Assembly (NCBI GenBank): GCA_002269645.1 | Contig: NIVC01000201.1 | Span: 310,001 to 374,000 of the forward strand | Source of the DNA: Macrostomum lignano | Taxonomy: Eukaryota | Length of the DNA stretch: 64,000 bases | Reading direction: 5' to 3' | Part shown: in pieces, positions 1 to 64,000 of the stretch | Position numbering within the stretch: position 1 is the stretch's first letter | Layout: every line of letters starts with the position of its first letter | The notes under the pieces: generated by a model | Database searches by the model: none | The model's input: only the letters and a program-made list of their open reading frames with translations | What the model was told of the DNA's origin: nothing | Program-made: the position numbers and the translations under genes

Positions 1-82
1 AACAGATCCCCACGTGTACCCACAAGCCTCAACCTGGCTTCTGGCTTGCGTTTCCAGCTGAGGCAGAGCTGAAAACTGTGGA

Positions 83-1401
83 TTAAATTTTCGTTAGAAA
101 CCGTGGCAAGTTCTGAAAAAAACTGTTGCAAGACTTCATGAAACGAGTTTTACAAATTACCTGCGCAGGCTGTCGCAGCTGTTCGCGCGAGAAGCTGGCT
201 CTTGGGGCTGAAGTTGGAGTGCACGAAAACTGCCTAGACGGGTGTCGAGTAGGCGTCGAGCTTCCAGACGAATTGAGAGCTGCTTGAGGGTGCAGTCGCT
301 CAAAGGCTGGGCTGTCGATCGACTGCGGTTCTGGTGGAGGTGCCATGGAGGTGCGGTTCTGAAGTTTCCTGACAGTGCTCTGCGCCATTGTGCCGTCGTA
401 GGCCTGGGTTGGTAAAGAAATGATTAGAATAGATAATTTTTTTCTCAGCACGTTAATCTGTAACATAGTAGGAGAAATGATATACTCAACAGTAACCATA
501 CACGCATTGAATGAGATGATGCAGACATAACAGAGGTGTATAGATATAAACATAACAATGTGATGTGTGACAACAAGCCGTCACGCTAGCCTGGCATTGG
601 GGTGAGGTGAAGACAGTGTTAGATTAGAGAAATTAAAGAAAAGAATAAAATCCAAACTATTAAAACTGTCTCAATCATTTTGTAATATGTCTGGCAAACT
701 GCCAAGTGCAATAATTTGAAATTAATAAGCATACTGTACTCCAAATGCATGAATACATAAAGACTATAAATGCTTGACATTTTTAAATAGACACAAATGT
801 AAGCACGTACTTCTGCAATTCCCGAAGCTTGCAGAGTTGGCAGTGGAGGGAGGCAAACAACACCAGAAGACCCAGACAATGATTCACTTCTCTGTGTGGG
901 ACCCCGGTTGGCTTGTCCATGGCTGGCTGCATCAGCAACCTACAATTATATTATTTTATATTTTATATTAACGCACGTGGCAGACCTTAGTTGTATACTA
1001 AATATTAAATTAAATATTATTTTACATTATACTTACAGCATCAATATCTGTTGCATCATTGTCTGTCTCAAGATTCTTCATAGGAGGAAATGTCTGTCTT
1101 TTGTTGGATCGAACACGATCTGGCAGAATTTTAGTAGCTTGCTTGGACGATAGTGCTTCTCTTTGACCACAGCTCGTAGCATGGCAACAGTGTCACTGGT
1201 GTCACAGGCATGTGGAACAACTTGCAAAACAATGCAATCTTCCAACTTGTCATTATATATTACCTGAATATGAACTTCTTCAAGTTTGTCCACTTGCCTC
1301 CATTGCTCAATAGTCCACTTAGTAAAAGAGCCAAGAAGGCAATCTTCCTCATCAGCTTCTATTACTTCATAGTCAGAGGTAAAATACACAATAAACTTCA
1401 T
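83..1401 (-). CDS. Probable multi-exon accessory gene downstream of the CACTA-type transposase; function unknown, runs off the left edge
   Basis: ORF 1078-1401 begins with ATG (MKFIVYFTSDYEV). GC-richer exon-like blocks at about 805-945 and 60-410 lie on the same strand as the transposase. The exon structure was not fully resolved. Confidence 0.35.
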
Positions 1402-2102
1402 TGAGTCACTGCAACAAGATTACTGAACTAAAGTTTTATTATTTAATGATTTAGCAACTGCACAAGACACTGCATGTACTAAGAAGGACTATTTACTCAT
1501 TGTGGTGTAATGTTGGCCAAGCAGTAACTAAAGTTTTTACAGCATAATATGGCACATAACATGTAATTATTCCATTGGAACAAGTGAGTTACAAATTTAG
1601 AGGATACACAAAAAATGTTTATTGAATTGTTCATAGGGGCCTATTGCTACTTGCTAACTTACTAGTAGACAACTTGTCAAAATACATTTACACTAGAATT
1701 CTGCCACAAAAATCATAAATAGTCTGACTAGGACATTCACATTGAAGGACACATTACTTAAATAATACGTACTCATATTTGCAAGCACTTAGGAAGGTTA
1801 TAATAAAGCATAGAAATTATACAAAACAATAATAATTGTTTTTTGTAATAAAATTAATTAATAATAATAATAAAAATAATAATGATCATCTTATTTCATA
1901 CCATGATCCGAACAAATGCTTTAGTTTGTTAATGGCTATAATGGCTATACTACTTCAATATTATATAATATATATGGAATTATATATTTTTTTATTCTAG
2001 ACCTAATTAAATTATATTTGCTGACTGTATACACAATTACATTTGTAAACAACTTAGGCAAGACACAATTATGGACGATGGACTTCAGGCAAATAACTTG
2101 AT

Positions 2103-4013
2103 TTACTTGATGCAAGGAATGACCAGATAGTCTCCGCCAAAGGGAATTAGAATGGCCTTCTTAGAAGGTTGCAAGTTGGATACAAATGTCTTTGAATGCT
2201 TATAGTAGCCTATGCCAATTGATTTTGATGGATATGGATAGGAATAAAGGCTTCTATCAAATGTGAGAACCTGGCCTGAAATAAGACCATCATTTAAATT
2301 GGTGACAATGACAACCTTTCCATCAACAATAGCACAGTTATTAGGACTCTTATTAGTAAAACCAATGTCACCCAACTTGTCATTAGAATATAAAAATCTC
2401 ACATTCAACAACTGGTTGACAGATTGGGCAAAAACATGATTGGTACAACGAATTCTCTTCTTGATCAATTGCAAGTAGTTTTCAAAAGGGAAAGCTGAAA
2501 ACGTGTCAAGTGGGCCATACATTTGCACAAACTCAGGAAGGTGCAACAGAGCATGCCAATTATAAGAAACTACACTGTTGTAATATAGGCTTGGTGCCTC
2601 AGCAACAAACTTTTTCAAACAAGCCTCAGCAGCATCAAAATAAATTTCACAGTACTCAGGTGAATTAAGGACTGAAATTGACCAATGCAATAATAGATAA
2701 TGATTAAAGTAGACCTTTGGCAAGGTATTCTTAAAAAGGAACGGACCAAAGTACAAAAGACATTGGCGGAATTCCGTTGCTTTAAAGTATTCAATGTCAG
2801 CAAAAGTGCGAAGCCGTCTTTGAAAATCTGAAGGAACAAATTCCTTAATATACATTATTTTTCTATTTATTTCCTCTTTTAATTGGGATGACAACTTGCA
2901 AGCAAGTCGAATGTGCTTTGCTCCAAGGAAGTAAAATTTGAGCAACTTCTTTACAACCCCTAAGTAGACAATATGCATTGGGTCGGGTACAAAATTGGAA
3001 TACATTGGAACAATCCTGGCTAGTGGAGAAATACCAAGTTGGTTATTTTCACGCCCTTGTTCATAATCTTGATTTGTTCGAGCCTCTGCAATGGTATTAG
3101 AAAAACAAATTCTGTCACCTGTGTAATTTCCTACTTGACGACACCAACTACAGCCAAGATAACTGGAATGACCTTTCAAACATTGAATAAAGTTTCTAGC
3201 AGGTGTGTCACAGATAAAGACAATTGACTTAATAAAAATTCTTTTCATATTATAGTCAAAACCATTCTGTAGACCTGCAATTTCAGAACAAAACCTTTCT
3301 AAGAAGACATGTAGGTCAGGCTTTCCAATGCCACAAAAAAGGCCAAATGGCACAGGTCTAAAACAATTATTTACTAGCATCAATATAGGCCAAAGATTGA
3401 TTCTAGATGACTTGAATAAAGGAAGACCATCAACATTTACCCTTAAGGAAACAAAGAAGTTTGTAATTCCAGATGGAATTGTAAGGATTTTGGAATCAAG
3501 TAAAAATTTCAAATTGTCCACAATGGAGAGAAAGGCAACATGACCATTATTGACATTGAACCTCGTGATCTCTGTGCTTGGACACTGCCTCTTAAGCATG
3601 TAGACAGAAGTGGGTATGTCAGTGAAGAAACGAGCCAAAAGCCGAAGTAGGTAATTCATGGCAGCACTAGTAATATTGAATGTTATGTAAAACAATAGTA
3701 ACTCTTGCACCAAAGTAAGTGGCGGAGGTCTATTATAGCCAAGAGAGTCATCTTGTTCTTCAACTTCTTCATCCATTTCTTCCTCAAAAAGAGCATGCAT
3801 TTGGCTATCAAAGTCCATTGGCATTGGACCCACTGCATCAAAGAATGTCTCTTCAGGCTCAGCATTGCTCTTTGTATCTTCATTTTGTCCCATCACATTT
3901 TCTAGATCTAGCCTAGCCTCAATATTTGTAGCCCCAATCGTCGGAAGCTCTTGTAGTATTTCTTGCATTTCCCTGGCTACCTGTCTATTTGATGCACGAC
4001 TTGGCAAAGCCAT
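2103..4013 (-). CDS. CACTA/EnSpm (CMC superfamily)-type DDE transposase, 636 aa, uninterrupted
   Basis: Motifs NVDGLPLFKSS, CDTPAR, CSWC, DPMHIVYLGV, PSDFQRRLR, FKATEFRQCLLY, YNWHALLH and GPLDTFSAFPFENY match the motif order of animal EnSpm-like transposases. Confidence 0.85.
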   Translation of the reverse strand: MALPSRASNRQVAREMQEILQELPTIGATNIEARLDLENVMGQNEDTKSNAEPEETFFDAVGPMPMDFDSQMHALFEEEMDEEVEEQDDSLGYNRPPPLTLVQELLLFYITFNITSAAMNYLLRLLARFFTDIPTSVYMLKRQCPSTEITRFNVNNGHVAFLSIVDNLKFLLDSKILTIPSGITNFFVSLRVNVDGLPLFKSSRINLWPILMLVNNCFRPVPFGLFCGIGKPDLHVFLERFCSEIAGLQNGFDYNMKRIFIKSIVFICDTPARNFIQCLKGHSSYLGCSWCRQVGNYTGDRICFSNTIAEARTNQDYEQGRENNQLGISPLARIVPMYSNFVPDPMHIVYLGVVKKLLKFYFLGAKHIRLACKLSSQLKEEINRKIMYIKEFVPSDFQRRLRTFADIEYFKATEFRQCLLYFGPFLFKNTLPKVYFNHYLLLHWSISVLNSPEYCEIYFDAAEACLKKFVAEAPSLYYNSVVSYNWHALLHLPEFVQMYGPLDTFSAFPFENYLQLIKKRIRCTNHVFAQSVNQLLNVRFLYSNDKLGDIGFTNKSPNNCAIVDGKVVIVTNLNDGLISGQVLTFDRSLYSYPYPSKSIGIGYYKHSKTFVSNLQPSKKAILIPFGGDYLVIPCIK

Positions 4014-4879
4014 TAAATCAAATTAATCAATAAATGACAATACTTATTTATTATTAGAACTAGCTTTTGCCTTATATGTTTTTAGTACACAATGTAGTCA
4101 ATTATTTTAATTTGCAGTCTCTTTCAATATGAGAAATCTAGGACTAGCACTAGATAGAATTTATAGAATTGGCCCTTGTTTACTACTTTGCGATGGTCTG
4201 AATTGAAACTGGCTATGAGTATAGTACAATGTCAGTATATATTATGTATAGCTGGACAATTGGTGCCTATCATATACTGTACTCAAATATTAATAAGCTT
4301 CTGCAAGTGCCACTATGGTCAAAACTCACTATGCAGTATTGCAGTATACCAAATTGTTCTTTTTAGGTATAGTATAATAGTTTTGGCTAGCTGTTATCAC
4401 AAATAAACAATAATAATATATTTTATTACTGAAATTAGCGATTATATAGTCCGCCAGTAAAAAATTCAAGCATACAAGATAATAGGAGACTAAAGAAATG
4501 CACTAAATGAACGAAAGGAGTAGCATACTAGTATAGTATTTGCGTGTAACCACAGATGAAGTTGCAGAGAGTTCAAAGTTGTGGTCTCACTGTCCTGTGT
4601 TGGCTAAAGGAGCTGTGTTCAAAAGAGCTGATGTTCCAAGCGAGCGCAAATTAGTGAAAATGGAAGTGTGCAAATTAAACTGGTCAATAGCTTCAACACT
4701 TGATCGCGTAAAACAAAGCTTGCTAGCTGTTCTTCTTGCAAATTGCGAGGGCGCAGAATTCCCGTCTAAAAGAGTTTTTTCTTCAAAGTGGACAGTCATC
4801 ATACTAGTTGATAAGTATGCTGATATTTTTGCGAAGCTTGCGTTCAAAATTATTGTCGGAAAGTGACGGCTCGGGTGCA

Positions 4880-5102
4880 GTGTAAATTCCGGTCGGAATA
4901 TGGAGCCTCATATTCCGGTATGTTTCCGGGGTGCTTCCGAGAAGCAAAGAAAGCCAGGAAATACTTTGTGTAGTTTTTGGATGTCATTGGAGCACATTTT
5001 TCATCGTTTTTTTGCTTGCAAATCTAGTTCCACCAGATTCCGATTGCCCTGCTAAAATCCGGCCAGATTCCGATGTCAATCCGATAACCCGTTTTTAGTG
5101 GG
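4880..5102 (-). mobile_element. Candidate 5' terminal inverted repeat and subterminal repeats of the CACTA-type element
   Basis: The minus strand reads CCCACTAAAAACGGG from 5102. CCAGATTCCGAT occurs twice just inside. The partner end would lie left of the window and cannot be checked. Confidence 0.5.
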
Positions 5103-6326
5103 TAGTCGCTTGATTTTCAGGCTACTGGGAAAAATGCTATGATTTCAAAAGCTCCTTGGGGAATTTTTGAAATTCTTGGGCTGAGAAGGAGTTGCTGAAA
5201 TGCTGTGACTCGGCTGCAGGTTAAGGGTTAGGGTTTGAGTTCAATTATAGAGCCATCGTCGTGTCAATCATAAATGATTCATTAAGGAATTTCTAAGATT
5301 AAAGGCTCTTGGCGCGAATTAGTTATATGCTTTGGCTCTTCGGGAATTGGTGACAGGTCAAGGCTTTCGGTGAAATTTAGATTTCAAAGCTTATGAGGAA
5401 GTTACTTAAATGCTCATGCTCAAGGCTCACGGGGGAGATTGCTAACATGCCAAGACTCACTTATGGGTTAGGGTTAGGGGCTTGGGGTCAGTTTTGGTTC
5501 AATCATAGAATAACCACTCTGTTAACCATCAACAAAGGACTTGCCATCAACTAAAGACTTACTAGATGGGAATTGCTAAGATATCAAAGCTCATGGATGG
5601 AATCGCTGAGTTGACAAGGCTCATGAAGAAATTGCTGAGATATCAAGGCTCATAAGGGGATTGCTGAATTCTTGGGGGAGGGAAGTTAGGTTGTTGGGAT
5701 GTCAAGGCTTACTGGGGGGAATTGGTGAGATGTCAAGGCTTACTGGGGGAATTGCTGAGATGTCAAGACTTACTGGGGGAATTGCTGATATGTCAAGGCT
5801 TACTGGGGAGGAATTGCTAAGATGCCAAGGCTCATGGACTCATGGTTGTTGGGCGATTGTCAGGTAGTCAAGTAGTACGGCTGAAGTAGCTCATGTAATT
5901 CAGATAATGAAATTGTACACACAAGTGATGCTGATTTCTGCTAATAGGAAATACCAGCGCATTTATTAAAGGTTTCATTCTTTGATTTAGGCTAATTAAG
6001 AGAGAGGGTCTAAGGACGTCAATGATTTGCATATTTTCTGCGGATCAGAATATGCCCCGGCCAGCGACGATATGCACTAAGAGTTTGTGCTTGAAAGGAT
6101 CAGCACTATTTGCTGATTGAGAAAGGGTTTTGGGCTGATGAAGGAAACTTTTTTGGCTGTTGAAAGTTCTGATTCATGGCAATTTATTTTTGCCAAAATG
6201 AGAAAAGGTAATTTTTGATTAATGGAAATCAACATTTTGGATAATTATAGTAAGGTTACTCTTGTGTCAAAATAAAAACCAATTGGTGTCATTTTCGGGC
6301 TCCCCAGCGGGGGGCTAAATGGCTAG
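5103..6326 (+). mobile_element. 3' part of a non-autonomous Helitron (plus strand)
   Basis: Hairpin GCTCCCC-agc-GGGGGGC (6299-6315), then 7 nt, then CTAG (6323-6326) followed by T. It contains GGGGAATTGCTGAGATGTCAAGGCTTAC repeats and TTAGGG pieces that are the reverse complement of motifs in the 30555-47642 units. Confidence 0.65.
5698..5832 (+). repeat. 30 bp tandem repeat, about 4.5 copies
   Basis: Unit TGTCAAGGCTTACTGGGGGAATTGCTGAGA. Confidence 0.85.
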
Positions 6327-7681
6327 TAAAATGCTATATCTGAACCGACTTTAGGAGACCTAAAATATATGCTTTTGTTTGATCAATAAACAAGTAAAAT
6401 GTATAGTAAGTAACTTGTCGCTTCAATACAAAGAGCAAAGAAAAAACTGTAGCAAACGCAAAAAAATTGTTAGTTTTGATTAAAACGAAAACAGATTGAC
6501 TACAGAAATTCTCAGGAATAATGCATAATCTGTTTCCAAAGCGACGCAGCCGCATAAAAATGCAGTCAAGATTTCGGGCTACCAACTTGTCCACTGGCGG
6601 CTTATTGGCTGCCTTCCAAAGCAACGCATCAAGTGGTTTCTCATTTACAGTACTTACTAACTTCCCCGTACGTAAAGAGGCTTATTAACTGGTCAGTCAA
6701 TTAGAGGGCTAGTATTCTATTACCTGGTCTAAAGGCGGCTTATTGGCAGATCTATCAGTATATTTGAGGTCTCTTAGTGGCTTATCAACGGGAATTGAGG
6801 TGGCTCAATTGGTATGTATTGTGTAACAGCGACTTTTCATCAAGTTTCGACTGTCTTATCAGAAATAAGTATTCGCGGCTTATCACAAAATATACTGTAG
6901 AAGCAGTTCATCATAAAGGGCTGGAAGCAGCTCATCAGCGAGTATTTTAGCGGCTTATCGCACTTTGCTTAGCAGTCTTTCACGTGCGGCTTATCAAAAG
7001 GTCTGGAGGCAGTTTATCAGCAAAGGGCTGAAGGAGGCATGTCGGAAAGCTGCTTTTCAGCAGGTCTGGAGCGCGCTTACGATTATAAATCAACAGGTCT
7101 GGAAAACTTGCCCGCGGGTCGTTAGGCAGCTAATCTCACTTTTCAAGTTCTCTAGCCCGAATCTGAACTGAATAAGGATTTTATTGGGAACTGGAACACT
7201 GGAACAGTGGAACGCACTGGAACTGGAGCTGCTTATATATTTGCTATACGTATTTTGATTTGTGAAAATTTTGTTTACGGAGACAGAGAATGAGATAAAC
7301 TGTAGTTAAGAATAACCTTCAAACCCGGAAACCGAATGATGTTAACTTAGCTACTATATTGCAGATAAAAGACGAAGCGAAACTTCGCACTGAATTCTTA
7401 AAGAATGGCCGCTCTCAGCCAGGTGCTGGAGGCGATTCCACGTTGCGCATCTTAGAGGAAATGTACAGTGTGAAACTGCATATTTTAGATATTATTATAC
7501 TTGTACCTATGCTTCTATTGGCATATCAATTGAGGTAAGGAGGCAGTATTTTTATAGAAAATCAGATTCACTACCGCCTTATATTTTGTGGCCATGAGAT
7601 CCTTGAAATGCTACACTATACTTGTTAAAATGCAGTTTAACAACTGTATTATCCTTTTTCGGAGCATACAACCGGTAACAG

Positions 7682-10600
7682 CTAGTCATTAGACAGCACC
7701 TCTGGGTACACAATGTTTCTCGTTCTTTTGCCAGAAATCCGGACACGAATATTGGCTGCGTTTTTGGCCCGAGACAGCGCGGTATATAGCTGACCGTGTG
7801 CAAAGCAGCCGTCAGTCAGTTCGATGCCTACAGTCACCAGCGACTGGCCCTGTGCCTTGTGGATCGTCAAAGAGAAGCTCTCCTTGACCGGGAATTGCAG
7901 CCGCTTGAAGCAGATTGGCAAGTCGGCGTTGCTAGGCTCCAGCGGGATTCTCGGCAGCAAAATCTCCTCCCCAGCAAATTGGCCAGCCGCCACTTTGCAC
8001 CGCAGAACATTTTCTCCCAGCGCCAGGACGATCAACCGACTGCCATTACAGAGAAATGGAGGGCGAATGTTTCTAAGCAAGACAAGAGGCATGCCGACCT
8101 TCAACCTAAGCAAGTGCTTCGGCAGGTTTGGAGCGTCCAGTCCATTAAGTAGCTCCGAAGGGAAATGAGTTGCGGAGTCTTCGTCAGCCACACTGTCAAT
8201 TGACCGGAATTCGCGCATGGCACCGGGAACATGTCCAGGCACTCCTGGTTGATTACATCGACCGACGCGTTGTGCGGGGCCAGGATGGCACGACTTGCAA
8301 AATAACCGTCTCTCTCCTCGGACGCGTCAAACGAAGGGTAGACGAACTTGATCAGGTCCCTTAGCGAAGCGTCCGCCGGCATCAGGATTTCTGCCGGCAG
8401 CGGAATGGAGCCGTCTGCATCCTCTTCGATAGAGCCGCCACCGATCTGCCCAATTGATGGCGATTGTAGTGTCAGAAAAAGTAATTTAAGCATAGTCAAT
8501 AACCTTAAAGGTCCATTCACACCGATATCAAGTGGGGCCAAATTTCGTGTGATCACACGATTTATACATAATTTCTCGTCACATTTTATATCAGTCGTAT
8601 GACGTGATCGCTTGTTTGATGGCGGTGTGAATGGGCCTTAAGCATAAGCATAATCGGTGGAAAATTAGGTAGTACAGATTAACAGCAAAAAAACAATATA
8701 TGACGGTCGATAGTAAAAAAATTTCCGCTTTAAATTTCAATTCCTTAAAAACACAAGGGCAATTAGTAACCCAAAATTGCTCGGGAAATAGATTTGCAGC
8801 TTTCAACTTGCAAAAAATAAGAAAAAATGCAACACCAGTAGTATTTTAAAGCCCAGGACTCACCTGCATCAGCAACTGGGAATACCGGTGGTTCAGCCCA
8901 GAATCATCACCGCTCTGTAGCCGGATATTCCGTGTCAAACGGTGCCGCCGGAACGCATTCCACAGGCCGGACCTGCTGACGCAGGCTTGGACATTGTTGG
9001 TCCGGGTCCCGTTCTTCACCACGGGAAGCAGCTGTCTGAAGTCGCCAGCGCAGACCAACACAATGCCACCGAATGCAGAATTCTGCTTCCGCACATCCCG
9101 CAGAGTCCGGTCCACGCACTCCAAGTCCTGCCGGTTAGTCATGGAGATTTCATCCCAGACAACGAGAGTCGCACTTCTGATGACGGCAGCTTGTCTCGAC
9201 TGAGCACCGACAGAGCAGACATCTTTTTCAGGCCTGACCAACCGAACTGGAATCTTGAATCTGATAAAAGCAATTTTGTGAGGCATTCGTATATCACTGC
9301 CTCCAACTCACTGCTGCAGTCCAACACTAACCATGATGAAAAGAGCAAACTGTTTTGATTTTTTGTAAAAACAATTTCAATGGAAATTGTTTGGATTTAT
9401 AAAAAATGCTAGCATAAACTGACATATTGTACGACCTAATACGAAAATACTCACGTTGAGTGCGCCGTCTGTCCGCCAGGAAGCAAAGTGGCAGCAATGT
9501 CGGATGACGCTACAGCAAGAGCCACTTCACTGTGGCTCCTGGCAAAAGCCAGGAGCACTTCAAGCAAAAATGTCTTTCCCGTCCCCGCCGGTGCATCGAC
9601 AAAGTGCAGGCCGCCGGAGCCACGGTTCAGGTCCGCAGTGACAGCTTCGTACACCGTTCGTTGCTCCTCCGTCAGCTGCGGCACTCGCGTCTCAGTGATC
9701 TCCGCTTGTTCCACCGTGTCGAACTGCAGTGGTCCAACTCGAGGTGCAGCGGTTGCAGCAGTCAGCCCGTATTCCGGCAGGCTACGGCCACCCATTGAGC
9801 TAAGCATGCTCTGCAGCTCCCGCAACGCCATGTCGGTCACCTCTTCGTCGCTCAGGTCTGGGTGGTGGAAGCGCAGGTCCTCGCACATTTCAACAGCAAA
9901 GTTACTCCACAGCTGCTCACCATCGGCCGGCTCGCCCCAGATGAGGATGACGGCCAGCAGGTGCCTCACTGCTCTGGGCATTCGGGACTGCACAGCCTCC
10001 GCCATGCACCTGTGCCAGTGATCGTCTCTCTGCAGCAGACCGAGAGCCATGCAGGCAGCTTTGTAAGTCGGATACGGCACGCCATCGACGGTCCGCAGCG
10101 CCTTGTAGCTGGTCGGTCCCCTCACATAGAGCAACAGAAGACGGAGATAGAAAACATCTCCTGCACGTGGACTGACCGTGTACATTCGCGAGATGTTGGA
10201 GCTCCGCTTGACGCCCGGGTGTCCTGGGACTTCGTTACCTCGCTCAGTTCGGCGCCATTCCCTGACATCCTTGCCGCTGTGCCAGGTGAAGTACGAAGGC
10301 ACCTCGGTGTACAGCAGGGTCCGTGCAAAGGCGTCGCTGGCGCACAGCTTGAAAAAGGCGGTCAGCACCGAATCCCAGGGCGAACTGGCCTTTGACATCG
10401 CAGTTGCCTCATTGAAGAACACTGTCTGCATATCTCTGTCATGCACACAGAGACGAATGACAGCGGGTGATCTGTGGTGCACCTGTTTGAGAAATTTAAA
10501 TTTGGGATAAAAAACCTCTATTAATATTATGGCGAAAAAATCCATAGTAAATATAGCTTCAGTTTTCATTCAAAGCAGTCCCCAACATTAAGAATATGTA

Positions 10601-13600
10601 CGTACATTAACATTGAAAGTACCTTAAAATTCCAACGGCTGCTAAATTTGACTACAGCGGCTGGCTATGATCTTAAGAACCGTTTAAGGCAGATTTTGAG
10701 GGTTTGTATATTCAACTCTGTAGGCTATCCAAGTATAATTTTGAGAATCCTTTAAGAATTCCGCTTATGGTGTTCCCCAACAGAAATGTTCAACACGAAA
10801 CTCACTTCAAATCTCAAAATCGTTTTCACTGCCTCCATTGGGCCGATATAGCGGGCAGTCAAGTACTCAGCGATCTCATCACGTCTTCTTGGAGATCCGG
10901 CACCCTGGTCATGCTCTTGATTTGCAGACTGCTGCCCCGAATGCGCAGCGTCCTGAGCTTGGGTCACCGTGAAGGTCGCCATGTCACCGCCTTTCAGAAG
11001 ATACTTGATGATGTACTTGACACTTTTAACTGTAGCACACACTTCCACGTTCATGTGGCAGGCGAATTCCAGCATCAGCTTCGGATTGTAAGGTACGACA
11101 GACCTGGTTAGGGAGCAAGTGAGAGAAGAATCAGAAATTGGGATGGGTAAAAAGTAAGAACGAATTCATTCTATCTCTGAAATGGAAGATGGAAAACAAT
11201 TTCCAAAGATCAAATGTATCGCATAGAACTTAAGAAAGCGTGCACTGAAATCAAGAGACTGAAAATATCTGTATATATATTTATTATATATAGATATATT
11301 TATTATATATAGATATATTTATTATATCTATATATATTAATATATATCTATATCTATGTATATTAATTCATTAATTCAATTACAAATAACCAACCGGTTG
11401 TCCATGCGAATACTGCGACCTTTCAGAGTCTTGTAAAGCTCGAATCCGCCCATTTCTGGAGATCGCCTTCTGTAGAACGGGTACCCATAGTCATTTACCA
11501 TGGTGGCTGGCACAAACTCCTTGGGATACCCCTTAGTACACTGTCCGTTCTCCATGCAGGGACATCTCGGATTGTCCTTTCCACACGGGCCGTGCATCAT
11601 GTGCGTCTTGACCAGCTCGTGCAGCACCGGCTGGGTTTGAGGATCGGGAATCTCCGCGCACACGATTTCGTCATAGCGGTCCGGAGTAACGCCATGTCCA
11701 CTCTTCATCCACAGCAGAATGTGGACATGCGGAAGGCCTGAGTTAGATTGCGAACGATACAATCTATTAGATGGATCAAGCTTTCACTTTATTACTCAAC
11801 TAATTTTAAATCCGTACAATTAATTCAGTAGACGAACTTTGAAAATAGCCAGAATCATCATCAAAGCAAAAATTAAGCATTTCAAATCTGCATTCCCCAA
11901 TTGTACATGACAAAAAGCAAGGTCTCTGAAAAAATTGAACTTGAATCGTCATATTTAAAAAACTGTGTTCTGAAAACGTTCAAGAATACAAATTTATTAT
12001 TATATGCTTGAAAAAACGTCGTGATTTGTTAAAATGAAAATTAATAAACAATCTAATGCGAAATTAAGATCAAATCGCTGTCTACTCACCCCGCTTCTGG
12101 TACTCCATTGAGCAAACATGCGCAACTACAGGTCCGAAGCACTTCTTCAACCGGGCAAGCAGGGCCTTCTTCTTCAACTCAAAGACACGACTGACTACGT
12201 CCGGCCTGTCCTCGGGCTTCTGTCCAGGCTGCAACTCCGCGCTTATTTCTGACCACTGTGGGTTACAGGTGGCAGTTACGAAGAGGTTCGGTTTGCCGAA
12301 TTTGTGGACGTAGGTCATGGCGTCCTGCAGCCTCTCCATCATGTACCGAGGCCCGCCAGTGAAAGTTAAAGACAAAATCACCGGCTTGCCGACATCATTG
12401 GGGTCGGTGCCTTTGTCCAATCCGTCCGCGGCAAACAGAGCGTCTCGCAGACCGCTGTACGTTTCGCTGCGAAGCTTCTTCTGATTCAGGCGCTGGTAGT
12501 TAAGCCGCTCACACTCGATCTTCGCTGCCTGGTCAACCAGGTACTGCTGGAACAGGCGTCGGCTGTGGTGCAGCGCGTTGAACTGGCCAGGCCGCACCAT
12601 AATCTCGCTGGCGTAATACGCCCGGACCGAGAGTTTGTCGCCGTTTTTTTTCTTCAGATCTGGGACCCAGCCATCCTCACCAAAAGGCAGCAGCAGCACG
12701 TACTGCAGTGCATCGTAGGATCGATGAGTAACGGAAACTCTGCGAATCTGGCTCAGGTCCCCGCGAAGCCGAATCACAACGTCCCGAGAGCTTGCAGGTT
12801 CATCAGCGCCAACCACCAGGATTCCGACTTCATTGGCAGTGGGCACGTTGTAACGCCTGGGAAAAGTTGTTCGAAAGCAACGCATACTTCGTTAGTAAAA
12901 TTATGTATGCACAAAATTATTTGTTCTTACTAAAAGCACACAGTTTTCACTTGAATTCTCTCTTGCGTATGAGAGAAAGAAAGTATTGAAGAAATTGACT
13001 AAAATAACCAAGTGAAACAGGTTAAGAAACACACTTGTAAACAAAAGCACAGAGCAATAATTAGTCACACAATTTATCAATTTAATCAGAAATAAAAAAA
13101 TGACTAAATTAATGAATAAGCAGACTCACCCAGTGTGCTCTCCCTGTGGGCGTCGTTCTGGGCGAATTAGAATTCGCGCCTCACCAAGCTGCGGCTCCCT
13201 GGCGATGTGCTCCGCTGCAGTCTTCAGGCTCCGCACATCGTAGCCGTTGCAGCTGTGCAGCAGGTTCTGCAGTAGCTGCAGTAGTTCTGGCTGCAGATTC
13301 TGGCTAATGCTTAGTCGGCTCTCCAGTTCGCGGTCCATGAAATATACCTGCCAACCGCGGGGTGCAGCTGATTCCTCAGCATACAAAGTCGGGATGTTGT
13401 GGTGGATCTCCCCACTGAGGATGAAGCTGGGACAGTAGCCCCGAATAGGCCGCAAGTTCGCTGCCAGCGTAGTAAGATGGAGTGCCGAATTGTAGTTGCG
13501 AATGTTGGCCAGAAATGCAGGGCTCAGCGGATGGCGTCCAACGTACAAATCCTGCATAACCGGCGGCACAGTCTTTGTTGGCAGTTGCACCTGGCCGCTG

Positions 13601-15702
13601 GAACAGCAGATCCCAACCGGCTCAAGGTCCCAACGCACTGCGCCACAGTGCTGACAGGGCTTGCTCATGCGGCCCAACTGATGCGTCTGTACTGCAGGCA
13701 TGGCTGCGAACTCCGGCCTGTGTTCAGCAGTGCAAATTTAAGTTATAGCTCAAATTTCTTTACTTCAGTTTATTACTACGATTTTTCCTAATAGGTTCCG
13801 TACACCACACATCAACTACTTTCTACCACACATCTACCACTTTCGCACAAAGTGGAAATAATATATACGCTGTTTTAATTGCTTAAAGTTGAAGATTTGT
13901 TCACAGCAAAGAGCTTTAGTTTCGTGATGAAATTAGAAGTAAAACAAAATCCATTAAGAATTAGAGTCACTCACTCGGCGTCCTCATCGGTGAACTCTGT
14001 TTGATAAGCTGCCGCACCGACGCCAGGTTGACCGAGGTCCCATTCAGGCGGTGCCTGGTTTGCCTGGTAGTCCGAGCTGCCGAAGCTGCGGTAAGGAGTT
14101 GTTCATAATCGTTCAGAACTTATCAAACGGAGACACCAAATTAAAATCCTTGCTACAGTCATGCAGCCGTGAGATACAAAGCAACTAATTTCGGGAATTA
14201 AAAATCTAGGGCATGAAAATTATAAAAGAATACTGTCCCATAACAATGCACAACATTTTTTTATAGTTAGGAAAAATAGCAACAATTCACCCAGTGTCTT
14301 CAGCTGAATAGTCAGGAGCCGCTGAGGCAAAACTGGCACCAGTCAGCTCTGAACTGCCCATTGCATCAGACGAAGACAAATTTCTCGAATCTTGCATACT
14401 ATTTTTTCAACGAGGCAAGAGAGGCAACGAGATAAGATTATGCAGGTACTGAACGCCGCATTACATTTTAAACAAAAATTACGTGCTTTGTCAGTTGCAT
14501 TTACCTGGAAGAAGCTGCAAAGTGCAGAGAATCGTAGTGTTCTCCTAGCCGATAGTACAAAAGCCAGACAGAAGCAACTGCAGGCCTGATGACAGCTGAA
14601 GCTGCACAAATCAACTGCAGCTGGCCTTCCCGCTGCTCATCAGCTTGGTAGACAGCAAAGTCCACATCCAGCAGTTCATGCAGCTTCGGCACAATGAACT
14701 CGTGGACGTACACACTGTCGCGCCGAGTGTATTGCAGCACTTGATCCACAGTCAGGTTGCTAGCTGCCAGCAAGACGGACTGCTCTTCGAGCACAGGCCC
14801 TGCCCGATCAGCAATAACTTGCCGCAGCTGCCTGTGGTCCATGGCAATTGGTGTGCCCCTCAGCTGATCCTCGAGAGCATGGAACCAGCAGTTCCCATCA
14901 CCAGGCATTCGAGACACTCGAAATGTACCCCTTGGAACACTATCGGGCGGTGTGGTGAAGCTGCAGCTGTGGGTTTAAGCAAAAATTGTTTGTTTAATTG
15001 TCTATAACTTGTTGTCTATAAATCGTTCAATATTAAAAAGCACGTTGAACCCGTTGTCATGCTTAAAATATTAAATACATTGATGCAGTTCCACTATTGC
15101 CCTTTAAAATGAAAATACTATTATACGTCACTTAGCTGCCAATTAAAGCCCTCCCAATTTGTAAGAAAACAGAAAACATTAACCTCACTGGATAGTTAAT
15201 AAATTAATAAAACTGCAACAGAAATAGTTAGCCAAATTTCAAACGGAAAAGCATCTTACCTGATGGTCTGTCGTTCCGGCCCTTGAGAAGCTTCATAACG
15301 CAACCGATTCAACCTCAGTCGCTCATTTCGCTGCAAATCATTTTCCTGGGCCATTCGCCGGCTCCAACACTCTTTCGCAGCTTGCAGACGGACGGCTCGC
15401 TCAGCCGCAGACTCTCCGGATCTCCGCTGCTCCGAGCGCTTCTTCTCAGCCTGGAGCCTGACGTCTCGCTGGGCTGCGGATTGGGCCCCCCGCTGTCTTT
15501 GCTGACTGTCTCGTTGTGCCAGCAGTCGCTGCTCTCGTGCTTCAGCCGACTCAGCCGCAGACACGGCAGCCCGCTGTCTTTGCTGACTCTCTCGTTGTGC
15601 CAGCAGTCGCTGCTCTCGTACTTCAGCCGACTCCTGATGTCGCCGTTTCTTCGCCTCGCGGCTTTTTTGCAAAGCACTTTTGGCACCACGAAGTTTCGGC
15701 AT
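7682..15702 (-). CDS. Helitron Rep-helicase (coiled coil + OTU protease + Cys-rich region + HUH Rep + PIF1-like SF1 helicase), 11 exons, about 1754 aa, with one frameshift near 8225
   Basis: Exons by eye, all GT-AG: 15702-15260, 14966-14505, 14353-14291, 14085-13975, 13717-13130, 12856-12090, 11737-11395, 11103-10806, 10482-9455, 9260-8864, 8445-7682. Total 5264 nt, +1 nt = 1755 codons. Motifs: EYQKRG/LPHVHILLW (HUH), VKYIIKYLLKG (catalytic Tyr), DAPAGTGKT (Walker A), WDEISM, GDFRQLLPV, TIHKAQGQSL, HGQLYTALSR, RNIVYPEVL. Confidence 0.92.
14505..14966 (-). other. OTU-like cysteine protease domain exon within the Helitron protein
   Basis: PGDGNCWFHALEDQL ... GEHYDSL, the Cys-box and His-box signature of OTU deubiquitinases. 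The exon is in phase with both neighbouring exons. Confidence 0.85.
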
Positions 15703-16585
15703 TATTTTTTCGTTCGAAAGGAGTAAAGTACGTACAATATAGCAAATGAAATTAGAATAAAAAACAATCGTAGTACTACGCCCCTACAATCTACAGAACA
15801 GTACGAAAAGGATATGGTATGATTGATAGGAAAGTACGGTACTGTAGTTTTTTAAATTAACGAGTAACGTATCTTTAATTAATTTAGCTAAGAGGTGGTT
15901 GCGGATTGCAAATAACAGTCACGCAGTGAAAAGTCAAATTGAAAACGAAGTTGAGCAAATTTTACTAATTTTTCGCTTGATATATACCAGCGTTAGCCAG
16001 ATAAGAATATAGAAAAAAAGATGCATGGAAAGCGTACACTGAATTCTAAATAAATCAGCTAGAGAACGGATTGTAGCAATACCCCTTCATTCAGTTAATT
16101 AAAAGGGTCTGTGTGCAGGTCAATGTGTACATATTCAATAGGTTGGGTGAGCCTACAGCCAATCAAATAGACTTCTCACACCCACCCCATCAATTCTCAC
16201 ACCCATTAATCATTCCGTCTGCAATTTTCTAACCATTGTGCAGTGTACAGAATGAATGTGCAGTGCAGCAAGAAGGCAGGTAGCTATGAGCAATGCCGAT
16301 ATTTCATAATGGTTGGCTTGTGTAGCTGTCAAATAGATCGATAATTGGGGTTGACGCACTGGAGAGAGAGAGTGATAAAAATGTACGCGGAGATGAATTA
16401 GGGGTAGTAAAATGGCGTGATGTGTTCAGGTGAGTGTACGCACCTACACCCTGAAAGGCAGATTAATAGTATCGCATTTTCAGAAAGCGTATTTAACAAT
16501 GGCCTCGTCAACCATTTTTCATCTTGCGAGAATTCACATACTTTTGATCGCATAAAATTCTACTCATACTAAGTAACGATAGAAG

Positions 16586-17835
16586 ATGAAAATTCTTGAT
16601 GTAAGAAATTGCACGAAGCTAACGACTCCCTTGCGGGGAAAAATTCTGGTTCGGAATGAGGTGAGCTGCACTTTTAGTTTCTTCGCTTACTTTTGCACAA
16701 TAGTCAATTAAATTCACAATAGTCAATTAAATGCACAATAGTCAATTAAATGCACAATAGTCAAGAAAACAATACTACTGTAATTTGTAGGTGAAAATCA
16801 ACTCAAAAATTTTTCCTGACCCCACATTTGTTTAGATTCGGTCCTACTCAAACCGTAGTGGCCCCGGCACTTTGTTCTCGGCCCTTCTGATCGACGAGAC
16901 AGCTGAGATCAAAGTGTGTTTTTTCGGACGTAACCTTAACGATTCGTGGCAGAAGTGTACCGAGGGGAACGCTGTAAACCTTCACGGCGTTGAAGTGAAG
17001 ACAGCGGATCAGCGCTACAACTTTGCTGAGAACCTTTTCGAGCTAAATGTCAATGTCGACAAAGGTGGTTTCGTTGAAGAAGCGGAAGACTTCGTGTGTT
17101 CACCGCACTACAGATTCCACCCGATATCAGAGCTAGCCACAATTGGGACTAATGGGTGAGAATTCTTATGTCAAAATTATATTCTTGTGTCTATATCTAT
17201 AACTCTATCTATCTATCCATCTATCCATCTATCCGTCTATCCATCTAGCTATCTATCCACTTCTCAATGTGTCTTACCCATTTATCTATTCAAGATTTGA
17301 CTTTGAACCCCATTTCTGATCCTAGCGTTCGCGTCGACTTGCTGGGGGTAGTAATATCGACTGCTGGTCCGACCGACGTCCAGACAAGAAATGGTCCTAC
17401 GCAAAGGACTGGCGTTGTCTTGGCAGACAACAGTGACCGTACAGCCCTCTGTACGTTCTGGGGACGGCGAGCCGTTCAGGTGTCCTCGTGGCACATCAAT
17501 TCTATTGTGGCAATCAAGGGGGCGCGAACAAGTGACTACGATGTCCTCTCGCTTAGTTGCTCCTCCGTCTATTGTGTCCTGGATCCCGACGGAGTTGACC
17601 TCAGTGAGCTGCAAAAATGGCGTGAGGAACGAGCAGCCAAAGAATTGATGCCCGTTGCTGCCTCTCGCCAGCCGCAAATCGACGATGCGATTTGCATCGA
17701 CGTGCCCAGCAGCGTCAAACGGGTCCGCATCCGTCGGGGAAATATCGAGGTAAGGCTCAATATTTAACTCAATTCAATTTAGTATGCATGCTCTTCCTGT
17801 CATAGCCAACAGAACCAGCTTCTTCACAAAACTAA
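16586..17835 (+). CDS. RPA70-like single-stranded DNA-binding protein (two OB folds), 4 exons, about 282 aa
   Basis: Exons 16586-16660, 16836-17155, 17326-17749, 17806-17835 (849 nt, in frame). IRSYSNRSGPGTLFSALLIDETAEIKVCFF resembles RPA70 DBD-A. VDLLGVV...LADNS...CTFWG...VAIKGARTSDY...LSCSS resembles DBD-B. Confidence 0.85.
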
Positions 17836-18558
17836 CAGAGGACGATCGATCTCAACGATTCGGAGCCACAGAGTTCACAGTGAGTAATCGAATACTTTCA
17901 TGCCGTTAGAATTTGCGTTGCGGGTATCAAGGAGCTACAATATAAAAATTTTAACGAATCACAAATCTTACTTGCAGACAAAGCGACACGTCATTCTCCT
18001 CTCAGTGAACGATGTACGGCGAACATCGGTGAAGATGTACGATGTACGGTGAAGAGTGAAAGCTGATAATAAAATAAAAGCTGAATAAAACTGTTCTGGA
18101 TAAGACTATTTACCTTCTGTCTTTTTCACTTACGTATATCCATCTGTCGTTGTGTCAGCTCATGCCTGTCTGTCCGTCTATATATAAATTGTACAGCAAC
18201 AATCATTCCAGTCTCCCCAGAAGTGTAAGATTCTCCCCAGATTAGCACCGCTCCCCAGATTAGTAATGCTCTCTGCAAATTAGCACATGGGAGGAGACTT
18301 CATTATTGTCAAAATTCTGCAGTTCTCCTCCCGGCTGGCTCCTCAGTCTCCTCAGCAAACTTGCAATAGTCCATTTATCTATTTAAAAATTTCTCAGCAT
18401 TTAGTACGACTCACTAATCAGTACTCGATACATAACTACACCAATATCTTATCTATTCTATATCTATATCTATACTCGATCATAGGATTTAGCTATGCCT
18501 TCAGCAGTTTAGCAGCATTGTCTGCAGTTTAGCAATTTCATGCTTAAATGCAGGCAAC

Positions 18559-18708
18559 GGTGACCGGACATTTCGTCAACCGGCATTTCGTCAACCAGAC
18601 CAACCATGTCCGGTTGCCGTAATGTTTGGTTGACAATACCAGTTGACGAAATGCCAGTTGACGAAATGCCGGTTGACGAAATGCCAGTTGACGAAATGTC
18701 CTGGAACC
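18559..18708. mobile_element. 150 bp MITE with an 8 bp target-site duplication
   Basis: Ends GGTGACCGGACATTTCGTCAAC and GTTGACGAAATGTCCTGGAACC. It has internal 15 bp GTTGACGAAATGCC(A/G) repeats and is flanked on both sides by CAGGCAAC (18551-18558, 18709-18716). Confidence 0.8.
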
Positions 18709-18929
18709 CAGGCAACACCCATTGATGAGATCAGTAACACTCAAAGCAGTTTACAAATCAAATTTGTTTAGTGGCTTGTGCCGATTAGCGAAAATATAAG
18801 CACAAGCCACTAAGCAAACGTAAAGCAAACTACGTAATAAAAATGTTTCAATCGCTATTAATAGACAGACGTTTCAATTAGTCGATGCAGAATTTAGAAA
18901 AAAATAAATTCATGCAATTTAAATTATTC

Positions 18930-19515
18930 GCAGCGAGGTGGACTCGAACCTGGGACCTTACGCCTAGCCTAAACCTAGTGCCTACATGCGGCTACTCCGC
19001 CTATTGATGGAAAGGCGAGAAAATCAGCCATATTAGCTTCGACACTGCAGTCAAATACATAGCAGTGATGGGCTGCTCAGTGCGCAGGCAGAGCCAATGC
19101 ACAGTTGAGTGAAATCTATAAATAGCAATTGTCTATGCAGTCCGCCATTCAGCTAGGGTCAGAGGAATGTACAAACAGCCACTGAGCATTTTTTCTCTCC
19201 CTTGCACACTGTAGCCAGTATTGAAACTTGGAGAAAAAAGTTATGGCGCAATCTCAATTGGAGTTTCAATTCAGTCAGTCGAGATTTTGACCTTTTCTAG
19301 CCTCCCATTAAAAGCATAAGGAAAACTCGTTTTTCGAATATTTAATCCACTTAGCACGGAAGCAAATATTTGAAAATTTTTAGGTACAATCCTTGAAAAA
19401 ATTTGCAGGTTTAGAAAAAAACGCGATCAAATTTGTTTGAGGCATTCAGTATTAAATGCGTCATTCACAAACAGACAGACAACACAAACAAAGGTAGGAC
19501 TTTTAGTATATTAGA
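18930..19515 (-). mobile_element. Helitron 5' terminal region, with a tRNA-like segment at about 18930-19000
   Basis: The minus strand reads A|TCTAATATACTAAAA from 19515, followed by a TTTG/TCTG microsatellite. It is similar to the 5' ends at 33102, 37281 and 47642. B-box GGTTCGAGTCC at about 18940-18950. Confidence 0.65.
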
Positions 19516-20245
19516 TTTTGATTTGATTTTTAGTATATTGGAGGACGAGGCAAACTCCTCCTTCGGAGAAGAAAGGGTAAGAACTCCCATCACCGGAATT
19601 CCATTCCCTGAACTCCATCAGCTGAATCCCATGACCCAACTCAATTTCAGTAAAAGTATCACGAAGCAGTTGACATAATCAATTTCTTAAGTCAGTAGGC
19701 ATCAGTCTCAATTTAGTGAATATGGTTACGCAATCTAAATCAACCCTCTAATGCACACTCCCCGCCGATACACAGCAACCCCTCATTTAATGCATTTAAT
19801 GCATTTGAACCGCCCTTGAAGTTCACTGCCCAGTTAATACACAGAGCTGCCTTTTGAAAGGCACCGATAATAAAACTAATTGATCAATAGATGGCGCCTT
19901 CGTTATCTCAGTCAGTCAGTATAAGTCTCACTTAACTTTAATATAAAGTTACGCAATGTAAATTAACCCTCCAATACACAGTGACTCCAATGCACATTGG
20001 CAGTTAGAAATTGAACACCTTCACTTTATATTTGACCTTTACCGAAGATGAGTACAATCTGTGCTCAGTTAGAACTCCATCCCATCTAGAATCCCAGCTT
20101 TGAAGCTTAAGTCTGGCACATGTAGTAACGTAATTTTTTTATTTGCATGAAAAAACTGCACTTTCATGGACAAGGGCGAGGCAAATAATGCAATGAAATT
20201 ACAGGCATAAAAATAAACAAAAACATATTTACAGTATATTCTATT

Positions 20246-20660
20246 TGTCAACACAATCCGAAAACAACTTGAAGAAATCGAAAAGCTGCAGAAAGCCATA
20301 GATGGCACTTACAGTTTGAGCACAAGAATAACACCTGAATGCTCAGGAGAAGCAGTTATACCCAACATACCCAACAACAGTCAAAAGATCCACCTACCAA
20401 GTAAAGATATTTGTATTCACCTTTTAATGTGCATTTTAAATTAGAAGTTCTCTAACTACACGGGATTTGTACTGGTGGAACTTTTGACTGTTGCCGAGTA
20501 TAAAAGGGCACAACAAAAAGCGAAGATCAAGTACATCTCGAAAGAAATTGTAACAGAGCAAAGAAAGCAGCTGAAAGTACTTGAAGCTACTGGCAAACAC
20601 TAATACGAACCGAGAGTGCAAGGAGAAGGAATGCGACTGCTTGGTTACCCGACTGCAAAA
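20246..20660 (+). pseudogene. Degenerate inverted copy of the 20831-21274 coiled-coil ORF
   Basis: TCAACACAATCCGAAAACAACTTGAAGAAATCGAAAAGCTGCAGAAAGCC vs TCAACACAGTCCGACAACAACCTGGAGAAATTCGAAAGGCTGCAGAAAGCC. EYKRAQQKAKIKYISKEIVTEQRKQL vs EHKSAQHEAKLKSSLEEVVMEQRQQL. Frameshifts and stops are present. Confidence 0.75.
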
Positions 20661-20830
20661 GAAGAGATTTTTGTTTTAAATTTGTTGAATTATATTTTGC
20701 AAGTTTTGAAGTTTTAAGTCTCTGAGATCTAGATTATTAATTGTTATTTCTAGCTAATTGGGTGTTTATAAGCAGTCGGAAATCCAGAAGAAAATATAAG
20801 TCAAGTATAGATATTTAATAAATTAAATAG

Positions 20831-21274
20831 TTAGTCTGCTTCGCTCGCCTTCGCCGAGTCCGCTCCGGGCTGCGGCCCCACAGTCGGTCCGTCCGGGTGC
20901 TGAGCAGAGCCGTTGTCCCGACTGCAGAGTCGCTTCGCAGGTGGCTGGCCCGAAGCGGCGTCCTCGACGCAGGCGAGCAAAGCAGCGTCCTCGTCTTGCA
21001 GAAAGGCAGCCAAGCGGTTGCACTCCTTCTTCTTGCTCTCCAGTTCGGCTTCCGTGTCTGCCAGTCGCTTTTTGTAGTGCTCCAGCTGCTGTCGTTGCTC
21101 CATTACAACCTCTTCGAGGGAGGACTTGAGCTTTGCTTCATGTTGTGCCGATTTGTGCTCCTCCTGAAGCATTTCAGATGTCTTTCTCACGAACAAACTG
21201 AAGTGCTGCTCCATGGCTTTCTGCAGCCTTTCGAATTTCTCCAGGTTGTTGTCGGACTGTGTTGACTTGGACAT
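20831..21274 (-). CDS. Orphan coiled-coil protein (MSKSTQSDNNLEK...), about 147 aa, function unknown
   Basis: GC-rich ORF in AT-rich surroundings, rich in E/K/Q/L with a heptad-like pattern and a PPAKR basic motif. A diverged duplicate next to it supports a coding origin. Confidence 0.55.
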   Translation of the reverse strand: MSKSTQSDNNLEKFERLQKAMEQHFSLFVRKTSEMLQEEHKSAQHEAKLKSSLEEVVMEQRQQLEHYKKRLADTEAELESKKKECNRLAAFLQDEDAALLACVEDAASGQPPAKRLCSRDNGSAQHPDGPTVGPQPGADSAKASEAD

Positions 21275-22488
21275 TTTCGACTTATACTCGTAGTTCAAAA
21301 CAATATGCAATACAGTTGACTGTTGATTGATGACTGATAATTGGGGCTGATTTTGCGATCTTGTATTTATAGGCGCGGTTTGGGGTGAGAACTGGTGTGA
21401 CTGGTTTTGTGAGTTGTCTGCCAGATGGATTCATTCCAGTTCTCAAAAGACTTAACACCTGCATTTGATCAGCATATTGGTGAGTGAATAAAATGTATAT
21501 AAGCTGGTGTGGAGAGTCTCACAATTTAATTAGATTTACATGAACTGAAACCTTTCAATTTGACTTAAAATGTTGCGCAACACAGTTGATTGGTCATTCT
21601 AAAGTTCTCACATTATTGGTTAGCTTACTGAAAACTTTTGATTGGCTAAACTTTTAAGCAAGCTTTAAGGCTAGAGTACAATGTCTGGGGTTGACTGTTT
21701 TGGGTTTGGAAGTCTCTATAGAGTAGAATTCAAGTGCTCACTGCCAACTGAAGTTTATGCGAATCAAACTTTAGGAATATGATTCAGCGTTAGGGTGCGA
21801 TTGCAGCTTAAAATGTTCTGCTACGGCATTCTCTGTTAAGAGCTTAGAGTTCACAGTCAGTCTAAAATTGTGATAATCTAAAGTCTGTGATAGACCGCCA
21901 CGTTGCGCAAATCATTATTTGAATGAATCACTCTGTAACAGCTGGTTTGCTACTCATTCTCTGCCAATTCACTGTAAAGCAGTTTAAACGTGCGAAAAAC
22001 TGATTGGCTGCCCGTCAGCTATAGCAATCACGCAGGCACTGTACATCTTAGTGAGAATGGAGGAAAAAGTACCAAAACTAATTTGTATAGCTGCACTGAA
22101 TTACAACTTCTTGACTCCTTCAAATACTTATGTTGCTGCGTTCCTTTACAGCTAGCTGAATGCCCCTACTCGAATTCCTTCACCCCTGTTGAATAAAAAA
22201 ACTAATTCAAAGACATCATTGGGGGGGGGGTACGCAGGAAACGATCGAATAACCCACTGGTCCACATGACCTCAAACGACGTCGAATCAAGCAGTCTACC
22301 TCGATTTGACTATATTCTGGTGTTTCCAACAATTTTTTTATAAAAAACCATCACTGTTATGTCGAATGTGTTAAAAACATAGATTTTGTTTGAAATTAAA
22401 ATGAAAAAGTATGACGTAATGACATCGTATCCATGCCGTAAAGTAGGACCTCGTTTGTACGATATAACTTCGATAAGAAGTACATATG

Positions 22489-22846
22489 AAACATTCGCCG
22501 ACACTTATTCAGACACTTTAGTTTCTGTCGTACGAATCGTAGGAACAAGCATTAAATTTGTTTATTCCTAACAAACTATCAGTAAAATGCTTTATTTTAA
22601 GCTTTTTGCTTTATTTTATTAAATATGAATTAGGAAGTGTCCTGGACAAATTTAACATTCTTCTTCACGTGAAGAGAATCTATGCAGAATAACAAATTTC
22701 ATGATTCATATTTAATAAAATAAAGCAAAAAAGCTTAAAATAAAGCATTTTACTGATAGTTTGTTAGGAATGAACAAATTTAATGCTTGTTCCTACGATT
22801 CGTACGACAGAAACTAAAGTGTCTGAAAAAGTGTCGGCGAATGTTT
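22489..22846. mobile_element. Foldback/MITE-like element with about 142 bp near-perfect inverted arms
   Basis: 22489-22630 is the reverse complement of 22704-22846 (AAACATTCGCCGACAC...ATATGAAT / ATTCATAT...GTGTCGGCGAATGTTT), with a 73 bp spacer. Confidence 0.85.
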
Positions 22847-22854
22847 AATACGTA

Positions 22855-22979
22855 TAGGGTGCGTTCGAGTGACTTAAAATGACTTAAACTGCCATTTTAA
22901 CGTCCTCAGTAAAACAAATGTTAAGCAGACTAAATGTAAAAATAATCTAGGTCATTTTAAGTCACTCGAACGCACCCTA
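22855..22979. mobile_element. About 125 bp MITE, possibly PIF/Harbinger-like
   Basis: 29 bp perfect TIR: TAGGGTGCGTTCGAGTGACTTAAAATGAC / GTCATTTTAAGTCACTCGAACGCACCCTA. Confidence 0.75.
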
Positions 22980-23605
22980 AGAAGTTGATAGTTTAAATTT
23001 TTGACATAAAAAACATGTAATAAAAAAATTAGCACTGTTACTTCAAAGATTTTTATAATCATTTTTACCAGTTATGTCCTAGCATTAGCGAACAATAAAG
23101 AGTATTTTGTTCATTTGTTATAGTACATTAATTTAATCTGGACAGACTAGTCTATCTGCGGTTTCAAATTCTTTCCCAGACCTACGACGGCTCTATACAC
23201 GTGCGTGCGCGTGCGGACGTAGTCTACAAATGATTATCTTTGCTGCGCTAGAATTGTTATTGAAAGATAAAGCTGAAAAAATAATATACACTGCGTTTTA
23301 AATAAGCTTGTCTGTTATCGTTCATAATAAACTTTCATTCTTTATTTCTTTTATATTAAGTTCAGGCCTATTATTATTTATTACTGCTGCGCCCTTACTG
23401 CCTTTTATGCCCCTTTACTGTCCCGGCTAATATTCATTTAATACATTAACTTATGAATTTATTGCTTATCTTCAAATTCATTTATATTATAGTTATACTT
23501 AATTTTATGTTCATAATTTGAGAAAGATACTGGGTCTAACTCTATATTTTAATAAAAGTTTAATTTCCTCTTACTGGAGACTCCAAGCCTAGTAGATTCT
23601 GAAAG

Positions 23606-23788
23606 CATGGGCGGCAGACAGTGGGAGCTTGTGGCACCGGGGGCACATGCCCACCTCCCCTAGAAAATAAGTCCATATGGAAATTTTAGTGCTTTTTCTA
23701 ATTTTAGCCTTTAATTAGCAGCTTATAAAGGTACATGTGGCCCACTTGCTTTGTGCCACATGGCACATATTAAGCTCTGCTGCCCCTG
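23606..23788. mobile_element. hAT-like MITE, 183 bp
   Basis: TIR CATGGGCGGCAGA / TCTGCTGCCCCTG. 8 bp TSD TCTGAAAG at 23598-23605 and 23789-23796. Confidence 0.85.
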
Positions 23789-24546
23789 TCTGAAAGTAAA
23801 AAAATCAAAGTTTTGTAATATAAATTTTAAACTCTGTAAAGATTAATAAATTTACTGCTTACTTAAACTTCTATTTTTAGTGAGTGAACATTTACTTTAT
23901 TGCTTAGCATAGTTTTAAAAAAAGATTTTTCATAGAGCAAAACAAGTTTGCTTATGTAATATATATTAAATGAAAGTAGTGCATTCAAGTATTTTTCAAT
24001 TCCACATAGCTGGCCTATATAGACAAGTTTTGGCCTATAATTCTGTTTATATATGTTATCATATAGCACATTCTATGAATGTTTTATGTTTACTACACAA
24101 ATTATCTTTTATTTTAATTTTATTTAGACATCTATGAATAAAGTCTATGAATAACTTGTAGCACCCAAGTGTTTTAGTTATTAGGCCTAGTAGAAATAAA
24201 GGCATTCTTTTGTTTTATAATCCCTGAGCAGGTCAAGTTTTGTCTTACGATCCCCATAAAAAAGAGTTGAAAAGACACTCTAGTTTATCAAAAAAGTATG
24301 TTTCTCATTTATTTTTCAAAAAAATCACTGCAACTCCCTTTCTAGTCAACTTAAACCATCACTGCAACTCACTTTTCAGTCAACTTGAGGATTGTAGGCG
24401 TAGCATGGTTATGAAAGCACATAGCTTATATTCACTTACGATCATATGGTCATACGATCATTAAAATGGTGAAATTATATGTAGAATGATCGCAGGACAA
24501 AACCAAAAGAGCTTGTAGGTTTCGAATTACAATTACCGCATTAGTA

Positions 24547-24960
24547 GAATTGTATTGGAGGGATCGTATGACAAAAGTGAATGGATTGCTACATCCTAAA
24601 TTTCTGTATTAATCGATCATTGTCACTCTACAGACTGATATCTTAAAACTGTATTTGTTATAAAATTTGCACCCGTCAGCGTGCACCACCCCCCTCATTT
24701 TTGTCATACGATCACCCCTTGGTATAACACATAGGTCCAATGAACTGAGAGGATTGTCAGACAAAAGTGAGGGGGCACCCAAAAAAAGTGCAATACAGTA
24801 TATTTAGTAAAAAATGCTTCTCATGTGTGCCACAGGGACTTGGCTTTTTGTCTGCAGACATATTGTAGAGAGACTAGCTACAATTGACTGTTTAGTTGAA
24901 ACGTCTATTATAGCGACAATTTCCTACCATTTTGTCATACAATCCCTCCAATACAATTTT
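24547..24960. mobile_element. MITE-like element with about 30 bp terminal inverted repeats, unclassified
   Basis: AATTGTATTGGAGGGATCGTATGACAAAA on the left and TTTTGTCATACAATCCCTCCAATACAATT on the right, with internal partial copies of the motif. Confidence 0.65.
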
Positions 24961-25466
24961 AACATCGGTGTGATTAACACAGAGGCGGAAGGCCTTTTAT
25001 TTTAATGGATAGAATGGCAGCAAAGAGTTTATGCTTATTTGTGGGTATATTTATATTTACACAAACTGCGTGAGATGGAGGTGGAGTGGCATGATAAGCT
25101 ATGCTAACCCTCCCCTCCCCCTGGCTTAGTGAGCTGGCTAGCCTGGTGCGTAACCAGTTTTATAACATGCCAATTTTAGTGAGCAACAAAGGTCAGGCAA
25201 AGCTTCCATATGGAATCATTATTGCACAAGAAATCAAATAGAAAGTTAAAACCCATGCTGCCGTTGTCAATAATTGGAATACAAAAAATTGCTTTAGTTT
25301 TTGTAACACAGTATAGGCCTATTGACCTAAATATTTTATTGAAAAAGTTTTAAATAATAGTTTATTGTAAGATATATGACAATAATATAATAATACCTTT
25401 AAAAACAAGTTTGTTTCATTTCAATGGCCATGGCATAATGTCAACTCATATTAAACATGAAATTGA

Positions 25467-25501
25467 TTTGATTTGATTTGATTTGATTTGATTTGATTTG
25501 A
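25467..25501 (+). repeat. (ATTTG)n microsatellite
   Basis: About 7 perfect copies. Confidence 0.9.
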
Positions 25502-25876
25502 GCCTGATGTTAAAAAGTGAGATCCCCAAAATGCCAAATCAAGCTGAAATTTAATTCATTGAATTCAGCTATGCTGTTTAGCTTGCAATATTTTTCCTTT
25601 ATCACTTGAGTATGATAAAAAACAGACAAATAGTTTAACAAACATTTAATGTTTTAAACAAAAACCTTTTTTGTTTTATTTAGCTATCTAAAATTGGAAT
25701 AAGGTGTAATAAATAAGCTGTTGAGCTTTTATTAGAACAAATATTGGTAAGATAATCTTAATAAAAATCTAGCTAAGAGAATCTTATTACTCTTGAAAAA
25801 TCATTTACTTAAATAATTTTAGTATAAAATTTTATCATACCCTCAAAACAAAATCATTTTTTAACTTTTCAGAAAT

Positions 25877-26685
25877 GGCTTCTAGACAAACAGCAAATCG
25901 CTACATCCGTGAATATCTGTTGACTCTGATGTCAGCAGACAGCACTGCTAATTGTGTAGAGGATGAGAGTTTGTCTGAAGTTTCTGTCTGAAGTTTCTGC
26001 TTTATTTTAACTTTCTGAAGCTGAGGAGTTTGCAAATCCGCACGTGTGGAAAGACCTGGCTCCAGATGCTGGTGAAGACAATTCGGAAATCCCATATTGC
26101 TACTCGCACGAAAGTAGTGGTGAATCTTCTTATACAAGCGACGAGAGTCAGGTTCTGCAACAAGCAATCCGCAAACAAGCCGCCCTTCGCTGGCGGCGAA
26201 GCTTCTGACTTTCATGCTGATATTTTCTGTTAGCAAAAGAGCTATGCAACACCTTTTAGTAATTCTGAACGAGGAGGGTGCAGTACCGAAGTTGGTCAGC
26301 ACTTTGAAACGCTAATGTCAACCTATTTCACATCAAATATTTTCATGCACACCATAAATACTGTCTCACATTCGAAACGCTTTTGTTACTACTACTCCTC
26401 GCCCGCTATACTTTTCCTGCGCGTCGCCGGACAATTGTTTTATTACTCAATGTGGTCATGTACTCGCTATTTCAGCTGGATCTATCGAGTATGGGCGCAC
26501 AAAAGTTATTGGTAAAATTTTTCAATTTGTTAGAGACGTACTCTTTTGCATATAGCTCTTCATCAATAGGCATTGGTATATATAAACTGACAAACAATAG
26601 CGTTTATGATGCCGCGACAAAGTCCAAATGTATTCTGATACCACGTGAGAGCAATGAGTATTTCATTTTTTCTCGCCAATCCTGA
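25877..26685 (+). pseudogene. Internally deleted, frameshifted relative of the CACTA-type transposase
   Basis: N-terminal part MASRQTANRYIRE...LLTFMLIFSVSKRAMQHLLVIL...VSTLKR resembles NRQVARE...LLLFYITFNITSAAMNYLLRLL...VYMLKR. C-terminal part SPDNCFI...YSSSSIGIGIYK...KCILIP resembles SPNNCAI...YPSKSIGIGYYK...KAILIP. The catalytic core is absent, with the junction near 26330. Confidence 0.75.
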
Positions 26686-27133
26686 TTTGGCTCTCTTTTT
26701 GCCATCCTAATCCTATTTTGACTCCATTCTACTTCGGGTGTGTCATAAGTAATGCCACTGCATCCTTCTGTCTAAAGTATGTAGGCATATGCACTTAAGG
26801 GTGGTCCAGCTGCACGCTGCAACGTATATTCACCATAAATCTCAACAAGACGCCTGTGCCAAGCAGATTCGCATGGACTTTTCCAAAAGAAGTTTTCGCA
26901 AAGTATGAAGAGGTCAACAGGCCGTGTTGCACTAATTCCGGCAGCTGGAGGAAAAAAACCTGCAGGCTGAGGTTGAGAAGCTGTATGAGCACTGCCAGAG
27001 GTCTGCAGTTGGGCGCTCTTCTCGCTGAGCGTCGGTCTCTACGGCAGTCCGCTTAGCTTTTTGCTGTCGGAGTCCAGCCAGGCGCTCTTCGTGCTAAGCG
27101 CCAGTTTCCACGGCCTAATTATCCCAAGACAAC

Positions 27134-27295
27134 AAGCATCCCCCAGATAGCAAGCATCACCCAGATAGCAAGCATCCCCCAGTTAGCAAGCATCCCCCCA
27201 GATAGCAAGCACCCCCCAGATAGCAAGCATCCCCCAGATAGCAAGCATCCCCCAGATAGCAAGCATCCCCCAAATAGCAAGCATCCCCCAGACAA
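27134..27295 (+). repeat. About 18 bp tandem repeat
   Basis: Unit CAGATAGCAAGCATCCCC, about 9 copies. Confidence 0.9.
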
Positions 27296-27354
27296 TAAGT
27301 AGCTAGTGCAACAATTTCCTTAGCTCTACAGTGGTTCCTTTAAAATTGGCATGA

Positions 27355-29745
27355 TGCTTACTTTTACGTTTGAAATTGTGTATCTTTTATGGTGGCTCTT
27401 TAATGTTTGACATAGTGGCTCTTTTATGTTCTACATGGTGGCTCTTTTATGTTTGACCTGGTGGCACCTTAATGTAATGATGGCTCTTTAATGTTTGAAA
27501 TGGTGGCTCTTTAATATTTGACATGGTGGCTCTTTAATGTTTGACATGGTGGCTCTATAATGTTAGACATGGTGGCTCTTTAATGTTCGACATGGTGGCT
27601 CTTTAATGTTTGACATGGTGGCTCTTCAATATTCGACATGGTGGCTCTATAATGTTCGACATGGTGGCTCTTTAATGTTAGACATAATGGCTGTTAATTT
27701 TTGACATGGTGCCTCTTTAATGTTTGACATGGTGGTCCTTTTATGTTTGACATGGTGGCTCTTTTATGTTCGACATGATGGCTCTTTAATGTTTGACATG
27801 AAGTCACATATATGTTGGACATGGTGGCTCTTTAATGTTCGACATGGTGGCTCTTTAATGTTAGACATGGTGGCTCTTTAATGTTAGACATAGTGGCTCT
27901 TTAATGTTAGACATGGTGGCTCTTTAATGTTTGACATTAAGTCACATATATGTTGTGACATGGTGGCTCTTTAATGTTATACATGGTGGCTCTTTAATGT
28001 TAGACATGGTGACTCTTTAATGTTCGACATGATGGCTCTTTAATGTTTGAAATTGTGGCTCTTTAATGTTAGACATGGTGGCTCTTTAATGTTAGACATG
28101 GTGGCTCTTTTAGGTTTGACATGATGGCACTTTTATGTTTTGACATAGTGGCTCTTGAATGTTAGACATGGTGGCTCTTTAATGTTCGACATGATGGCTC
28201 TTTAATGTTTGACATGGTGGCTCTTTAATGTTAGACAAAGTGGCTTTTTATTGTTTGACATGGTGGCTCTTTTATGTTTGACATGGTGGCTCTTTTATGA
28301 TTGACATGGTGGCTCTTTTATGTTTGACATGGTGGCTCTTTTATGTTCGACATGATGGCTCTTTAATGTTTGACATGAAGTCACATATATGTTGGACATG
28401 GTGGCTCTTTAATGTTCGACATGGTGGCTCTTTAATGTTAGACATGGTGGCTCTTTAATGTTAGACATAGTGGCTCTTTAATGTTAGACATGGTGGCTCT
28501 TTAATGTTTGACATTAAGTCACATATATGTTGTGACATGGTGGCTCTTTTATGTTTGACATGGTGGCTCTTTAATGTTATACATGGTGGCTCTTTAATGT
28601 TAGACATGGTGACTCTTTAATGTTCGACATGATGGCTCTTTAATGTTTGAAATTGTGGCTCTTTAATGTTAGACATGGTGGCTCTTTTATGTTTGACATG
28701 GTGGCTCTTTTAGGTTTGACATGATGGCACTCTTATGTTTTGACATAGTGGCTCTTGAATGTTAGACATGGTGGCTCTTTAATGTTCGACATGATGGCTC
28801 TTTAATGTTTGACATGGTGGCTCTTTAATGTTAGACAAAGTGGCTTTTTATTGTTTGACATGGTGGCTCCTTTATGTTTGACATGGTGGCTCTTTTATGA
28901 TTGACATGGTGGCACTTTTATGTTTGACATGGTGGCTCTTTAATAGTAGACAAAGTGGCTCTTTAATGTTTGATATGATGGCTCTTTTATGTTTGACATG
29001 GTGGCTCTTTAATGTTTGACATGGTGGCTCTTTTATGTTGGACATGGTGGTTCTTTTATGTTCGACATGGTGGCTCTTTTATGCTTGACATGGTGGCTCT
29101 TTTCTGTTTGACATGGTAGCTCTTAAATGTTTGATATGGTAGCTCCTTAATGTTTGACATGGTAGCTCTTTTATGTTCAACATCGTGGCTCTTTATTGTT
29201 TGACATGGTGGCTCTTTAATGTTTAACCTGGTGGCTCTTTTATGTTTGACACGGTGGCTTTTAATGTCTGACATGGTGGCTCTTTTATGTTTTACATGGT
29301 GGCTCTTCTATGTTTGACATGGTGGCTCTTTAATGTTTAACCTGGTAGCTCTTTTATGTTTGACACGGCGGCTCTCTAATGTTTGACAAAGTGGCTATTT
29401 AATGTTCGAAATAGTGGCTCTTTAAAGTTTGACATAAAGTCACATATATGTTTGACATGGTGGCTCTTAAATGTTTGACATGGTGGCTCTTAAATGTTTG
29501 ACTTGGTGGCTCTTAAATGTTTGACATGGTGGCTCTTAAATGTTTGACATGGTGGCTCTTAAATGTTTGACATTGTGGCTCTTAAATGTTTGACATGGTG
29601 GCTTTTTAATCGTTGACATGGAGTCACGTATATATTTGACATAGTGCTTATTTTATGTTTGGCATGGTAACTCTTTTATATTTGAAATGTTGGCTCTTTA
29701 ATGTTCGACATGGTGGCTCTTCTATGTTTGACATTGCGCTTCTAT
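27355..29745 (+). repeat. 22 bp minisatellite array, about 2.4 kb
   Basis: Consensus GACATGGTGGCTCTTTAATGTTT, with recurring variant units such as GACATGAAGTCACATATATGTT. Confidence 0.95.
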
Positions 29746-30778
29746 TATGTTTAGCAGTTTTGTTGTGTTTTTAAGGTGTTTTGATAAAAAAATCTTTTTG
29801 CACTACTAATGATTCGAACCCAGGTCGCTACGTTGGCAGTCCAGTCTGTTCGGATCTAGGGTATCTCTTTTCAATTGAAGAACATGAATTGTGGCCCTTA
29901 TAATTCAATTCTTACTGCAAGTCAATTGAAGTAAAAAGTTATGACATAATCAATTTCTCAGTCAGCCAGTATCAGTCTCAATTTGAGTTAGCAATATTGG
30001 TTACGCAATTTAAATCAAGTCGTGTGTGCATTTCTTCGGCACTGTTTTCAACTTGTTGTGATGCAATCTTTATCACAATCAGAATTCAGCCAGTCAGTTT
30101 TTTCTCTAGCATTCTTACAATGAATTTTCGGTCGAAAGAGCTGCTTGACCTTTGCAAAAAAGCAGGTTTTTCGAATATTTAATCCCTTTAAAATTTAGCA
30201 ATTTCTTAGCCAAGATGCATGTACCGTCCCAGGAAAATTTCTGGTCAAATGGTCCAAGTTTGAAGAAAATCGGTTTAGCCAATTTTTCTGAAATCTATTG
30301 CATGTATACCTACCGACAGACTCACAAAAGGTTATTTGATTGCTATTATCTCCTTGAGATTTTTTATTAGAATTATATAGCATAAAAATTACACATTTGT
30401 ACAACGCAATGTAGTTCATCCGTAAGAATGCAGTGGTAAGTATTTAAATAAAGATAAGTAGACTTGCTACACAGAAAGCAAGGTTTATCTGTGAAAAGAA
30501 TAAAAATGGTCAGTTAAGTCATTTTTTAAACAGTAACCTAGAGATTAGTCAATACTAGCAATCTACGCCCCCCGTTGGGGCGCCAAAGAAATACAATACA
30601 CGTTTTTTAATAAGCTACATATATCCTTGAAATCTTAACAAATCTCCTGTCAAACCTTGTAAGCCTTGACATGTCAATAATTCCCCCCCACAAGCTTTAA
30701 CACATCAACTTCCCCCCTTGACATCTCAGCCTTGGAAGGCATTTTAGCCTTGGAAATCTAAAAATATCTGTCAACCTT

Positions 30779-30839
30779 CTAACCCTAACCCTAGCCTAAC
30801 CCTAACCCTACCCTAACCCTAACCCTAACCTAACCCTAA
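30779..30839 (-). repeat. Interstitial telomere-like (TTAGGG)n tract
   Basis: About 10 imperfect CCCTAA units on the plus strand. Confidence 0.85.
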
Positions 30840-31284
30840 AGCATTGAAATTTCAGTAATTCTCTCTGAGAGTCATTATAGCACTACTACAGCATTATAGC
30901 GATTCCCTGCAAGCCTCGACATCGTAGGGATTCCCAAATGAATCTCTTAAGTTCGACATGAAGCTTCTTCTATTTTTTACATTACGCTTTTTTTTATCAG
31001 CGCCCCCCCCCGTGGCGAGCCAACAAAGAATGCAATAAAAAATTGAGTAAAGTACATGAACTTTGAAGTAGCCTCTGACTTTTGCTTTGACATCTCAGAA
31101 ACCCCCCCCCCCCGTAATCTCAGTTATTCTCTGAGAGCCTTGACGTCTCAGTAATTCTCCCCAGCACAGCATTATAGCTTCATTTAATTTTTACATGACA
31201 CCCTTCATGTCTGACATGACGCTTCTTTTATTCTACCACGATGCTTCTTAATATTTTAAATAACACTTTCATTACTTTTTAAAT

Positions 31285-32480
31285 GAGGCTTCTATGATTT
31301 TTTCATGACGCTTCTATGATTTTTACATGACGCTTTTATGATTTTTTACATGACGCTTCTATGATTTTTTACATGACGCTTCTATGATTTTTTACATGAC
31401 GCTTCTATGATTGTTTACATGACGCTTCTATGATTTTTTACATGACGCTTCTATGATTGTTTACATGACGCTTCTATGATTGTTTACATGACGCTTCTAT
31501 GATTTTTTACATGACGCTTCTATTATTGTTTACATGACGCTTCTATGATTGTTTACATGACGCTTCTATGATTGTTTACATGACGCTTCTATGATTTTTT
31601 AAAAATAACGCTTCTATGATTTTTATATAACGCTTCTACGATTTTTTACATGGCGCTTCTATGATTGTTTACATGACGCTTCTATGATTTTTTAAATGAC
31701 GCTTCTATGATTGTTTACATGGCGCTTCTATGATTGTTTACATGACGCTTCTATGATTTTTTACATGACGCTTCTATAATTTTTTCATGACGCTGCTACG
31801 ATTTTTTACATGACGCTTCTATGATTGTTTACATGACGCTTTTATGATTTTTGTACATAACGCTTCTATGATTTTTTACAAGATGCTTCTATGATTTTTA
31901 CATGACGCTTCTATGATTGTTTACATGACGCTTCTATGATTGTTTACATGACGCTTCTATGATTGTTTACATGGCGCTTCTATGATTGTTTACATGACGC
32001 TTCTATGATTTTTTACATGGCGCTTCTATGATTTTTACTTGGCGCTTCTATGATTGTTTACATGACGCTTCTATGATTTTTTCATGACGCTGCTACGATT
32101 TTTTACATGACGCTTCTATGATTGTTTACATGACGCTTCTATGATTTTTTACATGACGCTTCTATGATTTTTTACATGACGCTTCTATGATTCATTACAT
32201 GACGCTTCTATGATTGTTTACATGACGCTTCTATGATTTTTTACATGAAGCTTCTATGATTGTTTACATGACGCTTCTATGATTTTTATATAACGCTTCT
32301 ACGATTTTTTACATGTCGCTTCTATGATTGTTTACATGATGCTTCTATGATTTTTTAAATGACGCTTCTATGATTGTTTACATGACGCTTCTATGATTTT
32401 TTAAATGACACTTCTATGATTGTTTACATGACGCTTCTATGATTTTTTACATGACGCTTCTACGATTTTTACATGACGAT
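31285..32480 (+). repeat. 21-22 bp minisatellite, array 1 (about 1.2 kb)
   Basis: Consensus ACATGACGCTTCTATGATT(G/T)TTT. Confidence 0.95.
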
Positions 32481-33327
32481 TCTTTTTAAAAAGTCTTTTA
32501 GTTTTCCTGACGTTAAAAAGCTTTAATTAAAAAAAATTATACTCTATGAAAGTTCGAACCATCGTTTCTGCATTTAGCAGTTCAGTCTGTTTACCTCTAG
32601 GCTAGCTCTCATCATTTTGATAACATTAAATTTTGCACTTATATAATTCAACACTTTAAAATCCAAGCATAGAGTAAATCACACGAAGCAGTTATGACAT
32701 AATCAGTTTTTCAGTCAGTCGGTATCAGTTAACAATATGGTTACGCAATTTAAATCAAGTCTGGTGCTACGCTTCCACACTGCATTTTCAATTCAAGTCG
32801 GAGTTACAATTCAGTTATGATGCAATCTATTTCAGAATCAGAATTCAACCAGTCAGTTTTTTCTCTAGCCTTCTTACAATGCATTTCAAGTCGAAAGAGC
32901 TGCTTGACCTTTGCAAAAAAGCATGTTTTTCGAATATTTAATGCCTTTAGCATCGAGCAATTTCTTAGCCACGATGCATGTACAGTCACGGGAAAATTTT
33001 TGATCGAACAGTGCAAGTTCGAACAAAATCGGTCCAGCCATTTTTTCTCTAATCGATCACATAGATAGATAGACACAGACAGACCATTTTTAGTATATAG
33101 GACTAGCAATCTACGCCCCCCGTTGGGGAGCCAAAGAAATGCAATACACGTTTTTTTAATAAGCTACATGTATCCTTGAAATCCTAAAAAATCTTCTGTC
33201 AAACCTTGTAAGCCTTGACATGTCAGTTATCCCCCCCCCACAAGCTTTAACATATCAACTTCCCCCCTTGACATCTCAGCAATGCCCCCAATAAGCCTTG
33301 GAAATCTAAAAATATCTGTCAACCTTC

Positions 33328-33381
33328 TAACCCTAACCCTAGCCTAACCCTAACCCTAACCCTAACCCTAACCTAACCCTA
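33328..33381 (-). repeat. Interstitial telomere-like (TTAGGG)n tract
   Basis: About 9 imperfect CCCTAA units, at the position equivalent to the tract in unit 1. Confidence 0.85.
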
Positions 33382-34239
33382 AAGCATTGAAATTTCAGTA
33401 ATTCTCTCTAAGAGTCATTATAGCACTACTACAGCATTATAGCGATTCCCTGCAAGCCTCAACATCGTAGGGATTCCCAAATGAATCTCTTAACTTCGAC
33501 ATGAAGCTTCTTTTATTTTTTACATTACGCTTTTTTATCAGCGATCCCTCCCCTGAGGAGGCATCAAATAATGTAATAAAAAGTTTTCAATAAACTACAT
33601 GTAGCTTCTGACTTTAGCCTTGAAATCTCATTTATACCCCGTGAGCCTTGACATCTCAGCTATTCCCCCCGTAAGCCTTGACATGTCAGCAATGGCCCCC
33701 ATAAACCTTGAAATCTAAAAAATCCCCTGTTAACCTTGAAACCCGATAAAATATAACCCTCAACCCACACCTGACCTAAACCTAACTTTAACCCAACATA
33801 AAGCCTTGAAATCTCAGCAATTCTTCTCCCCTAAGCCTTGACATTTTAGTGATTCCTTCTTTAAGAATAACAGCACTATAACGATTTCCACCAAGCTTTG
33901 ACATCGTAGCAATTCCCAAATGAATCTTTCAACTTCGACATGACTTTTCTTTTATGTATACATAGTGCTACTTTTATTTTTTACATGACTCTTCTTCTAT
34001 CAGCGCCCCCCCCCCGTGACATGAACTTTGAAGTAGCTTCTGACTTTTGCTTTGACATCTCAGAAACCCCCCCGTAATCTCAGTTATTCTCTGAGAGCCT
34101 TTACGTCTCAGTTTTTCTCCCCAGCACAGCATTATAATTGCATTTAATTTTTACATGAACCCTTCATGTCTGACATGACGTTTTTTATTCTACCGTGACG
34201 CTTCTTAATTTTTTAAATGACACTTTCATTAGTTTTTAA

Positions 34240-36665
34240 ATGAGGCTTCTATGATTTTTTCTTGACGCTTCTATGATTTTTACATGACGCTTCTATGATT
34301 TTTATATGACGCTTCTATGATTGTTTACATGACGCTTCTATGATTGTTTACATGACGCTTCTATGATTGTTTACATGACGCTTCTACGATTTTTACATGA
34401 CACTTCTATGATTGTTTACATGACGCTTCTATGATTTTTTACATGGCGCTTCTATGATTGTTTACATGACGCTTCTATGATTGTTTACATGACGCTTCTA
34501 TGATTGTTTACATGACGCTTCTACGATTTTTATATGACGCTTCTATGATTTTTTAAATGGCGCTTCAATGATTTTTTAATGACGCTTCTATGATTTTTAC
34601 ATGACGCTTCTATGATTTTTTACATGACGCTTCTATGATTGTTTACATGACGCTTCTATGATTGTTTACATGACGCTTCTATGATTGTTTACATGACGCT
34701 TCTATGATTGTTTACATGACGCTTCTATGATTGTTTACATGACGCTTCTATGATTGTTTACATGACGCTTTTATGATTTTTTGAATGACGCTTCTATGAT
34801 TTTTATATGACGCTTCTATGATTTTTTACATGACGCTTCTACGATTTTTATGACGCTTCTATGATTTTTTAATGACGCTTTTATGATTTTTAAATGACGC
34901 TTCTATTATTTTTTAATGACGCTTCTATGATTGTTTAAATGACGCTTCTATGATTTTTTACATGACTCTTCTATGATTTTTTAAATGACGCTTCTATTAT
35001 TTTTAATGACGCTTCTATGATTGTTTAAATGACGCTTCTATGATTGTTTACATGACGCTTCTATGATTGTTTACATGACGCTTTATGATTGTTTACATGA
35101 CGCTTCTATGATTGTTTACATGACGCTTCTATGATTGTTTACATGACGCTTCTAAGATTTTTTACATGACGCTTCTACGATTTTTTACATGACGCTTCTA
35201 TGATTGTTTACATGACGCTTCTATGATTTTTTGAATGACGCTTCTATGATTTTTATATGACGCTTCTATGATTTTTTACATGACGCTTCTATGATTGTTT
35301 ACATGACGCTTCTATGATTTTTATATGACGCTTCTATGATTTTTTAAATGACGCTTCTATGATTTTTATATGACGCTTCTATGATTTTTTACATGACGCT
35401 TCTATGATTTTTATATGACGCTTCTATGATTTTTAAATGACGCTTTATGATTTTTAAATGACGCTTCTATTATTTTTTAATGACGCTTCTATGATTGTTT
35501 AAATGACGCTTCTATGATTGTTTACATGACGCTTCTATGATTGTTTACATGACGCTTCTATGATTGTTTACATGACGCTTCTATGATTGTTTACATGACG
35601 CTTCTATGATTGTTTACATGACGCTTCTATGATTGTTTACATGACGCTTCTATGATTGTTTACATGACGCTTCTATAATTGTTTACATGACGCTTCTATG
35701 ATTGTTTACATGACGCTTCTATGATTTTTTACATGACGCTTCTATGATTTTTTACATGACACTTCTATGATTGTTTACATGACGCTTCTATGATTTTTAC
35801 ATGACTCTTCTATGATTTTTTAAATGACGCTTCTATATTTTTTACATGACGCTTCTATGATTGTTTAATGACGCTTCTATGATTGTTTACATGACGCTTC
35901 TATGATTGTTTACATGACGCTTTATGATTGTTTACATGACGCTTCTATGATTGTTTACATGACGCTTCTATGATTGTTTACATGACGCTTCTATGATTTT
36001 TTACATGACGCTTCTACGATTTTTACATGACGCTTCTATGATTGTTTACATGACGCTTCTATGATTTTTTAATGACGCTTCTATGATTTTTATATGACGC
36101 TTCTATGATTTTTTACATGACGCTTCTATGATTGTTTACATGACGCTTCTATGATTGTTTACATGACGCTTCTATGATTTTTTAATGACGCTTCTATGAT
36201 TTTTATATGACGCTTCTATGATTTTTACATGACGCTTCTACGATTTTTATATGACGCTTCTATGATTTTTTAATGACGCTTTATGATTTTTAAATGACGC
36301 TTCTATATTTTTTAATGACGCTTCTATGATTGTTTAAATGACGCTTCTATGATTGTTTACATGACGCTTCTATGATTTTTTACATGACGCTTCTATGATT
36401 GTTTGCATGACGCTTCTATGATTTTTTAAATGACGCTCTATGATTTTTATATGACGCTTCTATGATTTTTCACATGACGCTTCTATGATTGTTTACATGA
36501 CGCTTCTACGATTTTTTAAATGACGCATCTATGATTTTTATATGACGCTTCTATGATTTTTTAAATGACGCTTCTATGATTGTTTACATGACGCTTCTAT
36601 GATTTTTTACATGACGCTTCTATGATTTTGTAAATGACGCTTCTATGATTTTACATGACGCTTCT
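34240..36665 (+). repeat. 21-22 bp minisatellite, array 2 (about 2.4 kb)
   Basis: Same consensus as array 1. Confidence 0.95.
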
Positions 36666-37281
36666 TTTTAAAAAGTCTTTTAGTTTTCCTGACGTTGAAA
36701 AGCTTTAATTAAAAAAATTATACTCTATGAAAATTCGAACCATCGTCGCTGCATTTAGCAGTTCAGTCTGTTTACCTCTAGGCTAGCTCTCATCGTTTTG
36801 ATAATCAAAATTTGCACTTATATAATTCAACACTTGAAAATCCAAGCATAGAGTAAATCACACGAAGCAGTTATGACATAATCAGTTTCTCAGTCAGTCA
36901 GTATCATTAACAATATGGTTACGCAATTTAAATCAAGTCTGGTGCTACGCTTCCACACTGCATTTTCAATTCAAGTCGGAGTTACAATTCAGTTATGATG
37001 CAATTCTATTTCAGAGTCAGAATTCAACCAGTCAGTTTTTTCTCTAGCCTTCTTACAATGCATTTCAAGTCGAAAGAGCTGCTTGACCTTTGCAAAAAAG
37101 CATGTTTTTCGAATATTTAATGCCTTTAGCATCGAGAATTTCTTAGCCACGATGCATGTACAGTCACGGAAAATTTTTGATCGAACAGTGCAAGTTAACA
37201 AAATCGGTCCAGCCATTTTTTCTCTAATCGATCACATAGATAGATAGACACAGACAGACCATTTTTAGTATATAGGAAGGA

Positions 37282-40200
37282 CTAGCAATCTATGCCCCCC
37301 GTTGGGGAGCCAAAGAAATGCAATAGCTACACGTTTTTTTAATAAGCTACATGTATCCTTGAAATCTTAAAAAATCTCCTGTCAAACCTTGTAAGCCTTG
37401 ACATGTCAGTAATTCACAAGCTTTAATATAACTCCTTGATTACAATGACGCTTCTACGATTTTTACATGACGCTTCTATATAGCCTAATTACATGACGCT
37501 TCTATGATTGTTTCAGTAACTCTTCTATGAGTTTACATGACGCTTATACGATTGTGACAAGCCTGACATCTAGGATTTACATGAACGCTTCTATGATTTT
37601 TACATGACGCTTCTACGATTTTTACATGACGCTTCTATTTTTTACATGACCTCTATGAATCATACATGTAATATTTTTACATAACGCTTCTACATGATTG
37701 TTTACATGACGCTTCTGATTTAGTTTGATCTTTTTACATGACGCCTTGACATTTTACAGACTATTCTAATTTTACATGTCGCATGGCCTATGACCTTGAT
37801 CTGATTTTACACCTTGACTATATTCAACATGACCTTCCTATGATTTTTACATGACGCTTCTAGATTTTACATGCGCCTATTTACATCATGCTTCATGACT
37901 TTTATTCGACATGACGCTTTTATGATTACATGGCTACTTCTATGATTTTTACATGACGCTTCTTATGAACATGGCGCTTCTAGATTGTTTTAATGTACAT
38001 GATTTGAATGTACGCTTCTAGATTGTTTACATGACGTAATCTAGTTTACATGACGTTCTAGATTGTTTACATGACGCTTCTATGATTTTTTACATGACGC
38101 TTCATGATTTTTACATGACGCTTCTTTTTTCACCACGATTTCTATGATTTTACATGACGCTTCTATGATTTTTACATGACGCTTCTATGATTTTTTACAT
38201 TACGCTTCTATGATTTTTACATGACGCTTCTATGATTTTTACATGACGCTTCTATGATTGTTTCATGACGCTTCTATGATTGTTTACATGACGCTTCTAT
38301 GATTTTTACATGACGCTTCTATGATTGTTTACATGACGCTTCTATGATTTTTACATAACGCTTCTATGATTTTTACATGACGCTTCTATGATTTTTTACA
38401 TGACGCTTCTATGATTTTTACACGACGCTTCTATGATTGTTTACATGACGCTTCTATGATTTTTACATGACGCTTCTATGATTGTTTATATGACGCTTCT
38501 ATGATTGTTTACATGACGCTTCTATGATTGTTTCATGACGCTTCTATGATTTTTACATGACGCTTCTATGATTGTTTACATGACGCTTCTATGATTGTTT
38601 ACATGACGCTTCTATGATTTTTTTAAATAACTCTTTCTATGATTTTTAAATGACGCTTCTACGATTTTTTACATGACGCTTCTATGATTGTTTACATGAC
38701 GCTTCTATGATTTTTTACATGACGCTTCTATGATTGTTTACATGACGCTTCTATGATTGTTTACATGACGCTTCTATGATTGTTTACATGACGCATCTAT
38801 CATTTTTACATAACGCTTCTATGATTTTTACATGACGCTTCTACGATTTTTACATGACGCTTCAATGATTTTTTACATGACGCTACTATGATTTTTACAT
38901 GACGCTACTATGATTTTTTACATGACGCTTCTATGATTGTTTACATGACGCTTCTATGATTGTTTACATGACGCATCTATCATTTTTACATAACGCTTCT
39001 ATGATTTTTACATGACGCTTCTACGATTTTTACATGACGCTTCTATGATTTTTTACATGACGCTACTATGATTTTTTACATGACGCTTTGATGATTTTTT
39101 ACATGCCGCTTCTACGATTTTGGCAGGACGATTCTATGATTTTACATGACGCTTCTATGATTTTTTACATGACGCTTCTATGATTGTTTCACGACGCTTC
39201 TATGATTTTTACATGACGCTTCTATGATTGTTTACATTCTTCTATGCTTGTTTACATGACGCTTCTATGATTGTTTAAATGACGCTTGAATGATTGTTTA
39301 CATGACGCTTGAATGATTGTTTACATGACGCTTTTATGATTTTTACATGGCGCTTCTATGATTGTTTACATGACGCTTCTATGATTGTTTACATGACGCT
39401 TCTAGGATTGTTTACATGACGCTTCTAGGATTGTTTACATGACGCTTCTAGGATTGTTTACATGACGCTTCTATGATTGTTTCATGACGCTTCTATGATT
39501 TTTACATGACGCTTCAAGGATTTTTTACATGACGCTTCTACGATTTTGGCAGGACGATTCTATGATTTTACATGACGCTTCTATGATTTTTACATGACGC
39601 TTCTATGATTTTTTACATGACGCTTCTATGATTTTTACATGACGCTTCTATGATTTTTACATGACGCTTCTATGATTGTTTCATGACGCTTCTATGATTG
39701 TTTACATGACGCTTCTATGATTTTTACATGACGCTTCTATGATTGTTTACATGACGCTTCTATGATTTTTACATGACGCTTCTATGATTTTTACATGACG
39801 CTTCTATGATTTTTACATGACGCTTCTATGATTTTACATGACGCTTCTATGATTGTTTACATGACGCTTCTATGATTTTTTACATGACGCTTCTATGATT
39901 TTTACATGACGCTTCTATGATTTTTACATGACGCTTCTATGATTGTTTCATGACGCTTCTATGATTGTTTACATGACGCTTCTATGATTTTTACATGACG
40001 CTTCTATGATTGTTTACATGACGCTTCTATGATTTTTACATGACGCTTCTATGATTTTTACATGACGCTTCTATGATTTTTTACATGACGCTTCTATGAT
40101 TTTTACACGACGCTTCTATGATTGTTTACATGACGCTTCTATGATTTTTACATGACGCTTCTATGATTGTTTATATGACGCTTCTATGATTGTTTACATG

Positions 40201-43200
40201 ACGCTTCTATGATTGTTTCATGACGCTTCTATGATTTTTACATGACGCTTCTATGATTTTTACATGACGCTTCTATGATTGTTTACATGACGCTTCTATG
40301 ATTTTTTTAAATAACTCTTTCTATGATTTTTAAATGACGCTTCTACGATTTTTTACATGACGCTTCTTTGATTGTTTACATGACGCTTCTATGATTTTTT
40401 ACATGACGCTTCTATGATTGTTTACATGACGCTTCTATGATTGTTTACATGACGCTTCTATGATTGTTTACATGACGCATCTATCATTTTTACATAACGC
40501 TTCTATGATTTTTACATGACGCTTCTACGATTTTTACATGACGCTTCAATGATTTTTTACATGACGCTACTATGAATTTTACATGACGCTACTATGATTT
40601 TTTACATGACGCTTCTACGATTGTTTACATGACGCTTCTATGATTGTTTACATGACGCATCTATCATTTTTACATAACGCTTCTATGATTTTTACATGAC
40701 GCTTCTACGATTTTTACATGACGCTTCTATGATTTTTTACATGACGCTACTATGATTTTTACATGACGCTACTATGATTTTTACATGACGCTACTATGAT
40801 TTTTACATGACGCTTTTATGATTTTTTACATGACGCTTTGATGATTTTTTACATGACGCTTCTACGATTTTGGCAGGCCGATTCTATGATTTTACATGAC
40901 GCTTCTATGATTTTTTACATGACGCTTCTATGATTGTTTCACGACGCTTCTATGATTTTTACATGACGCTTCTATGATTGTTTACATTCTTCTATGCTTG
41001 TTTACATGACGCTTCTATGATTGTTTAAATGACGCTTGAATGATTGTTTACATGACGCTTGAATGATTGTTTACATGACGCTTCAAGGATTTTTTACATG
41101 ACGCTTCTACCATTTTGGCAGGACGATTCTATGATTTTACATGACGCTTCTATGATTTTTACATGACGCTTCTATGATTTTTTACATTACGCTTCTATGA
41201 TTTTTACATGACGCTTCTATGATTTTTACATGACGCTTCTATGATTGTTTCATGACGCTTCTATGATTGTTTACATGACGCTTCTATGATTTTTACATGA
41301 CGCTTCTATGATTGTTTACATGACGCTTCTATGATTTTTACATGACGCTTCTATGATTTTTACATGACGCTTCTATGATTTTTACATGACGCTTCTATGA
41401 TTTTTTACATGACGCTTCTATGATTTTTACACGACGCTTCTATGATTGTTTACATGACGCTTCTATGATTTTTACATGACGCTTCTATGATTGTTTATAT
41501 GACGCTTCTATGATTGTTTACATGACGCTTCTATGATTGTTTCATGACGCTTCTATGATTTTTACATGACGCTTCTATGATTTTTACATGACGCTTCTAT
41601 GATTGTTTACATGACGCTTCTATGATTTTTTTAAATAACTCTTTCTATGATTTTTAAATGACGCTTCTACGATTTTTTACATGACGCTTCTATGATTGTT
41701 TACATGACGCTTCTATGATTTTTACATGACGCTTCTATGATTGTTTACATGACGCTTCTATGATTGTTTACATGACGCTTCTATGATTGTTTACATGACG
41801 CATCTATCATTTTTACATAACGCTTCTATGATTTTTACATGACGCTTCTACGATTTTTACATGACGCTTCAATGATTTTTTACATGACGCTACTATGATT
41901 TTTACATGACGCTACTATGATTTTTTACATGACGCTTCTATGATTGTTTACATGACGCTTCTATGATTGTTTACATGACGCATCTATCATTTTTACATAA
42001 CGCTTCTATGATTTTTACATGACGCTTCTACGATTTTTACATGACGCTTCTATGATTTTTACATGACGCTACTATGATTTTTACATGACGCTACTATGAT
42101 TTTTACATGACGCTACTATGATTTTTACATGACGCTTTTATGATTTTTTACATGACGCTTTGATGATTTTTTACATGACGCTTCTACGATTTTGGCAGGA
42201 CGATTCTATGATTTTACATGACGCTTCTATGATTTTTACATGACGCTTCTATGATTTTTTACATTACGCTTCTATGATTTTTACATGACGCTTCTATGAT
42301 TTTTACATGACGCTTCTATGATTGTTTCATGACGCTTCTATGATTGTTTACATGACGCTTCTATGATTTTTACATGACGCTTCTATGATTGTTTACATGA
42401 CGCTTCTATGATTTTTACATGACGCTTCTATGATTTTTACATGACGCTTCTATGATTTTTTACATGACGCTTCTATGATTTTTACACGACGCTTCTATGA
42501 TTGTTTACATGACGCTTCTATGATTTTTACATGACGCTTCTATGATTGTTTATATGACGCTTCTATGATTGTTTACATGACGCTTCTATGATTGTTTCAT
42601 GACGCTTCTATGATTTTTACATGACGCTTCTATGATTTTTACATGACGCTTCTATGATTGTTTACATGACGCTTCTATGATTTTTTTAAATAACTCTTTC
42701 TATGATTTTTAAATGACGCTTCTACGATTTTTTTACATGACGCTTCTATGATTGTTTACATGACGCTTCTATGATTTTTTACATGACGCTTCTATGATTG
42801 TTAACATGACGCTTCTATGATTGTTTACATGACGCTTCTATGATTGTTTACATGACGCATCTATCATTTTTACATAACGCTTCTATGATTTTTACATGAC
42901 GCTTCTACGATTTTTACATGACGCTTCAATGATTTTTTACATGACGCTACTATGATTTTTTACATGACGCTACTATGATTTTTTACATGACGCTTCTATG
43001 ATTGTTTACATGACGCTTCTATGATTGTTTACATGACGCATCTATCATTTTTACATAACGCTTCTATGATTTTTACATGACGCTTCTACGATTTTTACAT
43101 GACGCTTCTATGATTTTTTACATGACGCTTCTATGATTGTTTACATGACGCTTCTATGATTGTTTACATGACGCTACTATGATTTTTACATGACGCTTCA

Positions 43201-46200
43201 TGACGCTTTGATGATTTTTACATGACGCTTCTACGATTTTGGCAGGACGATTCTATGATTTTACATGACGCTTCTATGATTTTTTACATGACGCTTCTAT
43301 GATTGTTTCACGACGCTTCTATGATTTTTACATGACGCTTCTATGATTGTTTACATGACGCTTCTATGATTGTTTACATGACGCTTCTATGATTGTTTAC
43401 ATGACGCTTCTATGATTTTTACATGACGCTTCTATGATTGTTTACATGACGCTTCTATGATTTTTACATGACGCTTCTATGATTTTTACATGACGCTTCT
43501 ATGATTTTACATGACGCTTCTATGATTTTTACATGACGCTTCTATGATTTTTACATGACGCTTCTATGATTTTTACATGACGCTTCTATGATTTTTACAT
43601 GACGCTTCTATGATTGTTTACATGACGCTTCTATGATTGTTTACATGACGCTTCTATGATTTTTACATGACGCTTCTATGATTGTTTACATGACGCTTCT
43701 ATGATTTTTACATGACGCTTCTATGATTTTTAATGACGCTTCTATGATTTTTACATGACGCTTCTATGATTTTTACATGACGCTTCTATGATTGTTTACA
43801 TGACGCTTCTATGATTTTTACATGACGCTTCTATGATTGTTTACATGACGCTTCTATGATTGTTTACATGACGCTTCTATGATTGTTTACATGACGCTTC
43901 TATGATTTTTACATGACGCTTCTATGATTTTTACATGACGCTTCTATGATTTTTACATGACGCTTCTATGATTTTTACATACGCTTCTATGATTTTTACA
44001 TGACGCTTCTATGATTTTTTACATGACGCTTCTATGATTGTTTACATGACGCTTCTATGATTTTTACATGACGCTTCTATGATTGTTTACATGACGCTTC
44101 TATGATTTTTACATGACGCTTCTATGATTTTTTACATGACGCTTCTATGATTTTTACATGACGCTTCTATGATTTTTTACATGACGCTTCTATGATTTTT
44201 ACATGACGCTTCTATGATTTTTACATGACGCTACTATCATTTTTACATGACGCTTCTATGATTTTTACATGACGCTTCTATGATTTTTACATGACGCTTC
44301 TATGATTTTTACATGACGCTACTATGATTTTTACATGACGCTTCTATGATTTTTACATGACGCTTATGATTTTTTACATGACGCTTCTATGATTTTACAT
44401 GACGCTTATGATTTTTTACATGACGCTTCTATGATTTTTACATGACGCTTCTATGATTGTTTACATGACGCTTCTATGATTTTTACATGACGCTTCTATG
44501 ATTGTTTACATGACGCTTCTATGATTTTTACATGACGCTTCTATGATTGTTTACATGACGCTTCTATGATTGTTTACATGACGCTTCTATGATTTTTACA
44601 TGACGCTTATGATTTTTACATGACGCTTGATGATTGTTTACATGACGCTTCATGATTTTTTACATGACGCTTCTACGATTTTGGCAGGACGATTCTATGA
44701 TTTTACATGACGCTTCTATGATTTTTACATGACGCTTCTATGATTTTTTACATTACGCTTCTATGATTTTTACATGACGCTTCTATGATTTTTACATGAC
44801 GCTTCTATGATTGTTTCATGACGCTTCTATGATTGTTTACATGACGCTTCTATGATTTTTACATGACGCTTCTATGATTGTTTACATGACGCTTCTATGA
44901 TTTTTACATGACGCTTCTATGATTTTTACATTCTATGATTTTACATGACGCTTCTATGATTTTTACATGACGCTTCTATGATTTTTACATGACGCTTCTA
45001 TGATTTTTACATGACGCTTCTATGATTTTTACATGACGCTTCTATGATTGTTTATGACGCTTCTATGATTGTTTACATGACGCTTCTATGATTTTTACAT
45101 GACGCTTCTATGATTGTTTACATGACGCTTCTATGATTTTTACATGACGCTTCTATGATTTTTAATGACGCTTCTATGATTTTTTACATGACGCTTCTAT
45201 GATTTTTACATGACGCTTCTATGATTGTTTACATGACGCTTCTATGATTTTTACATGACGCTTCTATGATTGTTTACATGACGCTTCTATGATTGTTTAC
45301 ATGACGCTTCTATGATTGTTTACATGACGCTTCTATGATTTTTACATGACGCTTCTATGATTTTTACATGACGCTTCTATGATTTTTACATGACGCTTCT
45401 ATGATTTTTACATGACGCTACTATGATTTTTTACATGACGCTTCTATGATTGTTTACATGACGCTTCTATGATTGTTTACATGACGCTTCTATGATTGTT
45501 TACATGACGCTTCTATGATTTTTACATGACGCTTCTATGATTTTTACATGACGCTTCTATGATTTTTACATGACGCTTCTATGATTTTTACATGACGCTA
45601 CTATGATTTTTACATGACGCTACTATGATTTTTACATGACGCTACTATGATTTTTACATGACGCTTATGATTTTTTACATGACGCTTCTATGATTTTTAC
45701 ATGACGCTTCTATGATTTTACATGACGCTTCTATGATTTTACATGACGCTTCTATGATTTTTACATGACGCTTCTATGATTTTTACATGACGCTTCTATG
45801 ATTTTTACATGACGCTTCTATGATTGTTTACATGACGCTTCTATGATTGTTTACATGACGCTTCTATGATTGTTTACATGACGCTTGATGATTGTTTACA
45901 TGACGCTTTATGATTGTTTACATGACGCTTCTATGATTTTTACATGACGCTTCTATGATTGTTTACATGACGCTTCTATGATTGTTTACATGACGCTTCT
46001 ATGATTGTTTACATGACGCTTCTAGGATTGTTTACATGACGCTTCTATGATTGTTTACATGACGCTTCTATGATTGTTTACATGACGCTTCTATGATTGT
46101 TTACATGACGCTTCATGATTTTTTACATGACGCTTCTATGATTTTTACATGACGCTTTATGATTTTACATGGCGCTTCTATGATTGTTTACATGACGCTT

Positions 46201-47642
46201 CTATGATTGTTTACATGACGCTTCTATGATTGTTTACATGACGCTTCTATGATTGTTTACATGACGCTTCTAGGATTGTTTACATGACGCTTCTATGATT
46301 GTTTACATGACGCTTCTATGATTGTTTACATGACGCTTCAAGGATTTTTACATGACGCTTCTACGATTTTGGCAGGACGATTCTATGATTTTACATGACG
46401 CTTCTATGATTTTTACATGACGCTTCTATGATTTTTACATGGACGCTTCTATGATTTTTACATGACGCTTCTATGATTTTTACATGACGCTTCTATGATT
46501 GTTTACATGACGCTTCTATGATTGTTTACATGACGCTTCTATGATTGTTTACATGACGCTTCTAGGATTGTTTACATGACGCTTCTATGATTGTTTACAT
46601 GACGCTTCTATGGATTTTTACATGACGCTTCTACATGACGATTCTATGATTTTACATGACGCTTCTAGATTGTTTACATGACGCTTCTAGATTGTTTACA
46701 TGACGCTTCTACATGACGCTTCTATGATTTTTTACATGACGCTTCAAGGATTTTTTACATGACGCTTCTACGATTTTGGCAGGACGATTCTATGATTTTA
46801 CATGACGCTTCTATGATTTTTACATGACGCTTCTATGATTTTTTACATGACGCTTCTATGATTCTATGATTTTTACATGACGCTTCTATGATTTTTACAT
46901 GACGCTTCTATGATTGTTTCATGACGCTTCTATGATTGTTTACATGACGCTTCTATGATTGTTTACATGACGCTTCTATGATTTTTACATGACGCTTCTA
47001 TGATTGTTTACATGACGCTTCTATGATTTTTACAGGACGCTTCTTTTTAAAAAGTCTTTTAGTTTTCCTGACGTTGAAAAGCTTTAATTAAAAAAATTAT
47101 ACTCTATGAAAATTCGAACCATCGTCTCTGCATTTAGCAGTTCAGTTTGTTCACCTCTAGGCTAGTTCTTATCGTTTTGATAACATCAAATTTTGCACTT
47201 ATATAATTCAACACTTTAAAATCCAAGCAGTTATGACATAATCAATATCCAGTCAGTCAGTATCAGTTAACAATATGGTTACGCAATCTAAATCAAGTCT
47301 GGTGCTACGCTTCCACACTGCATTTTCAATTCAAGTCGGAGTTACAATTCAGTTATGACACAATCTATTTCGGAATCAGAATTCAACCAGTCAGTTTTTT
47401 CTCTAGCATTCTTACAATGCATTTCAAGTCGAAAAGTTTGCTTGACCTTTGCAAAAAAGCATGTTTTTCGAATATTTAATGCCTTTAGCATCAAGCAATT
47501 TCTTAGCCACGATGCATGTACCGTCACGGGAAAATTTCTGATCGAACAGTGCAAGTCTCATGAAAATCGGTTAAGCCATTTTTTCTCCAATCGATTACAA
47601 GCAAGCAAGCAAGATTTTCATTTTTAGTATTTAGGAAGAAGA
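37282..47642 (-). mobile_element. Non-autonomous Helitron, unit 3
   Basis: CTAG at 37282-37285 abuts unit 2. Its 5' end A|TCTTCTTCCTAAATACTAAAAATG is at 47642, so the trimer sits in an A|T target. Confidence 0.8.
37440..47045 (+). repeat. 21-22 bp minisatellite, array 3 (about 9.6 kb) with higher-order structure
   Basis: Same consensus. Recurring variant blocks include TTGGCAGGACGATTCTATG and AAATAACTCTTTCTATG. Confidence 0.95.
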
Positions 47643-48769
47643 TTCTACTTTTACTATTTAATTTTAGGCCTACTTCATCCAAAGTTGAAGCATAAGTATT
47701 GTACTATTTTTAACTCAAATTTGTACAAAAAGTATATGTAGATGACATGGCTATGAAAATTAATTATGGTATACTATTCACCAAAAACAAAGCTAGACAG
47801 CATGATAATATGTGTGATACAAAATCCTAGGCCCATGTGTCTATGTCTGCAACATTGCCAATTATTTGTAATCAGGTGGTACTTAGAGGCACATGGTAGC
47901 CATTGCACTATCATTGCCAGTCCAAGTGACAGCATGCATGGATTGCAGGTTGCATGGGAGGTGTTCCAATATATCTGGGCTTTCAACCTTGTTGGCAAGG
48001 ATGTTTACAATAGGTGTTGAAGGGCACCTGCTATAGGGCCTAGCCATGTCAATAGAAAAATAGCCTAAGAAAAATTATTTAGCCAAGTGACTATTAGGCC
48101 TAGTGCCTATTACAAATTTTCAAATTGTATTCCTAGTGCAACTGCTATATCAGCCATTTTCCTAGGTTTATTTTTATCATTCCATAGACACTACTTCTAT
48201 AGGCCCTAGCTACTTTCATTTTTGTACAAATTTGAGTTTAACAAAAGGAAAATACTTACACCAAAGTTGGTTTATTAATTAAAGCAATTTTTGCCTTAGC
48301 TCAAAAATATATTGTAATGTATGAGTATTTATAAAAATGGCAACGAAGCATAAAGAAAAAAATAAGGATATTAGCAATAACTTGGTAGTAAACTATCTTA
48401 ATTTTATGTCAAGATCCTTAGGTTGGTTTGATTCTAAATATATACAACAATATTAGTTTAGGGCATAGGAACCTATAAAATCTAGGGCCTTCTGATTTAC
48501 ATATATTGAAGGTAGAAATAGAAGCCAACCATTTAGGTACTAAACTCATTATATATTGTATTCCTTTGACTTAACTATACTTATATAGGATTTTAAATTA
48601 AAATTTTAATCATAATAAGATGCCATTTATATTCTAAATCTCTCTAAGGTTGCAATGCACTTATTCAAGAAAAATTGGTGCTATCAGATAATGCTCACAT
48701 CAGGCTTTTTGAGCCCAGATGACAAATTGCCACCTCATTGAGTTAATTGCCTAAACTGCAACTTCGCAG

Positions 48770-51700
48770 GCATCAGCAAGCAAGCAGCCCAGACCTGCCC
48801 TACACCAGGCCCCATTTTTGCACCTGTTGGACCAGGTAAAATATGGCCGCAATCTGCCAGCCCTGCTGTGCCAGCGACCCACGCAGACCATCTGCAACCT
48901 GTCAGAGACTGAGCTGCTCCACGGGCCCGAGTTCTCCAGCATGCGGCTGCCGTTTCAAGTCGGCAGCAGTGCAGGCAGCAGTGCTGATGGTCCCGAATCC
49001 AGCTGGCCCATCCAGCTGCTGTCTATGGCCGAGTTTTCCAGCTGCCTAGCAACTCAGAAGAGCCCCCACCAGAGCACCTGGCTGTATGCCTCCTATATCT
49101 ACCTGCACCCGGGTGCGTCTCCTCCGGACCCTCAGCTGGCCAAGATTCGCGAACGCATCGATTGGTCTGGTCTGGGCTTTGACAGAGGCTTGGCAGCCTG
49201 CGGCAGCACGCTGTGGATTGGGGGTCCAGGGTCCAAAACCAACCTGCACTATGACGCTTATGGTTACAATATTGTGTTTCAGGTTTGTTTAACACCTTTA
49301 ATATAGCTTTAACACCAGTGATATCATGCTCAATCATTATTTGGCATTCTGGACTTGAACAATTCCATGCGAAATAAAAGTCAAGGTGACCAATACTTGC
49401 ATCACGTAAAATTCTATTTGCGACCAATTTTCACTAGGGGAAGGGGAAGCTGGCATCGCAGGCACAGAGTCCGCATATCGATGCCATAAAAGACTTGAAT
49501 TGTTGTGTGACGTGTTCCACTATTAATTACTACCTACCGGAGTGTTTCACTATTAATTACTACCTACCGGAGTGTCCCACTATTAATTACTATCTACCGG
49601 AAGTGTTCCACAATTAATTAATATCTACCGGAAGTGTTCCAAAAGTAGTTACTACCTACCGGAAGTGTTACAATTAATTACTACCCACCGGAAGTGTTCC
49701 ACAATTAATTACTATCTACCGGAAGTGTTCCACAGTTAATTACTACCTAATGGAGTGTTCCACTATTAATTACTACCTACCGGAAGTGTTTCACAATTAG
49801 TTACTATCTACCGGAAGTGTTCCAAAAGTAGTTACTACCTACCGGAAGTGTTACAATTAATTACTACACATTGGAAGTGTTCCACAATTGATTATTACCT
49901 ACTAGAAGTTTTCCTAAGTGATTATTGCTAACCATTTTCTCTCGGAAACCCAGGTGTTTGGCAGCAAACGATGGACCCTCTACCCGCCTGAGTCCAGCCA
50001 CCTGCTCAGGCCTACCCGGCTGCCATTCGAAGAGTCCACCATCTTTTCCCGTCTGTCCGCCCCCGCCTCCGTGCCAGAGGCGCGGCCTCACAGCGTCACC
50101 CTGGAGCCCGGCGACCTGCTGTACGTGCCGCGCCACTGGTGGCACCGGGTTGAGTCCCTGGGCGACTCTGCCAGCTGCTCCGTTAACCTGTGGGTGCCGC
50201 TGCCTCACCTGGACGCCGCCTCTCGGCTCGGCGAATCCCTCGCCGGCCTGATGGTCCGCCTGCTCAGCTCGGCTCCGGCCGCTGCCCAGCTGCTTTCAGA
50301 GACGCGCTGGCGCTGCCGGGACGAGTCGGACAGGCGACACTGGAGGCGGCTGACTGGCGGCGCCGACGTCTGGGGACCCGGCGAGCTGAAGCGGGACCTG
50401 GCGACTGCCCAGGAGGCGGCTGCGGCTGCTGCGGATGCCGAGGCTGAAGCGGCGTCTGACTGCGACTGCGACTGCCGACTCTGCGGCACCGGGGACCAGG
50501 TAGGACTGGCAGTTGACTGGCAGACTGGCAGCCCTCTGCCTGCTCCTGACACCCTCTGCCTACTCCTGACACCCTCTGCCTGCTCCTGACACCCTCTGCC
50601 TGCTCCTGACACCCTCTGCCTGCTCCTGACACCCTCTGCCTGCTCCTGACACCCTCTGCCTGCTCCTGACACCCTCTGCCTACTCCTGACACCCTCTGCC
50701 TACTCCTGACAGCCTCTGCCTACTCCTGGCACTATCTGCCTACTCCTGACACTATCCGCCTACTCCTGACACCCTCTGCCTACTCCTGGCACTATCTGCC
50801 TACTCCTGACACTATCCGCCTACTCCTGACACCCTCTGCCTACTCCAGACAGCCTCTGCCTACTCCTGACACCATCTGCCTACTCCTGACACTATCTGCC
50901 TACTCCTGACACCATCTGCCTACTCCTGACACTATCTGCCTACTCCTGACACCATCTGCCTACTCCTGACACCCTCTGCCTACTCCTGACACCCTCTGCC
51001 TACTCCTGACACCATCTGCCTACTCCTGACACCATCTGCCTACTCCTGACACCATCTGCCTACTCCTGACACCCTCTGCCTACTCCTGACACCATCTGCC
51101 TACTCCTGACACCATCTGCCTACTCCTGACACCCTCTGCCTACTCCAGACAGCCTCTGCCTACTCCTGACAGCCTCTGCCTACTCCTGACACCTCTGCCT
51201 ACTCCTGACACCATCTGCCTACTCCTGACACCCTCTGCCTACTCCTGACACCCTCTGCCTACTCCAGACAGCCTCTGCCTACTCCTGACACCCTCTGCCT
51301 ACTCCTGACACCATCTGCCTACTCCAGACAGCCTCTGCCTACTCCTGACACCATCTGCCTACTCCTGACACCATCTGCCTACTCCTGACACCATCTGCCT
51401 ACTCCTGACACCATCTGCCTACTCCTGACACCATCTGCCTACTCCTGACACCATCTGCCAACTCCTGACACCATCTGCCTACTCCTGACACCATCTGCCT
51501 ACTCCCGGCGCAGACATCCCCTTCATTGTAGCTACTTTGAATTCTGCCAACCAATCAAACACTTCTAAGTTATCTGGTGCCGGCCCTACTCCACATCACC
51601 GCAGTCTGTATCGGAGTTTGTTTCTGCCTCCGGCGTCACCGTAGCGTCCCTGAGTCCAGACGCGGCGCCCGTCACTTCGCCACCAGCGCTTCGGCAGGGG

Positions 51701-51807
51701 GCCCCGAGGAGCGAATTCTCGCCGCTCTGGTGGACGCCGCCTGCGACGCTGAGGTGCTGGAGGTGCTGTCGGACAAGTTCATGCTGGCTTTGCAGGCCTC
51801 GCGTTGA
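48770..51807 (+). CDS. HSPBAP1: JmjC-domain protein, HSPBAP1 homolog; start and last exon uncertain
   Basis: Exons about 48770-49282 and 49954-50499, with a probable last exon at about 51605-51807. Spliced TLWIGGPGSKTNLHYDAYGYNIVFQ|VFGSKRWTLYPP...PTRLPFEESTIFS...TLEPGDLLYVPRHWWHRVESL carries the HxD...H Fe(II) ligands and HSPBAP1-type context. Confidence 0.8.
49520..49915 (+). repeat. About 31-32 bp intronic minisatellite
   Basis: Unit TACTA(C/T)CTACCGGAAGTGTTCCACAATTAAT. Confidence 0.9.
50529..51505 (+). repeat. 21 bp intronic minisatellite (about 46 copies)
   Basis: Unit CC(C/A)TCTGCCTACTCCTGACAC. Confidence 0.95.
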
Positions 51808-51904
51808 GATTGAGCTGATTAATGACCAAAATGCGCGTGATGAGGTTTGTCAATCCTCTACCATTGCCACTCCGTTACTCTGCCCTGTTACTGTTCTGTC
51901 CTTC

Positions 51905-52830
51905 TCACTGCTGTTTTTTGCGACTGCTCCTTCTTGTCACTGCTCCTTCTTGTCACTGCTCCTTGTCACTGCTCCTTCTTGTCACTGCTCCTTCTTGTCA
52001 CTGCTCCTTGTCACTGCTCCTTCTTGTCACTGCTCCTTCTTGTCACTGCTCCTTGTCACTGCTACTTCTTGTCACTGCTACTTCTTGTCACTGCTCCTTG
52101 TCACTGCTCCTTCTTGTCACTGCTCCTTGTCACTGCTACTTCTTGTCACTGCTACTTCTTGTCACTGCTCCTTGTCACTGCTACTTCTTGTCACTGCTCC
52201 TTCTTGTCACTGCTCCTTCTTGTCACTGCTCCTTGTCACTGCTACTTCTTGTCACTGCTACTTCTTGTCACTGCTCCTTGTCACTGCTCCTTCTTGTCAC
52301 TGCTCCTTCTTGTCACTGCTCCTTCTTGTCACTGCTACTTCTTGTCACTGCTCCTTGTCACTGCTACTTCTTGTCACTGCTCCTTGTCACTGCTCTTTCT
52401 TGTCACTGCTACTTGTCACTGCTTCTTGTCACTGCTACTTCTTGTCACTGCTCCTTCTTGTCACTGCTCCTTGTCACTGCTACTTCTTGTCACTGCTCCT
52501 TGTCACTGCTACTTCTTGTCACTGCTTCTTGTCACTGCTACTTCTTGTCACTGCTCCTTGTCACTGCTACTTCTTGTCACTGCTACTTCTTGTCACTGCT
52601 CCTTCTTGTCACTGCTTCTTGTCACTGCTACTTCTTGTCACTGCTTCTTGTCACTGCTCCTTCTTGTCACTGCTACTTCTTGTCACTACTTCTTGTCACT
52701 GCTACGTCTTGTCACTACTCTATCCTTGTCACTTCTATATTCTTGTCACTGCTCCTTCTTGTCACTGCTTCTTGTCACTGCTACTTCTTGTCACTGCTTC
52801 TTGTCACTACTCCTTCTTGTCACTCCTTTG
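51905..52830 (+). repeat. Composite minisatellite of TGTCACTGC-based units of variable length
   Basis: Units such as CTTCTTGTCACTGCTC and CTTGTCACTGCTA. It lacks stops on the plus strand, producing spurious ORFs. Confidence 0.9.
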
Positions 52831-54159
52831 CCATCGCCACTCCTTGTTCATTGTTACTGTTTGACTTCTCTGCCTGCCATTTGTCACTCTACTGTCAGCC
52901 CTTAGCACTTCCTTGTAACTGGCTGGTCGTTGACTGTTTCAACTTGTCGTCTGGAAGGATGCATATTTTCCATTTTAGCCGCATTTTTTCCATCTTTTTT
53001 CAAATAATGCATTAAGAGAAAAAGTTTTGAAAAAATTCATGGGTTTTGAAACACACTGCAGTTGCTTTCTAAATTCGATAAATATCGTATTTTGTTGACA
53101 AAAAATTAGTTTATTCCGATTGACCTGCACAACAAATAAAGATTTTTTAAATGTGTCTATTGGTTAATAATCGTATTCTAGTTAAAAGTACGCAGAGTCA
53201 CATCGCGAGTCTAAAAGTACAAGTACATTATTATGCGTTCAAGGTGCCACAGGGTTGGGTATCGATTGGTGAGACGCACAGCAATAAAAGATAAACTCGC
53301 TAAATAAGCAGTTTGCTACACTAAATAATTAATAAAACAAACAAAACGGACATTTTGAGTCCAAATGATTAAAACAAACGCCGCAACTAATATTCAAAAG
53401 CGCGTCACTTGTGACTGAGCAGCTATTGCCATAAACGCATCAATAAAATTATGAATGATTGGAAAATTCAACTAAAAACAGCGATGCTAAATATAAAAGA
53501 ATAATAAAAATTCTTATGTCGATGCTTACAACCATTGATTTGTGCGCGATTCCACTACTTAGGCGGATAAGTAGTAAGTAACGCTAGTACTATAAGTAGC
53601 TATATCTAAAATATCTAGAAAACTAGAGCAATGTATATGGCAGATATCAAAATTGTCTACATCACAAATAGAACAAATTAATTATGCTAATTAGAGCAAT
53701 TATATACTCGAATACAGCGTTAATCGAATTATTCCAATAAAAATCATAAGTCAGGGAACGCAAAGTTCAGTCCCGGCATTATTTCAATTAATTGTTACTA
53801 TAGTGCATTAAAACAAGCTTGAAGTAACGAAAAAAATAAAGAAAAGTAGAACTAATACATATAATACATATACATATTAAATATTTCAAGTATGCAGAGC
53901 ACAGAAAATTCCATTTCGATTTTTCCTGGCAGCAATTTTCCAGCAATATTTTCTATTATAATTTCGAATGCGAGCGTAAATTAACAGTTGAAAACGAAGC
54001 AATTTTTAATGCGTCGAGATGCGTCAACATGGGCAACAGGAATTTTCAATTGCCTTGATGCAAAGCGATGGAACTCCAGAAAGAGCATGGGGCTCTGTCT
54101 AAACGATGAGTACTACTGATGAAGTTAATTATTAGATGGGTGGAATACTATGATGTGCT

Positions 54160-54460
54160 ATATAATTGATAATAGTAATTGATTACACCTGCCTAATGGG
54201 CAGATGTGCAACCGACAGCTCAGCCGCAGCTATTGCGCGGCGCATCTGAAGGCTGCATACGGCTGTTCAGTCCAAGGACTGGGGGGTCGCCACACACACC
54301 TTCAATTACCCCAGCTAATGCTGGTGCCCATTTTACAGCTGAGTGAACTGAAGCAGTGCAGAGTCTTGTTCAAGTACACAAACTGCTCCAGTGGGATCGG
54401 GAATCGAACCCCTGACCTTCAAGTTGTGAGTCAGCGCTTTAACCACTAGGCTACAACACA
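54160..54460 (-). mobile_element. tRNA-derived SINE
   Basis: Minus strand: A-box TAGCCTAGTGG, B-box GGTTCGATTCC, then a body containing TTCACTCAGCTGTAAAATGGGCACC typical of metazoan SINE cores, and an AT-rich tail. The acceptor stem is not intact. Confidence 0.75.
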
Positions 54461-54705
54461 TGTACTATATGCATATAGCGTAGTGACTTCTCTTCGATCC
54501 CTGAGAAATGGCACAAATACAGGTGACCAAAATCAAGGCTGTGATTCAAGCTACATTTCAGAGTGCCGCATCTGGAGTTCCACACCAGGATAAACAATTT
54601 TTTTTTAAATCTTGCAGATGTTTGTTTAAATTATATAATAGAGCAAAAACGATAAACAGGTTTTCAAGTTTGAAACAATTTCAACAGACTTCCCTAGAAG
54701 GTTGA

Positions 54706-57700
54706 TTAGTATCCGTACCCTCCGCTCCGGTACTGACCGCCCATGCCTTGTTGCTGCTGCTGCTGCTGCTGCTGCTGCACTCTGGGAGTGGCGCTGTAGA
54801 TGTCGCTGTAGCCCTGCTGCTGCTGCTGCTGCTGCTGCGGCTGTGTTGTAGGATTGTAGGGCGCGTGTGCCGGGCTCCTGGGCGCATTGCCGGCTGCAAT
54901 AATGGCCGTTGGCGTTAATTCAGATAGGAGGTCAGGTGTGTGTCGCGCTTGAATAATTATGGATGACAATCAAGCTCTTATTGGCGAAAGCTTTTCCGCA
55001 CTTTTAGAAACAGCTGTTGATGCCATAAAACCACAGATACTAAAATAACTAGATGGGCCACTCAGAGAAATATACTTAGTAAAACAGCTTTTTACTTTCA
55101 GTTCAGTAGCAAAGAAGAATACATAAGCTATTTTATAAAGATAAAGGCAGGGGCCCGTGCTATAGAATACTCTTAACTCCTAAATCCTTAAGAGTGTCCT
55201 AACTCCTAGCTCCTAGCTGGCTTTTCTGTGCTATAGAATCAAGAGTCAATTTTAAGAGCTAGGAGGCTCCTTAAGGACGTTAGGAGACTCCTTGGTGAAT
55301 TTAGGAGAACTCATTAAGGTTTGTCGCGTGCTATAGAATAAGGAGCGGAGCGTAGGAGCTAGGAGCTAGGAATTGCCGTTTAGGAGTGAGTTTTAGGAGT
55401 GCGTGTCCTATAGAAGGAGCGAAACTCATTTCTAGCTCCTAACTCCTAGTTAGGACTTCAAGGGCCAAATTTCACTCTTAGGTTATAGTAGGATCGTGTG
55501 ATTCGTTTCTTTTTTCATGTTTTCGGACAGTGAGCTAGGCTCGGACGATGAGGGAGCTAATGATCGACGACCCAGACAATTTAAGCAGAGGATTAACTTT
55601 TTTGAAGAATATAATACTGTGTCACGATTTCGGCTCAATGAGAATCAACTCGCTAGCCTGACGAATCGAATTCGAAATCGAATTGAACACCGAACTGGTT
55701 GTAACTATGCTTTAAGTGCCGAGCAGCAAGTGAGGCTTTCGATTCGCTTTTTGGCCAAAGGAGCAGACTATAGAACGATTGGAGATGCACATGGAGTCTC
55801 AAAAAGTAGTGTTTTCTACGCTTCATCGCTTTAACAAACGCAACTTTTTGGTTTGCTTGCATTGTTTGAATTCACGAATTGCTCCTATAGTTACTCCTTA
55901 AGGTGCGTACATTTAGGAGTTTATTATAGCACGCAGATTGGCAGACTCCTTAGCCAATCGCCTTACACTCCTTAGAACTCCTCACTCCTATGCTGCACTC
56001 CTTAAAACAACTCCTAGCTCCTACTCTTGATTCTTGAACTCTATAGCACACAAAATCGATTCGCTCCTTGCTAGGAGCACTCCTGACTCCTAACTCCTTA
56101 CTCTTTGCTCTTAAATCTATAGCACGGGCCCCAGATGAAATGACTGATAAGTTTAGAAGCCCACAAGCTTGCAGGCGTAAACAACTTGCTAATTGGTTCA
56201 GCAATAATGTACATTAGCCAGTCCACTGAAATGTACATACGAGCGCACCAGCTTTAGGCTGGAATTCCGAAGAAAGGCAATAAAATTGGGGCGGGGCGGG
56301 GGTAGTGTGAAAAGGAGCCGTTCGAGGGTTTATGCTGGGAGTAAGAGGCAATAAAATGAGCCATGGCTTTAAAAATACATTAAAATGCTTCTGTTTAACT
56401 TACTACTGAACTGAAAGTAGTTTACACGCAAATGTGCTGAGTGGCCTATTTAGTTATTCTTCTAAGTTCTAAGTTTCAAAGCATTCTAAGTTATTCTTAG
56501 AATCTGTGCATAAAACTGAATTCCCAGTTAAATAAAGAAAATATGAATGATCGTAATTTTTTGAACAAATATGCAAATTTAAAGCCTGTGCCATGCTGAG
56601 ATGCCATGCTGAGATGCCATGCTGAGACTGCCTACGCAAGCCTAACTTGCAAGAAGTCCGCAGCTTAAAGATTTTAGTAGTGAAATTATCAGAGGAAAGC
56701 GGGAAAGAAATTGAAACTGATCGAACATGGCCTGGCATTTCTACTGTTGAACGTGAAGCCCTCACCCTGCATGGCCTCCATGTTCAGCCGGCTGCTGGAG
56801 TTCTCCCGATGCTGCGCCAGCGGAACGCCGTGGGGCGCCAGGAAGTTGGAGTCGCCAGCCGGCAGGTACTGCTGCGGCTCCTCGTCGCGGTCGTTGGCCT
56901 CCATGGCGCTGGGCGGTACGCCCTGCAGTTTGGACTCGCGCCAGTAGAAATTCAGAGCCGCAAACAGCAGCATGACGATCGTGCTGGCGAAACCGTAGGA
57001 GCGGAGCATGCTGTCGGAGCCTGCGGGTTCGGTTTCGCAGCGATGTGCGAGCGTGGGGCGCCTTTCTAATGTACATCGAAGTTGGAAAATGGAAAAATAT
57101 TCACTGTGGAGACAGGAAAAATTCATGTTTTTTTTCATAAAAATCAGTGATATTGAATTTGATTTGGGGCGGTGATGATTAACCTGTGTTTTAATCTAGC
57201 ATGCACTGCATGTTAGTCTGTGTGCTTGCTAAATTAAAGAGGTGGCAATCTTCACTGCCACAGATCAAATGAAATCAGTGATTTGGTGATGAAAAAGATT
57301 TTTCCTGGATATTGGCCTCCAAAAAACGACACGATCGTTGAGAGTTTTACGTCCTGTTATGCTTCAATAATTCTTGAGTACATACACCCTGTACATGCAT
57401 GGGCTCAAGCGATGAGTAACATGGGCGTGTGCCCGCCCGCCCGACTCCTCCAACTCACCGTATTTGGCCGTGACCAGCCCGCCAAAGATGGCGCCAAGCC
57501 CGCGGCCCAGGCCGTGATGAACGCCCTGCAGGAGGCCCTGCGAGGCGGGCCGGGCCTCCACCGGGATGTTCTGAGAGATGTAGGAGCAGACGGCGGCCCA
57601 GGTGGCGGCGTGCGTCAGGCCCTGCAGGAACTCGAACGGCAGGACCCACCAGGCGCGCTCGACCCAGGAGACGAACAGGAAACGGCAGATGTTGGCCAGG

Positions 57701-59827
57701 AGGCCCAGGTACAGCACCCGGATGTGACCTGAGGCGAAAAGGCGGATTTTTAAACTGCAAGGTCTTTGCCTGGGAGGTGCATCATCCGAGGCACACAGTG
57801 TGCATGCATTGACAAGGGTCCCAGGGTGCCCGCAACCCCCCTGCAATAGTAATTATTTATATTTACTGTCCCTTCCTACCGATGGAGTTGATCAGCTTGT
57901 CTGAGTGCATGTAGGCCAGCAGCTCGGAGATGTGGTTCACAATGGAAGCCGCGCCGAACAGGGTGGGGCCGCCGCCGATGTCCTGCAGGTGCCAGAACAG
58001 CAGCGAGAACACGATGCCATTGCCGATGCCCATGAAGAAGGTGACGAATAGAAAGGCGCCAAGGCGCGGGTTCAGGTAGACCGGCAGGACGCGAATCCAG
58101 GTGCGAAACTGCCAAGTGGCGCCCTCAGTGCTGTAGGGATTCTGTTGCTCCTGCTGCTTCTGTGGATCCCCTGGCTGCTGCTGGTGCTGCAGGCCGTGGA
58201 TGCCCAGCTGCTGTTCCAGAATTTGCTCGTCTGTGCCTTTCATGGACTGCCCACCGGGCTCCTGCGGTAGGGGATTGGCACAGTGTGAGGTTCGGTGAAA
58301 CATGGGGACAGGCGCCCGGCGGAAGAACTGAAAACAGTAATTTTAATTTAATCAAATCCCGTCTTCCTACCTCGGGCAGCGGCTCCGGATTTCCCTCCTC
58401 GTCCAGCCTCCCGCGATCCTTCATCGTGCGGCCGCGATTAATGACCGAGTCGCGAAATTTGTCCTTCATCACCTTCAGGTACATCTGCTCGGAGCCGGCG
58501 CCTCCGGGAGCGTCATTGTCAAAGCTGGTGGATTTTTTTAAAGAAAAAAGTACGGAATTGAATTTTTGGGTGGCTAAATAATATTCTCAGTGGAAAGTCA
58601 GATTGCAAACAGCTAAGTGAAAAACCGGAAGTTGGTTTTGAGTAGCTCAAATGAGGAGCCGGAAGTTGGTTCGGAGTAGTTCAAATGAGGAACCGGAAGT
58701 GGGTTTTTGAGTAGCCAATCAATAAACCGGAAGTGGCTTTTTGAGTAGCCAATCAATAAACCGGAAGTGGATTTTTGAGTAGCCAATCAATAAACCGGAA
58801 GTGGCTTTTTGAGTAGCCAATCAGTAAACCGGAAGTGGGTTTTTATGTAGCCAATCAGTAAACCGGAAGTGGCTTAGCGGCATTTCGGAACTCACTGGAA
58901 CTGAGTCGAAACCGCCAGAGCGCACAGCATGAAGAGGGTGAAGGTGGCGAAGCACATTATGTAATTCTTCTCCCTCTCGGCGGGGAAGCGGCACGGGTGC
59001 TTGAAGAAGGTGGTGCTGAGGTCCAGCCCGATGCCGACGATGAACATGGCGATGCCCCAGCCGATGCTGCCGAACATCCGCTGCCGGCCGTAGTTCTCCG
59101 ACTTGCCCTCGATGGCGGCCTGGGTGGCGATGTCGGCCAGGCTGTTGGCCGGCGCGGAGGTGAACTCGCCGATGATCATGAGGAACAGGATGATGACGAA
59201 GGCCTTGCCGATCTCGGCAGTCGAGTACACCACGGTGGAGTAGCGCGGCATCGCCAGGCCCGGCTGGCCGGCCTTGTCCAGCATGATGGGGTTCTCGCCC
59301 ACCATCTGCGACCAGCGCTCGTGCGGATTGTTGATGATGCGCTTCCGCTGGCTCAGCGCGATGTCGAAGTCTCCGGCGACCACCACCTCGGTGGATCGGT
59401 TCTCCGACTCCACCAGGCAGCCGAAGGGCGCCGGGTTGACGATGGCGATGGCCACGGTGAAGATGAGCCAGCAGGCGGTGGACACGATGAGGATGAGGCG
59501 GCATTTGCGCCACTTCTCCGCCAGGCCGGTCCAGAACGGGGCGGCGAAGAACTGGATGAGCGGTCGGATGCCGATGAGGGTGCCGGCCTGAGCCGCGTTC
59601 ATGCCGAGCTGCTTAAAGTACACCGCCATCAGCGGGTAGACGGAGCCGAAGGCGGCGAAGAAGAAGAAGTAGAACAGCTTGTAGATGCTCAGCGACTTGT
59701 CGAAGTAGCCCCCAAGGAAGCGCAAAAATTCGTTGGCGCGCTGGCCGCGGTTCTGGCCTTCGGTTGGCTCGGCGGCCGGCAGCGGTACCTCGTGGGGCAG
59801 CGGCTCGTCCGTGGGGACCGGCTGCAT
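54706..59827 (-). CDS. MFSD6: Major facilitator superfamily transporter, MFSD6 homolog, 6 exons, about 748 aa
   Basis: Exons 59827-58896, 58524-58371, 58327-57880, 57728-57459, 57020-56766, 54893-54706 (2247 nt, in frame). Motifs KLFYFFFFAAFGSVYPLMAVYFKQLGM, YGRQRMFGSIGWG, LFWHLQDIGG, IG|HIRVLYLGL and LQGLTHAATWAA. Gln-rich C-terminus. Confidence 0.88.
55047..56455. mobile_element. Inverted-repeat element hosting the Harbinger insertion, in the last MFSD6 intron
   Basis: AACTAGATGGGCCACTCAG (55047-55065) pairs with CTGAGTGGCCTATTTAGTT (56437-56455). TACTTTCAGTTCAGTAG (55093-55109) pairs with CTACTGAACTGAAAGTA (56403-56419). Confidence 0.6.
55151..56131 (+). mobile_element. Non-autonomous PIF/Harbinger deletion derivative, 981 bp
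   Basis: TIR GGGCCCGTGCTATAGA / TCTATAGCACGGGCCC and 3 bp TSD CAG on both sides. ORF 55517-55834 (FRL...ALSAEQQVRLSIRFLAKGADYRTIGDAHGVSKSSV) matches the N-terminal HTH of HARBI1-type transposases; the DDE domain is missing. Confidence 0.88.
58620..58875 (+). repeat. About 34-35 bp intronic minisatellite
   Basis: Unit AAACCGGAAGTGGCTTTTTGAGTAGCCAATCA(A/G)T. Confidence 0.9.
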
Positions 59828-61923
59828 CTTAGCGGCTGCTGGTTTGATGTCCGTGGAGATCTGGCGGGCAGCTGTCTCAGAGCAGGGAGCGGCAAGCGGG
59901 GAGGACTTCTTCTAGACTCAACCGGAGAGTTTATGCCGAGGGCGCGGTGAGATGGAGAAAAGGGGAAGAGGCTGGGGGTTGCCGAGGATGGGATGGGATG
60001 GGAGAGGCGGCCGTATTGATTCTGAACAGGGCAGGGCGGGTCGGAGCTGCGAGAAGGCGGAGGAGGGCGGGAAGGAAGAGACGGGAAGAGAAAACTTTTG
60101 CGGCGGGGCAGAAGCTCTCGGTGGCTCTCAAGAGAGGCAGAGCGCTGGAACAGCTACTCAATTCTGCATCTCCTCCCAGCCTCCCTGTCCGCAGCCCGGG
60201 TAGTGCGGATTTCATTGGCTCCAGCGCGCCTCCCCCTTTCCTACTCCGGCGGCTTCCTCATCATCCGCGGACAGAGCTGAGCAGAGTGCTCAGATTTCTT
60301 CCCTATCCCGCCGCCGGCAGCGCACAGCCAACTCCGACGTACTTCTATCGGCCGCGCGCAGCGATCGACTTGGGCTGCAGGCAAGCCGGAGTGCGGAGGA
60401 GGCGGAGAAACTGAAAACTCACTGAAAACTGGGGAGTCAGACGGCTTATCCGCCTCGCATCCTTCGTGCACTGCGACTCGGCAGCTGCAGGCTCTGAGGA
60501 TTTGCTGCTCAGGATGTTGGGATTTTTGGCAAGAAAATTGAGGAAGCTGCGAGCGGATCTGTTGGCAGATCAGCATATCTGTACCAATATTTGTAGCTCA
60601 TTTTTCGTAATTTATAAATAGAATTAATTTGAATTATTGTCGGTCTATGCAAACTTATATGTAAGTGCAGATAAAAAGTTACCAAAAGACCAAGGGCCCG
60701 TTCTATAAAGCCATCGTAAGATAAGATCGTAAAAGTACGTACGATCGAACTTACGCTACGACAGCTTTACAGTACGACCCCCAAGTCAAGTTCATCAAAG
60801 TCATTTTAAATACCAGACTCATTCGTTTCTGTGCATTTCCCTCATGCTCAAGCTGCCCTGTCAAGTGCCAGTTAAGTCTTCGCAGATTAGACTGAATTTT
60901 ATGCACTTTAGAGATGGCTATGTTCAACTTGGGTTGGATATCGGGGCTACAATTGTACTTGACAAAACACCGACATTGTCACACAACCGGCGAGAGGCGT
61001 TACTGCCCATTCCGCCGACTCCCCATCAGCAGGCACACAAGCGCGCGGATACGTCCGCCCCAGTCATATGCACCGACACACTCACACGGGAGTGCACAGC
61101 GGCCCTGACTTTAGTTATCGTTAGGCATGTACACTTCACTGTGCCTGGCACTCAAGGCCTTAAATATGCACGAGCAGAGCCAAGCCGAGATTGCTATTTA
61201 GCCCCAACTGACTGCACTTGACTGGCCCAGGCTGCCTACGCTCGTAAAAGCGCCGCAAAAGAAAGGTGATTTCTGTATATAGAGGTGATTTTACAGTCCC
61301 ATCGAGTTGCATCTAAGTACCTTTTATTATACATGTAGTTGCATGCAAAAATGAAACAATAATTTGGGAATGTCAAACTACGGGATGAGCATTTGACATT
61401 TGCCTACCAATACAGGACAACCATGCCCTCACCATTTTGCTCCGAAAATATTAAAAAGTTCCTATCCTGTCGAAAGTAACCTTTCTGAGACAAAGTGTTT
61501 AGTTCGACTTAGCAGTCCCTGATGAAACTCATAATTATCTGTAGATCAAAGGATCCACTACAAGATTTGATGCCTAATTGCAGAGACAGGAACTAAGTCT
61601 GCAAGAAAGATTTATCAGACATTTTTCCTATAATTATCTAGAGACTCGTACCTGCTCCCGCTGATGAGCAGATAGTTTCAGTGTCGCTCTGATCTCGAAA
61701 TCAAAGCATAATTAGAAGTCTTTTTAATCGCGTGTGCGCGACTTCATTCCGGAAGGAGACGTGAACTCTGGGATGACTGAATGTAAGCGATAGCTTACTG
61801 ATAGTAAAGCTATTTGAACATGGCGCGAATTCCTCACATGGTGGACTAGAAAATGTCGCCATGTGCAAGGGCGCATAAATAGCAGTTCCACTCAGTTGGC
61901 TAGAGGTGGAGCCGACCTCGTGT

Positions 61924-61976
61924 GGCTATGACTGACTGACGAGGGCAAACAAGCCCGAAACCGGTCTCAGTCTGCC
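61924..61976 (+). ncRNA. Type I hammerhead ribozyme, copy 1
   Basis: Stem I GACTGA/TCAGTC, core CTGACGA, stem II GGGC-AAACAA-GCCC, GAAA, palindromic CCGG, and GTC cleavage triplet (cut predicted after 61966). Confidence 0.9.
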
Positions 61977-62313
61977 CCGCATGGTTCGATTCCCACTTTT
62001 AGCCGCTGATATCTGGTTCCCTGCAGAGAGCGTACCCGCTGGCCACCCACAGGGTGAGAGCCGAAAAAAATGTGCGCACAAGACGTACAAGTGTACCCTC
62101 CGGCCGCCTAAAAATAGAAGGGCCGAGAAGGGAGAACTGGCAGGAGTGCCAGTCTTTGAAAAGCGGGAAGATGTAAGCGATAGCTTACTGATAGTAAAGC
62201 TATTTGAACATGGCGCGAATTCCTCACATGGTGGACTAGAAAATTTCGCCATGTGCAAGGGCGCATAAATAGCAGTTCCACTCAGTTGGCTAGAGGTGGA
62301 GCCGACCTCGTGT

Positions 62314-62366
62314 GGCTATGACTGACTGACGAGGGCAAACAAGCCCGAAACCGGTCTCAGTCTGCC
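62314..62366 (+). ncRNA. Type I hammerhead ribozyme, copy 2
   Basis: Identical to copy 1; predicted cut after 62356. Confidence 0.9.
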
Positions 62367-62703
62367 CCGCATGGTTCGATTCCCACTTTTAGCCGCTGAT
62401 ATCTGGTTCCCTGCAGAGAGCGTACCCGCTGGCCACCCACAGGGTGAGAGCCGAAAAAAATGTGCGCACAAGACGTACAAGTGTACCCTCCGGCCGCCTA
62501 AAAATAGAAGGGCCGAGAAGGGAGAACTGGCAGGAGTGCCAGTCTTTGAAAAGCGGGAAGATGTAAGCGATAGCTTACTGATAGTAAAGCTATTTGAACA
62601 TGGCGCGAATTCCTCACATGGTGGACTAGAAAATTTCGCCATGTGCAAGGGCGCATAAATAGCAGTTCCACTCAGTTGGCTAGAGGTGGAGCCGACCTCG
62701 TGT

Positions 62704-62756
62704 GGCTATGACTGACTGACGAGGGCAAACAAGCCCGAAACCGGTCTCAGTCTGCC
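62704..62756 (+). ncRNA. Type I hammerhead ribozyme, copy 3
   Basis: Identical to copy 1; predicted cut after 62746. Confidence 0.9.
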
Positions 62757-63093
62757 CCGCATGGTTCGATTCCCACTTTTAGCCGCTGATATCTGGTTCC
62801 CTGCAGAGAGCGTACCCGCTGGCCACCCACAGGGTGAGAGCCGAAAAAAATGTGCGCACAAGACGTACAAGTGTACCCTCCGGCCGCCTAAAAATAGAAG
62901 GGCCGAGAAGGGAGAACTGGCAGGAGTGCCAGTCTTTGAAAAGCGGGAAGATGTAAGCGATAGCTTACTGATAGTAAAGCTATTTGAACATGGCGCGAAT
63001 TCCTCACATGGTGGACTAGAAAATTTCGCCATGTGCAAGGGCGCATAAATAGCAGTTCCACTCAGTTGGCTAGAGGTGGAGCCGACCTCGTGT

Positions 63094-63146
63094 GGCTATG
63101 ACTGACTGACGAGGGCAAACAAGCCCGAAACCGGTCTCAGTCTGCC
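63094..63146 (+). ncRNA. Type I hammerhead ribozyme, copy 4
   Basis: Identical to copy 1; predicted cut after 63136. Confidence 0.9.
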
Positions 63147-63429
63147 CCGCATGGTTCGATTCCCACTTTTAGCCGCTGATACTGAAGCATCACAAATATT
63201 TTAGCTGTGCGGACTGGTTCCGTCATTTTACAAGCGCAGATATATGTATCTTCACTACGCCACTTTGATAAATTACCAATTTGAAATGCCACGATTTTGT
63301 GGCCGCTTGACTCCCTAAATTATTTTAAAATGAAATACGCCTTGGATAATAAACGCACCAAAATGAAAAGTGTATTTCATTAATTACCAAGCCAAGTCGC
63401 TAAGACATCTGCAGGCTATGAGCCCAGTG

Positions 63430-63975
63430 TCATAGCTGCAGCCGAACAGGTTCGTGCCCTGTGTCCGATAAAAACCCGACAAAGTCGGGCACAGACAGGG
63501 ACAAAGTGGCGGCATTGCAGCCCACCGGGTGGCAGTTCAGCTGTTCAGTTTCTGCCGGCTCCAGCAGCGCGGAGTCACACAGGAAGGTCACCAACTTAGC
63601 CGCATCGTTAGCCAAAGCCAGCGGAGTCACGCAGCCCTGCCTGACACCCAGCGTGTCTAACAGGGTCGGCTCCTCAGCCAGGCGGAAACTGCCAGCCGCG
63701 AGGCCAGCAGGTAGCCGCTTGTGCAGGTCCGACAGGCGGATTTGAGCGTCGTGACGAGCCGACAGCAGAAACAGCCGGCGCTTCTTGTCCTTGAGAAACA
63801 GATTCTTCAGGGTGCAGCCCGGCAGCTTGGCCACCGCCGGCTGCTGCAGCATCGCGTCCACGGTGAACACCTCATCGTGAGCCACTATGGAGTGGGAGAT
63901 GCCCAGCTGAGTCAGGTAGGCCGAGGTCTCCGAGCTGTGGCGGGCGATTGTGGCAGAGTCTGGTTGAAGCTGCAT
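63430..63975 (-). CDS. PRORSD1: YbaK/ProX-family aminoacyl-tRNA deacylase, PRORSD1 (PrdX) homolog, 181 aa, intronless
   Basis: Motifs HDEVFTVDAM, KNLFLKDKK, LGVRQGCVTPLALAND, HPVGCNAATLSLS and GHEP. Confidence 0.88.
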   Translation of the reverse strand: MQLQPDSATIARHSSETSAYLTQLGISHSIVAHDEVFTVDAMLQQPAVAKLPGCTLKNLFLKDKKRRLFLLSARHDAQIRLSDLHKRLPAGLAAGSFRLAEEPTLLDTLGVRQGCVTPLALANDAAKLVTFLCDSALLEPAETEQLNCHPVGCNAATLSLSVPDFVGFLSDTGHEPVRLQL

Positions 63976-64000
63976 ACTTCTCGGAGTTAAGGGGTTCTAC

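What the first reader, a model, noticed from the sequence alone, without database searches (positions are those of the whole stretch)
16586..17835. RPA70-like ssDNA-binding gene divergently paired with an animal Helitron transposase
Seen: a compact 282 aa protein with two OB folds, lacking the RPA70 N-terminal and C-terminal Zn domains, head-to-head with Rep-helicase across about 880 bp and inside the candidate 5' end at 19515. Known: RPA-like genes are typical of plant Helitrons and much less commonly described in animal ones. Inference: a self-contained rolling-circle module (HUH Rep + helicase + OTU + SSB) on a bidirectional promoter.
Basis: partly seen in the sequence, partly recalled or inferred. 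Interest (0 to 1): 0.72.

Follow-up and report, generated by a model that had tools for sequence, protein, structure and literature searches.

The report
Flatworm Helitron carrying its own RPA-like gene

Summary
A GT-AG spliced gene on the + strand (16586-17835) encodes a 276-282 aa protein made of RPA70 DNA-binding domains A and B. It has no N-terminal domain and no zinc-bearing C domain. It lies 883 bp head-to-head with an STPR-like/OTU/Rep/PIF1-helicase gene on the - strand.

The Helitron 5' end at 19515-19542 is supported. It matches termini defined from multiple copies in Macrostomum lignano, and it abuts the 3' end of another Helitron. The RPA-like gene therefore lies inside the element.

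In M. lignano, three related canonical Helitron families (RepHel about 70-80% identical) carry homologous short RPA-like genes. All 10 loci examined have the gene inside or next to Helitron parts. There it sits downstream of the helicase, on the same strand in two families and the opposite strand in one. The window protein groups with these (300/300 bootstraps).

This is a Helitron gene, but the divergent pairing is specific to this lineage and a bidirectional promoter is untested. This copy is not self-contained: the helicase has a 1-nt frameshift near 8218 and no 3' terminus was found. RPA and OTU genes in animal Helitron-like elements are already published. Verdict: new member of a known kind, modest interest.

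The parts
16586..16660 (+). RPA-like gene, exon 1 (25 codons, first strand of OB-A)
   Evidence: ATG followed by an AATGAG|gtgagc donor. Residues 12-25 align with M. lignano RPA-likes and with human RPA70 from residue 201.
16836..17155 (+). RPA-like gene, exon 2 (OB-A, equivalent to RPA70 DBD-A)
   Evidence: Acceptor ttgtttag| and donor |gtgaga. AlphaFold pLDDT 87; Foldseek best matches 1FGU, 4GOP_C and 1JMC. F55 and Y86 align with RPA70 F238 and F269.
17326..17749 (+). RPA-like gene, exon 3 (OB-B, equivalent to RPA70 DBD-B, plus a conserved but disordered C-terminal tail)
   Evidence: Phase-2 intron placed between the two OB folds, as in the M. lignano genes. Pfam REPA_OB_2 3.8e-13. Foldseek to 4GOP_C and 1FGU, E 1e-7. 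W177 and Y203 align with W361 and F386.
17806..17835 (+). Optional exon 4 (9 codons plus stop). The alternative is read-through of the 17749 donor to the stop at 17765-17767.
   Evidence: Splice sites are present. The read-through end EVRLNI resembles the relatives' E[IV]xFSRD. RNA data are needed to decide.
18068..18089 (+). Three AATAAA signals about 230-255 nt after the stop codon
   Evidence: Read directly from the sequence.
15703..16585 (.). 883-bp divergent intergenic region (38% GC); putative promoter(s), untested
   Evidence: It holds only one TATATA, one CCAAT and one ATTGG, and no Helitron terminus motif.
15260..15702 (-). RepHel exon 1: Arg/Gln-rich repeat region, STPR-like
   Evidence: ORF. 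Weak Pfam STPRs hit, E 0.012. Homologous region present in all M. lignano families. Donor CATCAG|gtaaga.
14505..14966 (-). OTU cysteine-protease exon (DGNC ... HYD motifs); acceptor uncertain within 14930-14966
   Evidence: Pfam OTU 1.8e-5, above the curated cut-off. Splice candidates.
13130..13717 (-). Cys-rich N-terminal (zinc-finger-like) exon of RepHel
   Evidence: 57-60% identical to M. lignano copies. No Pfam hit, DUF6570 included.
12090..12886 (-). Rep exon (Helitron_like_N)
   Evidence: PF14214, E 2.3e-48.
11384..11783 (-). Rep exon carrying the HUH motif (HVHILLW)
   Evidence: ORF translation. 73% identical to M. lignano.
10806..11165 (-). Rep exon carrying the catalytic tyrosine pair (KYIIKY)
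   Evidence: ORF translation. Homology.
9455..10482 (-). Helicase exon with Walker A motif (GTGKT)
   Evidence: PIF1 1.5e-18. 76% identical to P0001.
8864..9260 (-). PIF1 helicase exon, preceded by a 194-nt GT-AG intron (9261-9454) that M. lignano lacks
   Evidence: PIF1 1.1e-34. blastn homology breaks exactly at 9455 and 9260. Splice sites.
7682..8445 (-). Last helicase exon (2B domain and C-terminal part), with a net 1-nt deletion near 8218 that shifts the frame
   Evidence: Two overlapping ORFs. Alignment to the continuous M. lignano ORF. The M. lignano copies keep one frame across this point.
19502..19515 (-). Helitron 5' terminus, A|TCTAATATACTAAA, followed by (TTTG)n-like sequence
   Evidence: 14 of 14 match to the copy-defined 5' end of M. 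lignano family A. 4 matches at up to 2 mismatches in the window against 0.74 expected, all on the - strand.
19529..19542 (-). Second 5'-terminus motif (TCCAATATACTAAA), 27 nt outside the first and directly abutting the neighbouring Helitron's 3' end
   Evidence: The true 5' end is either 19542 or 19515.
19543..19877 (-). 3' terminal region of a different, upstream Helitron (hairpin CTTCTCC-GAA-GGAGGAG followed by TTTGCCTCGTC)
   Evidence: 77-92% identical to the 3' ends of the M. lignano L009-L011 elements. Homology stops at the junction.

Best explanation
The gene is an accessory single-stranded-DNA-binding gene of a canonical (HLE1-type) Helitron from a flatworm-like genome.

The element runs on the - strand from a 5' TC terminus at 19515-19542. 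It encodes one spliced transposase (STPR-like repeats, OTU protease, zinc-finger-like region, HUH Rep, PIF1 helicase; 15702 to 7682). Between the 5' end and the transposase, on the opposite strand, it encodes a 276-282 aa protein. That protein consists only of the two high-affinity ssDNA-binding OB folds of RPA70 (DBD-A and DBD-B) plus a short tail conserved within its clade.

Inferred mechanism. During rolling-circle ('peel and paste') transposition, Rep nicks the 5' end and the helicase unwinds the transposon strand. The element's own mini-RPA then coats the displaced strand or circle intermediate. Because it lacks DBD-F and DBD-C, it should bind ssDNA without joining the RPA32/RPA14 trimer and without recruiting the host checkpoint and repair partners of RPA70.

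Shown here: domain identity, conserved base-stacking aromatic residues, location inside the 5' terminus, and membership of a Helitron-borne flatworm clade.

Inferred only: ssDNA binding, a role in transposition, and co-regulation from the shared 883-bp region.

This particular copy is probably inactive. It has a helicase frameshift and no 3' end was found.
For: Domain identity. The four RPA70 stacking residues are conserved as aromatics (F238/F269/W361/F386 correspond to F55/Y86/W177/Y203). They are invariant between the window protein and M. lignano P0121.

Transposase: Helitron_like_N, PIF1 and OTU hits; HUH, YxxxY and Walker A motifs read from the ORFs; GT-AG introns at every junction.

Relatives:
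- RepHel is 70-80% identical to M. lignano Helitrons.
- Their termini, defined by comparing copies, are A|TCTAATATACTAAAG... and ...CCCCGAAGGGGGG-N11-CTAG|T.
- The window's 5' end matches these and abuts another Helitron's 3' end.
- In M. lignano, 10 of 10 RPA-like loci from three families lie within or next to Helitron parts. This includes deletion derivatives that lost RepHel but kept RPA (L017, L018, L019).
- The window RPA's best matches among 1.84 billion representatives are these short flatworm proteins. Together they form a clade in 300 of 300 NJ bootstraps.
- All share an intron between the two OB folds and a C-terminal motif that host RPA1 lacks.

No Helitron terminus on either strand separates the RPA gene from RepHel.
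Against: No other copy from the window's own genome could be examined, because that genome is not in the searchable collections. Co-mobilisation is therefore inferred from another species.

The 3' terminus is missing from the window and the helicase is frameshifted.

The RPA-like protein is only about 30-33% identical to the M. lignano ones, while RepHel is 70-80% identical. OTU is likewise only 31-37%.

Gene position and orientation differ from all three related families, so a rearrangement, a separate acquisition or a mis-assembly is possible.

The NJ clade could be inflated by long-branch attraction.

There are no expression or biochemical data.
Confidence: 0.75

Rival explanations
1. The RPA-like gene belongs to a second Helitron in the opposite (+) orientation. 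This could be an RPA-only 'semi-autonomous' element like the rice Mothra mother element, or the 3' part of a RepHel-RPA element. It would be nested in or fused to the 5' region of the - strand element, so the head-to-head pairing would be an accident of insertion.
For: In M. lignano families A and C the RPA gene sits just upstream of the 3' terminus on the same strand as RepHel. An inverted fragment of such an element would look like this. Helitrons in this window and in M. lignano are often nested or arranged head-to-tail. RPA-only derivatives exist (L018; Mothra, PMC4683698).
Against: No + strand hairpin-CTRR 3' terminus lies between 17835 and 19700. No + strand 5' motif lies between 14000 and 17000. 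No - strand terminus lies between 19515 and 15650. Family B shows that an oppositely oriented RPA gene can be a stable internal part of one element: three copies, with both termini seen in L022.
Confidence: 0.1
2. The gene is a passively captured host-gene fragment with no function for the element. Helitrons capture host genes frequently.
For: Gene capture is a hallmark of Helitrons. HELIANO's authors suggest that the accessory domains are not essential and stem from ancient captures (PMC11417382). The accessory gene evolves much faster than RepHel.
Against: The four-exon ORF is intact with canonical splice sites. All four DNA-stacking aromatics are kept. Homologues are retained with open frames in at least four diverged Helitron families and in deletion derivatives. 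The clade-specific conserved tail and the strict trimming to DBD-A/B recur in mite Helentrons (PMC4067079).
Confidence: 0.1
3. It is a host (domesticated or paralogous) RPA1-like gene that merely lies beside a Helitron. Alternatively, the inverted arrangement is an assembly artefact.
For: Copy number in the source genome is unknown. This copy of the transposon is defective. The region is extremely repeat-rich, which invites mis-assembly.
Against: The gene lies 1.7 kb inside a 5' terminus that is itself bounded by another Helitron's 3' end. Its closest relatives are all Helitron-internal. The nearest full-length RPA1s are protist and fungal rather than animal, so there is no sign of a recent host paralogue.
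Confidence: 0.05

Closest known systems
Macrostomum lignano Helitron families with short RPA-like genes (P0121/Mlig000690 family A; P0131/P0279/P0281 family B; P0284/P0134 family C; assembly GCA_002269645.1). They are annotated only as hypothetical or 'Replication protein A OB domain-containing' proteins.
   Same: Same transposase architecture (STPR-like, OTU, Zn finger, Rep, PIF1) at 70-80% identity. Same 5' TC...ATATACTAAA and hairpin-CTAG 3' termini. A two-OB RPA-like gene of 246-370 aa with an intron between the OB folds and a shared C-terminal motif. One clade with the window protein.
   Different: The RPA gene lies downstream of the helicase: same strand in families A and C, opposite strand in family B. 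In the window it is upstream and head-to-head. Protein identity is only 30-33%. The window gene has an extra intron after codon 25.
Helentron (HLE2) RPA proteins, for example the mite Helentron-Mo-1A ORF2 (358 aa; RPA1 DBD-A plus DBD-B only) (PMC4067079)
   Same: An animal rolling-circle transposon with a separate small gene made only of RPA70 DBD-A and DBD-B. OTU protease is also present in that group. HELIANO finds RPA upstream of RepHel in HLE2 (PMC11417382).
   Different: The window element has canonical Helitron features: a TC 5' end and relatives with hairpin-CTAG 3' ends inserted at A|T. It lacks an AP endonuclease, a DUF6570 hit, subterminal inverted repeats and T-T insertion.
Plant Helitron RPA-like proteins (PHRPA; Kapitonov and Jurka 2001; rice Mothra study, PMC4683698)
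   Same: Canonical Helitrons carrying an RPA70-derived ssDNA-binding gene. In trees the proteins form their own clade apart from host 'core' RPA1. RPA-retaining, RepHel-less derivatives exist.
   Different: The plant genes lie downstream of RepHel. That clade was reported to be restricted to monocots and dicots. No direct sequence comparison with plant PHRPAs was made here.
Human RPA70 (RPA1) DBD-A/DBD-B (PDB 1JMC, 1FGU)
   Same: Two tandem OB folds, about 27% identity over 215 residues, with all four base-stacking aromatic positions conserved.
   Different: No DBD-F and no flexible linker. No DBD-C zinc ribbon or trimerisation helix, so it cannot be a subunit of a canonical RPA heterotrimer.

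Membership tests
RPA70/RPA1 ssDNA-binding core (DBD-A plus DBD-B OB folds) | Two tandem OB folds homologous to DBD-A and DBD-B | tested here: met
   phmmer to 1FGU, 1JMC and 8RK2 residues 201-416, E 1.6e-17. REPA_OB_2 3.8e-13. AlphaFold plus Foldseek top hits are RPA70 A/B structures.
RPA70/RPA1 ssDNA-binding core (DBD-A plus DBD-B OB folds) | Aromatic base-stacking residues (human F238, F269, W361, F386) | tested here: met
   They align with F55, Y86, W177 and Y203. These positions are invariant against M. lignano P0121.
Canonical cellular RPA1 orthologue (RPA heterotrimer large subunit) | N-terminal DBD-F and C-terminal zinc-containing DBD-C with trimerisation region | tested here: not met
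   The protein is 276-282 aa and the alignment covers only RPA70 201-416. No other Pfam domain is found and the last ~35 residues are disordered. It groups with Helitron-borne proteins rather than ~600 aa RPA1s.
Canonical Helitron (HLE1) | RepHel protein with HUH motif, paired catalytic tyrosines and a PIF1-type helicase | tested here: met
   PF14214 2.3e-48 and PIF1 1e-34. HVHILLW, KYIIKY and GTGKT motifs in the ORFs. However, the last helicase exon is frameshifted in this copy.
Canonical Helitron (HLE1) | 5' terminus TC, inserted after a host A | tested here: met
   A|TCTAATATACTAAA at 19515 is identical to the copy-defined M. lignano terminus. A second motif at 19542 abuts another Helitron's 3' end.
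Canonical Helitron (HLE1) | 3' terminus CTRR preceded by a GC-rich hairpin and followed by a host T | tested here: inconclusive
   Present in M. lignano relatives (CCCCGAAGGGGGG-N11-CTAG|T) and in non-autonomous elements in the window. None is found on the - strand downstream of this element's helicase within the window.
Helentron / Helitron2 (HLE2) | C-terminal AP endonuclease fused to RepHel (Helentrons); DUF6570 marker; T-T insertion with subterminal inverted repeats | tested here: not met
   The helicase ORF stops at 7682 with no Exo_endo_phos or DUF6570 hit. None of the 120 closest helicase homologues carries Exo_endo_phos. Termini are TC/CTAG. The weak STPRs hit is an HLE1-associated domain (PMC11417382).
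Helitron-borne accessory RPA-like gene | Lies inside the element's termini and travels with it in independent copies | tested here: inconclusive
   Inside the 5' terminus in the window. Met in 10 of 10 M. lignano loci across three families. Other copies in the window's own genome and the window element's 3' end could not be examined.

The most novel reading that the evidence does not exclude
In flatworm Helitrons the mini-RPA gene is a required but positionally free cassette. It has moved or inverted within the element at least twice: downstream on the same strand, downstream and convergent, and upstream and divergent. This might happen through template switching during rolling-circle replication. 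In this lineage it has come to share a bidirectional control region with the transposase, so that SSB and RepHel are made together. By lacking DBD-F and DBD-C, the protein hides the ssDNA intermediate from host RPA-dependent checkpoint signalling.
Probability: 0.15. Interest if true: 0.55.

Novelty: new member of a known kind. Interest (0 to 1): 0.3.

Why it matters
No one has shown experimentally what Helitron-encoded RPA-like proteins do. The only reconstituted Helitron I know of (Helraiser, from bats) has none; this is from my own knowledge. A compact, intact two-OB protein with conserved DNA-contact residues would be a convenient test case for whether these transposons supply their own ssDNA-binding cofactor. 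It belongs to a young, multi-family flatworm Helitron lineage whose termini are well defined. The three different gene positions across close families also show that the accessory gene is retained through rearrangements. That argues for function rather than passive capture. Beyond this the finding is ordinary: it extends a documented pattern to flatworms.

Tried and rejected
- Word-indexed protein search with the spliced 282 aa protein found nothing.
- The window's own ORFs have no identical entries in the protein collection. Copy number and co-occurrence in the source genome could therefore not be tested.
- The element's 3' end was sought by three methods: a family-pattern regex, a 26-mer with up to 7 mismatches, and a generic hairpin+CTRR scan on the - strand from 7690 to 1. 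None gave a convincing site. The only nearby 3' end (6302-6326) is on the + strand and belongs to a separate non-autonomous Helitron with 30-bp repeats.
- A nested + strand Helitron around the RPA gene was rejected for lack of termini.
- Helentron classification was rejected: no endonuclease, no DUF6570, and TC/CTAG ends.
- The 41-nt 'intron' that could bridge the helicase frames (8153-8193) was rejected. It would delete residues conserved in M. lignano, where the ORF is continuous.
- M. lignano family D (L009-L011) has no detectable RPA-like gene within 10 kb.
- ARAGORN found no tRNA near the B-box-like sequence at about 18940.
- The bacterial promoter scan was not used because it does not apply to eukaryotes.
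- The first NJ bootstrap run timed out and was redone with 49 taxa.
- The HELIANO supplements are not held, so I could not check whether flatworms were in that survey.

Full report
OBSERVATION

Pfam REPA_OB_2 scores 3.8e-13.

The spliced protein could not be submitted to the structure tools, so the exon 2 and exon 3 products were modelled separately. Both fold as OB barrels (pLDDT 87 and 75). Their best PDB matches are RPA70 DBD-A/B structures 1FGU, 1JMC and 4GOP_C. From the alignment, the four base-stacking aromatics of RPA70 (F238, F269, W361, F386) correspond to F55, Y86, W177 and Y203.

Nothing corresponds to DBD-F or the zinc DBD-C, and the last ~35 residues are predicted disordered. The final exon is the weak point of the model. 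Reading through the 17749 donor ends the protein at ...GNIEVRLNI* (stop at 17765-17767). This resembles the E[IV]xFSRD continuation in relatives. Three AATAAA signals lie at 18068-18089.

THE NEIGHBOURING TRANSPOSASE

On the - strand, ORFs from 15702 down to 7682 encode the following:
- an Arg/Gln-rich repeat region (weak STPRs hit);
- an OTU protease (PF02338, with DGNC and HYD motifs);
- a Cys-rich region;
- Helitron_like_N (E 2.3e-48);
- the HUH motif HVHILLW and the tyrosine pair KYIIKY;
- a PIF1 helicase with Walker A motif GTGKT.

Every ORF junction has a strong GT-AG intron in the right phase, and most breaks coincide with breaks in M. lignano copies. These are therefore introns, and OTU is an exon of the transposase rather than a separate gene.

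One intron (9261-9454, 194 nt) is absent from M. lignano, where the ORF is continuous.

The last helicase exon carries a net 1-nt deletion near 8218 relative to the M. lignano sequence. All M. lignano copies keep a single frame there. Unless this is a sequencing error, this copy's helicase is broken. The two start codons are 883 bp apart.

RELATIVES AND ELEMENT BOUNDARIES

The closest helicase homologues are from the flatworm Macrostomum lignano and from Logan assemblies that carry the same M. lignano-type element (76-77% identity).

A profile of the window protein and the Logan RPA-like ORF retrieved P0121, an M. lignano 334 aa protein with at least 8 genomic copies. Six such loci (L013-L018) show the order N-term, OTU, Rep, helicase, RPA-like, all on one strand. 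Comparing copies defines canonical Helitron ends: A|TCTAATATACTAAAGTTGAG... at the 5' end and ...CTCCCCGAAGGGGGGTCAACTATTGCTAG|T at the 3' end. Deletion derivatives that lost part or all of RepHel keep the RPA gene (L017, L018).

The window's - strand has TCTAATATACTAAA at 19515, preceded by A and followed by (TTTG)n-like sequence as in M. lignano. At up to 2 mismatches the window holds 4 such motifs against 0.74 expected. All 4 are on the - strand, and two of them directly follow a hairpin-CTAG 3' end.

Twenty-seven bases further out, a second motif (19542) directly abuts the 3' terminal hairpin region of a different Helitron. That region is 77-92% identical to the ends of M. lignano L009-L011, and the homology stops at the junction.

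The 5' boundary is therefore at 19515-19542, and the RPA gene lies about 1.7 kb inside it. No terminus motif on either strand lies between the RPA gene and RepHel.

The 3' end was not found. The only nearby 3' terminus (6302-6326) is on the + strand. It belongs to a separate non-autonomous Helitron with 30-bp repeats.

IS THE RPA GENE A HELITRON GENE?

A full HMMER scan of 1.84 billion representatives put short M. lignano proteins first: P0131 (370 aa), P0132 (298 aa), P0134/P0284 (246/303 aa) and the P0121 family. The ~600 aa cellular RPA1s ranked below them.

In an NJ tree of 49 DBD-A/B regions, the window protein plus these M. lignano proteins form a clade in 300 of 300 bootstraps. The nearest long RPA1s are protist and fungal rather than animal. 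Long-branch attraction cannot be excluded.

The clade shares an intron between the two OB folds. It also shares a C-terminal motif absent from RPA1.

Genomic context of the other families:
- Family C (L019) has helicase, RPA and 3' end on one strand.
- Family B (L020-L022, three copies) has the RPA gene about 3 kb downstream of the helicase on the opposite strand. Both termini are visible in L022.

So 10 of 10 M. lignano RPA-like loci are Helitron-internal, and the gene's position and orientation differ between families. The window's upstream, head-to-head layout is a fourth arrangement.

The low RPA identity (30-33%) is matched by the OTU exon (31-37%), whereas Rep and helicase are 70-80% identical. 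Fast evolution of accessory parts explains this as well as separate capture does.

CLASSIFICATION AND LITERATURE

The following place the element in canonical Helitrons (HLE1) rather than Helentrons or HLE2:
- TC/CTAG termini with a 3' hairpin and A|T insertion in the relatives;
- an STPR-like N-terminus;
- no AP endonuclease;
- no DUF6570.

The literature already covers this kind of arrangement. Thomas et al. 2014 described animal Helentrons encoding a 358 aa RPA with only DBD-A and DBD-B, together with OTU (PMC4067079). HELIANO (2024) found RPA and OTU in both HLE1 and HLE2, with RPA typically downstream in HLE1 and upstream in HLE2, and OTU upstream in both (PMC11417382). Plant Helitron RPAs form their own clade, and RPA-only derivatives exist (PMC4683698). 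I found no paper describing Macrostomum Helitrons in detail.

MECHANISM (INFERRED)

The protein keeps exactly the part of RPA70 that binds 8-10 nt of ssDNA with high affinity. It drops the parts that build the heterotrimer and recruit checkpoint and repair factors; this is established RPA biology. The most likely role is coating the displaced transposon strand or circle produced by Rep nicking and 5'-3' unwinding. The conserved tail is a candidate RepHel contact.

A shared promoter in the 883-bp spacer is possible but unsupported. The spacer has no notable motifs, and the layout is not conserved.

VERDICT

The element is a defective copy of a canonical flatworm Helitron. The kind is already known, and only the head-to-head placement is new. 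Interest is modest.

Noticed in passing
window 27000-48000 (junctions at 30555, 33103/33102, 37282/37277, - strand): The large 22-23-bp minisatellite region consists of non-autonomous Helitrons arranged head-to-tail (...CCCCAACGGGGGGCGTAGATTGCTAG|TCCTATATACTAAAAATG...). Their termini are almost identical to those of M. lignano family B. These are tandem-repeat-carrying Helitrons building satellite-like arrays.
   Followed up: partly
window 5157-6326 (+ strand): A separate non-autonomous Helitron on the + strand, with a 30-bp tandem repeat (5526-5836) and a hairpin-CTAG 3' end at 6302-6326. It is 80% identical over 831 nt to M. lignano L017 4708-5524. This degree of non-coding conservation suggests the source species is close to M. 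lignano.
   Followed up: partly
window 9261-9454 (- strand): A clean 194-nt GT-AG intron interrupts the helicase exon in the window but is absent from all M. lignano copies. This is an intron gain or loss inside a transposase gene.
   Followed up: partly
window 2103-4013 (- strand): An intact 636 aa ORF with only a weak DUF4218 hit (E 0.009). It looks like a transposase of another DNA transposon superfamily. Not characterised.
   Followed up: no
P0130 (Calicophoron daubneyi CAL8082275.1): A 4022 aa trematode 'protein' with 26 separate matches to the RPA-like profile. It is probably a mis-merged tandem array of RPA-like (Helitron?) genes. This hints that such genes are widespread in flatworms.
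   Followed up: no
L014, L015, L017, L020, L022 (M. lignano) and window 19542/19543: Helitron 3' ends very often abut the 5' end of the next Helitron with no spacer, even between different families. This suggests tandem or end-targeted insertion in these genomes.
   Followed up: no
window 15489-15552 and 15570-15633: A 64-nt direct repeat (97% identical) inside the first transposase exon. It encodes the repeated AEAREQRLLAQR(E/D)SQQRQR peptide of the STPR-like region.
   Followed up: no
window 22481-22607 / 22728-22854; 50393-51272; 51808-52544; 61781-63250: A 127-nt inverted repeat (97% complementary, 120-nt spacer) that looks like a foldback or MITE. A GC-rich 20-bp tandem array and a 13/16-bp tandem array. 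A 390-bp tandem repeat with 100% identical copies.
   Followed up: no
window ~18925-19000 (- strand): A sequence with a tRNA B-box-like GGTTCGAGTCC lies between the RPA gene and the 5' end. ARAGORN calls no tRNA here. It may be a SINE or tRNA-derived remnant.
   Followed up: partly

Follow-up and report, generated by a model that had tools for sequence, protein, structure and literature searches.

An intergenic array of 390-bp repeats with extended type I hammerheads: a probable genomic copy of a non-LTR retrozyme

The locus described here raises the question of what kind of element leaves behind a head-to-tail 390-bp repeat in which every copy carries a hammerhead motif. The roots of the retrozyme class, one candidate answer, date to 1986-87. 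Metazoan non-LTR retrozymes were described as a class in 2020 (Cervera & de la Pena, Nucleic Acids Res, PMC7229834). We analyzed the array within a 64-kb window, by which we mean the whole stretch of DNA under study, and conclude, at a probability of roughly 0.8, that it derives from a non-autonomous, non-LTR retrozyme copied into the genome. As such it belongs to a class already described, of which it offers a clean and young specimen, and is not a new kind of element.

The array sits in a 3.6 kb intergenic gap, and its ribozyme strand is antisense to both of the neighboring genes:

57364-59827, minus strand: MFSD6-like gene, neighbor of the array
61781-63181, plus strand: whole tandem array, three full 390-bp units and a 231-bp partial unit (Tandem Repeats Finder, in-register comparison and blastn)
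63430-63975, minus strand: ProX/YbaK-like gene, neighbor of the array

The best matches of the MFSD6-like exon were 39-47% identical and came from mixed protostomes, and the ProX-like protein was 99% identical to UniParc entry UPI0007A2BDAA. No reverse transcriptase domain, Penelope-like included, was detected among the ORFs scanned (those of at least 120 aa, near or relevant to the array), and no ORF combining reverse transcriptase with GIY-YIG was found beside the array, the flanks of which consist of host genes and unique sequence. An LTR, a PBS and a PPT were likewise absent.

Tandem Repeats Finder assigned the array a period of 390, with 3.6 copies (3.59 units), 99% matches and no indels. 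A single substitution was present across the 1401 bp, at position 61855, which is G in copy 1 and T in the other copies; copies 2 and 3 displayed no differences in the in-register comparison, and the 231 bp of copy 4 were identical up to the point at which the array stops, 63181. These values bear out the near-identity of the units claimed in the first-pass annotation; four hammerheads lie 390 nt apart, and the array contains 3.6 units rather than four. Judged from one difference per 1401 bp, the insertion is young; identical units could also be obtained via unequal crossing-over or gene conversion. Many unrelated tandem repeats were reported by Tandem Repeats Finder elsewhere in the 64-kb window.

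Both ends of the array were sharp, and the flanks were unrelated to the 390-bp unit. Local alignment of the flanks for decayed older copies of the unit gave scores no better than those of shuffles, and blastn revealed no second copy or solo monomer elsewhere in the 64-kb window. The junctions carry the following candidate target-site duplication, read from the sequence:

61776-61780, no strand assigned: left copy, (A)CTGA, at the end of the left flank
63181-63185, no strand assigned: right copy, (A)CTGA, at the right junction

The A at 63181 is possibly repeat-derived and not part of the duplication, which could itself be due to chance because it spans only 4-5 bp; in metazoan non-LTR retrozymes, the target-site duplication, when present, exceeds 4 bp (PMC7229834). 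The pre-insertion empty site is predicted to read ...GGGATGACTGAAGCATCAC....

The motif CTGACGAGGGCAAACAAGCCCGAAACCGGTC^TCAGTC was found at 61936, 62326, 62716 and 63106, a spacing of exactly 390. The hammerheads built around it, together with the predicted RNA monomers that extend from cut to cut, are as follows:

61918-61990, plus strand: hammerhead 1, extended type I (cmscan alignment, pairs verified), predicted cut after C17 = 61966
62308-62380, plus strand: hammerhead 2, same sequence (cmscan, motif search), predicted cut after 62356
62698-62770, plus strand: hammerhead 3, same sequence (cmscan, motif search), predicted cut after 62746
63088-63160, plus strand: hammerhead 4, same sequence (cmscan, motif search), predicted cut after 63136
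61967-62356, plus strand: unit 1, RNA monomer from cut to cut, 390 nt (counted from the cleavage sites)
62357-62746, plus strand: unit 2, cut-to-cut RNA monomer
62747-63136, plus strand: unit 3, cut-to-cut RNA monomer

The array stops 45 nt beyond the cut site of hammerhead 4 (63136). The parts of hammerhead 1 are these:

61920-61925 with 61977-61982, plus strand: helix I, outer part
61926-61929 and 61973-61976, plus strand: helix I, internal loop
61930-61935 (GACUGA) with 61967-61972 (UCAGUC), plus strand: helix I, inner part
61936-61942, plus strand: core CUGACGA
61943-61946 (GGGC) with 61953-61956 (GCCC), plus strand: helix II
61947-61952, plus strand: loop 2, AAACAA
61957-61959, plus strand: core GAA
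61960-61965, plus strand: helix III palindrome ACCGGU

The invariant core is complete (C3 U4 G5 A6 N7 G8 A9, G12 A13 A14, G10.1-C11.1, A15.1-U16.1 and H17), with all 11 invariant core positions as well as C17 present at 61936-61966 and the same in the four copies. Helix I comprises 6+6 bp, its internal loop being at the position where the covariance model has it, and helix II comprises 4 bp with a 6-nt loop. Motif spacing and cmscan thus agree on the four identical type I hammerheads, exactly 390 nt apart, that the first-pass annotation had listed; the complete core that it reported is read in the sequence (CUGACGA, GAA and C17), and base counting places C17 at each of the cut sites that it had predicted (61966, 62356, 62746 and 63136).

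An Rfam search, which the same annotation had proposed as a check, gave a hammerhead match at all four copies, but one that falls below the gathering score. Hammerhead_HH9 (RF02275, type I) matched four of the four copies at 32.7 bits, in an alignment spanning the full model, with an E-value of 7e-6 for the 2 kb region and of 2.3e-4 for both strands of the 64-kb window. The curated threshold is 52 bits, 19 above this score, and the matches were accordingly obtained in E-value mode, gathering-threshold mode giving none. The shortfall arises largely because helix III has shrunk to a single A-U pair around the palindrome CCGG. Since the four copies are one duplicated sequence, they count as one independent motif rather than four, and since all are identical they offer no covariation support from this locus. 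The ribozyme shares with Hammerhead_HH9 the core, a helix II with a 6-nt A-rich loop and the internal loop of helix I; the 5-nt helix III loop of Hammerhead_HH9, however, is deleted here, and Hammerhead_HH9 is a single-copy intronic element of amniotes, whereas the present motif is a tandem repeat. Other ribozyme classes gave no Rfam match in the window (cmscan), and no minus-strand ribozyme was detected with Rfam at E<=10 in the 2 kb region or at E<=1 in the 64-kb window. A loose hammerhead pattern, for which 1.45 matches are expected per window, matched once at 61661-61720, directly upstream of the array; this string lacks helix I and helix II pairing, and we attribute it to chance.

We next consider how such a motif could cleave. 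Closing helix III inside one copy would cost +5.7 kcal/mol, compared with -9.7 kcal/mol for the ACCGGU self-duplex, and the modeled energies indicate that helix III cannot close within one copy. The ribozyme is therefore predicted, on the basis of these folds, to be of the 'dimeric' kind, working only by pairing with a neighboring copy. The fold that bears on this point covers the following span:

61918-62380, plus strand: two-copy span for which the double hammerhead is the unconstrained MFE structure (fold)

The MFE of this span (-181.3 kcal/mol) equals that of the enforced double hammerhead, while two single hammerheads reached -161.9 kcal/mol, 19.4 worse. In the predicted double hammerhead, ACCGGU at 61960-61965 pairs with ACCGGU at 62350-62355 to form an intermolecular helix III of 6 bp, and each helix I is made between copies. 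As modeled, this is the architecture of the newt satellite 2 and axolotl hammerheads. Because helix III amounts to one base pair plus the CCGG palindrome, poor cleavage is to be expected of monomer transcripts and efficient cleavage of dimers. The first-pass annotation had named the lack of cleavage in monomer or dimer transcripts as grounds for refutation; given a dimeric mode, an uncleaved monomer transcript would not refute the ribozyme, and that criterion needs to be changed.

Folding and coding capacity were assessed for the monomer as well. The plus strand folded to -151.2 kcal/mol as a linear molecule (z -5.96) and to -146.5 kcal/mol as a circle (z -5.5, 65% paired), the minus strand being much less structured (z -2.6). 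The monomer MFE keeps helices I and II, the remainder of the unit forming an extension of helix I, and the hairpins described previously were found both in the sequence and in this predicted fold. Each unit contains ORFs of 95 aa (plus strand, ATG) and of 108-110 aa (minus strand). ORFs as long as these arose in 15-20% of dinucleotide shuffles, and neither per-unit ORF had a Pfam match, in keeping with the earlier view that the monomer has no credible ORF.

Head-to-tail repeats of ~150-450 bp, with a type I hammerhead in each and on one strand, are a defining trait of metazoan non-LTR retrozymes, and this is what the array displays. The first-pass annotation had favored a non-LTR retrozyme, and the core, the helices, the 390-nt unit, the self-paired and non-coding monomer, the restriction of the ribozyme to one strand, the near-identity of the copies, the sharp ends and the lack of an LTR, a PBS and a PPT all fit that reading and the published definition of the class (PMC7229834). 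By analogy with described elements, we infer transcription, cleavage, circularization and copying by a borrowed reverse transcriptase. A plus-strand transcript would carry one type I hammerhead per unit; in a transcript of at least two units, neighboring hammerheads would pair via ACCGGU/ACCGGU and swap helix I strands, and the resulting double hammerhead would possess two active sites. A host tRNA ligase of the RtcB type would then close the monomers into stable, branched and highly paired circles, the reverse transcriptase of an autonomous element, most likely Penelope-like, would make repeated rounds of the circle, yielding multimeric cDNA that would be inserted into the genome. Such rolling copying and insertion would explain the 3.59 units, the arbitrary, sharp ends and the near-zero divergence among units.

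How closely the array resembles known systems varies from one to the next. Like metazoan non-LTR retrozymes, it consists of tandem units that carry one type I hammerhead each and are non-coding, self-paired and intergenic; unlike them, it has a unit GC content of 52.8%, compared with the <50% described (PMC7229834), a trait that describes the class without defining it. Published retrozyme units measure ~170-400 nt, those of mussel 350-390 bp, and most families form arrays of few units, 75% having 7 or fewer (PMC7229834; 10.64898/2026.07.22.740005). A bias of retrozymes to intergenic sites and an origin from Penelope-like elements have also been reported (Li, Clavereau & Pollet, bioRxiv 2026, 10.64898/2026.07.22.740005). 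The retrozymes of coral and mussel have a stable helix III, in contrast to the weak, palindromic helix III seen here, which resembles that of amphibian retrozymes even though the present host appears to be an invertebrate. The extended, dimeric hammerheads of newt satellite 2 reportedly go back to Epstein & Gall in 1987 and Forster et al. in 1988. Newt satellite 2 and axolotl HHR_Amex1 have in common with the present array a helix III that amounts to one base pair and a palindromic tetraloop (here A-CCGG-U), an extended helix I with an internal loop, and tandem repeats of ~330-390 bp of which two copies are predicted to be needed for cleavage; hammerheads of newt and of ASBVd do cleave as dimers (PMC6155905). 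Two occurrences of the 10-mer GAAACCGGTC are indexed for the 1986 paper on newt satellite 2, and this suggests, as far as the indexed text of that paper goes, that helix III is the same in newt satellite 2 and here. The array differs from newt satellite 2 in its host, which is non-amphibian according to the neighboring-gene matches, in its N7, which is C (CUGACGA), and in its extent, newt satellite 2 being a genome-wide satellite and the present locus a 3.6-unit array, as judged within the 64-kb window.

Other origins for the repeat have to be weighed against a retrozyme. Hammerhead elements of the Sm-alpha / Sj-alpha type in Schistosoma were reportedly described by Ferbeyre et al. in 1998. 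They are likewise short and non-coding, often tandem, with a type I hammerhead and unit-length RNA (predicted here), and Pol III promoter elements possibly adjoin the ribozyme in both cases. The array could by this precedent be a SINE-like element transcribed by Pol III, in which a tRNA-derived promoter drives transcription, the hammerhead trims multimers or read-through, and a LINE-type enzyme copies linear RNA, so that a circle is unneeded. Two features bear on this proposal:

61891-61905: tRNA D-arm-like stretch, CTCAGTTGGCTAGAG
61983-61993, plus strand: perfect match to the box B consensus (GGTTCGATTCC), 17 nt 3' of the cut, a candidate promoter part

The box B match recurs at 62373, 62763 and 63153 and is hence perfect in every unit, and the consensus matched 6 times in the window compared with 0.2 expected. 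The 15-nt stretch at 61891-61905 is closely similar to a tRNA D arm, and TTTT follows 3 nt beyond the box B region (61997-62000), in the fashion of the end of a tRNA gene. Box B and the D-arm-like stretch are a possible internal promoter. Sm-alpha is itself SINE-like, its hammerhead coming after a Pol III promoter, and occurs in tandem (PMC6765202; PMC2770079). We nevertheless consider a SINE-like element of this kind unlikely. The unit contains no match to the box A consensus within one mismatch, so that box B alone is convincing, and its position 3' of the cut means that cleavage would part the box A region from it, unlike in Sm-alpha. ARAGORN called no tRNA in the window or in 1092 hammerhead-deletion variants (a nearby SINE-like head, used as a control, likewise went uncalled), and the Rfam tRNA model had no match at E<=10. 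The once-per-unit TTTT would end transcripts at ~130 nt rather than yield multimers, and the 3' end of the array (63181) lacks an A-rich tail. Sm-alpha hammerheads differ further in having a workable helix III. Also unlikely is a hybrid in which a tRNA-derived SINE head is fused to a retrozyme, with the hammerhead placed between the box A region and box B. Were it true, every unit would be expressed by Pol III from a promoter of its own, and self-cleavage would cut between the two parts of that promoter; the linear monomer would then have no working promoter, and none but a circular or tandem DNA form, respectively of RNA and genome, could rebuild one. The element would thereby have a built-in reason to travel as circles and to insert as multimers, and a mechanistic link would join the SINE-like Sm-alpha elements to retrozymes.

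Minimal hammerheads in Penelope-like terminal repeats were reportedly described by Cervera & de la Pena in 2014. These, too, are type I, dimeric (as predicted here) and tandem, with a missing or minimal helix III (PMC6155905; PMC7229834), and a preprint derives retrozyme families from pLTRs, with expansion by unequal crossover (10.64898/2026.07.22.740005). The array might accordingly be what is left of a Penelope-like pLTR that multiplied in place through unequal crossing-over, in which case it would be a satellite derived from the end of a transposon and not an independently mobile retrozyme. However, no ORF for reverse transcriptase or GIY-YIG adjoins it, its extended helix I with an internal loop is that of a 'canonical' retrozyme and not of the minimal Penelope type, which lacks the extension and the loop contacts, and slow expansion by crossing-over normally leaves more than one difference in 1401 bp; we consider this origin unlikely. 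Judging by analogy, the enzymes probably came from Penelope-like elements, and the sequence may have done so too. It is very unlikely that the array is a plain minisatellite whose resemblance to a hammerhead is accidental and without catalytic meaning. The window is rich in unrelated tandem repeats, the Rfam score is under the gathering threshold, and a chance match to the hammerhead pattern does occur at 61661-61720, yet the window-wide E-value of the covariance model, the full invariant core, the 6+6 bp of helix I with an internal loop where the model has it, and the emergence of the double hammerhead as the unconstrained MFE through the palindromic helix III all speak against it, as does the folding of the rest of the unit, which surpasses that of shuffles by a wide margin on the ribozyme strand alone. 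Least credible of all is an integrated DNA copy of a viroid-like or deltavirus-like autonomous circular RNA, a 'retroviroid'. A small (390 nt), highly paired unit with a hammerhead, in tandem copies exceeding unit length, is what a reverse-transcribed circle would be expected to leave; nonetheless, there is no minus-strand ribozyme of any Rfam class and no ORF above chance, a delta-antigen-like ORF included, the minus strand is much less structured, and a type I hammerhead with an extended helix I is of the animal genomic kind.

Read as a retrozyme, the array has value as a specimen, being a very young insertion with unambiguous junctions in unique intergenic DNA of a host that seems to have no close phylogenetic neighbors among well-annotated genomes. 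Copies of this sort are best suited to learning how the circles of retrozymes are primed, how they integrate and which enzyme is responsible. The array's phase and its junction sequences are open to direct reading, as is any empty allele in other individuals. The weak, palindromic, 'dimer-only' helix III extends beyond amphibian retrozymes and Penelope-like elements, and, as regards annotation, hammerheads of this type escape Rfam gathering thresholds.

Finally, we searched for relatives of the unit. An exact pattern for the family-specific hammerhead had no matches in metagenome contigs, and parts of the unit used as exact strings had none in literature string searches or in the supplement of PMC7229834. 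A broad pattern (CTGANGA..CGAAACCGGTC) matched 38 stretches of viral sequence and at least 120 in metagenomes. Among the matches listed, the hammerheads had nothing else in common with the 390-bp unit, and a long-period repeat occurred in one contig only (L071), the hammerhead match lying outside the repeat. As sequence matches, they indicate that this type of helix III recurs, and nothing more. Well-formed type I hammerheads accounted for 11 of 159 among the matches listed, compared with ~0.2 expected by chance, and 5 of the 11 belonged to one family.

Tandem Repeats Finder delimited a head-to-tail, indel-free array at 61781-63181, in which a 390-bp period repeats 3.6 times with 99% matches. 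The tandem series of identical type I hammerheads spaced 390 nt apart that the first-pass annotation had described is confirmed. Units 2 and 3 are identical in register, unit 1 differs by a single substitution (G for T at 61855), and the partial unit 4 is identical over all of its 231 bp before stopping suddenly at 63181. A blastn search found no further copies or fragments of the unit in the 64-kb window outside the array, and local alignment of 400 bp from each side, on both strands, against the circularly permuted unit scored no higher than shuffled flanks. The array is therefore a discrete, sharp-ended block within otherwise unique DNA.

The string CTGACGAGGGCAAACAAGCCCGAAACCGGTC, with TCAGTC after it, recurs once per unit, starting at 61936, 62326, 62716 and 63106. 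We read the core against the standard hammerhead numbering (summarized in PMC6155905). Residues C3-A9 are CUGACGA and G12-A14 are GAA; helix II is GGGC/GCCC, with G10.1-C11.1 present and a loop of AAACAA; A15.1 and U16.1 are both present, and C17 is at 61966. The inner part of helix I pairs GACUGA (61930-61935) with UCAGUC (61967-61972), and the helix continues through a 4x4 internal loop into a second 6-bp stem (61920-61925/61977-61982). Since helix I is the open helix, the hammerhead is of type I. Cleavage is predicted after 61966, 62356, 62746 and 63136, and the C17 positions agree with the cut sites proposed earlier. The Rfam search suggested at that stage gave a divided answer: nothing in the window matched at gathering thresholds, whereas a search by E-value aligned each of the four copies over the full length of the type I model Hammerhead_HH9, scoring 32.7 bits versus a threshold of 52 (E = 7e-6 when a 2-kb region was searched, 2.3e-4 over both strands of the whole window). 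Part of this shortfall arises because the 5-nt helix III loop of the model is deleted in the alignment. Rfam returned no other ribozyme match on either strand of the window. A loose hammerhead pattern (CTGATGAG...GAAA...GTC) at 61661-61720 (+), 60 bp upstream of the array, lacks helix I and helix II pairing and was dismissed as chance; 1.45 such matches are expected per window.

In one copy (GAA-ACCGGU-C) helix III consists of one A-U pair closing CCGG, the alternative of two pairs over a 2-nt loop being sterically impossible, and forced closure was computed to cost +5.7 kcal/mol relative to the open form. Pairing of ACCGGU with a second ACCGGU was computed at -9.7 kcal/mol. In the resulting double-hammerhead model, helix III would join the 15.x strand from one copy to the other copy's 16.x strand, and the two strands of each helix I would come from different copies, a pairing that is fully nested in a tandem transcript. 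When 61918-62380 (hammerhead 1 through 2) was folded without constraints, the minimum-energy structure was the double hammerhead (-181.3 kcal/mol), versus -161.9 kcal/mol with two separate hammerheads imposed. Newt satellite 2 and ASBVd are described as having the architecture predicted here (Forster et al. 1988, as cited in PMC6155905). The 10-mer GAAACCGGTC has two indexed occurrences, in a 1986 newt satellite 2 paper, as a string match of unconfirmed context. These folding models indicate that the hammerhead should act as a dimer. It follows that a monomer transcript, which the first-pass annotation had accepted alongside the dimer as grounds for refutation, is an unfair cleavage test.

Among the 159 pattern matches listed in a broad metagenome scan, 11 were well-formed type I hammerheads with GAAACCGGUC at their end, versus ~0.2 by chance. 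Because they recur in unrelated environmental DNA, such a helix III is a recurrent solution rather than a peculiarity of this locus. Loci of that scan with this helix III include L062, L069, L081, L098 and L143 (metagenome Ga0116226 and others), L078 and L063; the helices and flanks of these environmental hammerheads are unrelated to those of the array, and retrozymes or Penelope-type elements from uncultured eukaryotes probably carry them. One environmental hammerhead family (…AGCCAC CUGAUGAGACCCUUAAGCAAGGUCGAAACCGGUC GUGGCU…) was found on five contigs.

The plus-strand monomer (390 nt, cut to cut) is strongly self-paired: -151.2 kcal/mol as a linear RNA (z -5.96; 0/100 shuffles equal) and -146.5 kcal/mol as a circle (z -5.5; 65% of bases paired), the minus strand being far less exceptional (z -2.6). 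The predicted fold retains hammerhead helices I and II and arranges the other ~320 nt as a branched extension of helix I, in which the hairpins noted earlier appear. An alternative GACUG/CGGUC pairing is predicted that would keep the monomer core inactive. The earlier view that the unit has no credible ORF also held: the plus-strand ORF (95 aa) and the minus-strand ORF (108-110 aa) of each unit are equalled in length in 15-20% of dinucleotide shuffles, neither strand's ORF has a Pfam match at E<=1, and no continuous open frame runs around the unit.

Metazoan non-LTR retrozymes consist of tandemly arranged units of 150-450 bp that carry type I hammerheads but no LTR, PBS, PPT or coding capacity; their unit RNAs, about 170-400 nt long and highly self-paired, build up in circular form in corals, mussels and axolotl (PMC7229834). 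In every feature that sequence can test, the array matches this definition. The proposed retrozyme interpretation is thus supported by sequence features, with two amendments: the ribozyme is expected to act in dimeric form, and the class is already described. Literature string searches and the metagenome pattern scan gave no evidence that this particular 390-bp family has been published. Unlike the published picture, GC content is slightly above 50% (52.8% for the unit); and whereas coral and mussel retrozymes have a stable helix III, the array has the weak, dimer-only kind shared with amphibian retrozymes, although its host appears to be an invertebrate. By analogy with the proposal in PMC7229834, plus-strand transcription would yield oligomeric RNA that the hammerheads would self-process, a tRNA ligase would join the processed units into circles, and a circle would be reverse-transcribed into tandem cDNA by an enzyme supplied by an autonomous element, Penelope-like elements being the favoured candidate. 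An RtcB-type tRNA ligase gave >80% circles in vitro versus about 3% by self-ligation (PMC7229834), and a 2026 preprint (10.64898/2026.07.22.740005) places the retrozyme families of vertebrates together with Penelope terminal repeats. The same preprint reports <=7 units per array in 75% of retrozyme families, and copies enriched in intergenic DNA; the array locus is consistent with this picture.

Every unit holds a sequence that fits the Pol III box B consensus perfectly (GGTTCGATTCC, 61983-61993), 17 nt past the cut and followed by TTTT, and ~90 nt upstream of it is CTCAGTTGGCTAGAG (61891-61905), which we take to resemble a tRNA D arm closely. The window holds six box B matches versus 0.2 expected, four of them inside the array. 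The box B together with the presumed D-arm likeness favors the main rival, that the unit is tRNA-derived and SINE-like with a Pol III promoter, as is Schistosoma Sm-alpha, where such a promoter precedes a hammerhead (PMC6765202). We nevertheless consider this of low probability: the box A consensus proper is unmatched in the unit at <=1 mismatch, the Rfam tRNA model gave no match, and ARAGORN called no tRNA even over 1092 hammerhead deletions, a search that is insensitive since it also missed a SINE-like head nearby. That head, at 54390-54459 (-), holds one of the two box B matches outside the array and belongs to a tRNA-derived SINE-like element; it reads GTAGCCTAGTGGTTAAAGCG...GGTTCGATTCCC, includes both box A and box B, and precedes a non-tRNA body that runs to about 54280. 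Neither ARAGORN nor the Rfam tRNA model called it; the 12-mer GGTTCGATTCCC is common to it and the retrozyme unit.

Returning to the non-LTR retrozyme reading, the junctions bear on integration. The left flank ends in ...GGGATGACTGA (61770-61780) and the right flank starts with CTGAAGCATC (63182-). CTGA is present at both junctions, or ACTGA when A63181 is included; this is compatible with a candidate target duplication of 4-5 bp, with ...GATGACTGAAGCATC... as the empty site, albeit one short enough for chance. The array starts 186 nt ahead of the first cut and ends 45 nt past the last, phases that are arbitrary, and has no A-rich tail, as expected of a polymerase circling a circular or multimeric template with random start and stop; later unequal crossing-over may also have taken place. 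A young insertion with such clean junctions is good material for working out retrozyme integration. The 8 left-flank bases at the array edge, ATGACTGA (61773-61780), equal 61928-61935, the 5' strand of hammerhead helix I; a match anywhere within the unit has a chance of ~1%. Junctional microhomology was rejected because the matching bases sit in a different part of the unit.

The window is eukaryotic, and contains host genes, a fragmented Helitron and very large satellites with 23-bp units, flanked by (CCCTAA)n tracts:

2103-4013 (-), intact 636-aa ORF, no Pfam match at E<=0.001
7682-17767 (-), fragmented Helitron, frame broken into several ORFs
9451-10569 and 7682-8242 (-), its PIF1 helicase pieces
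12082-12885 (-), its Helitron_like_N domain
14501-14917 (-), its OTU protease domain
17267-17767 (+), RPA-like OB-fold ORF in the Helitron region
27389-29734, 31276-32483 and 34196-47044, 23-bp satellites, units ATGGTGGCTCTTTAATGTTTGAC and TTTTTACATGACGCTTCTATGAT, largest block about 570 copies
30779-30839 and 33327-33382, short interstitial telomere-like (CCCTAA)n tracts between satellite blocks
near 48818-50589, exons of a JmjC/cupin-like gene
49512-49914, 50532-51505, 51899-52824 and 58622-58875, further minisatellites in or around the JmjC/cupin-like gene and inside the MFSD6-like gene
57364-59827 (-), MFSD6-like gene, three exons
63430-63975 (-), single-exon ProX/YbaK-like aminoacyl-tRNA editing protein (PF04073), 249 bp from the array

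The array sits in the 3.6-kb gap between the ProX/YbaK-like stop codon and the MFSD6-like start, with both genes antisense to its ribozyme strand. Transcripts running through from the upstream gene would thus be of the strand that lacks the ribozyme, so the plus strand has to be transcribed by other means, possibly from a promoter inside the unit or by divergent initiation in the GC-rich 5' part of the MFSD6-like gene. The proteins closest to an MFSD6-like exon are 39-47% identical and come from mixed protostomes. The ProX/YbaK-like protein is 99% identical to UniParc UPI0007A2BDAA (MetaClust only). Its next best matches, at <=51% identity, include fish, a sea spider and many bacteria; its gene could be horizontally acquired or fast-diverging. 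With low confidence, we read the host as an invertebrate that is phylogenetically isolated and has repeats of the TTAGGG type. The satellite and (CCCTAA)n region looks subtelomeric or pericentromeric, a setting in which the 2026 preprint reports an enrichment of retrozyme multimers. Our impression of the 636-aa ORF is of a domesticated or mobile-element transposase. A GC-rich 20-mer minisatellite, CCCTCTGCCTACTCCTGACA, present in 49 copies, generates long spurious ORFs.

Follow-up and report, generated by a model that had tools for sequence, protein, structure and literature searches.

Why should a hammerhead ribozyme whose helix III amounts to a six-nucleotide palindrome recur several times in a row, and can one copy cleave without another? 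The window analysed here (the whole 64,000-nucleotide stretch of the Macrostomum lignano genome) raises this question at 61957-61966, where GAAACCGGTC forms the 3' part of a type I hammerhead. The first-pass annotation answered both halves at once: cleavage probably needs a dimer, and a switch by which multimers are cut while monomer circles are protected explains the tandem layout. These two claims fared differently. The reading we prefer, with a probability of about two in three, is a tandem non-coding LTR element with a dimer-gated type I hammerhead in each LTR, whose transcript would be cut to a 390-nt circle and copied from a tRNA-Glu primer by a helper.

The hammerhead motif and its helix III

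The ribozyme features are as follows.

61919..61983, plus strand: type I hammerhead copy 1 (folding, Rfam E-value scan and shuffle control)
61927-29, plus strand: UAU bulge in stem I of copy 1
61930-35/61967-72, plus strand: stem I of copy 1, GACUGA/UCAGUC (folding)
61936-42, plus strand: core CUGACGA of copy 1 (CTGACGA at 61936)
61943-46/61953-56, plus strand: stem II of copy 1, GGGC/GCCC, with loop II AAACAA
61957..61966, plus strand: GAA, the helix III palindrome ACCGGU (61960-65) and C17, with the predicted cut after 61966
62347-62356, plus strand: GAAACCGGTC of hammerhead copy 2, in LTR 2
62737-62746, plus strand: GAAACCGGTC of hammerhead copy 3, in LTR 3
63127-63136, plus strand: GAAACCGGTC of hammerhead copy 4, in LTR 4

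Judged from its sequence, GAAACCGGTC with its surroundings is a type I hammerhead motif, and self-cleavage 3' of C17 is predicted: the core CUGANGA / GAAA / UH is present, as are stems I and II, with stem I open-ended. The four copies in the window follow a 390-bp period, and 100 shuffles gave no match. Rfam at its gathering threshold had no match in the window; an E-value scan of one unit returned Hammerhead_HH9 (E 1.4e-06) with 32.7 bits, below the gathering score of 52, in an alignment that deletes the model's whole helix III loop, so that ACC abuts GGU.

The structural description in the first-pass annotation was borne out. The sequence at 61957-61966 agrees that helix III is only the palindrome ACCGGU. 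The lone A-U pair was said to be too unstable in a monomer, and ViennaRNA gives A15.1-U16.1 a probability of 3.5e-7; two copies were said to form an ACCGGU/ACCGGU helix, and the self-duplex comes to -8.3 kcal/mol. Stem I does run past the UAU bulge through GGC/GCC and is even longer than claimed, continuing in the predicted fold with CGUGU/GCAUG and then a 12-bp outer stem. The 122-nt rod that results takes up the 3' half of the repeat; its folding energy of -56.4 kcal/mol (z -5.3) was equalled by none of 200 shuffles.

Does cleavage then depend on a dimer? Folding models make this a likely proposition. In a secondary-structure model, the active fold costs +9.4 to +12.5 kcal/mol in the monomer and +9.4 in the circle, against +1.0 to +4.3 for the double hammerhead, a range covering 7 of 7 two-LTR transcripts tried. 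ViennaRNA predicts that the GACUGACUG repeat slips in the monomer, C3-U4-G5 of the core entering a GACUG/CGGUC helix. Two separate rods cofold into a double hammerhead at -115.9, compared with 2 x -56.4. In that fold, for which Forster 1988 and Lunse 2017 are cited, helix III has at most one or two base pairs and a palindromic loop, as ACCGGU does.

There is also precedent; the papers cited here by PMC number or DOI are drawn on in excerpt. Short helices of this kind need a second copy, which is thought to spare monomer circles (PMC4209133), and the axolotl HHR_Amex1, with one pair and a palindromic tetraloop, reached 6% cleavage in 1 h on its own and far more when dimeric (PMC7229834). Since the idea that multimers cleave and circles are spared is already in print (PMC4209133), the dimer switch is not new, and the novelty of the concept itself is near zero.

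What dimer dependence lacks is covariation in helix III. Among 41 genomic ribozyme-pattern matches, the loop is CCGG in 32 and non-palindromic in 9, with no case of a different palindrome. The dimer helix therefore shows no covariation, nor was any compensatory change in helix III found among these matches. ACCGGT is retained in 34 of the 38 family-A LTRs examined. As a tetraloop is palindromic by chance once in 16, the palindrome is informative solely within its hammerhead context. The free ensemble of a long two-LTR transcript consists of two local rods, with the inter-copy helix III at about 1%, a share that reaches 52-66% solely for a transcript trimmed at both ends; because the first rod forms 390 nt ahead of the second, a kinetic trap is possible. 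The energy model leaves out loop-loop tertiary contacts, which could rescue the monomer.

Element anatomy and genomic copies

The four ribozymes lie in a larger structure, with the following parts.

61777..61781, plus strand: 5' target-site duplication CTGAA, present as a single CTGAA at empty sites L155 and L156
61782..62011, plus strand: LTR 1, 230 bp, TGT...ATA, with fixed ends common to solo copies elsewhere
61874..61879, plus strand: CATAAA box, TATA-like or weak polyA-signal-like, of putative function
61897..61909, plus strand: A-box-like TGGCTAGAGGTGG, which doubles as the 5' strand of the outer stem
61983..61993, plus strand: B-box-like GGTTCGATTCC, then TTTT at 61997-62000; putative Pol III element
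62012..62171, plus strand: internal region 1, 160 bp, non-coding, folding at z -3.8
62014..62023, plus strand: primer-binding site TGGTTCCCTG, a 10-nt complement of the tRNA-Glu 3' end
62158..62171, plus strand: polypurine tract GAAAAGCGGGAAGA, abutting the next LTR
62172..62401, plus strand: LTR 2 with hammerhead copy 2
62402..62561, plus strand: internal region 2
62562..62791, plus strand: LTR 3 with hammerhead copy 3
62792..62951, plus strand: internal region 3
62952..63181, plus strand: LTR 4 with hammerhead copy 4
63182..63186, plus strand: 3' target-site duplication CTGAA

The 390-bp unit is thus a 230-bp LTR followed by a 160-bp non-coding core, and the array comprises four LTRs and three cores. 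The LTR terminus is TA rather than CA. TGGTTCCCTG starts 2 nt past the LTR and matches the last 10 nt of the genome's tRNA-Glu, CCA included; GAAAAGCGGGAAGA has purines at 13 of 14 positions (p about 0.01). No stop-free frame above 129 aa was found in the element, and no DNA similarity to the coding elements compared. The LTRs at the window locus are 99.6-100% alike, by which measure the element is young. The features that define a TRIM in PMC4717578 were all found: a length below 1500 bp (a single L2I1 element, the copy at C3053, has 620 bp), two direct terminal repeats, a primer site, a polypurine tract, no retrotransposon protein, and at least two copies or solo LTRs whose target duplications differ from one another. 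We regard the LTR anatomy, the unusual side of the element and one that the first-pass annotation did not notice, as close to certain. It also leaves the claim that a dimer switch explains the tandem layout unsupported: the array is a tandem TRIM, which would require no ribozyme switch, and more than one ribozyme occurs at only 3 of 33 family loci.

As to the surroundings, a minus-strand frame at 63500-63975 matches the aminoacyl-tRNA editing domain PF04073 (E 2.7e-14), with the element about 300 bp downstream on the opposite strand. Arrays of a 23-bp satellite, up to 570 copies, occupy 27389-47044 and include short telomere-like (CTAACC)n tracts at 30779-30839 and 33327-33382. A bacterial promoter scan was empty, which is irrelevant to an animal element; that the genome is an animal's is borne out by 86 matches to the Wnt family.

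Searching the genome with one unit gave at least 46 matches, 39 of them hammerhead-family rows on 33 contigs and 7 weaker rows; 40 of 41 candidates were scored, so these counts are lower bounds. Among the matches listed, the whole unit is present at just 3 loci, the remainder covering its first 216-231 bases. The 160-bp core occurs solely between two LTRs (6 copies, 3 loci), and the layouts are four LTRs with three cores in the window, two with one (C3053) and three with two (C4118), plus 5 solo LTRs. We count 8 independent insertions with 8 different flanking 5-mers: the 5-bp duplication is perfect in seven, one of which sits in a TAGT microsatellite, and the eighth has 4 of 5 bases. Another 25 loci (L014, L016-L039) share their flanks and were counted separately, as one solo copy multiplied inside a larger repeat: here a solo LTR that has lost its TTTT through a short 3' deletion lies in a 60-bp minisatellite, itself part of a repeated element at least 3 kb long, with which the LTR multiplied.

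Two homologous regions (L155, L156) lack the element and each have a single CTGAA, which proves the target duplication at the window locus; one empty form of the site is also spanned by a contig from run X19. The insertion is polymorphic between homologous regions. The empty-site homologue L156 (C891) is also without about 206 bp directly after the target site (window 63182-63387).

How did the array arise? Position 74 of the LTR is G in LTR 1 (61855) and T in LTRs 2-4 (62245, 62635, 63025), and it is G in the full-length LTRs at 7 of 7 other loci compared. The T variant common to LTRs 2-4 points to growth of the array in place, and growth by LTR-LTR recombination fits position 74 better than one multi-turn copying event. 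Such recombination is the likely route and would also give solo LTRs; template switching may be an alternative.

Following up the weak unit matches revealed an older family (281 candidates, 40 scored), which consists of decayed solo LTRs about 220 bp long that end in TGTGA...TCACA. Its 5' half is unrelated to that of the young family, but it has the same ribozyme, the GGTTCGA box (B box) and TTTT, and most aligned copies also have the CATAAA box. Its target duplications are mostly imperfect: 5/5 at L092, 4/5 at L101, L104 and L137, and worse elsewhere. The outer stem is preserved between the two families by GC>CG and GC>AU changes, which count as one event between families and have mixed shuffle controls (for pairs changed on both sides, 190 of 500 shuffles were as high). 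At the base of stem II the older family has mostly A.A and the young family a canonical G10.1-C11.1 pair. No complete two-LTR copy of the older family was found, the 3 pattern matches all being without a primer site.

Putative transcripts, possible promoters and candidate helpers

The sequencing runs consist of assembled contigs and are either guessed to be RNA or of unknown kind; none is on record as RNA. Each of the 6 RNA-guessed runs examined, which come under 5 study codes, has one 420-nt contig (390 + 30) that bridges both LTR/core junctions. Such a loop would be expected equally from a circle, a multimer, a terminally redundant RNA or DNA; with the RNA type of the runs guessed, the element is apparently transcribed. 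In the same six runs no contig extends over the element flanks and no loose ends occur at the LTR termini, whereas contigs of X16 and X19 break at the termini with flank sequence. This contrast is a weak hint, as uncovered parts prove nothing. Position 74 is T in four of the RNA-guessed runs and G in two, so that part of this sequence may stem from the window array.

Five of the six loop contigs begin one base past the predicted cut. We rejected these starts as evidence of cleavage: contigs of X1 and X11 branch toward the 3'-deleted solo form (L014, L016-L039), a branch to truncated copies at 61997/61998 that explains both, and X6 begins elsewhere.

The order of elements in the LTR is CATAAA, the A-box-like stretch, the ribozyme, a perfect B-box-like 11-mer and TTTT, which brings to mind the schistosome Sm-alpha repeats. 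From this layout, the promoter may be Pol II from CATAAA or Pol III through the A and B boxes. The A-box-like TGGCTAGAGGTGG fits only the Helenus wording TRGCY..YGG and is not kept in the older family, and both box-like stretches also pair within the RNA rod. ARAGORN called no tRNA in the element. A tRNA-Ile origin of the D-arm-like stretch was considered and dropped, the pattern matching only the hammerhead element itself.

The older family also appears in these runs. At L071, L077 and L083 (~1382-1570), an older-family LTR is broken off inside the hammerhead, and it starts a 1.8-1.9-kb contig in the RNA-guessed runs X1, X10 and X11 and a 313-nt contig in X2. These starts fall at LTR positions 33-108, around the CATAAA box at 88, and the LTR at these loci may be used as a promoter.

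Which proteins could copy and integrate the element? The genome has 49 matches to a 14-nt form of the primer site and 0 to the control; several of the 49 lie behind LTRs of elements with protease, RT and RNase H. We viewed 20 of the 49 matches with 1.5-kb flanks and also examined 28 longer stretches (up to 10 kb), of which 7 were taken at sites among those 20. One coding tRNA-Glu family (RT, RNase H, protease) has a 4-bp duplication at the only copy with both ends; for a second, the far end was not found in the stretches examined. Elements of the Gypsy type at L143 and L152-L153, about 14-17 kb long, have a tRNA-Glu primer site that several kb separate from the first long frame; their C362 copy has a 4-bp duplication. 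Non-coding tRNA-Glu families have a 4-bp duplication (L172) or a 5-bp one (L146, L166), the latter two belonging, with L159 and L170, to an LTR family of about 1.3 kb with TA...CA ends. A non-coding family with 5-bp duplications makes it likely that a suitable integrase has been at work in the genome. No autonomous partner with 5-bp duplications was found among the tRNA-Glu elements examined, and these families had no sequence in common with the hammerhead element. Downstream of a tRNA-Glu LTR element, L177 and L178 have frames for a type B DNA polymerase and endonuclease VII and are Polinton-like.

Proposed mechanism and comparison with known systems

In the mechanism we propose, a transcript running from LTR to LTR would hold exactly two ribozyme copies, which would swap strands into a double hammerhead, cut twice and free a 390-nt unit. 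A host ligase would then close this unit to a circle; RtcB ligation in vitro is reported for other retrozymes (PMC7229834). tRNA-Glu would prime reverse transcription by a helper, one turn of the circle giving a normal minus strand, and integration would go through a borrowed LTR-retrotransposon integrase. The gate would spare transcripts of solo LTRs and the one-ribozyme circle.

A bolder extension, to which we give somewhat less than an even chance, sees an independently evolved animal LTR retrozyme in which a Penelope/SINE-type type I hammerhead crossed to the LTR pathway, with its tRNA priming and its integrase, and the ribozyme counts LTRs. Cleavage would fire when two LTR copies meet, in a full-length transcript or in co-packaged RNAs; closed circles would stay intact, their long rod being unable to swap strands without a linking change, and solo-LTR transcripts likewise. 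The palindrome at the tip of the long rod would then be analogous to a retroviral dimer-initiation hairpin.

Could the element move without using its ribozyme? It might be an ordinary Helenus-like TRIM, its LTR having once captured a hammerhead-bearing SINE-like module, that moves via linear, terminally redundant RNA, with the ribozyme a passenger or nearly silent and the long rod in a packaging or stability role. Such a history accounts for every LTR feature without cleavage, and SINE insertion into an LTR is what Kojima proposes as the origin of such TRIMs (PMC10886601); it also sits well with a monomer predicted to be off, a long transcript that favours local rods and the predominance of A.A at the base of stem II in the older family. 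We nevertheless consider it unlikely, given that the full catalytic core, the palindrome and UAU/AAACAA are common to two families with unrelated 5' halves and that the young family has the canonical G10.1-C11.1 pair.

Less probable again is a ribozyme that acts as a monomer, through contacts between loop II and the bulge, a very long stem I or a protein, the palindrome being inherited and no switch at work. Most tested invertebrate type I hammerheads do cleave well as monomers (PMC7761336, PMC7229834), but these have a 2-bp helix III, and the one-pair, palindromic Amex1 shows its 6% monomer cleavage despite tertiary motifs (PMC7229834). The palindrome without covariation would suit this explanation; the 9-12 kcal/mol that the active monomer fold costs here would not. 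Finally, a Penelope-like element might move the repeat as a non-LTR retrozyme or satellite of the usual animal kind, its primer site and purine tract being due to chance; the type I hammerhead, the 390-bp period and the tandem layout would fit that class (PMC7229834; 10.64898/2026.07.22.740005). But both ends are fixed, the duplications are of 5 bp, the core is always enclosed by two LTRs, solo LTRs have duplications of their own and only 2 nt separate the LTR from the tRNA-Glu site. This reading is very improbable, the target-duplication survey and the empty sites having largely refuted it.

The dimer-gated LTR element that we prefer would matter in several ways. The excerpts of PMC7229834, PMC7761336, PMC11722881 and 10.64898/2026.07.22.740005 divide retrozymes into plant LTR elements with type III hammerheads and animal non-LTR elements with type I; the hammerhead element breaks this split, in which the animal kind is moved by Penelope-like elements. 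The dimer switch would gain a concrete job, that of setting a two-LTR transcript apart from both solo LTRs and the circle. Young, small (620 bp), polymorphic and apparently transcribed, the element may offer a handy system for the reverse transcription of circular RNA by animal LTR machinery. If the ribozyme does count LTRs, similar elements may hide among animal repeats filed as non-LTR retrozymes or as ribozyme-free TRIMs. Libraries of animal TRIMs would be worth searching for hammerheads, as would hammerhead repeats for primer sites.

Among known systems, plant LTR retrozymes (PMC4918200, PMC7761336) come closest in way of life: they too are non-coding, with a hammerhead in each LTR, a primer site, a polypurine tract, a target duplication, solo LTRs and a unit-length RNA set by two cut sites, the last being predicted here. 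Their hammerhead is of type III and is blocked by complementary sequence, whereas here it is of type I with a one-pair, palindromic helix III; they use tRNA-Met and make 4-bp duplications, compared with tRNA-Glu and 5 bp; and their LTRs of 300-400 bp and units of about 700 nt are larger than the 230 bp and 390 nt found here. Cervera, Urbina and de la Pena 2016 (PMC4918200) detected neither primer site nor purine tract in the hammerhead repeats of metazoans.

Animal non-LTR retrozymes and the amphibian satellite 2 (PMC7229834; 10.64898/2026.07.22.740005) share the type I hammerhead and tandem units (150-450 bp), and in axolotl Amex1 helix III is just as weak and palindromic, and a dimer is required (PMC7229834). 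As a class, however, they are defined in these excerpts by the absence of LTR, primer site and purine tract, all three of which the hammerhead element has, and they have longer duplications and Penelope-like mobilisation, unlike its 5-bp duplications. ASBVd, the newt satellite and the minimal hammerheads of Penelope elements likewise have a short palindromic helix III completed by a second copy, for which protection of monomer circles has been proposed (PMC4209133, PMC6466107); what differs here is that the two copies come from the two LTRs of one retrotransposon transcript.

In build, the element resembles Helenus / TRIMp3 (Kojima 2024, PMC10886601), TRIMs that measure 311-1263 bp, have TRGCY..YGG and GGTTC boxes within their LTRs and a primer site for a tRNA (in some bivalves tRNA-Glu), and also occur as solo LTRs and in tandem arrays. 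Both box wordings fit the young family, and the older one keeps box B and not box A. In animals, Helenus makes 4-bp duplications and the hammerhead element 5-bp ones; in the latter no tRNA was called and the A-box-like stretch is not conserved. Flatworms are absent from the host list in the excerpt of PMC10886601, which reports no ribozyme in Helenus, 'hammerhead' appearing there only in a reference; GAAACCGGTC has 0 matches in the part of its supplement searched, where line breaks may hide some. The tandem-array TRIMs of Gao et al. 2016 (PMC4717578) form LnIn-1 arrays inside one duplication pair, as do L4I3, L3I2 and L2I1 here, but are plant elements without ribozymes.

The literature matches listed, with Repbase, Dfam and subscription journals outside the search, include no animal LTR element with a hammerhead, and in the literature compared such a combination has so far been confined to plants, which would make its occurrence in an animal LTR element new. 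On the models presented here, the element would work like a plant LTR retrozyme, is built as a tandem TRIM and carries an amphibian-type dimer hammerhead, its working part being predicted.
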